Below, piece by piece: positions 1-64,000 of a stretch of 64,000 bases of DNA. The notes below the pieces were generated by a model. That model did no database searches. It was given only the letters and a program-made list of their open reading frames with translations, and had not been told where the DNA came from. The stretch comes from Mytilus trossulus (lineage: Eukaryota). The translations under genes were made by a program, and so were the position numbers. Location: positions 39,990,001-40,054,000 of the forward strand of contig NC_086381.1 in the NCBI RefSeq assembly GCF_036588685.1, read 5' to 3'. Numbering within the stretch: position 1 is the first letter of the stretch; each line of letters begins with the position of its first letter.

Positions 1-185
1 CTATCCCATGACATTTTGCTGTTTTGGTGAGTGGTTCTGAAAAATTAAATAAAACTTTTATCTTACAATGTCATTTGTAAATGTTGTTGATCAGCATAAT
101 TAATATAAAGCACATGGTCATGAAGGTACATGGTCAAATACGGATGCATGTTTTACAAAAAAATAAAGTTTGTTTAAAAATTAAA

Positions 186-570
186 AAAGAAGATGTGGTA
201 TAAAATTGAGAAAGGAAATGGTTAATGTGTCAAAGCGACAACCACCCGACCATAGAGCAGACAACAGCCGAAGGCCACCTATGGGTCTTCAATGTAGCGA
301 GAATTCCCGCATCCGTAGATGTCCTTTAGCTGGCCCCCAAAAAAATATGCATACTAGTACACTGATAATTGACGTCATACTAAACTCCGAATTATACACA
401 AGAAACTAAAATTAAAAAACATACAAGACTAACAAAGGCCAGATATGATTGTCAATGAGACAAATCTCCAAAAGAGACCAACAAAACACAGAAATTAACA
501 ACTATAGGTCACCATACGACCTTCAACAATGAGACAAAGCCAGTACCGCATAGTAAGCTATAAAAGGCCC
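186..570 (+). mobile_element. Nested dispersed repeats: one family (AAGATGTGGTAT...ATGATTGTCAATGAGAC...CTATAAAAGGCCC) interrupted by another (~200-445)
   Basis: The outer family recurs in reverse at ~60040-60180. The inner family (AAATTGAGAAAGGAAATGG...GACAACAGCCGAAGGCCACC) recurs in reverse at ~27640-27735. Confidence 0.6.
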
Positions 571-3500
571 TTGTCTAGATACGTGTCCGTAACACACAAA
601 TTGGTAAAAGGTGGAGTTCAATATAGACTGTGTCCGGTACAACAATCCAAAGTGAACAGAACTTGACAAAAATCTAAATAGTGTTTATGAAGTGTAACCC
701 TAAACAGACATAATAATTTACTTAACCTTATAGGACGTAAATGCGAAAGTAATGTCACCCACAGACCAACAGTTAAGTATGGGTCATTAGCACTTAACAT
801 GCTTAATGTTCGACGATATTAAATGGTGCACTGTAATTGAACAAATTTTAAACGGGTACGCTCAGGGTCAAATGTTTGGGAGGTCAATTACTTAAATTAC
901 ATCAAAACTAAGCCTATGGCATTAACTGAACGTAACATCATAAATCACCTCACGCGAGGGAATATTAAGTTTTGTACAATAATTCATATATATACTGAAA
1001 ATAACGGATGTATTTTTTTAACCGTCTACACGGTGACCCATTGAATAGGAGGCCCAGGCAGACATCTTATAATTTCGCAGTCATGGAATCGTTTTAACAG
1101 AGAAGACAGTGAATGATTTTAAAAGTTTTTGTCATTGTTTGTCCAAAAAGCAAAAAATATCAAGGGTAGACACGATCATCGAAAACATAAGTATCTTCAT
1201 AAAATCAAAATTGTGTTTAAAAAAAATCACTTTTCTCAAAACAACACGTGTTTCTATACTACTAATATTTGCATGTTCATGTAAATTAAAAACACGTTGT
1301 TTAAAGGTCAAACTGACCATGAAATTGATGTCAAGGTCAAATACCACCTGTCAAAAATATAAACAAACTTTAAAAAAAAATACGTCCATAAAACACTGGA
1401 CCTGATTCAACCAGTTGTTTTCCTTTGCAAAGAGCATATACTAGGTTGAAACATGCGTCAAATCCCAACGTTTTCAGAAATAATGATGTGTTTTCTTTTG
1501 TCCGTATACATGGTATAGATCCGTTTATATATCATGTATATGTTGAACACTGTAAACATTGTACATTAGTAAACCTATTTATATCATGAAACATTTAATT
1601 CTTTTTATTTTACGTAACAATTTATCTTTTTTTAGCACGTAAACATGGTAAATAGGTAACTTTGTGGTAACAGTGTGTGCTAGCTAATATATACCCCGAA
1701 TTAACTTATTCGCATCCTTGCTCATGTTTTTACTGCATACTAGTAGTTATATCAGCCCACATCCCTAACAAATGTTGAATGGTATACATGTTGTATACCA
1801 CTGGATCATCAACATAAATTCCGGCGGATTTGACATGATTAAATCATCGATAAAAACATGTTTTTGACAAACTGACATATATAATCAAAATATCAACTAG
1901 ATAACTAAGAGGCTGTATATTGTTACATTTGGTTTATTGATATCATTTTTAATGGAACCAAGCGGCATAACTCCTGAACGACAAACGTAATAACAAGAAA
2001 CAAAATATCTTCAAAATTTGAAGGAGAAAAAAAAGAAAGATTCTTAAGAATTGTAAGGACACAGCTGGACTCCCTCTCTCTCTCTTCCAGAACATTCACT
2101 TTTCGCATGACCACAAAACAATAACCAGAAAGTATAATACGTAGGAAGCCCGGTTAGTATGGACATAAAATTGTCAGACAAGATTAAAAAATCCCACGAG
2201 TTGAGGGAATATATATATATTTTTAGAGACGAATTGTTTAGCATGAGGTTTAGTATAGTCGTGCAGCGTATGGTCAAGTAATATCAACATGATCAATGTA
2301 ATACTAATATTGACAATTTCAGAGAGCAATTATTTAACATCAAGGGGGTTATGGTTGTAGTGAGAAAAATAAACACTATAAGGCATGGCATGTACACATG
2401 TATGGGGAAACTCTGAATTCAATATATTTTTTAATGTCATCTGCTTGACCAGATTTTTGTTGTTGATCAAATTGGGAATCAGATTATATCTTTTTAGAAA
2501 AAAACGTAAATCCCAGCTGCAACCACACCTTGAAATTAAATGGTCCTTCCTGAAGCAAAAACTAAGACAGACGAATTTTAAATATCTTTTTTGTAGAAAT
2601 CACTTGTTCATTCCAGTGTAAATAACACAATGATTTAGTTTCATGAACAAGATTGGAAACAGGCGCCCTGACTTGTTCAAATTAACACAATAAAATTACA
2701 CTTGACATAAACCATTTTGTAAACTAGAATTGAATCAAGCAATAACAGCTTTTTTCAGAGTCTGGTTCAGTCATTTTTAAAGAGGGTTCTAACAACACAT
2801 GTCCATTCAAAAGGGGTTCAAAAGACGAGATCTTCAATAAGGGGGGGGGGTCCAATCACGGCCCCTGGATCAGCCACTGATCAGTAACAACTTGCAGAAT
2901 TGGATTCAATTCTTGTTGTTGCAAAAATGGAGTGAACAGAGGTGGGACGTTTTTTGTCGATTTTTACTTCATTTTAGTCAATTTCAAAAGAAAAAGGGGG
3001 AGGGGGAGTCCGTATACTGAATCCGCCAATATACATAATCAAACTGAAACATAATGGAAATACATGTAACACCATAAACAAACCACAATGTGGGACAATG
3101 TCGGGACCTGTATTAGAGCACATGAATTTAAAAGCAGATTCAATTAATAGAATTACACATATCATCCTACCTCTAAGAACGTACCACAGTAATTTACCAA
3201 GGGTTCCTTTTTGTCAACTTTTGTTAGTTCTAGTGCTAAGATTGAAACGGTTTCGTTTGATCAGTTTTAAGAGTGTAAAGTTGACAGCTTTTGGTGTTCT
3301 CATAAACATGTAATTTGGAGGGAGGAGCTTGTAATCTGTACGAAAACGAATAATGCAGGCCCGTATATATACACGGAAAACAAATGTATTGTTAGACAGG
3401 AAGAAATATTTATCTTTATCCGTGTATTAGGTTTCCACCTAGTTTATGTTAAAATATTTCCTCGATCTCGATAAAATGCACATAGTTTTCTCCCTTTTCA

Positions 3501-5834
3501 CTTCCTTTCGAATATTCACGAATGTCCGTATGAGAAATCGACTTTACACTCAATGACTACATACATGTATATAATAAAGTAGACGAATTAAGGACAGTCT
3601 GGAGGATATTTAAACTCCAGTTCAGCCATATTGATATCTAAAATTATATAATACTAGACAAAGTCCAATGACCCGAGAATGCTTTTTGCACAGGTTCATT
3701 AAATGGAGCAAAGCATGCTCCACTTCCCCTCATTATTATCGGTCAACATTACATTATCATTCAACACACATACTATAATTATTATTGGTAATAATTCTGT
3801 TTATTTCTAGGTTTCATCACAAACATTTCCGGGTTTGCCTTGACAATGTGTTCATCGATGACAAATAATTATTGATCCGACACATATTCACACATTTAAC
3901 ACACTACACTATGTGTAAATAAGAATATTAGTTATGACATTGTAATTATAAATAAACAATTTACCTGAAAGTAGCTATAAACTTACCAAATTGGTCAAAA
4001 ACTGCGTTTCAAGATGGACAGATACGTGTACACACCAACCCTACCTAACTACACATGTGAGACGGAAGTTCAAGTTTAATACGATTTGCTGGCCGTATCG
4101 GTTGAATGATTTGTTCAAATAAAACCGGAGATTTAAATTCTTTTATATCCGACGCAACGAATAATTGATGAAATATCCTGTCTGTATGCAATTTAAAATT
4201 TAAATATTTTTTCAGTATTTTTGTAAAAGATGAAAGGTAAAGTTATGTTATCTTATACGTATATTTGATATATATTTTTAACCTTCACTTGTACACAAAA
4301 GGATTTAAAACATACAAATACAGGATACCGCCATTTGACTATTTGAGGGACAAAAAAGGGAATTTGAGTGATCAGTTATGCATCGTTCATGGACCACTGG
4401 AGGATATCTGAAGAAAACTACGATGAGTGCTGCTGTCTTTTTCCATATATATATTCACAGGTATCATCGATCGATACAAATCAATAAAAATGTATATTTA
4501 AATATGGTATGATTAAATTTTACGGTAAATTTGGTCGTGTATCATTTAAATATAGGGTCAAGGGTTAACAATGTATGAGCCAGTAATTACACTGATGATC
4601 CAATTCTGTCGGAATTTAATAAAAAAAAAAAAAAAGAAAATGAATCAGGATTAAATGAGAAATTTTATCAGTGTAAAATCCAAACGAAAGGACTGTACTG
4701 GAAACATACAAAAAAACTAATGTTACAATTAACAATTGATTTTTTTAAAAATTAATGCAAGCCGCGGACAACATTCTTCTTACATTGTCACGGGGTGTGA
4801 TGAGAACTGAAGGAAATACTTTTACTGCTATAATCATACTTTCTCATTTTAGTTTTTTCTAAAGTAGAAAGCATTTGTCCTATGTATACGCAAATAGAAA
4901 CATGCACGTTAACTCTAAGGAGTCACTTTTTGATTTTATTCCAAAGCGGCATAAAACTATGATCTATCGATGTATATGTTTCGTTGATATTCGCACCATG
5001 TATAGCGTTAATAGAAGATGGTATATTCGACCATTGGTACTTTTCCCTCAAACTTTGTACGCATTGTTTTAACGACAAATAATGAGGTCAGTGTGCAATG
5101 CTGTAGACTATGATTTCATTTAGCAATTATTTCAATTTTTCACATCGGAATAAGGAACGAAACCGAATACATGTTATCTTGGGAATAAGCGGGAAATATC
5201 TAGGGTGTTTTTTGTATTTTGTTTTGTTTCTTTGTTCAAATTGTTTATATCTTTTATTGTTGTGTTTTAAGGGGGGGGGGGGGGGGGGGTAAATGGTTTA
5301 TATCTTTTGTTATTGTTGTTGTGTTATGCTACAGAAGATGACTGATTAAATTAGTTGTAAGGCAATATTAAGTCACCTCTCTTCCTCCTTACGCTATAAT
5401 ATCGTTCTTATACAGGAAAATAACATAGATTATACTTATTCATAGCATATACATTCATTGTGGCTTATTATGACCATTTTAGGTAAATTGTCAAGTTGTT
5501 GATCATTCATGTGTAAATCCTATTCTTATACTCAAGACGAATAATAATTATATGTAGATGATCGTATGTGAGTGCTTGGTGATATATGGTGTAAACATTC
5601 TTAACGGAAACGCCTCTAATATTAATTTCGGCTTGAAAAACGTTCGGAAAGAAAAATACTTTAAAATTCTATTTTTGTTTTTGCATTGCTAGTCTTTAAA
5701 TTCACAAATAAGAGTTACAAAAAGGTGAGCCAGTTTAATTTTATTTTGATATTTGTTCCTGGTTCATTTCAATATAGACCATATAAACAAAACAAATACA
5801 CATGTTATGTATCAGGAGGTTGATGATGCTGTTT

Positions 5835-5981
5835 CAGTGGCGGATCCAAGGGGGGGGGGGGGGGTCCGGGGATTGGAACCCCTTTTTTTAACGATCAATG
5901 CATTTGAATGGGAGCATATAGTTGGACCCCCCTTTTATTCTGGGTTGGGCCCCCCTTTTTAAATGGCTGGATCCGCCCCTG
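5835..5981. mobile_element. MITE with TIRs CAGTGGCGGATCCA / TGGATCCGCCCCTG
   Basis: Terminal inverted repeats, flanked by a 5-bp direct repeat TGTTT. Related copies at ~2755-2879, 12047-12189, 17354-17500 and 45169-45333. Confidence 0.75.
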
Positions 5982-6534
5982 TGTTTGTTGTACAGTACAA
6001 CGTTTGTGAGATTGTCTTTTGGCTATGTAGCTATATATAGAGGTGCTTTAAATCTGTGATAAATATAGTCAATTAAAACAAAAGCACTGAACTTTAACAA
6101 GGCAAAATTGACTTGCAAAATTGTTAGAAATAAAGTTTACAAACAAAAGTTAGTTCTATACTTATAATAAATCATCAAAAGTCATACAGTTATATTCTGA
6201 AAAGAAAAGAAAAACGACCATTTTTCATTGAAGTTGCTTCATTTGTTGTATAAAGTAAAAGTGACCGTAAACCTCACTAGCATATACACACTGTGGACCT
6301 GAGCGCAGATTCGTAGTTGGTATCGTATCGTCAAACGGTGTTATTTTTCTCAACAAGGAGCTGGAATTATACTTCAGTTCACACTGAACCTATATATACG
6401 GGTATAATATGTTATTTATCAATGTAACCGAAATTATATGAAATTGCTAACTCCCGAAACGATTCACTGTCATGAGATGACAATTTCTAAACAATTTAAA
6501 CGTTTTGCGAAAACTTTCCATAGATAGTCCAAAT

Positions 6535-9085
6535 CTGATCACCAAGACAAGGTATACAAACAAGTCACTATCGAAACTGATCACCAAGACAAGGTAAACA
6601 AACAAGTCACATCCGAAACTAATTACCAAGACAAGGTATACAAACAAGTCACTATCGAAACTGATCATCAAGACCAGGTATACAAACAAGTCACTATCGA
6701 AACTGATCACCTAGACAAGGTATACCAACAAGTCACCATCGAAACTGATCACCAAGACAAGGTATACAAACAAGTCACATCCGAAACTAATCACCAAGAC
6801 AAGGTATACAAACAAGTCACTATCGAAACTGATCACCAAGACAAGGTATACAAACAAGTCACTTCCGAAACTGATCACCAAAACAAGGTTTACCGAAACT
6901 GATCATCAAGACAAGGTATACAAACAAGTCACTATCGAAACTGATCATCAAGACCAGGTATACAAACAAGTCACTATTGAAACTGATCACCAAGACCAGG
7001 GATACAAACAAGTCACATCCGAAACTAATCACCAAGACAAGGTATACAAACAAGTCACTACCGAAACTGATCACCAAGACAAGGTATACAAACAAGTCAC
7101 TATCGAAACTAATCACCAAGACAAGGTGTACAAACAAGTCACTATCGAAACTGATCACCAAGACAAGGTATACAAACAAGTCACTATCGAAACTAATCAC
7201 CAAGACAAGATATACAAACAAATCACTACCGAAACTAATCACCAAGACAAGGTATACAAACAAGTCACTATCGAAACTGATCATCAAGACCAGGGATACA
7301 AACAAGTCACTTCCGTAGCTGATCACCAAGACAAGGTATACAAACAAGTCACTATCGAAACTAATCACCAAGACAAGATATACAAACAAGTCACTACCGA
7401 AACTCATCACCAAGACAAGGTATACAAACAAGTCACTATCGAAACTGATCATCAAGACCAGAAATACAAACAAGTCACTACCGAAACTAATCACCAAGAC
7501 AAGGTATACAAACAAGTCACTATCGAAACTAATCACCACGACAAGATATACAAACAAGTCACTACCGAAACTAATCACCAAGACAAGGTATACAAACAAG
7601 TCACTATCGAAACTGATCATCAAGACCAGGGATACAAACAAGTCACTTCCGTATCTGATCACCAAGACAAGTTATACAAACAAATCACTAACGAAACTGA
7701 TCACCAAGACAAGGTATACAAACAAGTCACTATCGAAACTAATCACCAAGACAAGGTATACAAACAAGTCACTATCGAAACTAATCACCAAGACAAGGTA
7801 TACAAACAAGTCACTATCGAAACTGATCACCAAGACAAGGTATACAAACAAGTCACATCCGAAACTGATCACCAAGACAAGGTATACAAACAAGTCACTT
7901 TCGAAACTGATCACCAAGACAAGGTATACAAACAAGTCACATCCGAAGCTGATTATCAAGACAAGATATACAAACAAGTCACTTCCGAAACTGATCATCA
8001 AGACCAGGGATACAAACAAGTCACTTCCGAAGCTGATCAACAAGACAAGTTATACAAACAAGTCACTAACGAAACTGATCACCAAGACAAGGTATACAAA
8101 CAAGTCACTATCGAAACTAATCACCAAGACAAGTTATACAAACAAGTCACTATCGAAACTGATCACCAAGACAAGGTATACAAACAAGTCACTATCGAAA
8201 CTGATCACCAAGACAAGGTATACAAACAAGTCACTATCGAAACTGATCACAAAGACAAGGTATACAAACAAGTCACTAACGAAACTGATCACCAAGACAA
8301 GGTATACAAACAAGTCACTATCGAAACTGATCACCAAGACAAGGTATACAAACAAGTCACTAACAAAACTAATCACCAAGACAAGGTATACAAACAAGTC
8401 ACTATCGAAACTGATCACCAAGACAAGGTATACAAACAAGTCACATTCGAAACTGATCACCAAGACAAGGTACACAAACAAGTCACTATCGAAACTGATC
8501 ACCAAGACAAGGTATACAAACAAGTCACTATCGAAACTGATCACCAAGACAAGGTATACAAACAAGTCACTATCGAAACTGATCACCAAGACAAGGTATA
8601 CAAACAAGTCACTATCGAAACTGATCAGAAAGACAAGGTATACAAACAAGTCACTAACGAAACTGATCACCAAGACAAGGTATACAAACAAGTCACTATC
8701 GAAACTGATCACCAAGACAAGGTATACAAACAAGTCACTAACAAAACTAATCACCAAGACAAGGTATACAAACAAGTCACTATCGAAACTGATCACCAAG
8801 ACAAGGTATACAAACAAGTCACATTCGAAACTGATCACCAAGACAAGGTATACAAACAAGTCACTATCGAGACTAATCACCAAGACAAGGTATACAAACA
8901 AGTCACTATCGAAACTAATCACCAAGACAAGGTATACAAACAAGTCACTACCGAAACTAATCACCAAGACAAGGTATACAAACAAGTCACTACCGAGACA
9001 AGGTATACAAACAAGTCACTACCGAAACTTATCACCAAGACAAGGTATACAAACAAGTCACTATCGAAACTGATCACCAAGACAA
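6535..9085. repeat. 42-bp minisatellite, ~60 copies (GAAACTGATCACCAAGACAAGGTATACAAACAAGTCACTATC)
   Basis: Directly visible tandem array. It produces the repetitive ORFs on both strands. Confidence 0.97.
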
Positions 9086-9234
9086 TTAATTTACTTAATT
9101 TGAATTTATTATCGTTAATGAGTATATGTGCACCCATAATTTTGGTTCAAACATTAAGAGTTACGCACTTAAAACAATGAAACCAAATTTATTCAAACTC
9201 GATTACATGACTTAATGACCCATAAACGTTTCGG

Positions 9235-9565
9235 TTCTCTCGTGGCAGCGGGTTCGCATCGAGTGCGGGATGTCGTGGATTCGAACTCTGGTCTCACCAA
9301 ACATTTTAAAATTGGTAATAACTACAGATCCGCTAAGCACGCGACATTGAGGAGTATGATATAAAATAGGTCCTATCGGAATCCGTGTATACGTAGGGTG
9401 ACATGTCTTCCTATAGAATGTTACCCTGTTAACTACCACTTAAATTATCTGGAACATCTTGTTATTCTAGTATAAAGCAGATTTAATATTCATATTGCAT
9501 TACATGTTCTCGTCCTGAATTTTTATTAAATTTACCACTAGACGTTAAACTGCCATCAATCATCA
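9235..9565 (+). mobile_element. Degenerate tRNA-derived SINE with Meta-type central domain (MetaSINE-like)
   Basis: B-box-like GGATTCGAACTC, core TCCGCTAAGCACGC...GTGACATGTCT...TCTAGTATAAAGCAGA, and 3' end CCACTAGACGTTAA...CAATCATC. A 3' fragment recurs at ~14495-14540. Confidence 0.6.
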
Positions 9566-10736
9566 TCTTTTAAGATCCAGCGTGATTTAGATCTCAGCCA
9601 GGGTCTATTGTTGAAGATATGAGAATTTTCACCGAAGAAAAATTGGACCAATACAACTCAGACCAGTTTTAAGACAACTCTGTTTTGAGAAGGGGACTTT
9701 TTTTTGTTGTTAAATCTGAATTCATCAAATTGTCTTATTAAGTACTTAGTCTAGATCTAATAAACTCAAAGATTGAAAAGAAAAAAATAATTTTGATAAT
9801 ACATACATAAAACTATAATCATAAACTATCATCTAATCAAACAATTCTGTCTTTGATGTTAGATATATATAAAGATAAGTAGATTTTTAGTGCTATGTCA
9901 ATAATTGTTTATCTAAAATAGATTGTTGAATACTCACTGTGTTTATATGTTGGAGTAAAAATGCACGTGTAGCAGATTGGAAAGAAAGTTCATTTCTTGA
10001 ACCTCAACGGAAACGATTTATATGTGAAAAATTAATTATTATTTTTATTGTTTGACCTTATAATAGAAAACCTATATGATATGCTTCTAATTAGGCAAAC
10101 ACAGTTTTTTGAATTGATCCTGTTTCGTGCCCCTATATCTAACCAAAATATTCATGCATACCATAAATAATTTATGGAGATATTTTGCTAAATACTGTTA
10201 AAACTAAAGTATTAATTTGCCTTCATAAGAAATGTAAAAACAAAGATCTTTGCGTTCCGAAAATTGAGAAAAAATTAGGAACTGTAAACGTTGTTTTTTT
10301 CTTCCACATAATAAAATAGAAAAGTTTACTGTTCATTCTTTCATTTTATAAAATTAAATTATCACACCCATGTTTAAAGGCAAATGTTGACAACTGGTTC
10401 AATAAATAAGACACTTTTCTCTTTATGTAAAAGTACTACTATATCAAGATAACACCATATTTATGGTCACAGTGAAATATAAATTTCGTTTCCTTGCGGC
10501 CTACAGAGATTATAGCTTCTATAGTAGATATTTACATGTATAATAACATAAATGGTGCCAGTATTACTGGACGAGATCCATCAGATGCGCATTTTGAAAT
10601 CTCCACTCGAAGTCAAACTATTTGAAAGTCCAAAACCTAATACAAACATTGAAGAGCTGAAATACAAAAAAGCAATAAAAGTAAATCCAAACCAGAGATA
10701 AATGCACGAGGGAGATACATTCTGTAACTTCTTTTT

Positions 10737-11014
10737 TTACAACCGATTGAATTTGGTGTGTAGAGAAAGGTTATATTGTTGTCTAGCCTGCTTGCTAGCT
10801 GAACCATGGATACATTGTTATGTTAGGTAAACCATCCTTCTATTAGAGTAGACTAGTCCGACATAACCATTCTATCTGTCTGATGGACTAGGCTACGCCG
10901 AAAGGAGGGTAGTAAACCTTACCTAGCAATGACTTCATGATTCAGCTAACAAGCAAGCTAACCAAAGATATTACCTTTAACTTCACATGTTCACTCAATG
11001 CAATCGGCTGTAAA
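10737..11014. mobile_element. Foldback-type MITE with long imperfect inverted repeats
   Basis: TTTACAACCGATTG ... CAATCGGCTGTAAA termini. Internal arms are complementary (GCTTGCTAGCTGAACCATG / CATGATTCAGCTAACAAGC and GTAGACTAGTCC / GGACTAGGCTAC). Confidence 0.65.
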
Positions 11015-11395
11015 TGATGATGTTGTTTTGATTTAATCCTTCTGTCATATCAATTATTGGCGTATCCACCACATTTCCTTACTTTCATATCTTTTGCATG
11101 GTAGTGTAACTTTAAATTACTAGTTTTTAAATCGAAATTTCATTTGACAAATTAAAGAAAACCCATAACCAACTGCACCTGATGCAAGGAAGCATTTAAT
11201 TTCTGCATGCTTCAAAGCGACGAATTCATTTTGCAAGAGGAACTATGAATAAAGATATCATGTTTAATATTTTATTTATATAATAAATAGAACTAGAATA
11301 TCGAAGTCAGTTATGCACCTCTTTTATAACATTTTTCAACTTCCAAAAGGAACAGTTTGTCGTGATGCGTAGATAACTTTAAATAATTCATTAGT

Positions 11396-11806
11396 TTATC
11401 TGCCTACAGATTCCAGGTATTCTGCTATTTTGGAAACCGCTTCGTTGACAATGCCTTGTGAACCTCCTTCTTTTGTGTGGCCAATCACTATACCTGATTT
11501 AGAACTTTGTAATGTAAGTCCACCATTGTCTTTCTTTTTAGCAAGGACAATTTTTTTATCCATTTCTCTTAAAAATTGATATTTGACTCCACCAACGACT
11601 ACTCCGCTACTCGAAAGTGAAGAGAAATCGCCAGATTTAAGCACTTTTCCAATATTAACAGCTTCCTTTGCAGTAATCTTGAGGGCATTCTTATGGCCAT
11701 CTGTTGTCCATTTTGAACCATCGAGTCCTATAATACAAGCCTTGTCTGCATTCGATTTAGAGCGTTCTATTAAATTATCTATATAACTATCCCATGCAGC
11801 CGACAT
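11396..11806 (-). CDS. PFN: Profilin (136 aa), single coding exon
   Basis: MSAAWDSYIDNL...CIIGLDGSKWT...GVVVGGVKYQFLR...IVIGHTKEG..QG.VNEAVSKIAEYLESVG is a typical invertebrate profilin. Splice acceptor (TTTTTTTCCAG) 10 nt upstream of ATG. AATAAA at 11271-11276. Confidence 0.95.
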   Translation of the reverse strand: MSAAWDSYIDNLIERSKSNADKACIIGLDGSKWTTDGHKNALKITAKEAVNIGKVLKSGDFSSLSSSGVVVGGVKYQFLREMDKKIVLAKKKDNGGLTLQSSKSGIVIGHTKEGGSQGIVNEAVSKIAEYLESVGR

Positions 11807-12635
11807 TTTATCTTGACTGGAAAAAAGTTCCTAAAAATAAAATGTCTCATTATTATATTTCAAGTCATTACTATCAACTGTGATTGGCTCGACTTCAATC
11901 TTAATTTCCTAGAATGTAACGTTCGTTTTCTATCGAAGGTCGGTGGTGCCTCCACCAAGAAAATAGCACTGAAAGTGGCGTTTAATACCAATCAACTGTT
12001 TGTTAACTGATGTACTTTTGAAAATTTCACAAGACTAACTTCTGTCCCATTGGTGGATCCAGGACAGGTGTTCTTGTGGTTGGAACCCCTCTTTTTGTTT
12101 GGCAACCAATGATTTTGTATGGGTACATGTGATAAGAACCCCCCCCCCCCCTTTTTTATATGACTTGAATGTGTCTTGATCCGCACATGTATCCACGTTG
12201 GCTTAATGTATTTGTGATATATATGTTTTTTAGCCAGAATAATATATATTTTAATAATCTAGCTTTTTCACCATTTAAAAATCTGGTTCATTTACATCTT
12301 TGTAATTTAATAGAAGACAAAACAGGATATGCATACCGTTAGTGAATGTACTTTTTAACAATAAATTACAAATTCTAAATTATTCGTTTACCCACTTACA
12401 TATTGAATTTTATTTTGCTAGACATTTATTTGAAAAAAGTTATATCAAAATAAACAGAAAAATACGTTTTCTCCACCTGAAAATTCGACAAAAAGTATAA
12501 TATAAGAAATTATAGTAATAAAAATAAACTTTAAAATATTATACCACATCTCAATATAAGTGACTTGTAATCCGAGGTGTTTTCGGGAATGATTGATAGA
12601 CTATTCGTTGTTTCTCACCGCCTTATAACAAAACA

Positions 12636-12723
12636 ACAGGCACTTGTCTCAAAAAATATTTTCCTATATACCTTAATATATTTAAGGTATATAGGAATAT
12701 TTTTTTTTGAGACAAGTGCCTGT
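12636..12723. repeat. ~88-bp near-perfect palindrome (probably collapsed MITE)
   Basis: ACAGGCACTTGTCTCAAAAAA...CCTATATACCTTAA tatat TTAAGGTATATAGG...TTTTTTGAGACAAGTGCCTGT. Confidence 0.8.
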
Positions 12724-13813
12724 GAACAAAACATGCTTTATCGGAACGAGAGCTACTTCATGTTTTTTTAAAGAAAATGTTCCATTGCTTAACAGTCAGC
12801 TACAGCTGTTGTAAATAGTATGCTTGCTACTCAACAATTCTTATTTTGCTCATGTGACTAGAGTTGAGATTAACGCAATAATCTGTTGTTTATTGTATGC
12901 GTTCTAATGCCGCCATACGAGCAGCCGGACCTTAGCACAATAGGTGTATGCATCCTAAAAGCGCCTTACAAACTGACTATTTGATGTACAACAGAAAAAA
13001 TAGATTCAACCACTGTTGAACTTGCATAAGTGTAGTGTTTGAATTATGTCTTGCATTTTTACTCAATTCAGGCATACCAATATTCGATTTTGCGAAAAGC
13101 ATAGCTAAACTTCCAATACCGCCTCATTTAGAGATATCTTATCATAAAAATTGAAATATGAGTACAACAGTCTTTTATTAAAGTTCATGCTATATTACAA
13201 TTGAAAATGTCTTATTTGAAAAATAAAAACCGGTTAATTTGAAAATGACAGTATATATTATAAAATAGATTTATGTTGTGTTTTGGATTAAACTATGTGA
13301 AATAGTAACCAAGATCGGAGACATGCCCAACATCGTGCCTATGGTTAATCGTTTATAATGAAACTTTGTATAGATAGTCGTTTGTTCACCTTTCAAAATT
13401 GATTTTTCAATGATTATGATTTCCATCACATATTTTTCAGAAATACGATTTGTAATTTTGCTAAGTGTTCAATAATAATTGAGGCGATTTTAGAAATTTT
13501 GCTATTTTTACCCCATCATCAAAGTTTGTAGGCTTAGGTGCTGTAAAAATACAAGACATAATTCTAACAGGTTATTCCAATTTATTGCAATTCGATATTT
13601 AATGATCACGAATGATGCTATTTGATAGAACTTTAATAATTTGTGTCAGAAATTACAGCAAAAACAACTTTTAAAATACCTTCAATATACTCATTGGAAG
13701 ACAATTTCTTTTTAAATATATTTGACAAGTTTGGAACATTTCACATGCAACGGCAAAAACAATTAAATATGCTATTTTAAATTCAAATTAAACAATTTTA
13801 AATACGTACTTAC

Positions 13814-13897
13814 AATAAATAATGATTAGAAACAGCTGCAATATGGACCTTACTTTCCTCAGCTTGCCTAGTAAGATATGTTAGTCTCTTAAATATA
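13814..13897 (-). promoter_or_regulatory. Candidate profilin promoter / non-coding first exon
   Basis: TATATTTAA at 13889-13897 followed by a GTAAGT donor at 13813-13808 (minus strand). The profilin exon needs an upstream exon. Not verifiable from sequence alone. Confidence 0.3.
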
Positions 13898-14812
13898 AGT
13901 CTAATACTTCACGCGGACCTCCGGCTTGTCAACGGATCATCCGCTTACAATATTGACAATTAAGATGACGAAAGGGGTTTATCAAGTAAGAGAAAAAACA
14001 TCGGGTCTATAAATCCTGTTTTCGTATTTAAGAAAGATACATTTTATAATAAAATAAGGGTTTATCACATCCCAGTTCATTGCTACATAATCAATTGAGA
14101 TATCAAACCTTTTTTTTTAGAGTGAAATACATATCAAGTTAATTTGCAGTTTTAATAAACTATAAATGCGAAAATAATTTAGTTGTGTTGAATTTGAATA
14201 CAAGTATGATGTACCAAAACAGAGTCAGGTTTTGATAAAAAGGTTCTAACAAAAATACATTTTGTTCCTTAATGATTATTTTAAAGATTGAAAAAGGTAA
14301 AACTACTACTGGAGTATCAGTCCGCAATGCAGGGTAAACATCCGTTTTGGGGCCATATTAGACAATCAGTCACCGAGGGTATCATCCGCTAAGTAGCAAT
14401 GGTGTACTATCGTTCCCAAGGGTATCCTCCCCTAGGAGGCCAGTTGTTCGTTCATGTCTTGGGTTCTAAATGATACATTGTTGTCCTGAAAATGCATGAA
14501 ATATTTGCCACTGGACGTTATCAACCAACAATCAATCAGTATTATTGATACATTTTGTCATAAGTTTTCAGTTAATAAATATTATTATTTTACTAATCAA
14601 AGTAGACCTCGGACATTTTAGCAGTGTTGTTTGGGTACTTTTTGTTATGTGCTTTGTGACCCTTTTGTACATAGGATGCAGGTTATTCTAGAAACGTGTG
14701 TATAAAACATTCTGTTTCATACTTGGTCGCTACCGACAACTATCAAACATACATGTATGACAGGGATAAAACAAATTGCAGGTTTCTTACTGCCTCTAAA
14801 ATTATAACCAAT

Positions 14813-15347
14813 GACTTAATCCACTTCGTCACAAGGGGGACATAGGGCGACTACATAGTCGTTTCTGTAACGTAATATTTTTTACAAGTTAGGGGTTTTG
14901 TCCCTAAGCTAAACCTTCTACGTGAAGGGTCGGGTTGTTCTGTAGGGGTTTTCAATCCCGTAGACGATTGCTGTTGCTAGCGAGTTCCATCTACCCAGAT
15001 TTTCTGTTTGGATTAACTTCCATAGCCTTTGCCTATTCACAGGTCACCCACAAGGCATTGGGGAATTTAACCCATAGCTGGGGCAAGGTTAATGAGAGCC
15101 AGGTCGTATCCACTCGCCGGTGGGCCTGAACTCTGCATCTCTAAGGCTCTTGCTGCTCTGAGATCCCTTGCATATTAGCCTGAGATACTAGACCCCAGTA
15201 TCTGTGTATTGCCGCGAGAAGGCATTGCAAGAGTCACGATGGTGTAGAGGCTTTGTACCAGCAGGATAGGCTGCCGCACTGGGCTCTCTTTTCGTCCACA
15301 AAGTGGACTGGCTGATGGTGGGTGTGAAGTCTATGACCTCACCACAC
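14813..15347 (-). mobile_element. Non-autonomous RTE-type LINE derivative (5' UTR fused to 3' tail), TSD-flanked
   Basis: GC-rich island. RTE-like 3' end GCCCTATGTCCCC...GGATTAAG and an RTE-like 5'UTR-end motif at ~14878-14940. Direct repeat AAATTATAACCAAT at 14799-14812 and 15354-15367. Confidence 0.65.
15167..15347 (-). ncRNA. HDV-like ribozyme fold (probably partly degenerate) at element 5' end
   Basis: P3/L3 GCC-TTCTCGC-GGC; P1 GTGTGGT/AATACAC (6 of 7 pairs, long J1/2); P2 CTTGCA/TGCAAG; P4 AGATACTG/TAGTATCT; J4/2 CTAAT. P1.1 is imperfect. Confidence 0.55.
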
Positions 15348-15674
15348 TCTAATAAATTATAACCAATATTTGATATATTTATCATGGCATGCAAGGTCCC
15401 CGGAGAACAAAATGTGAGTCAATTTAAGAGAAAAAAATAGCTGCACGACTTTCGTTAATATTCTTCAAAAATTAAAAGCTCATCAAATTTAAAGTTTTTG
15501 AACAAGATTGTGTTCATTATGCTCTGTAATATGCTAGTAAATTTTATTTTCATACGGAAGTAAAAGTATGTATATTAATTGCAGCTAATGTTGTTGTTTA
15601 AAAATGTTCAACTATGAGTAAACAATATGTTGATTTTATAAATTGTTTCTACTTTTATGTATACAATTATAGTT

Positions 15675-15885
15675 TTATTGGCTATATGTCTGCATTTCAA
15701 CTTGGTCAGGTTTCTCCAGATCCTCATACGTATTGGGAGGTTCAAGTTCTAGATATGGTCTCTCTGAAGACGTGTCACTACCAGATCTAGATGTATCAAC
15801 ACGTTCATTTTCATTTTCTGTATCGTCACGGTATACTTGACTTTGTATGCTCTGAATGTCTTCATAAATAGAAATGTGTTGCAAG
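15675..15885 (-). CDS. IgSF receptor last exon: cytoplasmic Tyr motifs
   Basis: SIYEDI ... PYLELEPPNTYEDL; TTTCAG acceptor, phase 2. Confidence 0.8.
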
Positions 15886-18800
15886 CTGAAATGAATATAT
15901 TTTAAAATTTTGTTTCTCAATTTTATAATCATTCATGGATCATACAAAGCAATAGAGTAGTTATTCCTTCTGCTTAAATGAGTTACATACATATGTAAAA
16001 TACATTTTATCATTTTGTCTAACAAAGGAACCGGATTTCAATTGAGGAAGTCCAATAAACAGGGAAAAGTTGAAATAGGTTTAGTTAAGAACGTGCACCA
16101 GACATCCATGACATATAAAACAGTACAATGTAATTCTTCATTATAGAGTGTTAGAATGGTTCCCTATTCTTTATCTGTTTGGCTCTGACAACTGTCTCGG
16201 CTGTACGTTTGTTGCAAGGGAACCAGCCTACATATTGTCATAGATGGGTTTATACATTTATGGTATAGTGTATACTTGAAATGTTGTTTTTTTGTTGTTG
16301 GTGGAATTGATATATGCAATCTGCAAAATTAATTTGCCCAAAAATAACATGGGTGCATAGAGAACGTTCCGGGAAAAGTTATTTTTTTCATAACAGGAAG
16401 AAAATCGTTCTTATATTTATGAGTGGTTGTTGAGGAAACTATTAAAATGTATACTACGAATAGATTTTAATCTAAAATTAAGACAATTAATATATGATCT
16501 ATTAAGAATGTCTCTCTTTATACATTTGTTTGTATTTAATACTAGAAACTTGTGAAACTATATACATTTTTGTTAAAATAAAAGGATTTCTTATTCTAGT
16601 GTGACATAACTTCAGTGCAGCTCTTACTTTTTTATTATAATTGAGGACCATAGAAGAAAACTCAATTATATCATTAGATGCGTGACAGTCGACAAAATTT
16701 ATGCCAGTGCTTTTTTCTTCCAAAAAATCTGTTGAAGTTTTACCTGTTTTCATCGTCTGGTTCTTGTTGTAATACTTCAGCTGTTACAACTTCTTGACTA
16801 AAACATGAAAGTAAAATTACAATAAGAGAATTATTATAATTATCATTGTAAAACCACCCATTTTATCATTTAATAAGTAGCTGCATTCTTATTATAATCA
16901 CGTAACTATTGTAGGTTACAATAAACCTTTAGAATGTATAGGCGCAGACATTTTATGAAGATGATGCAGCCGTTTTATGGAGATGATAGCATGGTATTCA
17001 GAATTAATATTATGACTATTCTGATTGGTCAATATGTGCGCCTTGGTCGATATGTGCGCCCGTTATTTATTATTATTATTATTAGAGACTTCGTGCATTC
17101 TGCATTATACCAAAGGCCAAATAAATTATTTTCTTAGACTTAACGAAACTGAGATGTCTTTTCAACGCTAGAATGAGACACGCATGTTTAGTGCAAAATT
17201 GGTAGGCATGGGAGATATAAGTACAAATTACGTATAGAAAAGTCACTGGAGCGTAAATCTTTTGAACTAAAAATACTGTCCGAAACATTTTTTAATTGAT
17301 TGTAGCAAGGTTTCGTTATAAAAAAAAAAACAGTTTTCTTAAATCTGTAATTCCAGTGGTGTCCAGGTGGGGCCCGGGGATTGAAACCTCCTTTTTTAAC
17401 AATCAATGCATTTGAATGGGGACATAAATTTGGAACCCCCTTAAAAATTCTGGGTTGGGACCACACCCTTTGTAAAAAAAATACTTGATTCGCTCCCGCA
17501 TATCTATAGTAGTAAATGGCAAACAAAGATTTCGAAAAGATTGAATATGAGAATATGATAGGAACTGCTTAAAACCATAACCCATCAGCGATCCACTACT
17601 CTTTATCCTTTCAAACGTTAAATAAATGATTGAAGACTGTGCACACATTTTCCATACATAATTGTACAATGAAACGCGATATTATGTATCTGATTAAATA
17701 CAAGTGCTATCATATACATATTCATTTGATAAATATTAAATTATATACTGGATTTATGACACACTTTATACGGTTAAGATATAAAACTATAACTAAACAT
17801 TTATAAGGGGGACATTCAGATAAAGTGATTTACAATGGCTTACCATGACCCATTTAGACAAGTTATCTTATTAATTTATAACAGTGGAAATTGATATCTG
17901 AGATGATATAATTTCTATATTATACACATGAAATAAAACAATACAATACCTGTGTCCAGTTGTATCTACCGAGTCTAAAGCAGGGGGTGGAACATACCTA
18001 ACATGTGGAGAAAAAAAGAAATGCATAATAACATAAATGTCTTTGATTTGACTGCTAACTTACAAAATAATAACACAGAACGAACAACGTATTTTTTTTT
18101 TTTGTATTTGAGTATCTTTTTTTGTTACCTGCTCTTCAACTTATACACATGTAGTAACACTTACGGTACCAATTTTCTTGCACCAGATGCGCATTTCGAC
18201 AATACATGTCTCTTCAGTGATGCTCGTGGCGTAAATATTTGAAATCCAAAGCTAATATAAAAGATGAAGAGCTATAATCCAAAAGGTCCAAAAAGTATAG
18301 CCAAATCCGTGAAAGGAATGAGAGCTTTGCATGAGGGAGATACATTCCTTAATTTATAATAATTTCTATCATTTTGTAACAGAAAATTTTAATAACACAA
18401 AAAATCCGTATTTTCATGCCAGTACCGAAGTACTGGTACTGGCTAAGGGCTGGTGATACCCTCGGGGACTAATAGTCTACCAGCAGAGGCATCGACCCAG
18501 TGGTAGTAATTACATTTACGGTACAAATTTTCTTGCACCAGATGCGCATTTCGACAATACATGTCTCTTCAGTGATGCTCGTGGCCAAAATATTTGAAAT
18601 CCAAAGCTAATATAAAAGATGAAGAGCTGTAATCCAAAAGGTCCAAAAAGTATAGCCAAATCCGTGTAAGGAATGAGAGCTTTGCATGAGGGAGATACAT
18701 TCCTTAATTTATAATAATTTCTATCATTTTGTAACAGAAAATTTTAATAACACAAAAAATCCGTATTTTCATGCCAGTACCGAAGTACTGGCTACTGGGC

Positions 18801-21800
18801 TGGTGATACCGTCGGGGACTAATAGTCCACCAGCAGAGGCATCGACCCAGTGGTAGTAATAACATTTACGGTACCAATTTTCTTGCACCAGATGCGCATT
18901 TCGACAATACATGTCTCTTCAGTGATGCTCGCGGCCAACATATTTGAAATCCAAAGCTAACATAAAAGATGAAGAGCTATAATCCAAAAGGTCCGAAAAA
19001 GTATAGCCAAATCCGTGAAAGGAATGAGAGCTTTGCATGAGGGAGATACATTCATTAATTTATAATAATTTCTATCATTTTGTAACAGAAAATTTTAATA
19101 ACACAAAAAATCCGTATTTTCATTCCAGTACTTCGGTACTGGCTACTGGGCTGGTGATACCCTCGGGGACTAATAGTCCACCAGCAGAGGCATCGACCCA
19201 GTGGTAGTAATAACATTTACGGTACCAATTTTCTTGCACCAGATGCGCATTTCGACAATACATGTCTCTTCAGTGATGCTCGTGGCGTAAATATTTGAAA
19301 TCCAAAGCTAATATAAAAGATGAAGAGCTATAATCCAAAAGGTCCAAAAAGTATAGCCAAATCCGTGAAAGGAATGAGAGCTTATAGATATAGACAGGTG
19401 AGAAATTTAACTGATGCCTTCAAAATTTACATTTTTGCACTTGAGCCCATTCAGCATATTACAAAACAAAATGACTGTATTTTTTTTTCTGTCTATGAAA
19501 AATAACATAAAAAATGTCGGTAACATTATTTTAAAGTGTGCACCAAATTTGTTATGTTATTTCGAATAGACAGAAAAAATGTTTCAATTATTTCTAATAA
19601 TTAAATTCTAAATTCCGTTTTAAACCGGATTAAACCATAAAAAAAGGTTGATGATGTCACGTTCACATGACTAAATTATGGCCATGAGCTGACAAACAAA
19701 GCAACGTCAGCCAATTAGAAGACGTTACATCCAAAATTTAACTATTTACTAATAAATAGAATAACAAAAATAACAGACTCCATGGAAAATTCAATACAGA
19801 AAGTCTGTTAACAAATGACAGAAAAAAAAAGCTCAAACACACCAAACTATAAATGGAAAACAACTATCATATTCTTGAATTGGCACATGAACATCCCTAT
19901 GTAGAAAATAAGCTGTTTTTTTTACTAGTGCCAGTTTGGAGTGTAATGGTTATAAAAAGGAAACTTTATAATTAAATTGCATAATTAATAGATGGTACTC
20001 ATGTAAACTGAGAGTTCACCAAGTGTGGTACTGATCTATAGTGTAATACCGGTATGCCTTTGTCTTTTGTCTGAAAATCCCTTCATGATTGACAGAGTTC
20101 GCTCGCCAACATAACTTTGGAATACTAAAACCTATACGATTGAACTGTATTCTATCGGTAGGTTTTAAAAACTGTGTCCAATAAAACTTTTCAACATGTA
20201 TAAAAAGTTAAGCATTCGTCGAAAGCATTGCAACCTTTTAAGAAACGGTACCGACTATGGTGCGGGTAAAAGAGGTTGGAAACAGTTATCCACTGTCAGC
20301 TGAATTGACACAGACACGTCTAAAACTGTTTCTGAGTCTATCCCACAGCTGCATGGATCTTAGTTCAAGTAAGTAATTGGAGTTTATGGAAAATGTTTTT
20401 TTTTTCTAATTCGTCGTTTAATACTCGTATAGCTAGTAGTTTACCAAAAACTTTCAAGAACTCTTTAAATAAGTCATGCTATTGATTTCAACGTTCAAAA
20501 TTGAAGATTTTAGAAGAGCTTATTTTGGCGATGTAGCTCTCAATACGTTCATGTTCATTACTTTGAGTTTAGCTTGAATATGAAAATCATAAAATCTTTG
20601 AAATAATTTGCATGTAATTTAAAGTTAGCAATTTGAAGTTAAATATTTTTATTCGGAATTAACTTTACAACATATTTGGTTGCACAAAGGTAATACGGAA
20701 GCCATTTGTATAAATGTTGCAACTATTTTATTTGGATATATACTTCTTAACAAGGTCCGAATATGGTATTTGTCTGTAACTAAACTCTTCATTGATACCA
20801 GACTTAACACAATTGTACGCCAGACGCTGAACCTATGTTTAAGTGTTAAACGTGAAGTGTTACAACACTGAAGCATTTTCTATTATATGAAACAAGGAGA
20901 TAGTATAGTACATCTGTAAGATTCTGTCCTGATATAAAGTTAAAGAAATACATTTTTTGGTCTGAATTCTAGCCGACCTACATGCTTTATGACGACTTTC
21001 ATTTATTCTTGAGATGAAATTTCGTGCGAAAATTGTGGCTTATGTGTATCGATATATCTAGTTTATTTGTATTCATATGCAACGGATAGGAGTTAATCCT
21101 ACTTGTACACGGACGCATCAATATTGAATTTATTTTACAAGTGTATTTGATATCTTAACCTTTACTCTTAGTACAGAAAGCAATAGATTTAGATTAAAGG
21201 TGATAAGATGACAAAATCAATACTCTGGGCGTCTCTTTGGTGTTTAATAATATTGTACCTGTCCAGTTAAATATCACAATATATTCATATGCTTTTGCAA
21301 GCCTACTATACCTTGTTGTACTCTAAACTCATTCTGTGGAAAGAAACACTGTTTAACACTTATACTTATCTTGTGATACTATCTTCGTTAGCTGTGCTCG
21401 ATATACTACCACTATAAATACAACAATAATCGTAAGACCAAGAAAAGCACCAACCGTTCCATAAGCATAATCCAGCCGACTTTTAACTACAAATACAATA
21501 ATACACAAACGAAATGAAGCAGTTCTTGTGCAGGTGTAGTATACAGAGAAAAAAATGCATATGTTTAACTCTACATAATTTATATTGCTTCAAATCGCTT
21601 GTTTGTAGTATGTTTTTGAATATACTCATACAATAAAAATTATGCTCGTTCAGTTTTGGTGAATATTAATCTTATAGACAAGACCTGTTTTCCAAGTCAT
21701 AGGAAGAAAGTTGTAGATGGATTTTCATTTCATAAGATAAAAAAGCTTAACAATTATTACTTTTAATCAAGATGCCTTTGCATTACAGTTTTTGTCTGCT

Positions 21801-24800
21801 TGGTCCTGCGATGGTTTGTAATGGTAACTATCCCCTTTTCCAAAATAGACAAAATATAAGGAAAATAATGTTTAACGTTCCGTGCTGTAGTTTCAGTTTC
21901 GCATAAAATGTAATATCAAGACCATAATATTAATTTTAATATGTTTTAATAATAATACGAAAAGAACAAATACTTAGTATTAACAAGGAAATAAAATATC
22001 AATGATAAAAATCATAATACATGATTTAAAATAATTCCAGCTAAAAGTGAAAGAGAACTTGTTTTAATCTATTGTGTTTAAAACTAAAGTACCTGTATAC
22101 AATGTAAAAAAAAGTCATAAGTGTAAGGTATACAAACCCTCGTTATTATTTCCTGCTTTTGTTTTATTTTCCCAAATACGAATAGCATCTAAAACTTCCT
22201 TTTCTTGAAAGTTTGCTTCTATTATACCAAAATGATTTCTTACTGAACAAGTGTATATAAAACCTGATGAATTTGATGCTGTTGTTAACAACATGGACGC
22301 TTTAAATCCTTCAATAGGGACCAATGTATTGTAGATAGTTAGATTGACGTAATGTCTGTTCAGTGGTAAAGTACCAGGATGTCGAATTGTTTTACTGTTG
22401 AGTAACCACTTTATTTGAATTGGTTCAGGTTTGGAATAAAAGTAAACATCAAGATTCACACTTGTTTTGTTTAGAACGACTATGTCAGTAAACGAAAATA
22501 CTGGAAGACCTGCAAACAAATATTCGCTTAAATAAGATACATGTACCAACTGACAAATTTTAAAGAATTTACAATATTACTTTTTTTTTTGTGCTTAAAT
22601 ATAAAGTGTTTATAAAATGTTAAAATCATTCGATAAATGGATTCTCTACCTCTAAGAAACGATGACCTATTAGATTTGGTACAGTATTTCTGAATGTTTG
22701 AATTTTGAATACTCCTCAACGTCATAATTCACTTTGCCTTCTATTCGATTCGATTAGAGTTCCACTGTTTGCCCTTTTGTAGACTTTTATTGTTCGATTC
22801 CGATTCGTGTCAAATCAAAATGCTATCAGATGATTACCCACTGAACACTCAGCATTTCGAAATGATAATAACACTTTTTACATCAATTTATCGTCCACGC
22901 ACGAACTTGTGCCAGAAAAAAATACATCTGGACATAGTAACCTCACTTTTGATATAGAGATGTGATTTTTTCTGAGCCAAGTGCTTGTCGGACCATCCAC
23001 AAGAACTTGCGGTCACCCGATGTTCAGTACATCAGTACTTTGATTATCTTTGCCTTCATAGGGAACATCATAATTCACTTTGCCTTCTATTCGCTTCGAT
23101 TAGAGTTCCACTGTTTGCCCTTTTGTAGACTTTTTGAGGGTCCTTATAGCTTGCTGCTCGCGTTTTGAACCAAGTCACAGTGCCGTGTGTCCGATTCCGA
23201 TTCGTGTCAAACCAAAATGCTATCAGATGATTACCCACTGAACCCTCAGCATTTCGAAATGAAAATAACACTTTTTACATCAATTTATCGTCCACGCACG
23301 AACTTGTGCCAGAAAAAAAATACATCTGTACATAGAAACATCACTTTCGGGTATAGAGATGTGATTTTTTCTGAGCCAAGTGCTTGTCGGACCATCCACA
23401 AGAACTTGCGGTCACCCGATGTTCAGTACTTCGGTACTTTGATTATCTTTTCCTTCATAGGGAACAAAGGAACGTAAATAAATGAAAGTCAGTGATGTAC
23501 TTTTACCAGTTTTTTGTGTTATTTTACTTTTTAAGATATGAGGAGCTATATGAGCTAATAAGGGAACAAAGGAACGTAAATAAATGAAAGTCAGTGATGT
23601 ACTTTTACCAGTTTTTTGTGTTATTTTACTTTTTCAGATATGAGGAGCTATATGATCTAATAAGACATGAAAAGTGCCACCTAAGGTCTGATTTGACTAA
23701 ATGAGTTGATACCTTAGTTTCCAAAATTGTACTTAGTTATGCACAATTTTTGTGTCAGAATGTCATTAAATTAATACATAAGCTATGTATCGGGAATCAC
23801 AAACCGCTTGATATTACATCATACCAAATTATAAATCGAGAGGAGGATGTTCCGTTCAACATATTGTTATCACACGAGCTACCACTTAACATCTCCTTCT
23901 GACGGCGTCAGTCTAAATATGTGGGTATCAGATCACCGTCATGTAATTGTTCTGTAGATGCTTGTAGTATGCACTTCTCAGCATCTGACACACATCACTA
24001 AATTCAGCATTCCTTGATAAACGCAAAAAATGAAGTAGAAAAACACAAGAGGATGCAAAGCCATTAGAATATTTGAACCGAGGCCATCCAAGCATTTGCG
24101 AAAAAGAATAATTTTAATACAATATATTATTATAGATGCTCTTACCATGAACGGTTACTTTTGCGCTTGATTTGTACACTTTCTCGCCCGAGGTCCATTC
24201 GCAAACGTACGTCCCAGTATCTTTGTAATCGCAAAACTTTATTGTCATAGTGGAAATATTACCATTCATTTCAGAGGAGGGTGATCGAATAAAAATTCTA
24301 TTTAGCTTATGGATCCATTTAGCAGTCCATTCTGTTTGTAAATGTTTGTCCTTGTTAACACATGTCAATTCCACACTTTCTGACGTATTGCAAACTGCTT
24401 CATATGGTACTACAGTGACCATTCCAGCTGATAATATATTATTTCATTGCTTAAAAAAAGTAAACCATAACAAGGAACACAGTTATATTATTTCTAAGTA
24501 AAATTTAGACCTGTTGACAAGGTGTCAAGGATGGAACTATCTCAAAATTATAGAAATTGATAAAGCATTCAGCGTTTCATAACTCACCGAATTGTTTTTC
24601 TGTTATACTTAATGTGTTACCAAATAGTCAATTATGATTATTTAAAAAACAAAGATCATACATATTTTCAATTATGTACAGAGACTCACTATTTTATATA
24701 TTGTAAAATTGGCTGAATTCAACTTAATGCCCTTCTCAATTTCTGCCAACTTTCGAAATTATTAGAAAATTGGTTTTGATTTGGTCTGTTATAATATAAA

Positions 24801-27800
24801 ATTCTTACAAACAAGTTGAATGACGACATCAACACTGCCTACATCATTTCTAATTATCATTTCATATTCTCCTAAGTGACTATTTTCTTCTGGAAGAACT
24901 GTAGTTGAAACGGAATATAAATGATCTGTTTTAGCATTAACTGTCCAATATCCCAATTTCCCTCCTGCAGACATTGTCCATACAATGTCTGGCTTTTGAA
25001 AACTATCAATGATCAATTTTATTTTGGTCGGTTGTCCGAGCTCTGCTTCATACTTGTAGTTTGTGAAGTTATCAGCTACAGTGGGTATATCTGATTTAAA
25101 AGAAGAAAAAAAGTCATATTTATCAAACAGGAAAAGGGACAAATGAAATTAGTTAATGCGCATCTTTACACGGTCTCATAACTTCTTTGATTTTCAAATA
25201 TTAGCTATTAATGACGCTTATACTGTACAGTTTCAAAATAATTTTAATTGATAGTAGTAGATAAACTCATCATAGATATCAGGACAATATTTTGTATATA
25301 CGCCAGACGCGCGTTTCGTCTACACAAGACTCATCAGTGACGATCGAATCGCAAAAAGTTAAAAAAGCAAAATAAGTACTAAAAGTTTTGCCAAATCCAT
25401 CTAAGGTAATCTATGCCTGAGGTAGAAACGCCTTAGTATTTCCAAAGTTGTAAATTTTGTAAACAGTTAATTTATACATTGAAATATATAACAATATTAA
25501 TGATAATTCATGTCAGCACAAAAAGTGCTGACTACTGGGTTGGTGATAACCTCGGGGAAATAAATCTCCACCAGCAGTGGCATCGACCCAGTGGTTGTAA
25601 ATAAACTAATCATAGATGTCAGGACAAAATTTTGTATATACGATAGACGCGCGTTTCGTCTACATAAGAATCATCAGTGACGCTTGTTTAATGACAATCG
25701 TATTCATTATTTGTTTTTTTTAATTCTCTCGTTTATCGCAGAACTTTATTGTTGTAATGAAACTACTACCATTCATTTTCGAGGATGTGATCGAATAAAA
25801 AAACGTTTTAACTTATTTATCCTTTTACCATTTGGTTCTGAGAATTTCAAAACTCACATTTGACAGATACATATAAGCTATCTTCGCCAGTTCCTGCACT
25901 GTTTGTCACTTCACAAGTATAAAGTCCAGCTTGATTTCTTTGAACTTTTAACAAAGATAAAAGGTTATGACTTTCTTCAACAATTACTTGTTGGTTAAAT
26001 TTCCAAACCAGATATGTAGGATAGGTTGTTGTGTCATTTAAACAGAGGAGAGTCACGTTGCTGTTTTCTGTTACATTTGGTGACGGTTCTGCAGACACAT
26101 AGACTTTCGGAGTTACTGCAATACAAATAATAAACAACAAAAAAGCTGCAGTTAGTCAATTTCTTTATATTAGATAAGTAATTAGTATTGAAATAGGATG
26201 ATGTACCTTTTGTTGCAACACGTTTCCGTTGTCAGGCAATATCCCATTGCAGTTTTAGAAAAAGCTTAGAACAGTTGTCATATATGTAGCTTTTACAATT
26301 TCATTAAGGTCGACGTTTTGCATTAGTTTATCATAAAATATTATACACGCACTTTAATAGAACCATCAATAACAATTATAGATGTTTTTCATCTGAAAGA
26401 CACACAAAAACCATGTCGATGCAACCTATCACACCTAACTGCAGCATCAAGGCTGCCCCCAAGCATCGAATTTAACGTATAGTTGTCAATACCGCTACAT
26501 CATGTCGAGTTGTACAATGAGGAACAAGCGAGGAAATATCAACAAATGCAGAATATAACTGGCAAAACAATCTAACTATAATGTCCTTTTAAGTAGCTCA
26601 TAACCAACCCGACAGTATCATTAAATTCATAAACAATACAGAGGATGCATGGTAGGTATCAGAATATTTGGGAAAACATAATTGTGAATAATGAATGGAC
26701 AATAAAGTGATAACGGGTTCGACTGCAAACGGTGCTTAGGGTTCTAGTTGTATTTTTGAGAGTATTCAACTAAACAAGTCTATGCAGATATTTAATTTTT
26801 TTTTTTTATATAACAATAATCGGTAAAATTGTTATAAAAACCTTTTACAAAGAGTGGTAATGTTGTTTGGAGTTTGAAGAATCCGTTGTCTGCTATACAG
26901 GTGAAATTTTCCATATGGTCTTCTTTGGAAGGTATAAATATAAACCTAACTACTGTTGTATTCGTAACATTCACAACGTCATCTCCATATAGTAAAGATA
27001 ACGTTGGTTCCGGTAAACCTCCAATTACGGAACAATTTACTTCCATAGCCATTCCTTCATATCCGATTATCCTTTCGAGACTATTGTTTCTGCCTATTAT
27101 AAGGCTGGATGGTATTTCTGCAAAACAATTTAGATAATATTTGTGTGTATGTATTTAAATATTACTTATTGTTGTATAGAGCGTATAAACTAAAATGGGG
27201 AAATCTTATATACGAAGACAAAGACAAGTCAATGCAAATGATGAGATGTAATCACCTATAGATATCTATACGGCCTTCAACAGTTAGAAAATACTATACT
27301 GTATATGCCACTTTAAAAGACATCGACATGAAATAGATATAAATCGAGATTCAGTACTTCAATGGAACAAATACAATACATAAATAGTTTAGTTTAGTTG
27401 TTTGTGTTACAAAATACATGTATAGCTTTGTTTAGTTTTTTTTGTTACATGTACCTTTTCTGACATCAGACTCAGATCTCTTTTACTTAGCTTCACTGTG
27501 TGTATTGCTATGTGTTTCTTTATTTTATATTGGCCAGAGGTGTAGGGGGAGGTTTGCGATCTCACAAAACATTCTCAACCCCGCGGCATTTATGCGCCTG
27601 CCTCTGGCCTTTGCTAGGTTGCAGACATTTTTCGTTGAGTTGGAGACCCATCGGTGGCCTTCGGTTTTCGTTTGCCCTTTTGTCCGGTTGTTGTGTCATT
27701 GACATATTCCCTATTTCCATTCCAAATTTTATACATTCATTGTATAAATCAATATCAGTTTTATATTTTCGCATTAAAGTTCCCTATTGTTCCTCCTGTC

Positions 27801-30114
27801 GTTGGATTTTGCTTACGCACTTTAAATAGATCTAAAACAAAATTGTGGCATTATTTGAGCTGTCTTATATCATCTATTATAAATATATTAAACTGTCAAA
27901 TGAATTATGTGGAATAATTCTATGCTACCATAAGATAAACATTACCAGCTAGAGTAATAATGAATCCATGCTCCGTTGTCTTCCCATCCCTAATGGTATC
28001 ACATTTGAAAAGACCTTGATCGCTTTCAAAAAACATTTCAATATGTAAACTGTAATGTTTTGTCTTCCCTTCTTTTATTATTCTTATGCGTTCATCATTT
28101 TGAAGGTTGTCATTCACGTTCTCATTTATTCCGTACAGCTTTAAATCTGGTGGTCCACGCCATATTATTGCTCCTGTGTCCGACAAAAATGGACATGTTA
28201 AAAGGACTGTTGAGTTGACCTTGACATAGATTATATCACTTGAATCTCCTAAACGTAAATCAGTTATAATTAGCATGAGGCTTGCATTATTTAACAAACA
28301 ATGTAACATACAACCAACATTAAATGTGTATTTCAAGTTAATATGTTTTTTGCATCGGCTGCAACTGAAGTCGCCAAATACCAAATGATGGGGTGCGATT
28401 CAAATCGGAAAAGGCAGTGGTGTTATGATGTGAATTTCTCACATAATATGAGCTATAGGTTAAATATAGTCGGTATATGGGCTTCGCATGTCCGTCTTAC
28501 AGGGTTCATCTGACCTTGATCTTAGTTCATTAAACAGCTATCGAAGATAAAAGTTTAGTCCGTATCACAGATACTATTATAAGCAATATGTCAACTAAAT
28601 TATGGGGAATTGATTGATTGTAAGGTGTTCAAATGTATATAATATCTGTCAGACAGGGTTCATATGACTCGTCCTCATTTTCATGGTTCATTGGGTAATT
28701 TTGATCATTTGTCAACGGTAAGCTTGACAATCAAAGTGAAAAATCGTTCAACATAAAATAACAGACCTTTACCTTACATATATTTCTTGCAAAAGACCGA
28801 AAAATACCAAACAGACCTATTCTTTGTAATATTTTGTTTTTGACTAGCACAGTATACCATCAATTTTCAAAATACTTAAATAAAGGAAACTGTAATATAC
28901 CGCTGTTCGAAATTCACAAATCGATAGAGAAAAAACAAATCCGGGTTACAAACTAAAACTGAAGGAAGCGTCAATTATAAGAGAACTGCGACACAACAGA
29001 TTCACAATATTTAAATGTAACACACACAGACACGAACTTTAATATAACAGTGGCCATTTTCCTGACTTTGAACAGGGCATTTTAAGAAAACAAATGGTGG
29101 GTTGAACCTGGTTTTGTGGCATGCCAAACCTCCTGCTTAAATGGCATTCGCAATGTTAATAATAATATTAAAATTACAACATTACATGACAGGACTACCA
29201 TTCAAACAAATTTGAGAAAATATAGGACAGAGAATCAAACGAATAATAGCCAACGAAAAGTACCAGGTTAAAAATTTAATACGCCAGACGCGCGCCACGT
29301 CCACACAAGACTAACCAGCGACACTCAGATGAAAAAAGTTTGTAAGCCAAAACAGGTCCAAGTTGACTATTGCGGAGGACCAAAAGTTCCAAAAAGGTGT
29401 GACCAATGCGGTCAGGGTAATCCTTATTATTTAAAATAATTCACACTTTTGCAAACAGTAAATTTTATAAAATGACTATATAATAGATATACATGTTTAT
29501 AATGAAGTGGTGACTAGCTACATAATAAAAAGGGATACATTACAAAATTACACAGCCGCGTTATGCAAAGCCAGTGCAACGCACAAAGTACAAAGTGACG
29601 TTACACTTGAATTTCTAAAACGAGTTCCCAAAATTAAGAAAGAATCTGGAGGAAATTCAAGATTAGATTTGTATGACTTATTTAACATTTATAAATAACA
29701 GGGAAAATTACAATACTAATTAATATCAAATTGTAGTAGTAATAAGTAGATAAATTAATTAATTGTATTATCTAGCTATGTCGGTGTTTCTGATGGTTTT
29801 GAGATATTTGGAAAGAACGATTTCATATCTTCATTCTTTTGTAAAACTTTACGAAAACCATTTAATTCTAAACTGCATCTATGATGTTAATAAACAACAC
29901 TAAATTTGGAAGAATGAAATCTAAGTAGATATTTTGATGTATTTTTTTAAAAGAATATCTAAGACAAGGTAGGCGTGGTTAAATTGAATTAGTTTATTGA
30001 AGTTACAGGAAGATAAGTATGTATTGCATACACACTGGTTTTGTAGATACCTTTAAATCGTAATATGCATACGCTGATCAGTATAACTAGAATGGTTCCA
30101 TGGTGACGCATCAT
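15675..30114 (-). CDS. Multi-exon immunoglobulin-superfamily type I membrane receptor (signal peptide, 6 Ig-like domains, TM, Tyr-motif cytoplasmic tail; ~763 aa; nephrin/hemicentin-like annotation class)
   Basis: Phase-consistent GT-AG exons: 30051-30114 (MMRHHGTILVILISVCILRFKG), 27946-28248, 26842-27117, 25858-26115, 24809-25090, 24146-24427, 22138-22509 (all phase 1-1), TM 21366-21486, optional 20050-20070, 17950-17997, 16744-16797, 15675-15885. Total 2292 nt with no internal stop. AATAAA at 15543-15548. Confidence 0.85.
18180..18223 (-). ncRNA. Type I hammerhead ribozyme (family A copy 1)
   Basis: GCAUCA-CUGAAGA-GACA uguau UGUC-GAAA-UGCGCA-UC^UGGUGC. Confidence 0.9.
18535..18578 (-). ncRNA. 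Type I hammerhead ribozyme (family A copy 2)
   Basis: Identical core and stems to copy 1. Confidence 0.9.
18885..18928 (-). ncRNA. Type I hammerhead ribozyme (family A copy 3)
   Basis: Identical core and stems to copy 1. Confidence 0.9.
19236..19279 (-). ncRNA. Type I hammerhead ribozyme (family A copy 4)
   Basis: Identical core and stems to copy 1. Confidence 0.9.
21366..21486 (-). CDS. IgSF receptor exon: transmembrane helix
   Basis: YAYGTVGAFLGLTIIVVFIVVVYR; TTGTAG acceptor. The donor AA|GTATAA gives the phase 2 required by the downstream exons. Confidence 0.8.
22138..22509 (-). CDS. IgSF receptor exon: Ig-like domain 6 plus stalk
   Basis: GLPVF...FYSKPEPIQIKW...YTCSVRNHFG; TGCAG acceptor. 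Confidence 0.8.
22723..23662. repeat. Intronic tandem duplications (~350-400-bp unit x2, followed by 102-bp unit x2)
   Basis: CATAATTCACTTTGCCTTC at 22723 and 23069; AGGGAACAAAGGAACG at 23459 and 23561. Confidence 0.85.
24146..24427 (-). CDS. IgSF receptor exon: Ig domain 5
   Basis: SVELTC...KWIH...DTGTYVCEW; TCAG acceptor and GTAAGA donor. Confidence 0.85.
24809..25090 (-). CDS. IgSF receptor exon: Cys-less Ig-like domain 4
   Basis: AELGQPTKI...PDIVWT...GEYEMIIRNDVGS; TCAG acceptor and GTAAGA donor. Confidence 0.82.
25301..25342 (-). ncRNA. Type I hammerhead ribozyme (family B, intact)
   Basis: CGUCA-CUGAUGA-GUCU ugugu AGAC-GAAA-CGCGCG-UC^UGGCG. Confidence 0.88.
25641..25682 (-). ncRNA. 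Type I hammerhead ribozyme (family B, stems I/II mutated)
   Basis: CUGAUGA and GAAA are intact, but the first stem II pair and part of stem I are disrupted. Confidence 0.6.
25858..26115 (-). CDS. IgSF receptor exon: Ig domain 3
   Basis: ENSNVTLLC...WKFN...QAGLYTCEVTNSAG; TGCAG acceptor and GTGAGT donor. Confidence 0.88.
26842..27117 (-). CDS. IgSF receptor exon: Ig domain 2 (C2/CD80-like)
   Basis: EVNCSVIGGLPEPTLSL...PSKEDHMENFTCIADN; TTGCAG acceptor, weak donor. Confidence 0.8.
27946..28248 (-). CDS. IgSF receptor exon: Ig domain 1 (V/I-type)
   Basis: VLLTCP...IIWRGPP...YSLHI...SDQGLFKC; TTTAG acceptor and G|GTAATG donor. Confidence 0.85.
28878..29660 (-). mobile_element. Penelope-like element 3'-region remnant with decayed hammerhead (~29281-29325)
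   Basis: Homologous to 31671-32620 (AAATAAAGG..AC.GTA.TATACCGCTGTTC; GGTGGGTTGAACCT.GTTTTGTGGCATGCCAAACCTC). Confidence 0.65.
30051..30114 (-). CDS. IgSF receptor exon: signal peptide
   Basis: Hydrophobic N-terminus, phase-1 donor AAG|GTATCT, and an upstream acceptor at 30139-30140. Confidence 0.7.
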
Positions 30115-31670
30115 AACATTCAAAGCAAATCCATTCAACTAAAAGAAATAAATCACAGTAAAAGATACGAATGTTGAATTTCACTTTCATCAAGACAACT
30201 TTTATTCTCCAAATGTATGCCGAATTCGTGGGAATTCATGCAATATATACGACCATTGGTAGTTTTGTAGATTTTGAAGACCTCAAAAAGATTAAAAAAT
30301 GTATGATTGCCAATGAGATAACAAACAACAACAATCCAGAAGAGACTTAATGAAGCAGATGTAAGCTGACCGATTGTCCATCGAAAAACTTTGTAAAAAT
30401 TAAAGACTCAATACAATTACTAGTATTTATACATCAAGATAATGATTACCAGCATAAACATTAATTTCAAAGAAAACAGCTGCAAGTACGTAGTATATGG
30501 AAAAAAATTATAAACATAATTATTGTTATTGATAGTCAAATAATGGAATAAAACAAAATTATAAAATCTTATATCTCCCAGCTGCTCTGTCTAAAGTCAT
30601 TGCTTGAAAGTAATCCCTTTTAAAACCTTGAAAACAGCTCGCTAATAACAGCTATTTGTATATAATTAAATGCTTAGAATGGAAGCAACTATAATTTTAA
30701 GAAGACAGTAATGCGTTTTAAATTTGACTTGCAATGAGGTGTGAGTTGGATTTTTTGCTTTGTGTTGAAGGCCTTACTGTGACTTCCAGATGAAAAACAG
30801 CAATAAAAGTGACGTGTGACCTTATGTGTTTTTTCTGTGCCTTATAATGATTTTGTGAACGTCATTGAAGAATGTCCCATATCCTTTCTCTTCTATAAAC
30901 TTACAAATAAACCTAAAGAAATACCAATGGATGTGTAACTGCTTTTGTTGTTTGTCCTAAATATTTCATGAATTAATATTAGATGAAAAAAGCAGGAATT
31001 ATATAAAGACATAAATCATCCCATTGGACGAATATTTCTAGCTATCAGATATATATTCTCTTCAATTTAAACATTTTAAGACCAGACAAATACACTAGAA
31101 AACTAAGTCAGATCATTTGAAGTTAGTACTAGGTGTGTAATATGATGTAACAATATCAAAGAAAGCTAATAATAGAATTCAAACATGAGGTGAATTTAGA
31201 TGGTAATACATTATCACTTACTCTATATATCAAGGTATAGTTTCAACTTCCCTTTTCCAAGAATTAGTTGAACGTGTGATAGAGGTTCAAAACAATCAGG
31301 AAATATTAATTCATTTTTATTTTGACCTTCATGTTCGATTGTTTTCCTCTAGAACCATGAACGGAAATTGTTATTTGCATTAAATATATCTAATTCTAAA
31401 ATGTATTCCTGCAGCAAACCGGATGATAGCATTTGAATAATAACTCATAACATCCTGTTTTAAACCTATCGAGATACCAACTGTGAAATATTTCATTACA
31501 ACATCAAGACTGTATAACGAATGAATGTCTCAGTATATCATAGTTATATCTATATGACATTATAAGATTGGTATGATTTACATTGAAACAATTATCAATC
31601 AAGGACCAAAAAACCAAACGTCACTGCACGGGTTAAACAACGAGTTAAACTCATACCGTACAAAAATTAT

Positions 31671-34022
31671 AAATAAAGGCAACAGTAGTATACCGCTGTT
31701 CAAAACTCATAAATCCATGGACAAAAAATAAAATCGGGGTATAACGAACTAAAACCGATGGAAACGCATTAAATATAAGAGGAGAACAACGACACAACAC
31801 TGAAATGTAACACACACAGAAACGGACCAAGCATCAGACAAAATCCCACGAGAATAACAAATATAACATCAAAACCAAATACATGAATTTGGGATAGACA
31901 AGTACCATGACACGTCTTATCGCAATGTGAATTACACTAAAAAAAAGAGAGAAAACAAACGACGCAACGTTAAAATGTAACACACACAGAAACGAACAAT
32001 AATATAACAATGGCCATCTTCCTGACTTGGCACAGGACATTTTTAATGGGAAAAAAATGGTGGGTTGAACCTAGTTTTGTGGCATGCCAAACCTCGCACT
32101 TTAATGGCAATGTTAAATAAAACATTGAAATGACAACATAATATAACGGGACTACAATACAAATAAATAGGAGAACATATTCGACAAAGAAACACATGAT
32201 TAATAGATAACAAAATTCATCAGGTTTAAAATTCATAAGGCCAAAAACGCGCCTCGTTCACACAAGACTAGACGACAGAAGACGCCCAGGTATAAAAGAT
32301 TGAAAGTGAAAAAAAGTACAAAGTTGTACAGCACTGAAGATCAAAAGTTGAAAAAAGGTTGTGTCAAATACGGCTATGTTTTTATACTAGGGATAAGAAC
32401 ATCCTTATTATTTGGAACAGTTAAAGCTATTGCAAACAGTAAATTTAATCAAATGAATATAAAACAGATATACATAATGAAACTGAAGTATTAACTAATT
32501 ACAGAAAATTAAACCTGAATACATAATGCTAAGACTAACACAGAATAGACACACCCGATTCAGTCCAGGCCTCAACGCAATAAATTAAAAATGACGTCAC
32601 ATACGATTGAGAAAAGGCAGAACAAATAAGTCACATTTGAATTTATGAAATTTCTGAAACAGCGTAAAAATGACGTCACAGATGAAAAACTATAATTCAA
32701 ATGTAAGATGGAATTAGGACAGATTTAAGATTATATTAGAACTAAATACTGATATCACATTTAAACACAATGCATATTGCAATACTTATTAATAGCAATT
32801 AACTATAATATATATATGTTCAGTTTGTTATGAATCAAACTTCAAACGTAATTTTTCGTACAGATTACGTTGAACAAAATTAAATTTAATAAATAAAGCG
32901 GTGATTAATTTTTCTTTACATAACACATAAATATAATAGAAAAAGACGTCAACACATTTGACAAAATCCGATGAGAATTACAAATATAACATTAAACATT
33001 TAAACTAAATACATGAATTTGGGATAGACAAGTACCGTAACACGTCTCATAGTAATGCGAATTCACATTCAGCAAAACAGTCACAATCGGGAATAAGTCA
33101 CGTTATTTAATTAAAAGATTTAACGACAAAGTGACAAACCACAATCTACCATATGGTAAAAATGTCCTTAGCTAGTTTGGTTAAAGACACATCGTATGGA
33201 TCCACCAATTCGTGATGGTGTCCATAAAATTTACGGAGTGTCAATTTTAATCTGTCCTCCTAATAACTTTGTTGGAGCAGTTTCTGCGTAAGGAGCACAC
33301 TCCTGTATATGAAATCCGTATAGTGTGAACAAGTACGTGAATAACGTATCAATTGTGATATGTAAACACCATACGAAGGGGCAGAGAGTATGTTACTGCT
33401 GAGAATTGGGAAATTGATAATTGGGAAGTTGAAATCGTCCCGTTTATCATAGATTTTAGTGTGAAGTCATCCATCTTCGTCAATATTGAGGAAAAGATCA
33501 AGGTATGAAGCAGTCCTTTTAGTATCAGTAGTATCCTTAATTTCAAGTTCACTGGGATATATGAGATGTAAGTATTGGCTTAAGTATGGGTTATTCAATG
33601 ATAGAACATCATCAATATATCGGAAAGTAAAATTAAAGAATTTCGCAAGGTGCTTTTTCTTTTTGTCTTTTAGAAGGTTTTGAATGAATTCTGCTTCATA
33701 CGAGTACAAAAACAAATCAGCCAGCAGGGGTGCACAATTAGTACCCATTGGAACCTGTCTGTTGAAATATAAATCCTCCAAACTCAACAAATATATTTTC
33801 GATCAAAAAGTCCAGCATTTTGATAATATCATCTTCAGTATATTTTCTGGCAGATTCAGTGTGATTCTTCACCAAATATGAATTATTGTAACCCAAAACA
33901 AGAAATTTGTATCTACGATTCCCATTTTTATAGAAAAAGCTCTGTTTTATGAGATGGTGAAGTCGATCTTTCAACTGAGCATGGGGAATAGTAGTATATA
34001 GCGTAGAAAAATCAAAAGTTTA
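31671..34022 (-). mobile_element. 5'-truncated Penelope-like retroelement (Naiad/Chlamys-type RT) with long 3' region
   Basis: RT remnant at 33146-34022. The 3' non-coding region is shared with 28878-29660 and includes a decayed hammerhead unit at ~32240-32500. Confidence 0.75.
33146..34022 (-). pseudogene. Reverse transcriptase remnant (Penelope-like)
   Basis: FDFSTLYTTIPH, PMGTNCAPLLADLFLY, FRYIDDVL, SYLDL, YDKRDDFNF, YGVYISQLIRY motifs. One frameshift (~33750) and two in-frame stops (~33467, ~33270). The ORF ends without a C-terminal GIY-YIG domain. Confidence 0.9.
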
Positions 34023-36587
34023 TAAGACTCCGACATGAACAATTTATAGAACAATTCAAAGTAAAAACATCAACAGCCTGATTAAGTACAAAGAAATAAA
34101 CATAAAACAGATATGATAAACAGTGAACAACGACAATCACTGAATTACAGGATTCGACACATTCAGAATGTCGCAGTATCAAACATATTTTCGATTGTCA
34201 CTGATGTAAAAGAATCGTATTAGAATAACCGTGACATGCATGATCAACACAAAGGGTTCCTATATGTGGAGATGAAACAATTTTGGAACACCTGAGTTTA
34301 AACCCCGTTTGTTTTAATAGAGTTCTTAATTTTCTTTGTAGCTACTGTTTAAATAGTTCGTTTGTTCGTCGTATATTTTTGGGGTTAAGTTTTTCTTACG
34401 ATTTTGCTTGCTGAGTGTTTTGTATATGCAACTTTCTGTGTTTCCTTTGTTCTTATAACGTGGCTCTGTACTTTAAAAGCTCCCATCATTATGTTATTGT
34501 TCAATTATATGTCATGATGTTATTGTTTTATTATAAATTGGAAAATACGTTGAATGACAAACGACAAAAATAATAACCGTATGTGGATTTTTTTTAAATT
34601 CTAAAAAAATGGACAATTTTAAATCTCGGTCTATTTCTGAAATGAATACTAATTTTAGGTTTGATTTTTTAACCCTATATACCAACATTCCCCATGTGAA
34701 ATTGTTTTGAATAGACAATGAACTTCCTATGTGACATTTACATTTTCTGACGTCATACACGCGAATCAATGAATGTTGGTTTTTTTAATTTGATAGATGC
34801 TTATATGCTTTTTTGTAAATGATTGTTTGTTTTGAGATTGGGCCATTCCAGTTAATGTATGCAAAAGAGGGATGGATGGTCCTACCTGAGGGGTGTAAAT
34901 TTTTTATACCTAAGGTGTGAATTTTGGTGGTTTTTTTTGTCTGACACCTAGTATTATACGCAACAAACTTCTAAGGGTCTTTCAGCAAACATTTGATTTA
35001 TTTGTGGTTACTTTCGTTTGTTTTGGTGTTCGTTTGTTTAATGAGTATGTATATTTTGTTTATATAGTACATTGTGTATCAAGAATTACCATTGGAGAAA
35101 TATTATGTTTCAAACTTCGTATCTGGAGTATACAAAACAGAACTGCATTGTTGGTACTTGTTCGCTAACTAAACCAATGGTCATGTTAGTTTTTTAGAGC
35201 AAATTCTAAAGACATTCTGGATAATTTCAAATCTCGGAATGTTTTTGAAATGTATTCTAACATAACTTTTGATTTGTTAACCCTGCACACCACCAGTCCT
35301 CATATGAAATTATAATTGTCTGGTTTATACATTGAACGACAAAAGTTCTTCCTATGTGACGCTTACATTTCCTGACGCCAAACACGCCAAACAATGTTTT
35401 TTTTTTAATTTGATAGATGCTTTTTGTGCTTTTTTGTAAATATTTGTTTGTTTTTAGATTGTAACACAGTGGTGACTGCTGTAACCATATTTTGACTATT
35501 TTACCTATTATGTCTGTTTTGTTCACACATCGATGTATAAAATAACGTAATTTGATGCGACTGTCATACCAGTGAGAGGTATACCGCTATAATACCAGGT
35601 TCAATCCATCATTTTTTTCATTTGAAAATCTATGTACCGAGTCAGGAATATGACAGTTGTTGTCCATTCATTTGATATGTTTTATCATTTGATTTTTCTA
35701 TTTGATTAGGGACTTAAATTAGGGTTTTTAATTTTCCTCGGAGTTCAATATTTTTATGATTTTACTTTTTACCCGGACGCAGAACCTGGCTATCTTAACT
35801 AATTCTTTGAACCAAGTCTTGATACCTTATTTTGTATAACACCGTGAAGGTATTTATTAATTAATCTCAGATTGATTGGACGATAGTCAGTATATTTCTC
35901 GTAATCAAACATTTATCCGCATCCGAACGTGTCTGTTTTTCACCACTGCCGGAAAACATGCCTCAAACTCCCCTCTTTGTCGTGGTATTTGCCATTTTGG
36001 ATACTCCATTATTACCCTCGCAAGGCATATCCCACAAAAAACCATGCTCACCTTATCCCGATTATTAAGGCAACATGATTTGATTGATAGAGGTAATCCC
36101 AAACCCATTGACTGGTATTTTTGGCAAATGCATCTCCATAAAATGATATATCTGTTCAAAAACACATTTGCACTAGTCAATAAATATGAAACATATTCAT
36201 GTGCTTTGTATTGGTAATTTGTTTGAAATTGTTTGATCTAAAGCGTATTAATATTTTTTTCAAAATAGATTATGATCTAAATAAAGTAAAAAATAAATGA
36301 AATGAAAAAAATACATTTTATTTAACATATAACAACATTTTAAAAATGAACAAAATTAGCAGAACATTTTCATCAATAAAACAAAATTTAATAGTCAGTA
36401 CAATGAATACAATTCTTATATACAAAAATGCCCGTTGAAATTTAACATATACATGTAATTAAGTTAACAATTTATATGTGAAATTGGGGAACAACGAAAA
36501 CTAGAAGGAAAAATACCAATACTATGTAAAAAAATACGGATTTATGTTTTAAATTACAAAAAAAGATTTATAAATCTCAATCGTCCA

Positions 36588-39500
36588 TCACGAGGCTGCT
36601 TCTTTTAAATCAGGATTGTTTAAAAGACTAGTTTTTGCCAGCAAAGTTTCATTCAAGCGTGGCACGTTTTCAGAACTATTTCCATCTACATTCCAACACA
36701 GTATACCTGAAATGAAACGATAAGTATAATTATTATATATATATGATTTAAAACATATTTCGAATTATATTATATCACAAATGGAACGCGGTGCATAAAA
36801 GAAACCATATAATTCATTTAATGTTTTTTTTTAAATACAATTGTATTTAGCTGGGCCATTATTGAAGAAAATTATGTTTTAAAAGGCACCTTAAAATCGT
36901 AATTCATCTCTGTTATGTCTTTTAAGTTTTAAAAATACACTTTTAACAATACAGCAGAAGTCTTGGCGTTTTTGTAAATATCTATATTGTGACATATTGT
37001 TCAACACTTGTCTTTTTTTGTAACGCGGGGCACCATATGCAGTTTTCTCTTTTATTGTTGTACGTGTAATATATGTAATATACTATGCAGTTCTCTCTTA
37101 TTAAACGCGTGATATAATCTGCAGCTTTTCTCCTTTAAACGCGTGGCAATTTCTGCAGTTTTTCTCTTTTGAACAATCTCAAGCTTTTCTGTTTTGAACG
37201 CCTAGCACAATCTGCAGTTGTTTCCGTTTGAACGCGTAACACACACAACCTGCAGCCTTCCTTTTACTCTGGTATTTTTTGTCTGAAAAACTCTACACTA
37301 TAGCTTACCCGTCTTTCTCCGATTAAAAAGAAACACCAACGTCAGCAGAACGATGATTCCCGGTATTATAAGTAACATGAACAGCCATTCACTTGTTGCA
37401 TGGGGTGATTTTCCTGTTTCTAATATAAAAAAAATGACAAAATAATAAGTTTTTCTTTCATTTACAAATACGGTATAATTTTTTTTTCGTGTTAAGCAAA
37501 GAATAAACCGTTATAAACCGCAAAACGAACAATATGTCCAATGAAACAACAATTCATTAACATAGTAAATCCAATATGACTTCTAGAAACCAACTAACTG
37601 TATACATAAATATCTATACATAGATATTCAAATGGTTTGTGTGTGTATGTGAGTGTGTGTGAGGTAGCTGTGGTATTTGCGTGACATGACATTCAGAGCC
37701 AATCAAATGCAAGAAATTGGTCAGTAAATCTCTGTCGGTCTTCCATTCATAAAACTGTTGCTATAATAGGTTTATGAGTCCCTATTACGGTTTACACTTT
37801 TGTTTACTATGAAAATTACATAGGAAAATTGCATTAGGAAATAACAAAAATGCCTGACTAACTACCAGATTATTAAAAGCCTACCTTTACAATCAATGGG
37901 TATACCACGCGTATAATTAAATGCAGTTTTACCAATAAAACAGGTGATCAAGAGAACATTATCACAGTATTTGCTTAGAGCTTCATAGGAGAAACAAAAT
38001 GTCACTTTGTAGAATACCGACACTCTCTCATACGTGGCTTCATAACTTTCTTCTATCCTTGAATTCTATAAACCAAACAAAAGTTATGTATTTTTCTCTT
38101 TATATAGCAAAACTATGTGTCGAGCATTTTCATTTTACATTCGACTGACGCTGCGCATGTTATTTTCGTATGAAGTTTAATAGTTGTACATATGATGCGT
38201 TAAAATTTTTGAAAATTTTCTATACAAGATTTAAATTCTTTTGATGATTAACAATTATGCATTGCAAGTAGATCTGGCAAAATCGTAAATTTTTTAAACG
38301 AATTTTCTTATGGAGCAGGATCTACTTACCCTTCCGGGAGCTCCTACGATCACCCTAAGTTTTTTGTTTGGTTCGTGTTGATTAGTCTTTAGTTTTCTAT
38401 GTTGTGACTTTGTCTGTTTGTCGTTTTTTTTTTTTAGCCACGTCTTTTTTTCGAGTTTGATTGTCCCTCGGGTGCCTATTACCCCTCTTCGTTCTTCTAT
38501 AAACGAAAGAATCGAAATAATGCTTTTGGTTTCGTTTTTCATAAGTTGTTACATGTTTATAATATGATTTCCTGGTCAAAATGCATATTTTTCAATTTTT
38601 AAATGGTTCATTTCTCATAACAATGCTATCCGAGTTTTCGTTACAAATATATGTTTTACAGTATACATGTAATATTTTTTTTCGTTTCAATTTTCCACTG
38701 TTAATTCACCGTAGCAAACCATTCGCTGTATAAATTCTTTTGGATAATTTACTCACTCCAACAAAAATATGGCATGTAGGTTTTGGAAACGCTTTCCATA
38801 TCGCAACTTGTATCATTTCCTTCTTTTCAGATCTGTAAACAATGGATATATCTTCAGATCTTGGTGGATCTGAAAGAAAAAAAAATCAATATTATTCTAT
38901 TTGTCTTTTGTTTATTTATAAATTTTGATCTCTCTATGTCGAGTTTTGTCAATTGTATGCATGCTCATTAAAATTATCGCATATTACCTATTTTCATTTT
39001 AAACGATGAACAAGTATCAATAATGATGTATCATTTTTCTCTAACATCAAATAACATTAATGGGACTAACTTTTGATATTACTTTAAAATATTTATAATG
39101 TTGAATAAAAAAGTCTTTCATTTTCGTGATACACATCCTCTTAATAAAACAATGCAAACAATGCTTCTTTATCATCGAGAAGTTGTGGCTTAAGGTAGCA
39201 CAATACAAAGATTTTTTTACTTCCAATCACTAACATTTGAAATGCTGTAACTTTCTTATGAATGCATAGAAAATAATAAAAGAGGTACATATAGATAGAT
39301 AAAAGATTAATCTTTTAAATGAATGTAATATTTTTATTATGCAATCATTATATAATCAATTATTATGTAATTAGTGGCAAAATCTGGGTAAGGTCACTTG
39401 AATGAATTTAGCTCTTTCATCTCTTTAACTATACAGAAAATTTTAACGAAATCTTAAACAACACATCATGGGCTTCAAAAGGGTGTCTCAGATTGTCTCT

Positions 39501-41283
39501 ATGGTATTCTATTTGTAGTCTATTCTCTCATAAATCTCCAATTAGTGAAACATCCTAACCACATAAAAGAAGATAATGTTTAATTAGGTGTAAAATTTGT
39601 TCTATACATTCTATCTGAAATCTGAGACACCCTTTTGTAGATAATTGCCATAGGAACAACATATAATAAAATCAAGCCTCTAGGGATACCTATGCAGAAG
39701 CTAATTTCATTTGAAAGTGGAAATTTGGTGAAAAATATTTTAGACACCGTTAACATTATAATTGGTTACATAATTGTTGCATAATGCTAAAATTGCATTA
39801 ATTTGAAAGAGTAATCTGTTAGCTATCCAAAACTACCACTTTTATAAATTTTCAAGCATTATTAAGAAAGTTACAGCATTTTAAAACTTGGTAGTTGGAG
39901 TTATAAAATCTTTGTATTGTGCTACCTTAAGTATTCATTTGATCAAAGAGAGACGTGTACGACTGGATAAAAATACTCTAACAATACAGTTATCATATGT
40001 TTTTACTAATTTTCAGCAAATTGTAAGTATTATCAAACTTACACAAGAATGTGGTATTCATTTCTTTTAGGTCAGCCAAATAACTCTCAAAACCCATGTA
40101 ACATCTATAAGTGGTATTGACATCATCGCTGTCAAATGATTTGATTGTCAATGTATAATTTATTCCTGTGTTTGTATAAAATAGCTTTATTCCATATTTA
40201 GTCTCGTTAAAGGATATGTTTCCCCTGCCAATATAGTCTGCGGTTTTATTTAACCATGCCAAATACATGTCCCCTTTGAAGTATGGTCTATAGCATGACA
40301 TTAAAACATCTTGACCAAAATACACTGGTCTTGTTAATAACTGCCAAGTAACTACAAAGGAAAAAAACCCTGTCTAATACATATTTATTGTTTTGAAAAC
40401 AGACTTAGTAATATTTTCTCTGTATATTTAATCCAATATAGAGAATATTGCATCATGAAACTGCTCACAATCCATTACGTATAAATTCTTCAACATGCGC
40501 GGTTCGGTATGACATATGCAGTATTACATTTTTTCCTCATAATAAACAATATGTAGTTATACAATTGTTCCATTTATTATCATCCTCTCCTCCGTAGATG
40601 ATATAATCTATTTCAACAATTGGAATTCACGACGCTTAATTTCCTTCTTCTTACTCAGATTTTAGGGGAAAACTTTGAAGTTAAGGATAATACTAATTCA
40701 ATGTAGATCACAATGTATCATTATATTGATGAAAAAAACAATACTTGATTAATCGTTTACTGGTGATTTATGTTTATTTTTTTGTTTCCAAGACCCATTG
40801 AGTTACATAAATCACGTGACAATTGACGCAAATGACTTGATCATTTAAAAAAAGTAGGATAAGGGAGTACAAAGCATAACAGTTGCCGGTAGAAAACAGG
40901 TTGTATATACCAATGAGGACTTACTGTTTCCTAGCAACAGCTAGGATATAGATGAAAGTAAACAAAGATATTTTGTATGTGCTACTTGCATTGGTAAACT
41001 TAGACGAATAGTTGTGTATTTTTTAAATAAGTATTTTACGCAGATGCAAGATGTAAGCACGTTTGATTGAAAACATATATGCAAGCATCATTAACCATGC
41101 TAGTACTTTCAAGTCCTGACTAACCTAACTTATAGTTTTGTGTTCTTTGATGTGAAGAAAACGAAAACTTATTTTAATCTATTGTCATTATCATCGACAA
41201 TTGCTTTAAAAACGTAGCTTACTTCCAGTATCATGACATGTTCCTGATACAACATACAATACTAACGTAAGAATCCAGTTCAT
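36588..41283 (-). CDS. Multi-exon type I membrane protein with two Ig-like domains and short tail (~297 aa)
   Basis: Exons 41223-41283 (MNWILTLVLYVVSGTCHDTG), 40043-40351 (Ig: GQDVLMSC..W..YTLTIKSFDSDDVNTTYRC), 38757-38869 (AFPKPTC), 37885-38065, TM 37309-37419 (WLFMLLIIPGIIVLLTLVFLFNRRK), 36588-36706. All GT-AG and phase-consistent, 894 nt. Confidence 0.85.
37022..37262. repeat. Degenerate ~33-bp minisatellite (AACGCGTG..A.TCTGCAGTTTT)
   Basis: About seven diverged units in the last intron of the two-Ig gene. Confidence 0.6.
39194..39926. mobile_element. Non-autonomous DNA transposon with long TIRs and TTAA TSD (Kolobok-like)
   Basis: TTAA|GGTAGCACAATACAAAGATTTT ... AAAATCTTTGTATTGTGCTACC|TTAA. 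Purine termini favour Kolobok over piggyBac. Internal inverted repeats are also present. Confidence 0.8.
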
Positions 41284-44200
41284 TCCAAAATTCAAATCTG
41301 AAAAAGATTAAAACTTTTTTTCAAAACAACTTGCTCTTATTCTATTTTTCATTTTGTGTTCTAAATTTAATTTCTTCTTGCAAACTTTCATCCATAATTT
41401 TACATCGTACATGAATATTTAGAAAAGAAAACAAATGAAAATTATCTGTGAACAAATTAAAAAAATATAAAGTAGTGTATCAACATGTTTGTTAAGAAAA
41501 GATTTGTCTTGTAAAGATAAACCTTTTTTCCTGCCTGGTTTTTATTGTATCATTTTCTATGTTCCTACTGCCAATCAGTTCTCTGGTTGAGATTAAATGG
41601 ATTTTGATAAAGTAGTTTAACACGACCATATATTTATATGACTGTCAAAGTCAGGGACCTTGTCAGTGGTTGCCCTCAGTCTCATGTTATGTTTTTTTAA
41701 TGTTGCAAAAATGGATGGTGACGACATTTGAGTGTGTCACAATGTATTAGACTCAAGAGGGTTTTGCGATTGATAAATTTTGTAAGAAACTTTCTATTAC
41801 TAGTATTAAGAATGCAAGTTGCGCTCATTTTGATATTTGTGTCGTTGGATATTGTCTCTATGTATACTACATTTATCTTTTTTATTATTCATCTATTCTT
41901 GTTTTTGTTGATTTTTTTGCCATCTTAACATAATTTGATACTTACTTCACAGCTTAGTATGCTTCCCAAATTGAGTTATCTCGGTTTTAATGTTAAATGA
42001 CTTCTTCCTATAAATAATTGAAATTAGAGGCAACTTTTATTTTACTATCAAACATCTATATGGTTTTAAAAAAAATAGAGATATAGTATAATAAACATTA
42101 ACGACCAAAGATAAACCATATGTTTAAAAAATAAACAGAGAGAACTGATGGTTTTGATTATCATATTGATGTCCTCTTCAATACCTTATTTGTTTGCGCT
42201 TTTTGTCATAAAGGGATTTACTTGTAGGGAATAATTATGTCCACAATAATATTGCAGTTCAGATAGAAAATTACCTTTGAATAGTTTTATAATTCTTCTC
42301 TCTATTGTAGGTAGTCAATATGTTTCAGTTATGGTTCTTCCTTTAATGTTAATTCAGAACTCTAGGTAAAACTTTAAGTTTCTGAAATAAAGTAGTTTAT
42401 TGATTGTTTCTTGCCAAAAATCCAGTAAATAATACAACATAACTATCAGCTGTAAAGTTATGATCCCAACCTTTTTATCTGTCCAAAATGTCAAACCTTC
42501 CAAAAAAACTTTACCATGGTTAAGTCCGTACTGTTTTTGATAAAAACTGTTGAGGTCAAGGAATTTCTCAATATAGTTTATTTCAATTATTTAAAAGGAA
42601 AAGTCATTAACTATCTACCTATTAATTTTTTCCTAGCCAATAGGCAATAAACAGTTAGTCCCAGACTGCTCTGACATCGAACACGAAAATACATAAAATA
42701 GAACATCGGACGCCATCGTTATCTTGGACTAAAGCAAGTATAGTGTATGGGCTAAATGGTCGTTAAATAACAAATGAGATGCATCGGATAGAAATCGACT
42801 TTGAATGGATATATTAATTAGACTTTTGATTGGTTTTTGAACATTCAAATACGAAATAAAGAAGATTTTGGTCTATTTTTAATGTTCTTATATCATCTTA
42901 ATGTTAAATCAGGTACATATTTTTTGCATATTTAAACCCGAAAAAGGTTAACAGCTGTATTAATAATCATCTACACCAGGTCAATTTATATCTGACGCAG
43001 CTCAAATATTGACGAGTCTTAAATAAAAGCACATACTGCAGTCATGGTTAGGAATGAAAATTTTTGAAAATCAGTTCGTACAATGTTTAGATTATTAAAA
43101 TTGTTCGGAAGTCAATTAATGCACACTCCAACATACTCTGTTTGTTAGACCTCCTCGATGATTCATTTCCATTTGTTAACACCTGGAAATTGATCTACTG
43201 GTTTTATTGTGTATAATGTGTGTTTTTCATTGTTTTAAATTGCCAATGATTTAATACACTCTTGCTGCTTGGTGAGAGGGATTTATAAAAATACGGGGTG
43301 ACGTCCGTTGAAATGAGGGACTGATATTCAATGTCTCGGATATGATTACCACGCTCCGTTAAATTTCCGTTCCGACTAGTCTCCGTGTTATCCATAAACG
43401 GTCAGATACAATGCAACATGTCTTCCATGTCCAATTTACTCTCAACTTCCAGTGGCAGTAAACATCCGCCCCTTCACCCAGACCTACTTTGTTGTAGAAC
43501 TCATTTATTATCTATCGAGCATCAAATATTTGATACTGTACACTAAGCAAAAATTGATAAGTCATATGATCAATTTGTAAAAAAAATGAAAAATAATAGT
43601 ACCAAAACATTTGAATTCGTGTATTTGAATAGACGGTAAGAAGGACAATATTTGCCATGCAATAACGGTATTTTTTTAATATACTTGATACATACATTTG
43701 TAAAATGATAAGAATAAAACGTTACCTATTATTCCACGCATAAAGCTATCCATTGATCTTGTGGGACGCTTGGGGAAAATCCCTTATATCGCTGTAGTCT
43801 ATAAATGATAATCTATTTTTGTCCTGTTTATATTTCACGTCCTTGTTGTCATTTAATATTTAATCATGACTACTCTGAGCATGACTACCGTGTAAAGACA
43901 GTAAACGGAGATTCATAAACATGTTAACTACAAGTTTAATACAAATTACGCAAGGAATATCTATGATACAGTAAAACCATTAGTGGTGTATTGGTAAGTA
44001 TTAAATACTATTATTTATTAAACTGGTTCAATAAATATCATGTGTTTAAAACTTGGTTCGACCGCTTTCACATTGGAATTGCATGTACAGAAAAGAATGT
44101 ACATGAAGACAAAAATATATGCTCCATTGTGTTTAGGTGAATGAGTCGTCGACTGGTGAGTTTTGATACAAAGAAGCAAGGAAAAATATTATCTAATTGT

Positions 44201-45168
44201 CATTTGTATTGGTATGGTTTCGAAATGTTACAAGGTGTCATCCAATTGATTGCAAGTATATAATTCATAGAAAACTTTTGCAGAATATACACATATTTGT
44301 CGTTTAGGATACAATTTGGATAAAATCCGATTTGGTTGTCTCTGTACTAACGAACGCTTGTTATTTGCTTCATAAAGAACTATTGTGTTCTAACATAAAA
44401 CAGATCACATACACTTTGATCACCTGTATCACCTTCGACAAATTTCATGTTTTGACTGTGACAGTTATACCTGACCCTATATTGATAATTTTGACCAGTT
44501 ATCTTTTTAAAACAAGGAAAAATATTTCCGCATGCATTTATTGTAAAATATCCGCCGCTCGGAAAAAACACATAAAAACGGTAAACAGCTATCTTGGGCA
44601 TATACATAAGGTAATCACTGGAGTTTTCTTATCCAAGAATAAAACTCCTGCTAAACATGCATATGTGTGTCCGTTTTGGCATATACAAATAGGATAAACA
44701 ATATATTTATTTTCACAGTGGACATAATATGGATCTAATAGCTATGAAAAATATGATCTTTTGAAAGCAAGAATGAAATTGAATATAGGGTAAGTGCGCT
44801 TTTGGTTAAATGTATTTGTACACAAATTATAAATAGTATAGAATTTAGTGTAAACATTGTCAGTATAGCAACTGTGTCAGCTTTTAATTGTGGTGGGATG
44901 AGGAACAGAAGACTTATGGCAGATACAGATATATATATTATGCATCTGTTAGATCAGAGCAGCATCTCGTGTAGTTTTACCAGCGTCCTGAACAATTTGA
45001 TTAACATTGTTATGAAATATCACCACGTTTTTTGAGTGATGCCTATAATTTTTCAAATTTGCATTAGCAAATATTTTCTCTTCCCTCAGCGGGATTCGCG
45101 CCCTGTATTTATGTCATCATGACTGTCGGATTTATCTAGTACATGATGTATATTAATTGGTATCAAAT

Positions 45169-45333
45169 CAAATGCGGATTCAGGGGCTAGGGGAGCCCGC
45201 CCCCCTTTTTGTGGGAATATTTTGGTTGATAATATAAGGAATCACTGAAGCATGACTGGAGCGGGACCCCATTATGTCATTCAGAGCCCTCCCCCACCCC
45301 AACCCCTTATGAAAAGTTCTGGATCCGCCACTG
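45169..45333. mobile_element. MITE of the CAGTGGCGGATCC family
   Basis: Right TIR CTGGATCCGCCACTG, degenerate left TIR, and a 5-bp flanking repeat CAAAT. Confidence 0.65.
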
Positions 45334-47966
45334 CAAATACCATGCAGATCATCGTTTTGGTCAGTCTTAAAGGTTGATAAATGTTTACATCTATATAAAC
45401 TATATCATATTCGTCCAAATACTTGTACTTGACAATTTTACGATAGACATTCTTAATCGGATAATCTTGTATTGTTCAGCTCAAACTCAAATAATGTTAA
45501 AACTGTACGGACTACCAGAACCATTCGTCAAACACATAGAAGTATTTTATTTACCTTATTGTCTACCGCTACAATCATCCAAATGTTTTAAATTGGACTT
45601 ATTAGGGAAATTCCATTTTCTATATTTAGAATACAACAGAATTAAGATATGTTCTACACGATAAATGTTTTATTTTCTATAGTATAATGATAAAAAAAAA
45701 TATTACTAGAGTTATAGTTATCAAATGAAATTACAAATAAGAAATAATGAATGATATTATTATTAGTAGTAGTATTAGTATGATCATTACAATTCAATTA
45801 TGGTGTAATATATAGGGAGATACCCGCATAAGTTATAAAGGTATATATAAATATAAGTTTTCTGTTTGATTCCGAGTAAATTTGAATTCTAAAATGTAAT
45901 TCCAAAAAACAACTGGCATCTTTTATGATACATTACAATCAAAATAAACTCTGCAGTTCAGCTTTTTCAAGCCACTATATAAATTCTATGGAAACAACTT
46001 AATTGAAAATTTTATACATATTGGACACTTTAAACGGTACAGCACAAATACATAAAGCAAACTATAAAAAAATAGTCTTTAGATGATTACAACGATGCTG
46101 ATGAAAGATAGAAAAACAAATACGAGGAACAACAACAATTGCCATTCATCAGTATTATAATCTCTTTTGAAAATCTGATCTATGTCTGTAAAAAGTGCTC
46201 ACTCATTCGATCAGAAATATTATACCATATCGAATGAAATCAATCAGTCTATTCTAGGCAGACAGGGTTGTTTATGTTCACATGCATCTACTTTAATGGA
46301 CGTGTATTATCATCTTTGGCATTCCAATACTGCTCCACATATCGTTTGTTTCGTTGTTTTCAGATTTGTCCAGAGCATATATTATTACAATGACGTTGAT
46401 ATGTTTGTTTTCATTCATCTTCTATTGTTAACTCTTAAAGTTCTAATTGTATGGTGTTGTTTTTTTTTTTTAACTATTTCAGATTTTGTATTTATATAAT
46501 CTTCATTCTTTCGCAACCTTAAAAGTGTCTTTCTAAAATAGTTGTTGAATGAGTTCAAGTATTTTTCAGTCAGAGTCAGCCTTTTGATTTGACACTATCT
46601 GTTTTAATGATGGCAAAATTGAATACTGAAAGTTAGTGTTTGTAGTCGCACAGCAAGTTAGTAAGTAAGTTCTGCCAGTGAGTTTATGTTCTTTAGACAT
46701 GTGTTTCGACATGTTCGTTCGCAAGTTTCGGTAATAGAACCTACTCCATTGTTTTAACCCTTTTAGTCACTATTGCGTTGCAAAAATTGAAAGGAGAGAC
46801 AATTTGCAACTACAACAGTAAAGTTTGAAAAAATACATTATGAACTGTGTTACTACCTTAGATAGAACTGATGAGTAACCTATAGTTGGTATGTAACCTC
46901 AGGTGCTAGACACAGTGCTGAATTATTGTCTGTCCACTGTGTCACAATAGCATTGTGTTCATTGAGGGGAGAACAACTTATTACAAATACAAATTTGTAC
47001 ATTGCTTAATTTTAAAAGAGGAATATAAATATGTAATGTTTAACAACTCCGTCCTATATGTAATGGTAATATCTCAATTACGCAAATTAAGGTAGAAATA
47101 ACTAATGGATAAAGTTACGCATCAACTTTTCTCCACGTTGCGAGTATATTAATTAACTTTTACAATGGACATAAAATGGTCGTCATTCAATACATCTTTA
47201 AAAAATGACCAGTCAATAAACAAGTAAGCTAAATAGAATAAGGAATAAGTAAGTATTTACCTAAATGTCTGCTTTAAAGTTCGCTACAACGTAATGATGG
47301 ATTATCAAGGGGAATTCCGTTACGTAACGATTTCTTTATTTAAATTACTCTTCAATGTGAAGCCTAAATAGATACATTATACATGATATAGGTTTTATTT
47401 TCAAAAGTATAATGATAAAAGTATTACTAAATATGGAGGGATTAAAAAGAAATCAGGAAATAATAAATCATATTGTTATTATTAGTTTTATTATAATCAT
47501 TACAATTCAATCATAGCGTAATGTATAGAAGGGAGATAACCGTGAAAGATCTACAAGTATAAATAGATAACACCTAGTTTTCTTTTTGGTTCCAAGTAAC
47601 ACAAATTTTAAAATACAAGGCCGAAATAAACAAATGACATATCTTTTGATAATTTAAATCAAGATAAACTCTGCAGACATAGCTTCTCTAAGTGACTATA
47701 TAAAGTATATGCACGACAAACAACGTACCAGAAAATTGAATACATATTGTGCAGGCCTACAACGATACAACACAAGTATATCAATATCTAGAATTTAAAG
47801 CATTAAGATACAAAATACATGATATATGTTTTATTTTCAGAAGCGTAATATATAACAGATATATAAACATGTAACATCTAGTCTTCTGTTTCATTTATTA
47901 TACACATAAATCTTTAAAAATCTATGTCAAAAATCAATAATTGTCATATTTTAAAGAAAAAAACAA

Positions 47967-48282
47967 CTTTACGACAAAAGAGATGATTTTAGATTTTCAA
48001 TTGTCAACTTTCCTTTTCTTTATAGCAAGATTCCTGCAGCGCCTACGGAGTATATATCTCCCAATTGATACGATATTCCAGTTCTGGATTTTCCTATAAT
48101 GATTTTCTTGATAGATGGTTGCTGTTCAAAGGAAGCTATCAAACCAAGAGTTCCAGATGGTGAAGTCGAAATCATCCCTTTGTAAATTTTACGGACGCCA
48201 TGTCTTTTTTCAGCTGTGGCGTTGTCAGTTTATTTCGATTAATAAGTTTGAATATCCCTCTGGTATCTTTCGCACATTTTTT
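47967..48282 (+). mobile_element. Second Penelope-like RT C-terminal fragment
   Basis: LYDKRDDFRFSIVNFPFL...YGVYISQLIRYS...KFYGRH, frameshifted. Confidence 0.8.
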
Positions 48283-48774
48283 GAAGATACATTCTTATCA
48301 GAATACACTCCACATGTGTAGACTCTTACACAGAATAAATTAAATGATAAAAAACGGAGTTTTCTTGAAATGTTTTAAATGTCACAAACGCTAGGTATTT
48401 TCATGAAGTTGAATAATATGATTTATATGTTCATATAATAAGAAAGCGTACTCGTGAAATTGGATTTTTCTAGGTCTGTTTGATTTCATAAAATATCTGT
48501 TTTTTAAGTTTAACTTTGATTCATTGTTTTTCTTTTTAATAACTGAACACGGCTAAGTCAAGCGTAGTCCATCTTTGGCTCAGGGGTTCAATTGAAGGGC
48601 ACTACATCCAATGAGGTCAAATTCTTCGTTGGCTAGTTAATAATGCATCAAGTATGCTTCTTAGCTTTTTTTTGAAAAAAATAATCCAAACTGGCTTCTA
48701 AAAGCGAATAATTATTTCACTATAGTATATGCGTTTATATTTATATCTCGTAGCTTACACCCCTTTAAATGAAT

Positions 48775-50017
48775 AAACAATATCTTAAACAATTGTTTAA
48801 TTATGACCACCACAAACTGGATAAATCATTGTACATGAAAATTAACTATATTTGTTTCAAAATTTTGTAATCTCTATATACATACTATTTTGTAGTTATC
48901 AAAGGTACCATGCTTATACTTTGATACGCAAGATGCGCTTTCGTCTACATCTGTATATACACAAGATCCATCAGTGACGCAGATCAAAATACTTAGAAAG
49001 CCAAACAAGTACAAAGTTTTTGAGGACCCAAAATTCCAAAATGGTGTGCTTAATATAGCCAAGGTAAGCTATGCCTTTGATTAAAACTTCCTTCGTGTTT
49101 CGAATACTTCATACTTTAACAATGTAGACTTTGAAAATAAACATGAAAACATAATTCACATTCCTGCGATTTCGCAGATGAGTTTTAGTACGCTAATTTC
49201 TGCTGCAAGTGTATCTTTATGAAAACATGCGATATTATTATTAACAAATGGGCAATTGCCACATTTATTCACATTGACTTGATTCAAACGCTCAAATTTA
49301 ATTTGATATGTTATATATGCTATAATAGTAAACGGCAATGAATAACTAAAAAAGTTTCATAGACAAAAAAATGGGGAATGTGTTCATTAAACAATATCTT
49401 AAACAATTGTTAAATTGTGACCACCACAAACTGGATAAATCATTGTACATGAAAATTAACTACTAGTATATTTGTTTCAACATTTTGTAATCTCTATATT
49501 CATACTATTTTATAGTTATCAAAGGTACCATGCTTATACTTTGATACGCAAGATGCGAGTTTCGTCTTCATCTGTATATACACAAGATCCATCAGTGACG
49601 CAGATCAAAATACTTAGAAAGCCAAACAAGTACAAAGTTTATTGAGGACCCAAAATTCCAAAATGGTGTGCCTAATATAGCCAAGGTAAGCTATGCCTTT
49701 GATAAAAACTTCCTTCGTGTTTCGAATACTTCATACTTTAACAATGTAGACTTTGAAAATAAACATGAAAACATAATTCACATTCCTTTTATTTCGCAGA
49801 TGAGTTTAAGTACGCTAATTTCTGCTGCAAGTGTATCTTTAGGAAAACATGCGATATTACTATTAACAAATGGGCAGTTGCAACATTTGATCACATTGAC
49901 TTGATTCAACCTCTCAAATTTAATTTCATATGCTATATAAGTTATAATAGTAAATGGCAATGCATAACTACAAAAGCTTCATAGAAAAAAATAAATGGGG
50001 AACGTGTTCATTAAACA
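48775..50017. repeat. Tandem duplication (~620-bp unit x2) containing decayed hammerhead/retrozyme fragments (48926-48980, 49546-49601, minus)
   Basis: Visible duplication. GCGUCA-CUGAUGG...AGAC-GAAA-GCGCA-UC with core mutation and stem II insertion. Confidence 0.8.
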
Positions 50018-50325
50018 CAGATGAAGCCCCTGCTCGCATATCATATAAAGTTTTAATGGGACATAACTGATGAACGGTAAAAGTGACGCTACCACATGTA
50101 TACTTGATCTGGGTTTGGTGGTTATAAGTATTGTGTATATTAAGTTTCATAACATTTGGTTGAGGCAAATGTTAGTTAGAGAACAGAATGAAAAAAAATC
50201 TTTTATGAGTGGATTCAACAAACATAAATAAAATACCAAAACAATCAAGCAATGAATGAGATCGTTAGATTTGATATATGCCTTTTTGAGCGTCTTTGTT
50301 AGATAGTTTTTTTTTATTGTGATTT

Positions 50326-50663
50326 ATAGAATAACTAATGATCGAATAATTAAAAAAAAAAAATATTCAACGAGTGACCGAACAACACATTATTTATTAC
50401 CAGTGTTGTTCGGTCACGAGTTGAATTTTTTTCGATAATTTTATTAGAAACTGTTATTCCATTGTTTACATTGGCAAATGGCTTTTTTTTCTGAAATTAA
50501 AGTAAAAAATGTAAGGAACTATATATATTTTCAAGCATTCACAATTTGTTCTGATCCGACGCCATGACAACGCCTATTATTGTATGACGTTTACTTCAGA
50601 TATGAAATTATCGCTTTTTATTTCATGGGAAATCAACGTAAACCTTTGCAACCAATGTAATAA
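50326..50663. mobile_element. Hairpin-bearing non-autonomous element nested in another repeat
   Basis: Subterminal hairpin ATTCAACGAGTGACCGAACAACAC...GTGTTGTTCGGTCACGAGTTGAAT (50365-50425). Family not determined (possibly Helentron-associated). Confidence 0.5.
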
Positions 50664-52031
50664 CAAGATTATAATAACACAATGTTGAGTGCTGTCCCCC
50701 TATTTTTGACATTTATATGGAATCTGATACGATTGTCATACAAGTGAAAGGTTAAGCTAGTTATAAAACCAGGTTTAATCTAAAATTTTCTACATAAGAA
50801 AATGGCTGTACAAAGTCAGGAATATGACAGTTGTTATCCTTTTTTTCCATTTATGAAGGGGATAACTGTAGAACAGTTTAAGTGACGCCACCAATATCAA
50901 ACTTGATCTGTATTTTGTGGTCATAAGCATTATTATATAAATATCTTAATATTTGGTTAAAACAAACTAAAGTAAGAGAACTGAAACGAAAAATTCAGCA
51001 AGTTTTCCAATTTTAACTAATATAATGTAAAATGCTATGAAATCATATTTGTTGTATGTTATCTATTATGCATAGAACTGAAGCTGATATAAACAACACA
51101 AGAAATACAAATTAGGTGCACGAATCAATTACATTTACAATTTGAACAAAAACATGTATAACAAATACGAATATCTCCCACCTTGCCTTGCAGCACCGTC
51201 CATTGGTGGCCTTAGCAGTTAAGTTAAATATCCAATACATTGACAATTTATTTTATAAGGAACTTTTTCATGTTGGGGTGTGTCTGATTCTATGGAACCA
51301 GACTGTAAATCCAATATATATATGTATATTTGTGTGCAGTTCATTCATGTTCAAACTGAGTTTACGTCCAACAAAAGGTATGCACAATAGTGAAGGGCTC
51401 ATTTTTCATTTACACTCCGATTTTCTTAACAATCGGTTTGAGAGATCACCCTTAAACTTAAACGTCTTTACTAAAAAAAAAAATTGGAAACATTAATAAA
51501 TTTTCAGCCCTATTTTGTCACAACCACTTTTGTTAACCAAATGAAAAGCAAGTATAAGTGGTTACTGTTGTGGTTACAGATAGGGTATTTCCCAAACACA
51601 AATCGACCCCTAAGGGACTGAATTCCTAAATTTATTCTCTGTCACATTAAGCCAATATATTAGGACCACAATTACTAAAAACGTTGCTCCTAACTATGTA
51701 TGAAATATTCAGATACAGTATAGACTGCTCATAACTATATGGACGATTGTGCACCACATTTTTAAAAGTGTTCATGCGTTTAAAATATAACATGTAACGG
51801 TGTTCTGTGTATAAAAACTGCATAAAAAGAAAAATGAATCGAAAATGGAAAAGGTTTTAAATAGTGGCAACGGGATGCTGTTATGCAACAGCGTATTCGC
51901 CTTTGCATCTACATGTGTAATACACACATGTGTCAATTTCAGATCAAGGCATTGAATCTAAGACAGTTTGTTTCAACTCCATCTGAGGTGGGTGTCTCTT
52001 TTATTTGCAGATATCATTTAGCATATAATTG

Positions 52032-55000
52032 TTAAAATGTTGCCATAGTTGTTCCACATTCAGTTGTGAGGTGATCGCGCATCACTATGGCCTTAGTGAA
52101 ACAAAAGTGGGATACAGAAATTGGTAGTGTTTCTTGCATTGGTATAACAATTTCGGATTTTAGATCATACAGCATCATGTCTTTTCGTGAACTGAACGAA
52201 ACCTCTCCGCCGCAAATCAAGATCTTGTCCTCAAAACAGCACGCTCCAAATCCTTTCCTATCAAAATTAGTTATCTTCGATATTGGTCGTGTGCTGTCTA
52301 TTTCGGAACATTTCAAAACGGTTCCATCCTTACAAACAACTATCATCTGCTCTTTGTAGTTGACCGCTTTGGAATTTAGTCGTGCAAAATCTGGTAACTT
52401 ATACGAAACTGTGTAGCTTTGTTCCGATTCGCAGTTAAAACATTGAATCGCATCGGAAAGTGTGCTTTCGGACAGAAACCCGCCAAATAAATATACTTTC
52501 TTTCCAACACAAGTGTGAGCTGGTGATCTAACAGGTTTATTCAATCTAGTTCTACAGCATATCCATGTATTCGTGGCAATATTGAATCTCAAAACACTAT
52601 TCGTGCACCCCTGGTCGTCCTTACCGCCAAATACGTAGACGTTATCGAAGGCATACATCACGTGATATTGTTTTTCCTTTGGTAAATGTTGAAGCTGATG
52701 CCACTCATTCTTTTGGCCATCAAATTTTAAAAAGACAGTTTTCCCGCCAGTTCCTTTATACGGTCCGGGTCCGGAACCACCTGACACATAAATGTCGAGG
52801 CCTCTCGAACACATGGCAAAATTATAACCAGGGTCTAATGGCAATGGTTTTAGAGAAAACCAAATCTTTTGTGGAAAACTAAACCCCATAACACTGCAGT
52901 TATTTCCACCCTCACTGCCTCCAATTACCATTAATACATCGTCTGCTGGTGTAGAAAACCCACCATCATCTTGCAAATTAGAATTGTGACGCGATCTCAA
53001 GTCTTCTATCATTCGCAATATATCATGATTGGTAGAGAATTGTTCAATCTTGATAGCCTCTTCGTATATGTCTTTCGCAGACACTCTAATTTTCATCATA
53101 GCCTCGCATAGTTTTGAGAAACATTGAATACGATTTTCGAAATCCGCAACTATCCAGGAAAATGAGACTTGACAAAATAAACCACTTCTATCTACAACAT
53201 TTATATTATCAGATTCCAAAATAGATATAAGAGTATCAACTGTACCTATTTCATCAAGTTTGGCTTCACTGTTAGCAATTTCGGCAAAATGTTTAAGAAT
53301 TAAAGATCGTGCTATCTCGGCCAGATCTGCAGTTTCGCCATGATTCTGTGCAACCTGCCAAACATGTACACAGTTAGACTTGTCAGCATGTTTACTTAGA
53401 AACTGCTTGCATATCGTATGGAGAGACTTTATTTGCATCATGTGGCCCACATGGAGAAGGATGTCAGCATTACCCATGTTAACCACCCTAGGTTCACCAG
53501 TATAAATAAACTTTAACAAATCTGAGCAACTGTCTTCATCTAATAGCATACCATCCAGGGAAACTCGACCAGTTTTTGTTTCCTGAAATAATAAATTGCA
53601 AGATTTAATTGGTCATAAAACAGGTCATTTCTCATAAAAAAAATATCAAGTAACTCATAACACAAACATACTATTGATGTATGAACAATAAGATTACCTG
53701 ATAGTGCTAACAATACAATTGATTTATAAACAAAGTACCTGATAGTGCAACCGAAGCATACCATTGGTGTTTGAACAGAGAACCTGTATGCCAAAAACCA
53801 CACAATTGCTTTTCTTGACAAAGAACCTGATAGCACAAACAACACCACTGTTTTACCAAAAAATTACCTGATAGCACCAATTGGTTGGCCATCACATTTA
53901 AAAACAAAAGCAGTTTCCCCGCTTGTTCTTTTATACGGTCCTAAACCGGAACAACCTGAAACATGCATGTCTAGGCCTTAAGGATAGTGCAAACCATACC
54001 ATTGATTTATAAACCTACGAGGTACATTATAAAACAACCATCAAACTATATATATACTTTGGACACGAGCACCAATGCAAGGACATTAATTGTCGAAATA
54101 CGCCTCTAAAGCAGTAAAACTAGAACCGATATTGTTATTACTTTTTTTTTTAAATTACGTTTCTTTATGTCTATGATTCATCCTGGGACTTTTATAAAAT
54201 GTTTTGAATTATAATAGTCCCAGATGCATCCCAGTGTTAGATGCTATTTTAGCTTTGTAAACATAGTCATTTTCTAATTCCAATAAAACATCGGGTGCAC
54301 GTGATAGACGCTGTGAATAGTATGTTAATATATTAATTATGTTCCAGATTGAAGTTAAAAAATTATATTCTCAATTATTATAGTATTATGAATGTGAACA
54401 ATCTGACAATGTCGGTGATCAAAATGATATGCTTGCTACGCTAGAAAATCAAATACAATTATTCTTTTCTTTTTTATTCAATCGGAAACGAATCCTCATC
54501 AGTGATTTTTTAACCAGAATCATCATACATGACGTTCAAAAACGCAGCCTCGCCCGATCGAAATGACATAGTAAATAAGAAAGTAACAAAACTGTCTGCT
54601 CTTACATGTAATTCTTTGATGGTTATTGGATTACTTATTTGAGCAAAATTTAAGTCCTTAACGACAAACGCGCATTTTTTAAATTATAATTCATTTTTTC
54701 TTCATCTGGTCTAAATGAGATGATGGTTGAGTCTTAAAAATGCTCGCCAAACTGGAACTTCAAGACCTACAGTCAGGGCAGAAGCTAATATTTCGCCAGT
54801 ACAAAGTGGTTGAGGGGCTGGTTTCAGCTATAGAACCCGATATATATTTTAAAAAGCACAACCTAAAAGAACACTTACTGCCCAAGCAATGACAATTATC
54901 AGACAATAAATATTGTGGAAAAACAAGTTATGAAAAAAGTGTTTTGAAATTTCAACGAGCAAAACACCATGATATTCAAATTAATTCTCGTAAAAAAACA

Positions 55001-55936
55001 GTGATCGCGTAGAACAACCTTGAAGGCACTGTAGAGGAGGGTTTGAATGGGGTTAAATGATAAAAGAATAATGCCCTTAAAAAATGAAGATTAGAGAATA
55101 ACGGGCAAAAAAATTAAGATTAGCGAAAAAAGGGGTTAATTTTTTGAAGATTAAAGAAAAAAGGGGTTAAATTTTTGAAGATTAGAGAAAAAAAAGGTTA
55201 AATTTTTGAAGATTAGAGAAAAAAGGGGTGAAAATTAAATGTTTACAGAAGAACAGATCCCCCATCCCCCATCCCCCATCCAGACCATCGTAGAGAGCTT
55301 CAAAACTGCTCTCGTGCACGGTCAATAACTCGACGGCGCTCTCTTTCCATCTCTACCGTTGTTATAAAGCCAGTATCGGTACATATAAAGTGTTCACACA
55401 GAAACACCTGTTGACAGATACTAAAGGAGCATGCAGACTCTTCCACTGTGACTTCTCGATTATATTAATCTATGTTGAGCAGCTGCAATGTTTGTAATAG
55501 TACCTTGTGTTTTATTCCTTTTTATCAAGTGAATAAGCACAGGAAATGGAAATAACATTTATATAGTGAGTCACTCCGATGATGTCATGTAATACCAGGT
55601 TTGGGCTTGAATTATGTATACTGAAGTATAAACGACCACATCTTTATTAAGAAGTAGAGAAAACGTTGACAACAGTTTCCTTGTATACAATGAGTGGAGT
55701 AAAATTTCAAACTACAGAGACACAAGGAGCAACTGGACGGCATATGTACAAATTGCTTAAATAATTACCTCTAGTCCACTATCAAACATGATTTCAAAGT
55801 ACTCTGACAGGGCGGCTAAGATGACTCTATGGCACTTGAATTCTCTGCCATTTACGGATATCGTAAAATCGGCATATTTATCATCAATCTTAAGATTCCA
55901 TAAACCTTTAGCTAAATCTGTACTATACGTCGCCAT
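52032..55936 (-). CDS. Kelch-like BTB-BACK-Kelch protein (572 aa; KLHL24/35-like class), 2 coding exons
   Basis: Exon 55769-55936: MATYSTDLAKGL...ADFTISVNGREFKCHRVILAALSEYFEIMFDSGLE (BTB). Exon 52032-53582: ETKTGRVSLDG...LLKFIYTG, BACK domain, kelch GG repeats (IYVSGG, VYVFGG, VYLFGG, ILICGG). Phase-0 GT-AG intron. Confidence 0.93.
53660..54015. repeat. Degenerate ~40-bp minisatellite (ACCTGATAG..C) with an embedded kelch-exon fragment
   Basis: Repeated ACCTGATAGTGC/ACCTGATAGCAC units. 53885-53978 resembles 52713-52803. Confidence 0.65.
55032..55294. mobile_element. MITE-like element with internal ~30-bp tandem repeats
   Basis: Imperfect TIR (TAGAGGAGGGTTTGAATGGGG / CCCCATCCAGACCATCGTAGA); internal TTTTTGAAGATTAGAGAAAAAAGGGGTTAAA repeats. 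Confidence 0.5.
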
Positions 55937-56840
55937 GCTGAAAGAATAACATACATTGCTAGTACATCTTTATATCAGGGGAAAGGGTGTTCACCTGAGA
56001 TATATCCACTTCACAACTATCTTATCATATTTTGAATAACAAAACACACAACCTTTAAATAATTTGCAAACAATATACCTATTGCTATCATGGTTACATT
56101 AATTCACAGCGAGATAAATATTTTTGACAAATATCTGGAGCATTTACAACAGTACTGGTTTTATTGCATCTGTGAAAAAAAATCAATCGACACCTGCATG
56201 CGTCTGTGCATGATTAGTTTCAGACTCTTGATATTTAATCAGCATCACTTTGAAAATTCGTGTATTTTCCCTCAAATTGCTTACACAATTTCTCGCCTTT
56301 AACATCTATATATCATGAACATGAAAATAATGCATGTCACACATTACGAAGTAAGTAATTAGTATCAAAATGAATATATCCTATCACCGCGCTTGAGGTT
56401 CCGCCTTGACTGAGGACATTGAGCGTACATTGAGTCTACATTTTTTACATCCAGTCGACAGAAGTATGGTTTTAAAGAATTTTGGGCATCCCAAATAATG
56501 AATAATTATGTTTCTCTCCTGTCGATATAGAAAAGCTAACAAATTCAAAATAAAGAAATAAAACTAAGTTTACACAAAATTATATACGATATATACTCGA
56601 TAAACCTGAAACATTGAAAAAATAGTAAAAATTGATATATATTTAAATTATTGAGAAAATATCTCAGTCATTGGAACTAAAATTCTGTGACAATCAATTT
56701 TATGTTGGATATTAATTGTCAAACAATTGGCAATCTAAGTAACGAGCAGTCAATAAGTAAATTATTGTACATTTGTTTCAACTGAAAGTGAAAGTAGAAT
56801 TTCAAAACGAAAGTAAGTACAGTGCACATAATTTCATTGT

Positions 56841-56894
56841 TGGACATCTGAGACTACTATAACACATGTGTTATAGTAGTCTCTGTGGACATCT
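56841..56894. repeat. Perfect 34-bp palindrome flanked by 9-bp direct repeat (minimal MITE/footprint)
   Basis: TGGACATCT-GAGACTACTATAACACATGTGTTATAGTAGTCTC-TG-TGGACATCT. Confidence 0.8.
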
Positions 56895-57261
56895 AAGAGA
56901 AATTTCGTTTAAAACTAACTATTTCAAGGTCATAAAAACAGTAAGAACAAAGCAATAATTAAATAAAAACTTCTTTAAAAGATATACATTTACCTTTTTT
57001 GAGTGTTTGTTGATTATTCTTTAGTTATTTCCCTTTGTGTACATTAAGAAATGGGTACACACAGGCTTTCGAGGCATGAGCGTCTTTTTTATGTTCTGTT
57101 TTACTAAAGTTTTCAAAATCAAACTTTTATCTTATTTTTATTCAATTCATTTAAAATTACAATTGCATGATATAAATATTTGCTTAACAGCAAATGAAAA
57201 ATATTTATTTATTCACTACCCTTTTGGCTCCTCTTTTTTTTTGTAGGTCGGATTCGATTCC

Positions 57262-57410
57262 AGCCAATCACGTCAACGAACACGTAGATCAAAGTTCACA
57301 TCCTGTCTGCTCACGTTTGACAAGCCGATTCAGTTACATTGAGGTATATAATATACAAGGTTATAGATATTGTAACCCGGACTATAACCTTGTATTTGTG
57401 CGCATGCGCG
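57262..57410. promoter_or_regulatory. Candidate promoter upstream of kelch gene (CCAAT box, CRE half-site, NRF1 motif)
   Basis: AGCCAATCACGTCA at 57262-57275, TGCGCATGCGCG at 57399-57410, and a candidate non-coding exon donor AAG|GTAAAT at ~56994. Confidence 0.35.
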
Positions 57411-59750
57411 ACCGGTACTGGGCGGATCCGGTAATTTCTACTTTCACTTTTTGAAAAAAATCTCCTATGTGGAGATAGATTTGTACGCTTTTATTTACAT
57501 TAATCTGCGAAAGAAAATACACGTCGTGCTCAGTTGTTGAAGTGGCTTTCTTCCCAGTACTTCAGAGCACACATAACGTCTAAAACGTAAAAAAAACCAT
57601 GTGAAAGGTTTGCAAAATAATGCATTGTAGCAATGAAAACATACATGATCAACTTTAAATGCAAAATAACATTTAAAACTAGGAAAGGAGGCTAACCCCC
57701 CCCCCCCCCCCCCCCCCCTTCTTTTCCTTTTCCAACTAAAAAATGTGATTTGGTTCAAAAGAGTCCGACAATAAATTCTTTTTATGTGTATTTATCATGT
57801 CAGTGTGCATAGGAGGTGACCAAATGATTTCTTGCGGCGTCAAGAAAGTCTTAAAAATATTGTTATGGATCGTGCATGTATGAGGGGGGATAGGGCCTTT
57901 ATCAGGACTCCAGGATCTGGTGTTTTTAGGCTCAGGGTTTCGGGATCTATTAAGAGATACAGGAATTCTTTTTTTGAATTACTAGTACTGGATGTCAGAA
58001 TTTAGATTTATTTAAATTCGGGATTTCATGTTGAAGGGATCAGGACCCCTCCTACCCCTAGTCATGTATGAGGGTGATACTTGTAATCCCTGGGAAATCG
58101 GGAAATCACAAATAACCGTTAGAAAAAATTGGCAAATGACGTTTATAACAGTAATTTTTGGTGCATGACTATAAAAAAGTACACATTCCTTTAGGTGATA
58201 TCAAAATCAATTAATTTTGACACTGTCTAGAGTGGATAAATATCGTATTGCAAAAGATTATGTGGTGAAATCTGTTTCTCTGTCTTCATGTCGTCACAAT
58301 GGGAATTTCAGATAATAGCCTGAAAATTTGACGTCATAATCAAATATTGACCAATGAACAACTAAGATCAAACTAACCACACCTAGATTAAATGAAAATA
58401 ATCATCAGGTCGGGAATGCCATAAAACGAGTTAAAAAAATCTTCATAGTAAAAAAAATATTTATTTTTTATCACCAATGTAAACATATATCACCATTGTA
58501 TATATATATCACCATTACAAACATCTATCACCAGTGTATATATCTATCATCCTACTGTTTTTATATATATCACCAATATAAATATCTATCACCTCACTTT
58601 ATTTATCACTACACTATATATTACCAATATATTAAAATCTCGAAACTGAATATATCTAACATCACTCTGTATATTTATCAACACTAAAAATCTATCAACA
58701 CACTGTATAATAATCACCATTCTGTATCAGTCACCACTTTGTACAACACTGTATATCTCTATCACCATGCTATATATTTATCACCATTCTGTATTAATCA
58801 CCACTTTTTACAACACTGTATATATCTATCACCATGCTATATATTTATCACCACTCTATAAATCTATCAACATATGTTTATATTTAAAACCGCTGTATAT
58901 ATTTATCACCATTCTGTATTTATCACCACTCTGTAAAAGGCTGTATATATATTCTGTCACCATACTTTATATATCTGTCACCAGACTTAGTATTTCTGTC
59001 AATACACTTAACATATCCATCACCACACTTTATATATCAATCACTTGGCTATATATATCTATCACCTGATCTATTTATATATCAATCACCTCACTATATA
59101 TATCTGCCACCATACTTTATATATATGTCACCACACTTAATATATATGTCACTTCACTATATATATCTGTCACCATACTTTATATATCTGTCACCATACT
59201 TTATATATCTGTCATTACACTTAACATATCCTTCACCACACTTTATATATCCATCACCTCACTATATATATCTATCACCTCACTTTATATATCTATCACT
59301 ACTCTTTATATATCTGTCACCAGACTATATATCTATCCCCACACTTTATATATTCATCACCTCACTATATATCTGTCACCATACTTTATATATATGTCAC
59401 CAGACTTTATTTATCTGTCACCATACTTTATATATCTGTCACCATACTTTATATATCTGTCACCATACTTTATATATCTGTCATTACACTTAACATATCC
59501 ATCACCACACTTTATATATCCATCACCTCACTATATATATCTATCACCTCACTTTATATATCTATCACTTCTCTTTATATATCTGTCACCAGACTATATA
59601 TCTATCCCCACACTTTATATATTCATCACCTCACTATATATCTGTCACCATACTTTATATATATATGTCACCAGACTTTATTTATCTGTCACTATACTTT
59701 ATATATCTGTCACCATACTTTATATATCTGTCACAATACTTTATATATTC

Positions 59751-60183
59751 ATTGTGTAATCATACGTTTTTTTATTGAGTTAAGTCTGCAAATTGATATT
59801 TTATCGTGTGTTTTTCTATGTTGTGATGTTATGCTATTGTTTCAGAAAAAGGGAGAAGGTTTGGATCCATTAAAACGTTTAATCCCGCTGCAAATGTTTG
59901 CACCTGTCCTAAGTCAGGAATCTGATGTACAGTAGTTGTCGTTTGTTTATGTAATATATATGTGTTTCTCTTTTCTTGTTTTGTTTATATAGATTAGACC
60001 GTTGGTTTTCCCGTTTGAATGGTTTTACACTAGTAATTTTGGGGCCCTTTATAGCTTGTTGTTCGGTGTGAGCCGAGGCTCCGTGTTGAAGGCCGTACTT
60101 TAACCTATAATGGTTTACTTTTTAAATTGTTATTTGGATGGAGAGCTGTCTCATTGGCACTCACACCACATCTTCCTATATCT
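59751..60183. mobile_element. Dispersed repeat inserted in satellite
   Basis: Non-satellite block. Its end is the reverse complement of the family at 186-570, and it carries the CCTGTCCTAAGTCAGG motif. Confidence 0.7.
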
Positions 60184-60954
60184 ATTTATATATCTGTCAC
60201 CTCACTATGTATATCCTTCACCACACTTTATATATCTGCCACCTCACTATATATAACTGTCATCAAACTATATATATCTGTCACCAGACTTTATTTATCT
60301 GTCACCATACTTTATATATCTGTCAACATACTTTATATATCTGTCACCAGACTTTATTTATCTGTCACCATACTTTATATATCTGTCACCATACTTTATA
60401 TATCTGTCACCATACATTATATATCTGTCACCATACTTTATATATCTGTCACCACACTTTATATATCTGTCACCTCACTATATATAACTGTCACCTCACT
60501 TTATATATCTATCACTATACTTTATATATCTGTCACCAGACTTTATATATCTATCCCCACACTTTATATATCCATCACCTTACTATATATCTGTCACCAT
60601 ACTTTACATATCTGTCACCAGACTTTATATTTTTGTCATTATCAAACCGCAATTTTTATATGTGTGTATGTCAAACAAATTTTGTTGTATAATGGTCTAA
60701 AAACAGCACAAACAACAAACAAAAACACCAAAAAAGTGAAAAAGTATATTTAAACAAAACGCATTTAACTAACAGGTCGAACAACTGATGTTCTTTTACC
60801 CTGCTGACTGCCATTGGCGATTGTCAAATTAAATTGATCACAAGATGTAACAAAATGGATCTTAATTTAAATTTAATACTAAACAGAAATTTTTTTTGTT
60901 AACTTGTGGCCAAGATGTTGTGCTACAAACATATGGTGTCAATATTTCTTTAGT

Positions 60955-60998
60955 ACACCAGATCCGGATTTCGACAATAAATGTCTCTTCAGTGATGT
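60955..60998 (-). ncRNA. Type I hammerhead ribozyme (family C, intact)
   Basis: ACAUCA-CUGAAGA-GACA uuuau UGUC-GAAA-UCCGGA-UC^UGGUGU. Confidence 0.88.
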
Positions 60999-61525
60999 TG
61001 GGGATCGAAACGGTATTTGGAAGGCCATTTCAACAGTTCCCTCATTTTTAGAAAAAATACCCTAATTTTTTTAATAACTCTTGAATTTTAAGAGTCAATA
61101 TAGGATGAACGGATCATATAAACCGGAGGGAAAATATGATACATGCCCAAACAAAAAATATAAAGGAGTCTAAATTGAAAGCTACCTTCAAACCTATGAT
61201 TGCGTTGGATAAAAACCACAATTTTTATAGGTGTGCATGTCAAACAAATTTCGTTGTAGAAGGGTCTAAAAACAGCACAAACAACATTTTCCAAAAGACC
61301 AAAACAGTGAAAAAGTATATTTAAACAAAATGCATTTGACTAACAAGTCGAACAACTGATGTTCTTTAACCCTGCTGACTGCCATTGGCGATTGCCAAAT
61401 AAAATTGATCACATGATGTAACAAAATGGATCTTAATATAAATATAATACTAAACAGAAAAAAAAATTGTTAACTTGTGGCCAAGATGTTGTGCCACAAA
61501 CATATGGTGTCAATATTTCCTTAGT

Positions 61526-61569
61526 ACACCAGATCCGGTTTTCGACAATAAATGTCTCTTCAGTGATGT
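61526..61569 (-). ncRNA. Type I hammerhead ribozyme (family C, stem III point change)
   Basis: Same as above but GAAA-ACCGGA-UC, which breaks the stem III palindrome. Confidence 0.7.
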
Positions 61570-64000
61570 TATGTTTCAAAACGGTACTTGGAAGGCCATA
61601 TCAACAGTACCCTCATTTTTAGAAAAAGTACCCTCATTTTTTGATAACTCTTGAATTTAAAGAGTCAATATAGGATGAACGGATCATATAAACCAGAGGG
61701 AAAATCACTATATATATCAATCACCACACTTTATATGTCTGTCACTAGTCTTTATATATCTGTCACTACACTTTACATGTCCATCACCACACTTTATATA
61801 TCGATCACCTCACTATATATATCTATCACCTCACTTTATATATCTGTCACCATACTTTATATATCTGTCACTATACTTTATATATCTGTCATAACACTTT
61901 ATATATCCATCACCTCACTATATATATCTGTCACCATACTTTATATATCTGTCACTATACTTTATATATCTGTCACCATACTTAACATATCTTTCACCAG
62001 ACTTAATATTTCTGTCAATACACTTAACAAATCCATCACCACACTTTATATATCAATCACCTCACTATATATATCTATAACCTGATCACTTTATAAATCA
62101 ATCATCTCACTATATATATCTGTCACCATACTTTATATATATGTCACCACACTTTATATATCCATCACCTCACTATATATATCTGTCACCATACTTTATA
62201 TATCTGTCACTATACTTTAAAAATCTGTTATTACACTTCACATATCCATCACCACACTTTATATATCCATCACCTCACTATATATATATCTATCACCTCA
62301 CTTTATATATCTATCACTACTCTTTATATATCTGTCACAAGACTATAAATCTATCCCACACTTTATGTATCCATCACCTCACTATATATATGTCACCACA
62401 CTTTATATATCCATCACCTCACTATATATATCTGTCACCATACTTTATATATCTGTCACTATACTTTAAAAATCTGTTATTACACTTCACATATCCATCA
62501 CCACACTTTATATATCCATCACCTCACTATATATATATCTATCACCTCACTTTATATATCTATCACTACTCTTTATATATCTGTCACAAGACTATATATC
62601 TATCCCACACTTTATATATCAATCACCTCACTATATATATCTGTCACCACACTTAACATATTCATCATCAGACTTTATATATCTGTCACCATACTTTATA
62701 TATCTGTCACCACACCTTATATAACTGTCACCATACTTTTTATATCTATCACCACACCTTATATATCTGTCACCAGACTTTTTATATCTATCACCATTCT
62801 ATATATATCTATCACCACACCTTATTTATCCATCACCAGACATTATATATCCATCACGTTACTATATATATATCTCTCACCTCACTTTATATATCTGTCA
62901 CCATACTTTATATATCTGTCACTATACTTTAAAAATCTGTCATTACACTTCACATATCCATCATCACACTTTATATATCCATCACCTCACTATATATATC
63001 TATCACCTCACTTTATATATCTATCACTACTCTTTATATATCTGTCACAAGACTATAAATCTATCCCACACTTTATATATCCATCACCTCACTATATATC
63101 TGTCACCATACTTTATATATCCATCACCTCACTATATATATCTGTCACCATACTTAACATATCTTTCACCAGACTTAATATTTCTGTCAATACACTTAAC
63201 AAATCCATCACCACACTTTATATATCAATCACCTCACTATATATATCTATAACCTGATCACTTTATAAATCAATCATCTCACTATATATATCTGTCACCA
63301 TACTTTATATATATGTCACCACACTTTATATATCCATCACCTCACTATATATATCTGTCACCATACTTTATATATCTGTCACTATGCTTTAAAAATCAAA
63401 TCTGTTATTACACTTCACATATCCATCACCACACTTTATATATCCATCACCTCACTATATATATATCTATCACCTCACTTTAAATATCTATCACTACTCT
63501 TTATATATCTGTCACAAGACTATAAATCTATCCCACACTTTATTTATCCATCACCTCACTATATATCTGTCACCATACTTTATATATCCATCACCTCACT
63601 ATATATATCTGCCACCATACTTTATATATCTGTCACCAGACTTTATTTTTTTGTCAATACACTTAACATATCCATCACCACACTTTATATATCAATAACC
63701 TCACTATATATATCCATCTCCACACTTTATATGTCTGTCACCAGACTTAATATATCTGTCACCACACTTAACATGTCCATCACCACACTTTATATGTCTG
63801 TCACCAGACTTAATATATCTGTCACCACACTTAACATGTCCATCACCACACTTTATATATCAATCACCTCACTATATATATCTGTCACCAGACTTTATAT
63901 ATCCATCACCTTACTGTATATATCTGTCACCAGACTTTATATATCAATCACCTCACTATATATATCTGTCACCACACTTAACATATTCATCATCAGACTT

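Follow-up and report, generated by a model that had tools for sequence, protein, structure and literature searches.

A two-part RTE copy in Mytilus trossulus and a predicted helix between the ends of RTE RNAs

The insert and the genes around it

The window analysed here is a stretch of 64,000 nucleotides of the Mytilus trossulus genome (contig NC_086381.1, positions 39,990,001 to 40,054,000 of the forward strand), and positions are counted from its first letter. A multi-exon gene for an Ig-domain receptor occupies 15675-40373 on the minus strand, with a transmembrane exon near 21480-21370 and three tyrosine motifs in the cytoplasmic tail. One of its introns holds three to four tandem units of ~360 bp (18150-19420, minus strand), and units like these apparently also border several unrelated loci. 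Downstream of the insert studied here, and on the same strand, lies an intron-less profilin frame of 144 codons (11399-11830; PF00235, E 5e-27), and a single 526-codon frame at 52035-53612 (minus strand) appears BTB-Kelch-like by eye. Long minisatellite arrays at 6500-9200 and 58300-64000 produce spurious open frames. On the plus strand, at 14481-14540 and 270 nt from the insert, a fragment of a very high-copy short repeat ends in an ATCA-type microsatellite; its summed contig depth was about 20,000 times that of its flanks, and we take it to resemble the tail of a SINE.

The features of the insert and of its immediate surroundings are collected in Table 1. The candidate poly(A) signal of the receptor gene lies 195 nt upstream of the insert on the same strand, in agreement with a preliminary description, made from the sequence alone, which had placed the element in sense orientation about 200 bp downstream of that signal and had suggested its expression by read-through as a possibility. 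The same description had reported a GC-rich, ORF-less element of RTE origin flanked by a target-site duplication (TSD) of at least 14 bp, and these properties were all confirmed: the insert, about 540 bases in size, has a GC content of 44-50% against about 30% in its flanks, no frame of at least 100 aa overlaps it, an exact 14-bp direct repeat encloses it, and it aligns over its whole length to an autonomous RTE LINE. The extension of the TSD by which the G1 then proposed would have become the first nucleotide of the element did not hold, as the full extension (14794-14798 / 15347-15351) contains a 2-nt indel and takes in that G1 as a 2-nt microhomology with the target. The 5'-UTR part of the insert is 93% identical to its parent, L032 of family A (34 differences in 493 columns), and of the tail repeat only the first unit is present, after the stop codon. 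Contigs of all four sequencing runs compared (two studies, one of them possibly the source of the assembly) contain the insert, each crossing an insert boundary, and one contig spans the internal junction; no empty allele was found among the contigs of these four runs, which is not proof of fixation. The insert is a dead, ordinary two-part RTE copy, truncated at its 5' end.

Table 1 Positions of the insert, its parts and neighbouring features in the window
Feature	Position	Strand	Remark
Target-site duplication, element 3' side	14799..14812		14 bp; to 14794 if a 2-nt indel is allowed
Target-site duplication, element 5' side	15354..15367		exact 14-bp match to 14799..14812
Whole insert	14813..15348	minus	5'-truncated, internally deleted RTE LINE copy, family A, parent L032
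3' tail part of insert	14813..14855	minus	parent nt 3527 to about 3570: last codons, hairpin, stop codon, tail unit
Local hairpin in tail part	14841-14828	minus
3' arm of predicted long-range helix	14848..14855	minus	8/9 nt kept; parent 3527-3534; last-codon coding sequence
Deletion junction inside insert	14856/14855	minus	parent 534 joined straight to 3527
5'-UTR part of insert	14856..15348	minus	parent L032 nt 42-534
5' arm remnant of predicted long-range helix	14856..14861	minus	6/9 nt kept; parent 529-534
Conserved TAC(A/G)GAAAC motif	14861..14869	minus	stands before the 5' arm in RTE families of this genome
Conserved RTE 5'-UTR motif	15065..15081	minus	matches 23-bp RTE-like sequence of Kojima 2018 (PMC5786205, accessible part)
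HDV-like core	15167..15231	minus	from family alignment
P2 3' strand	ends 15167	minus
Catalytic C (C75 equivalent)	15178	minus
P4	15198-15194 with 15184-15180	minus
P1.1 3' strand	15203-15202	minus
P1 3' strand	15210-15204	minus
P3/L3	15223-15211	minus	L3 at 15220-15214
P2 5' strand	15231-15224	minus
GUGUGGU, P1 strand of the preliminary description	15341..15347	minus	parent nt 43-49, within J1/2
AATAAA, candidate poly(A) signal of receptor gene	15543..15548	minus
AATAAA, further copy	15679-15674	minus
Last coding exon (likely)	15675..15884	minus	Ig-domain receptor with tyrosine-motif cytoplasmic tail

The parent LINE and its predicted HDV-like ribozyme

A search of the same genome with the insert returned at least 42 matches (40 of 271 candidates scored), and extension of these matches led to an autonomous element of 3.58 kb whose copies are 96-98% identical to each other. 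Its representative, L032, contains an intact frame of 1050 codons with the domains PF03372 (APE endonuclease), PF00078 (reverse transcriptase) and DUF6451; the stop codon leads directly into a tail of 4-5-nt repeats, and TSDs flank the copies. Judged by its sequence features, namely the single APE-RT ORF, the short 3' UTR with short repeat tail and TSD, and the 5'-UTR domain, the parent is a member of the RTE clade, and it supplies both parts of the insert, so that the autonomous RTE sharing both ends of the element, whose existence had been anticipated, is present in this genome. Two other runs (X3 and X15) show an empty-site allele of one intact full-length copy (L032:147-3755), which is hence polymorphic, indicating that family A inserted recently. 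The loci L137 and L138 (G000:C13), in opposite orientation and 2.4 Mb apart, have a common 3' flank and represent a segmental duplication, not two insertions.

RTE LINEs with HDV-like ribozymes at their 5' end have been described (PMC5786205, PMC6765202; published sources are cited here and below from their accessible parts). We aligned nine rows, corresponding to eight families and the window copy, and found the pairs of an HDV-like double pseudoknot formed in 94.5% of cells, compared with 29-50% in slid controls, counts which the relatedness of the rows inflates. By helix, paired cells amounted to 100% in P1, 94% in P2, 100% in P4, 94% in P1.1 and 74% in P3, and both-sided changes were observed twice in P1, three times in P2 and once in P4, among nine rows of related families. 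P3 forms only two of its three pairs in 7 of the 9 rows, the middle pair being C-A in six and the first pair U-U in family A. The descriptor for HDV-like ribozymes asks for U..CG in L3 and a catalytic C in J4/2 (PMC6326823); all nine rows carry the U, C and G of L3 as well as the C that follows P4, beyond which the bases depart from C-R-R-A. It is in this J4/2 and in the weak P3 that the family differs from known HDV-like ribozymes, from which the window copy differs also in having neither the P1 5' strand nor P1.1. A descriptor search recovered the ribozyme in 9 of the 13 elements, and an Rfam scan of 14300-15900 (E up to 10) gave no ribozyme match and one chance match to a snoRNA. J1/2 measures about 150 nt and contains covarying hairpins according to RNAalifold, which is unable to represent the pseudoknot; drz-Agam-2-1 (PMC4908430) is alike in that its double pseudoknot begins at the first nucleotide of the element and its J1/2 is structured. 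Seen through this alignment, the family carries an HDV-like fold, and the positions of 5' ends at G1 give indirect support to the predicted self-cleavage: nine family-A copies start at nt 1 (six copies), nt 4 (one), nt 42 (the window copy) and nt 61 (one), and, of six full-length copies examined, four have a TSD lying no more than 1 nt from G1. The first five bases of P1 have a second possible partner in a conserved 5-mer that ends J1/2 (L032:178-345; alignment A2, columns 1-5 with 157-161), and such an alternative helix, as modelled, could delay or gate cleavage.

The preliminary description had placed the minus-strand core correctly, including L3 and the C75 equivalent, and its forecast that P1 and P1.1 would be restored in the family, with 5' ends gathering at G1, agrees with the figures just given. 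Its suspicion of an imperfect P1.1 was also borne out, as both C-G pairs are altered in the window copy, to U-G and C-A, by a C to U change in L3 at 15219 and a G to A change at 15203; a further change, U to A at 15173, creates a mismatch in P2. Its P1 5' strand had to be replaced, since the 7-mer chosen has one mismatch to the P1 3' strand (-3.5 vs -5.2 kcal/mol) and is not the P1 of the family, which is formed by parent nt 1-7, 41-42 nt further 5', and pairs fully with the P1 3' strand; its P4 register was superseded by the family alignment. The window copy begins 41-42 nt downstream of G1, and so the ribozyme does not start at the insertion boundary, as had been proposed, and its P1 strand is absent. 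With P1 5' missing and both P1.1 pairs changed, the window copy is predicted not to self-cleave, and its ribozyme is likely dead. We interpret the 5' end of this copy as an ordinary truncation at the 2-nt target microhomology.

Predicted pairing of the RTE ends and the breakpoints of short copies

In family A, a perfect 9-bp complementarity links nt 529-537 to nt 3526-3534. The 5' arm follows directly after TAC(A/G)GAAA and the 3' arm consists of the codons before the C-terminal Ala/Gly, so that the predicted helix, of 8-12 bp in the families compared, would join the end of the 5' UTR with the last codons, 3.0 kb apart. The arms are family-specific: in four other families different bases follow the same motif and are still complementary to the pre-C-terminal codons, the motif itself being more conserved than the arms. 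The anchors of the arms were fixed on these five families, and six more were then fetched; of 52 loci examined, near-identical copies were removed and the 13 that had both the motif and the C-terminus were retained, 9 of them being counted as separate families. Cognate 16-nt arms formed the best duplex of their row in 9/9 families (mean -13.1 vs -4.2 kcal/mol), and only 1 of 362,880 permutations of the arms was as good, a figure that should not be taken as a count of independent events because the families share ancestry. In 12 of the 13 elements, moreover, no better partner than the cognate site was present anywhere in the 3 kb downstream, and a both-sided change of the arms, which alters an amino acid, separates the sister families E and K. 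In families D and F the helix is interrupted and weak (-9.7 and -7.8 kcal/mol, respectively). Minimum-energy folding of whole elements yielded the helix in 2 of 6 families (A and G), and it was absent from the folds of E, C, I and D.

Similar complementarity was found outside this genome. Among 80 loci on metagenome contigs, 11 extended to both ORF ends, and six representatives of these were scored in a blind scan, in which the best partner of the 3' arm was located at the motif in L214 (-17.1) and L224 (-21.4) and, weakly, in L230/L233 (-7.9); in L253 two other sites ranked above that of the motif, and in L236 the motif was not found. The printed sequences in the accessible supplement of PMC5786205, inspected by eye and with no control, have complementary ends spanning 9-10 bp in BovB (813-821 with 3797-3805) and in turtle and alligator RTE, namely RTE-1_PSi (177-185 with 3726-3734) and RTE-3_AMi (282-291 with 3854-3863), and these last two differ by a both-sided change in the complementary ends. 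About 7 of the 14 two-part SINEs of that paper showed by eye a clear hairpin spanning the junction, which was weak or not seen in the rest; the Bov-A junction also shows an 8-nt direct similarity. As a prediction from sequence complementarity, the end-to-end helix of RTE RNAs is well supported. No 5'-3' helix in RTE was found in the literature searched, whose scope leaves subscription papers, patents, Repbase notes and bioRxiv supplements as places that may mention one. Local 3' hairpins, and no 5'-3' pairing, were found in the accessible parts of PMC6007223, PMC3414825, PMC13708176, PMC7245038, PMC4844689, PMC3747384, PMC4758252 and bioRxiv 10.1101/2022.11.04.512097.

The short copies of family A break beside these arms. 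Six such copies have 5' breakpoints at 534, 536, 557, 557, about 572 and 582, and all of their 3' breakpoints fall within 3523-3532, with no direct repeats. A pattern consisting of motif and tail within a set gap was scored against control patterns and gave 16 matches (2 in the control) for gaps of 4-34 nt and 1 match (0 in the control) for gaps of 35-64 nt. RTE 5'-UTR sequence lies upstream in 15 of those 16 matches, with six families represented; L168, which has no RTE sequence upstream, was discarded as a chance match. The junction strings of the two-part copies are all distinct, two of them differing by a single base, and the microhomology at the junctions amounts to 0-2 nt. TSDs of 10-15 bp were found around seven two-part copies, the calls for L159, L160, L161, L171, L173 and L174 being judged unreliable. 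Contigs of other runs carry more joints between the 5'-arm region and the 3' arm. Splicing was rejected as the cause of the deletion, the junction ends having no GT and the AG being retained. Internal deletions unrelated to the arms occur in L034, L035, L037, L100 and L107; in the last of these (family B), ORF nt 2749 is joined to a segment of the ribozyme region, nt 77-194, whose end lies at P1.1.

A census of tails, made with an anchor downstream of the arm, gave 69 exact tail sites, of which 66 were scored. At 17 of the 66 sites the first break lay 19-31 nt upstream of the anchor, that is, inside or beside the 3' arm (which spans 15-23), compared with 2 sites that broke closer to the end and 4 within the following 153 nt (binomial 1.7e-15, the interval having been chosen after the fact). 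Thirteen of these 17 are tail-only insertions of about 50 nt, seven of them with a TSD of 11-20 bp, and four are two-part copies. Many breaks lie 4-6 nt into the arm and not at its start. It should be considered that the distance between the 3' arm and the 3' end hardly varies across all the families, and for this reason a stall at the helix and a fixed-distance stop or protein footprint are indistinguishable in the census. Such a pile-up of breakpoints was not found in the literature searched, with subscription papers, patents and Repbase notes outside its scope.

Origin of the two-part copies

We consider it probable that the insert is a one-off, 5'-truncated RTE copy, produced when the reverse transcriptase stalled at the predicted 9-bp helix and jumped over the looped-out ORF. 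The ribozyme would cut the parent RNA out of host transcripts, and the arms would then pair, closing the RNA into a loop. Priming at the 3' end would run for about 45-55 nt before reaching the helix, where the enzyme might abort, leaving a tail-only insertion, might jump to the tethered 5' UTR, 0-50 nt from the 5' arm, giving a two-part copy, or may also read through. The window copy stops about 41 nt short of G1, at a 2-nt microhomology, and later lost both P1.1 pairs. The very short microhomology at the junctions fits this model, in which 3'-arm cDNA has the sense of the 5' arm and cannot anneal there, and R2 provides a documented case of template jumping by a non-LTR enzyme (PMC3414825). 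As regards the reason for such a clasp, our best guess is selection for holding both ends together for TPRT, rather than for translation of uncapped RNA or for cis preference. We lean, by a little, towards a broader proposal: in RTE RNAs from molluscs to mammals, a covarying clasp of the ends would loop out the ORF, present both ends to the RTE protein and act as the main roadblock of TPRT, shedding ~50-nt tails and ORF-less two-part copies in each round, which would account for the fact that bipartite SINEs come chiefly from RTE.

The helix might also be real and not be what stops the enzyme. The breaks would then mark a fixed early step, such as the switch from initiation to elongation, the edge of a protein footprint or cleavage of the RNA next to the duplex; the protein would also hold the GAAAC motif, and by this contact the 5' UTR would be captured. 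The almost constant distance of the arm to the 3' end, the many breaks inside the arm, the stronger conservation of the motif and the binding of both UTRs by the R2 protein (PMC6765202) would all suit such a step; however, the 5' breakpoints also gather at the partner arm, as seen in the drop from 16 matches at 4-34 nt to 1 at 35-64 nt, and only 2/66 sites break nearer the end. We hold this explanation, the main rival, to be unlikely. Far less weight attaches to the view of the preliminary description, a promoter-less SINE-like family starting at its own ribozyme cut and amplified by the RTE machinery. Templates of this kind do exist, given that L002, L005 and L163 are two-part, TSD-flanked copies with 5' ends at or no more than 3 nt from G1, and amplified two-part RTE families have been published (PMC5786205). 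Nevertheless, no second copy of the 534/3527 junction appeared either in a junction-spanning search (40 of 101 candidates scored) or, at any other locus, in an exact pattern search of the whole genome; junctions differ between copies, and the window copy has lost P1 5' and both P1.1 pairs. No small-RNA-derived head with a Pol III promoter was found either, the entire insert aligning to the LINE and Rfam giving no match.

Very little also speaks for a full-length insertion that later lost its middle by deletion at the DNA level. At 7% divergence the copy is old enough, and unrelated internal deletions are present in the family, but the 3' breakpoints of six family-A copies lie within 10 nt with no direct repeats, tail-only insertions with a TSD end at the same place, which a deletion after insertion leaves unexplained, and a 9-bp inverted repeat with its halves 3 kb apart would not be expected to pair in duplex DNA. 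As for the 5' end of the window copy, we find it barely credible that the ribozyme produced it by cutting at an alternative P1 (parent nt 43-49). This 7-mer is the only 6/7 partner of the P1 3' strand in about 430 nt upstream in the window, and the copy starts no more than 1 nt from it, but only 1/9 family-A 5' ends falls there, the true P1 strand pairs more strongly and precedes the 7-mer in transcription, and truncation at the target microhomology accounts for the end.

Several published systems invite comparison. ORF-less bipartite derivatives of RTE, and SINEs built on them (RTE-N, RTESINE, Bov-A, WALLSI), were reported by Kojima in 2018 (PMC5786205), who states that they arise "for unknown reasons"; the terms "hairpin" and "base pair" are absent from the accessible text of that paper. 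They resemble the copies described here in joining a 5'-UTR part to the last ~45 nt of an RTE LINE, in having no ORF and in carrying a TSD and a microsatellite tail, but they are amplified, whereas the short copies found here have differing junctions and form no amplified family. Drosophila R2 SIDEs (PMC3414825) likewise fuse a ribozyme-bearing 5' end to a non-LTR 3' end, and template jumping has been offered as one origin for them; they differ in being site-specific, amplified families with unrelated middle sequence, and 5'-3' complementarity is unmentioned in the accessible part of that source. The pairing between the 5' and 3' ends of HIV-1 genomic RNA (PMC1976439) is a similar case of long-range pairing that loops a retroelement RNA, although HIV-1 is an LTR retrovirus, while the elements studied here are non-LTR, their 3' arm is coding and a probable footprint of the predicted pairing is seen in insertion breakpoints. 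Two-part RTE derivatives and RTE-borne HDV-like ribozymes are already published.

The clasp of the ends would give a concrete reason for how two-part RTE derivatives arise, and this genome would catch the process in the act, with independent two-part and tail-only insertions breaking at the same few bases. The helix also points to a cis-acting element of RTE RNA that overlaps coding sequence and tracks amino-acid changes. Opossum RTE-1 has been turned into a gene-writing tool with the payload placed between the 5' and 3' UTRs (PMC13708176); should a clasp exist in that element, it would matter for how efficient the templates are and for products that are truncated or skip the payload, and, if the end-clasp reading is true, it would provide a design rule for RTE-based gene-writing templates.

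A separate observation concerns family B, in which the breaks of L109, L113 and L187 lie 273 nt upstream of the tail anchor; two of these copies share the exact base and have different flanks, and this position is possibly a second stall site.

Follow-up and report, generated by a model that had tools for sequence, protein, structure and literature searches.

The window, that is, the whole 64,000-nt stretch of Mytilus trossulus DNA analyzed here, is AT-rich and comes from a 1.3-Gb genome. On its reverse strand, at 31670–34024, lies a 5′-truncated copy of a Naiad, a Penelope-like element (PLE), which belongs to subfamily N1a of a family designated N1 and consists of the 3′ part of the ORF and a 1.48-kb 3′ UTR. 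An earlier sequence-only reading had placed a Naiad-type reverse transcriptase (RT) remnant here, and such a remnant is indeed present: the RT/thumb part at 33146–34019 (−) corresponds to amino acids 636–927 plus the stop codon, with a frameshift near 33730–33755 and two in-frame stops, and 33149–34019 (−) is 84%–95% identical to amino acids 636–927 of a 927-aa N1 frame. The 3′ UTR is composed of a proximal part (32498–33145, −), a lineage homolog of which is also found in the segment-free subfamily E, a retrozyme-derived segment (32202–32497, −), located inside the UTR 530 nt from the element end, and a distal part (31670–32201, −), which is common to subfamily E and partly to another family, N3. 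The 3′ end at 31670 is fixed across the family, with 27 of the 29 other fetched N1 loci reaching 31660–31673. The window also contains a short frameshifted Naiad-type RT remnant with 60% nucleotide identity to N1 (47965–48201, +) and fragments of a 3′ UTR motif common to N1, E, and N3 (35549–35668 and 50706–50847). Long minisatellites with 42-bp and 19–21-bp repeats are located at 6535–9085 and 58460–64000, and several frames of 100–160 aa at 22115–28399 (−) read, by eye, like immunoglobulin-domain exons.

The retrozyme-derived segment corresponds to positions 65–355 of the consensus of a retrozyme subfamily, R0, and contains the small hairpin and ATG remnant, the body, and the hammerhead, up to the fixed retrozyme end. 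It covers 291 nt of the 354-nt R0, with its start inside the small hairpin that immediately precedes the ATG and its end where R0 arrays end; it is a single, 5′-truncated, dead-core copy and not a self-standing tandem retrozyme unit. In its type I hammerhead (32240–32287, −) the CUGAUGA box is replaced and GAAAC is changed to GAGGC. By established hammerhead knowledge a core changed in this way would be inactive, and on the basis of these core changes cleavage has presumably been lost in the N1 segment. Folding of the segment scored only slightly better than that of shuffled sequences (z of −1.9 and −2.1), and a scan of the window at Rfam gathering thresholds gave 0 matches. The alignment of 32200–32520 with retrozyme family B (25254–25540) scored 96, with 180 of 248 aligned positions matching, while 500 dinucleotide shuffles scored 32.9 ± 5.3 with a maximum of 52. 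The score against family A was 50 (shuffle maximum 48), and that of the segment against R0 was 225 (shuffle maximum 61; 210 of 288 aligned positions matching).

The second remnant in the window is a copy of an older subfamily, N1b, of which the 3′ UTR alone is present (28877–29791, −), with a segment at 29245–29516 (−) and a hammerhead remnant at 29283–29326 (CUGGUUA/GUGGC). Region 29260–29530 scored 138 against B (shuffle maximum 46), 80 against A (maximum 44), and 234 against R0. Hence, the homology of both remnants to family B, together with the presence of decayed hammerheads, which the sequence-only reading had proposed, is confirmed, but the best match in both cases is the third subfamily, R0, and the similarity to A is much weaker. 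That reading had also ascribed the same arrangement to the second remnant, which is correct for the segment and its decayed hammerhead, but not for the RT, as tblastn found none with this copy in the window. An RT is located upstream in 7 of 29 relatives of this remnant. No intact core was found among 30 N1b rows, and 8 nt of the core are missing in 15 of 30 N1b-type copies.

The 37 intact retrozyme monomers from the fetched loci cluster into three main subfamilies, A, R1 (equivalent to B), and R0, with tandem units of 351 nt, about 365 nt, and 354 nt, respectively, and intact type I cores. R0 is 81.2% identical to B and 65.1% to A. In the window, family A forms an array of 3.5 units of 351 nt (18151–19383, −), which has four intact hammerhead cores and three Naiad-type hairpins, while family B is represented by about 1.25 units (25254–25682, −) with an intact-core hammerhead at 25298–25342; this retrozyme sits between the immunoglobulin-like frames, on the same strand. 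Its “structured domain” (25509–25594, −) is made up of a Naiad-type 5′ hairpin, the small hairpin, and an ATG. By eye, all 8 pairs of the small hairpin are formed in R0, while the oldest N1 consensus forms 6 of them. Short family A-like fragments are scattered at 10606–10730, 54054–54142, 60956–60997, and 61527–61568. A tandem dimer of 615-nt units (48774–50017, −) has an R0-type body and lacks the hairpin motif; its units are 93% alike, an 11-nt insertion disrupts the hammerhead, and the other 230 nt have no match among the fetched loci. This dimer may be another repeat that captured R0, in a second such event. At one fetched locus (L178) the end of an R0 array is directly followed by an inverted retrozyme piece, as in the inverted arms of PLE insertions.

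In the DNA search of the genome for N1, the best 40 of 3,210 first-look candidates were scored, and since the best 40–150 candidates were scored per search, all genome counts given here are lower bounds. The reference locus, L073, contains a partial tandem together with a near-full-length 4.76-kb N1 copy, to which the window copy is 88%–89% identical. Its 927-aa frame combines an N-terminal GIY-YIG, CxC, GPKY, DKA, and RT in one ORF, the features by which Craig et al. (PMC8557442) recognize Naiads. The Pfam GIY-YIG domain was matched at amino acids 58–146 (E value 1e-4, above the cut-off), while the RVT_1 match at amino acids 673–776 was weak (E value 0.011, below the cut-off). The frame has CSISKCNRKNCKTC, a Cys motif upstream of GIY-YIG, as well as PPDCSC, GPKY, and PADKAS, all of which align with N3, and no gap interrupts its alignment with N3, the reference used, over the insertion-in-fingers region that lies between RT3 and RT4. 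Partial tandems (pLTRs) were found in L073, L134–L136, L139, and L140, and among 20 young copies the 3′ end was common to 19 and all were 5′-truncated. When loci were chosen by RT protein alone, with long frames, the segment was found downstream of the RT in 19 of 19. The proposed linkage of RT, hammerhead-like segment, and N-terminal GIY-YIG in full-length copies therefore holds, and full-length copies devoid of the segment, which would have spoken against it, were not seen among these loci. At least 40 copies (40 scored) are 99%–100% identical to L073 over the dead-core region, which indicates that N1 spread recently without a canonical core. An exact pattern combining the intact core and the N1 loop was matched 26 times, mostly in R0 arrays and in no case with N1 flanks after it, and in a search for permuted hammerheads no CUGANGA was found in the N2 and N3 UTRs and one was found in N1, outside a hammerhead context.

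RNA reads from four runs gave no independent N1 transcript on L073. The reads came from both strands, with loose ends at the element 3′ end and a depth of 0–1.6 over the 5′ 670 nt, which fits read-through of truncated copies. No pile-up was seen at the homolog of the cut site in the four runs; in one run two small piles were located 35–40 nt upstream of it. These reads are uninformative on cleavage. In the youngest N1 subfamilies 243 nt of the retrozyme body are tandemly duplicated, with the upstream copy ending before the hammerhead (for example L073:8700–9200); the window copy does not have this duplication. Nested arrangements were also noted: a family A array harbors a full-length, co-oriented N1 with pLTR (L136:795–7501), with about 6–9 nt repeated at the junctions, an N1 copy lies inside retrozyme-like sequence in L203, and a young N1 lies inside an old copy of a further subfamily, N1c, in L215.

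Subfamily N1c was traced from this L215 copy, and subfamily E was obtained in a screen for distal flanks without the segment. Subfamily E has both the proximal and distal UTR in common with N1, its consensus being 83% identical to N1b over 384 nt of the distal part, but between them it has 28 nt as compared to about 280–290 nt in N1b, and neither R0 nor R1 matched it significantly (best E value 0.097). An N1-type RT is located upstream in 6 of 30 E loci. The consensus of N1c-TGAG, the oldest N1c group, reads CUGAUGA-helix II-GAAAC-GCGCGUC, and in sequence it is a type I hammerhead, with CUGANGA, helix II, GAAA, and an NUH triplet. Both core halves are present in 4 of 15 pattern-selected copies; an RT remnant is joined to intact core nucleotides in L283, and a fully canonical hammerhead motif lies within N1 flanks in the copy L259/L319. 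The core series in the consensuses runs from CUGAUGA/GAAAC through CUGAUAA or CUGAUUA to CUGGUUA and then to GUAGC, GAGGC, or deletion. The identity of the segment to R0 is 90.3% in N1c-TGAG, 88.6% in N1c-CTGA, 87.9% in N1c-CTGG, 81.4% in N1b, and 74.6% in N1a, while N1c-TGAG is 80.1% identical to family B and 64.5% to A. The identity of the distal flank to its own consensus is 87.5% in E (n = 21), 90.6% in N1c-TGAG (n = 10), 91.3% in N1c-CTGA (n = 6), 92.2% in N1c-CTGG (n = 16), and 91.9% in N1b (n = 23).

The order of the subfamilies was also examined in a tree of the RT and the distal flank, with the segment excluded and with N2 and N3 from the same genome as outgroups. The 15 copies that bear the segment group together as one clade (97/99), with L283 and L296, both of the N1c-TGAG type, in basal position, and four E copies are placed at the base of this clade, without a supported stem of their own. 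In the first RT tree E was unplaced, and it was placed when N1c copies and the distal flank were added. In AU tests the grouping of E with N1a and N1b was rejected (p = 0.002), while E with N1c was compatible (p = 0.16), as was a clade of R0 and B excluding N1 (p = 0.46). The retrozyme body trees were rooted at the midpoint, on the long A branch. Row R0_L141m308, E_L246 (in the tree), and 12 loci fetched twice were left out.

A search with the endonuclease revealed two further young Naiad families, N2 (3.37 kb, 66% amino acid identity to N1) and N3 (4.28 kb, 59%), the latter of which matches the published Naiad_Mgal start by eye. Many intact frames, of about 1000 aa in N2 and 1056 aa in N3, are spread over different contigs, and some of them form head-to-tail tandems. 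The segment is absent from N2 and N3, and N2 has no hammerhead-like sequence; a canonical hammerhead is absent in N1a, N1b, N2, and N3, and present in the extinct N1c-TGAG. The downstream copy in L073 opens with a 75-nt GC-rich stretch ending in ATG, which has its match in the structured domain that A and B retrozymes contain, and the same hairpin opens N1, N2, N3, and the published Naiad_Mgal and Naiad_Mcor consensuses. Hence the structured domain, which the sequence-only reading had regarded as acquired from an unnamed source, is the 5′ hairpin that opens three Naiad families. The hairpins of Naiads N1, N2, and N3 and of retrozymes A, B, and R0, each with an ATG after it, have one common bulged stem (z of −2.5 to −4.5) that covaries. 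In an alignment of 10 rows, 99% of cells are paired, and both sides are changed in 7 of the 23 pairs, a number reached by 4 of 500 shuffles, which is not to be read as a probability, as the rows are related. CATGAA is kept across the 10 rows, save for one B row with CATTAA. Full-length retrozyme hairpin rows are 84%–89% identical to N2 and 69%–74% to N1, and one partial row is 78%–80% identical to N2.

Naiad copies and R0 arrays stop just before the hairpin. By analogy with Poseidon_Ac, in which reverse transcription begins inside tandem RNA at a stem–loop near the ORF start (PMC11167929), this hairpin may mark an internal start of reverse transcription, and a Naiad enzyme could copy retrozyme RNAs via the shared hairpin. 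At the level of sequence, N2 is the best match to the retrozyme hairpin, and the chances that N2 mobilizes retrozymes appear evenly balanced. The search for the retrozyme helper is in this way narrowed to the Naiad 5′ hairpin and family N2. That N1, proposed earlier as a candidate autonomous partner in the same window, is the obvious one is not supported, as the retrozyme hairpin is nearer to that of N2, which is itself hammerhead-free. At L141 (G000:C10:12866900–12873900, −) an R0-type dimer, starting at the hairpin, abuts an N2 pLTR in the same orientation, and the retrozyme does not continue past N2 within the locus; this junction may be a template-switch chimera.

Taken together, the ancestral N1 probably captured a retrozyme and then lost its ribozyme. 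The capture is read from a series that runs from E, without the segment, through intact-core copies 90% identical to R0, to dead cores at 75%, and the simplest history compatible with these sequences is likely that an R0-type monomer was captured once, later than the E stage, and then decayed. A master copy of the ancestral N1 would have taken up most of one retrozyme monomer, probably once, when a 5′-truncated R0-type cDNA entered the 3′ UTR by insertion or template switch and replaced about 28 nt. The hammerhead would then have decayed stepwise while N1 kept multiplying; cleavage in this place would part the ORF from the hairpin downstream of it, and the decay could have been neutral or selected. 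The sequence-only reading had derived families A and B from the terminus of this PLE lineage, which is not supported; the segment is nearest to R0 and looks captured from it. The ATG context of the segment is a Naiad 5′ feature. On the other hand, no convincing target-site duplication was found around the segment; an 18-nt direct repeat was considered in this role and dropped, since 20 young N1 copies have no such duplications, as judged by eye, and E differs there. At about four of the positions that distinguish N1c from R0, the 28-nt filler of E has the N1c state, which together with short repeats flanking the missing parts means that E could be a deletion product. The empty-site argument would then be gone, while the affinity to R0 and the position of the hairpin–ATG remnant would stay. 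The 5′ truncations did not clearly pile up at the cut site (2 of 15 in the intact-core subfamily versus 2 of 30 in the dead-core control, which includes four near-identical neighboring copies), and hence there is no sign of the captured ribozyme cutting N1 RNA.

The same data were weighed against the opposite direction, in which retrozymes arose from an ancestral, intact-hammerhead N1 through two deletions in tandem RNA, one removing the ORF and the other the distal UTR, and E lost the segment later. In favor of this history are an extinct N1 subfamily with an intact core, 90% identical to R0, the short microhomologies at both junctions, and the resemblance of the E filler to the segment start; the retrozyme tree is rooted by the midpoint alone, and Li et al. 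(2026) read the Xenopus pLTR–retrozyme homology in this direction. However, families A (about 35% divergent) and B (about 20%) would then have to postdate the N1c–R0 split (10%), or else retrozymes were built three times with identical junctions. In addition, N2 is nearer than N1 to the A and B hairpins, an origin from a 5′ end agrees with the ATG context and the small hairpin, and E is older and basal. This origin of retrozymes from N1 is therefore considered improbable. Less improbable, although still doubtful, is that N1 donated the enzyme which mobilizes retrozymes, a role compatible with capture by template switch, as the latter would require the N1 RT to copy retrozyme RNA. The recent activity of N1 and the same fold of its hairpin, with compensatory changes, are consistent with such a role, but the identity of the hairpin is lower than that of N2, N2 has many intact 1000-aa frames, and insertion at the DNA level by any Naiad would yield the same capture.

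Two further explanations concern the segment itself. It could have been kept or co-opted as a functional element of the N1 3′ UTR, acting by its structure or in regulation and not by cleavage; all later subfamilies have kept it, and in the youngest ones 243 nt of it are duplicated. The steady divergence from R0 down to N1a, the loss of the small hairpin, the missing 8 nt of the core in half of the N1b-type copies, and the only modest fold make this explanation highly unlikely. Alternatively, the similarity could reflect a copy-specific nested insertion, as retrozymes occur in large numbers and have N1 copies inserted in them (L136, L203), or chance resemblance of AT-rich sequences. The chance of this is negligible in view of the scores far above shuffles and of the same position of the segment in all 19 RT-selected loci, where its linkage to RT and GIY-YIG in full-length copies shows that it is not a one-off nested insertion.

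The findings bear on why PLEs carry hammerheads and where animal retrozymes come from. Retrozymes are usually taken to have budded from the termini of PLEs, but the direction of derivation does not follow from shared sequence. The genome studied here holds a time-ordered set, with no segment, an intact ribozyme, and a decayed ribozyme, in a clade published as hammerhead-free. On balance, we lean slightly toward the view that hammerheads in PLEs can be stowaways, with a retrozyme that uses Naiad enzymes by way of their 5′ hairpin entering the UTR of its helper, for a short time giving a Naiad a canonical hammerhead, and later being inactivated stepwise. If true, this would provide a dated fossil series for the idea that hammerheads parasitize PLEs, and the parasite-to-host direction may hold for PLE–retrozyme homologies elsewhere too. 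The series also offers direct constructs for testing the benefit or harm of a hammerhead to a PLE.

The idea of such parasitism was raised by Craig et al. (PMC8557442). In the parts of that paper compared here, Naiads lack a canonical hammerhead, two Mytilus entries have no HHR comment, and “HHR_core” is flagged for some non-mussel Naiad entries; the premise of the earlier reading, that PLEs carry hammerheads, consequently fails for Naiads as published there. Family N1 is similar to these Naiads in its N-terminal GIY-YIG, CxC, DKA, partial tandems, and 5′ truncation, and it may also have their insertion-in-fingers region, as aligned to N3. It differs from them in length, 4.76 kb as compared to 3.4–4.4 kb, and is a separate family, 59% identical in amino acid sequence to N3, which by eye matches the 5′ sequence and N-terminus of Naiad_Mgal; both published Mytilus Naiad consensus entries resemble N3 and not N2 (PMC8557442). 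In the compared parts of Craig et al. (2021), Cervera and de la Pena (2020), and Li et al. (2026) there is no retrozyme inside a Naiad and no decay series; N1 could be held in the uncut consensus files of the first of these papers, in Repbase, in Dfam, or in the bioRxiv supplements.

The non-LTR retrozymes of Mytilus galloprovincialis have 350–390-nt tandem units with type I hammerheads of two ribozyme families, and PLEs were proposed as their mobilizers (Cervera and de la Pena 2020, PMC7229834). Subfamilies A, B, and R0 are like them by description, the comparison being to the text and not to clone sequences; the portion of the paper compared names no partner, Naiad hairpin, or retrozyme inside a PLE. 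Poseidon_Ac belongs to another clade and its hammerhead overlaps the start codon, and the role of the Naiad hairpin is suggested by analogy; in that system hammerhead mutants were not impaired in insertion in vitro, and the C3 and G8 mutants of the hammerhead were inactive (PMC11167929). In Xenopus, retrozyme families homologous to PLE termini were read as PLE-derived (bioRxiv 10.64898/2026.07.22.740005). That work, as far as compared, is focused on vertebrates and describes homology between retrozymes and the pLTR terminus, while the segment described here is located inside the 3′ UTR, and the ordered subfamilies point to the opposite direction. In contrast to the published Naiads, which have none (PMC8557442), the extinct N1c-TGAG had a canonical hammerhead, which was apparently borrowed.
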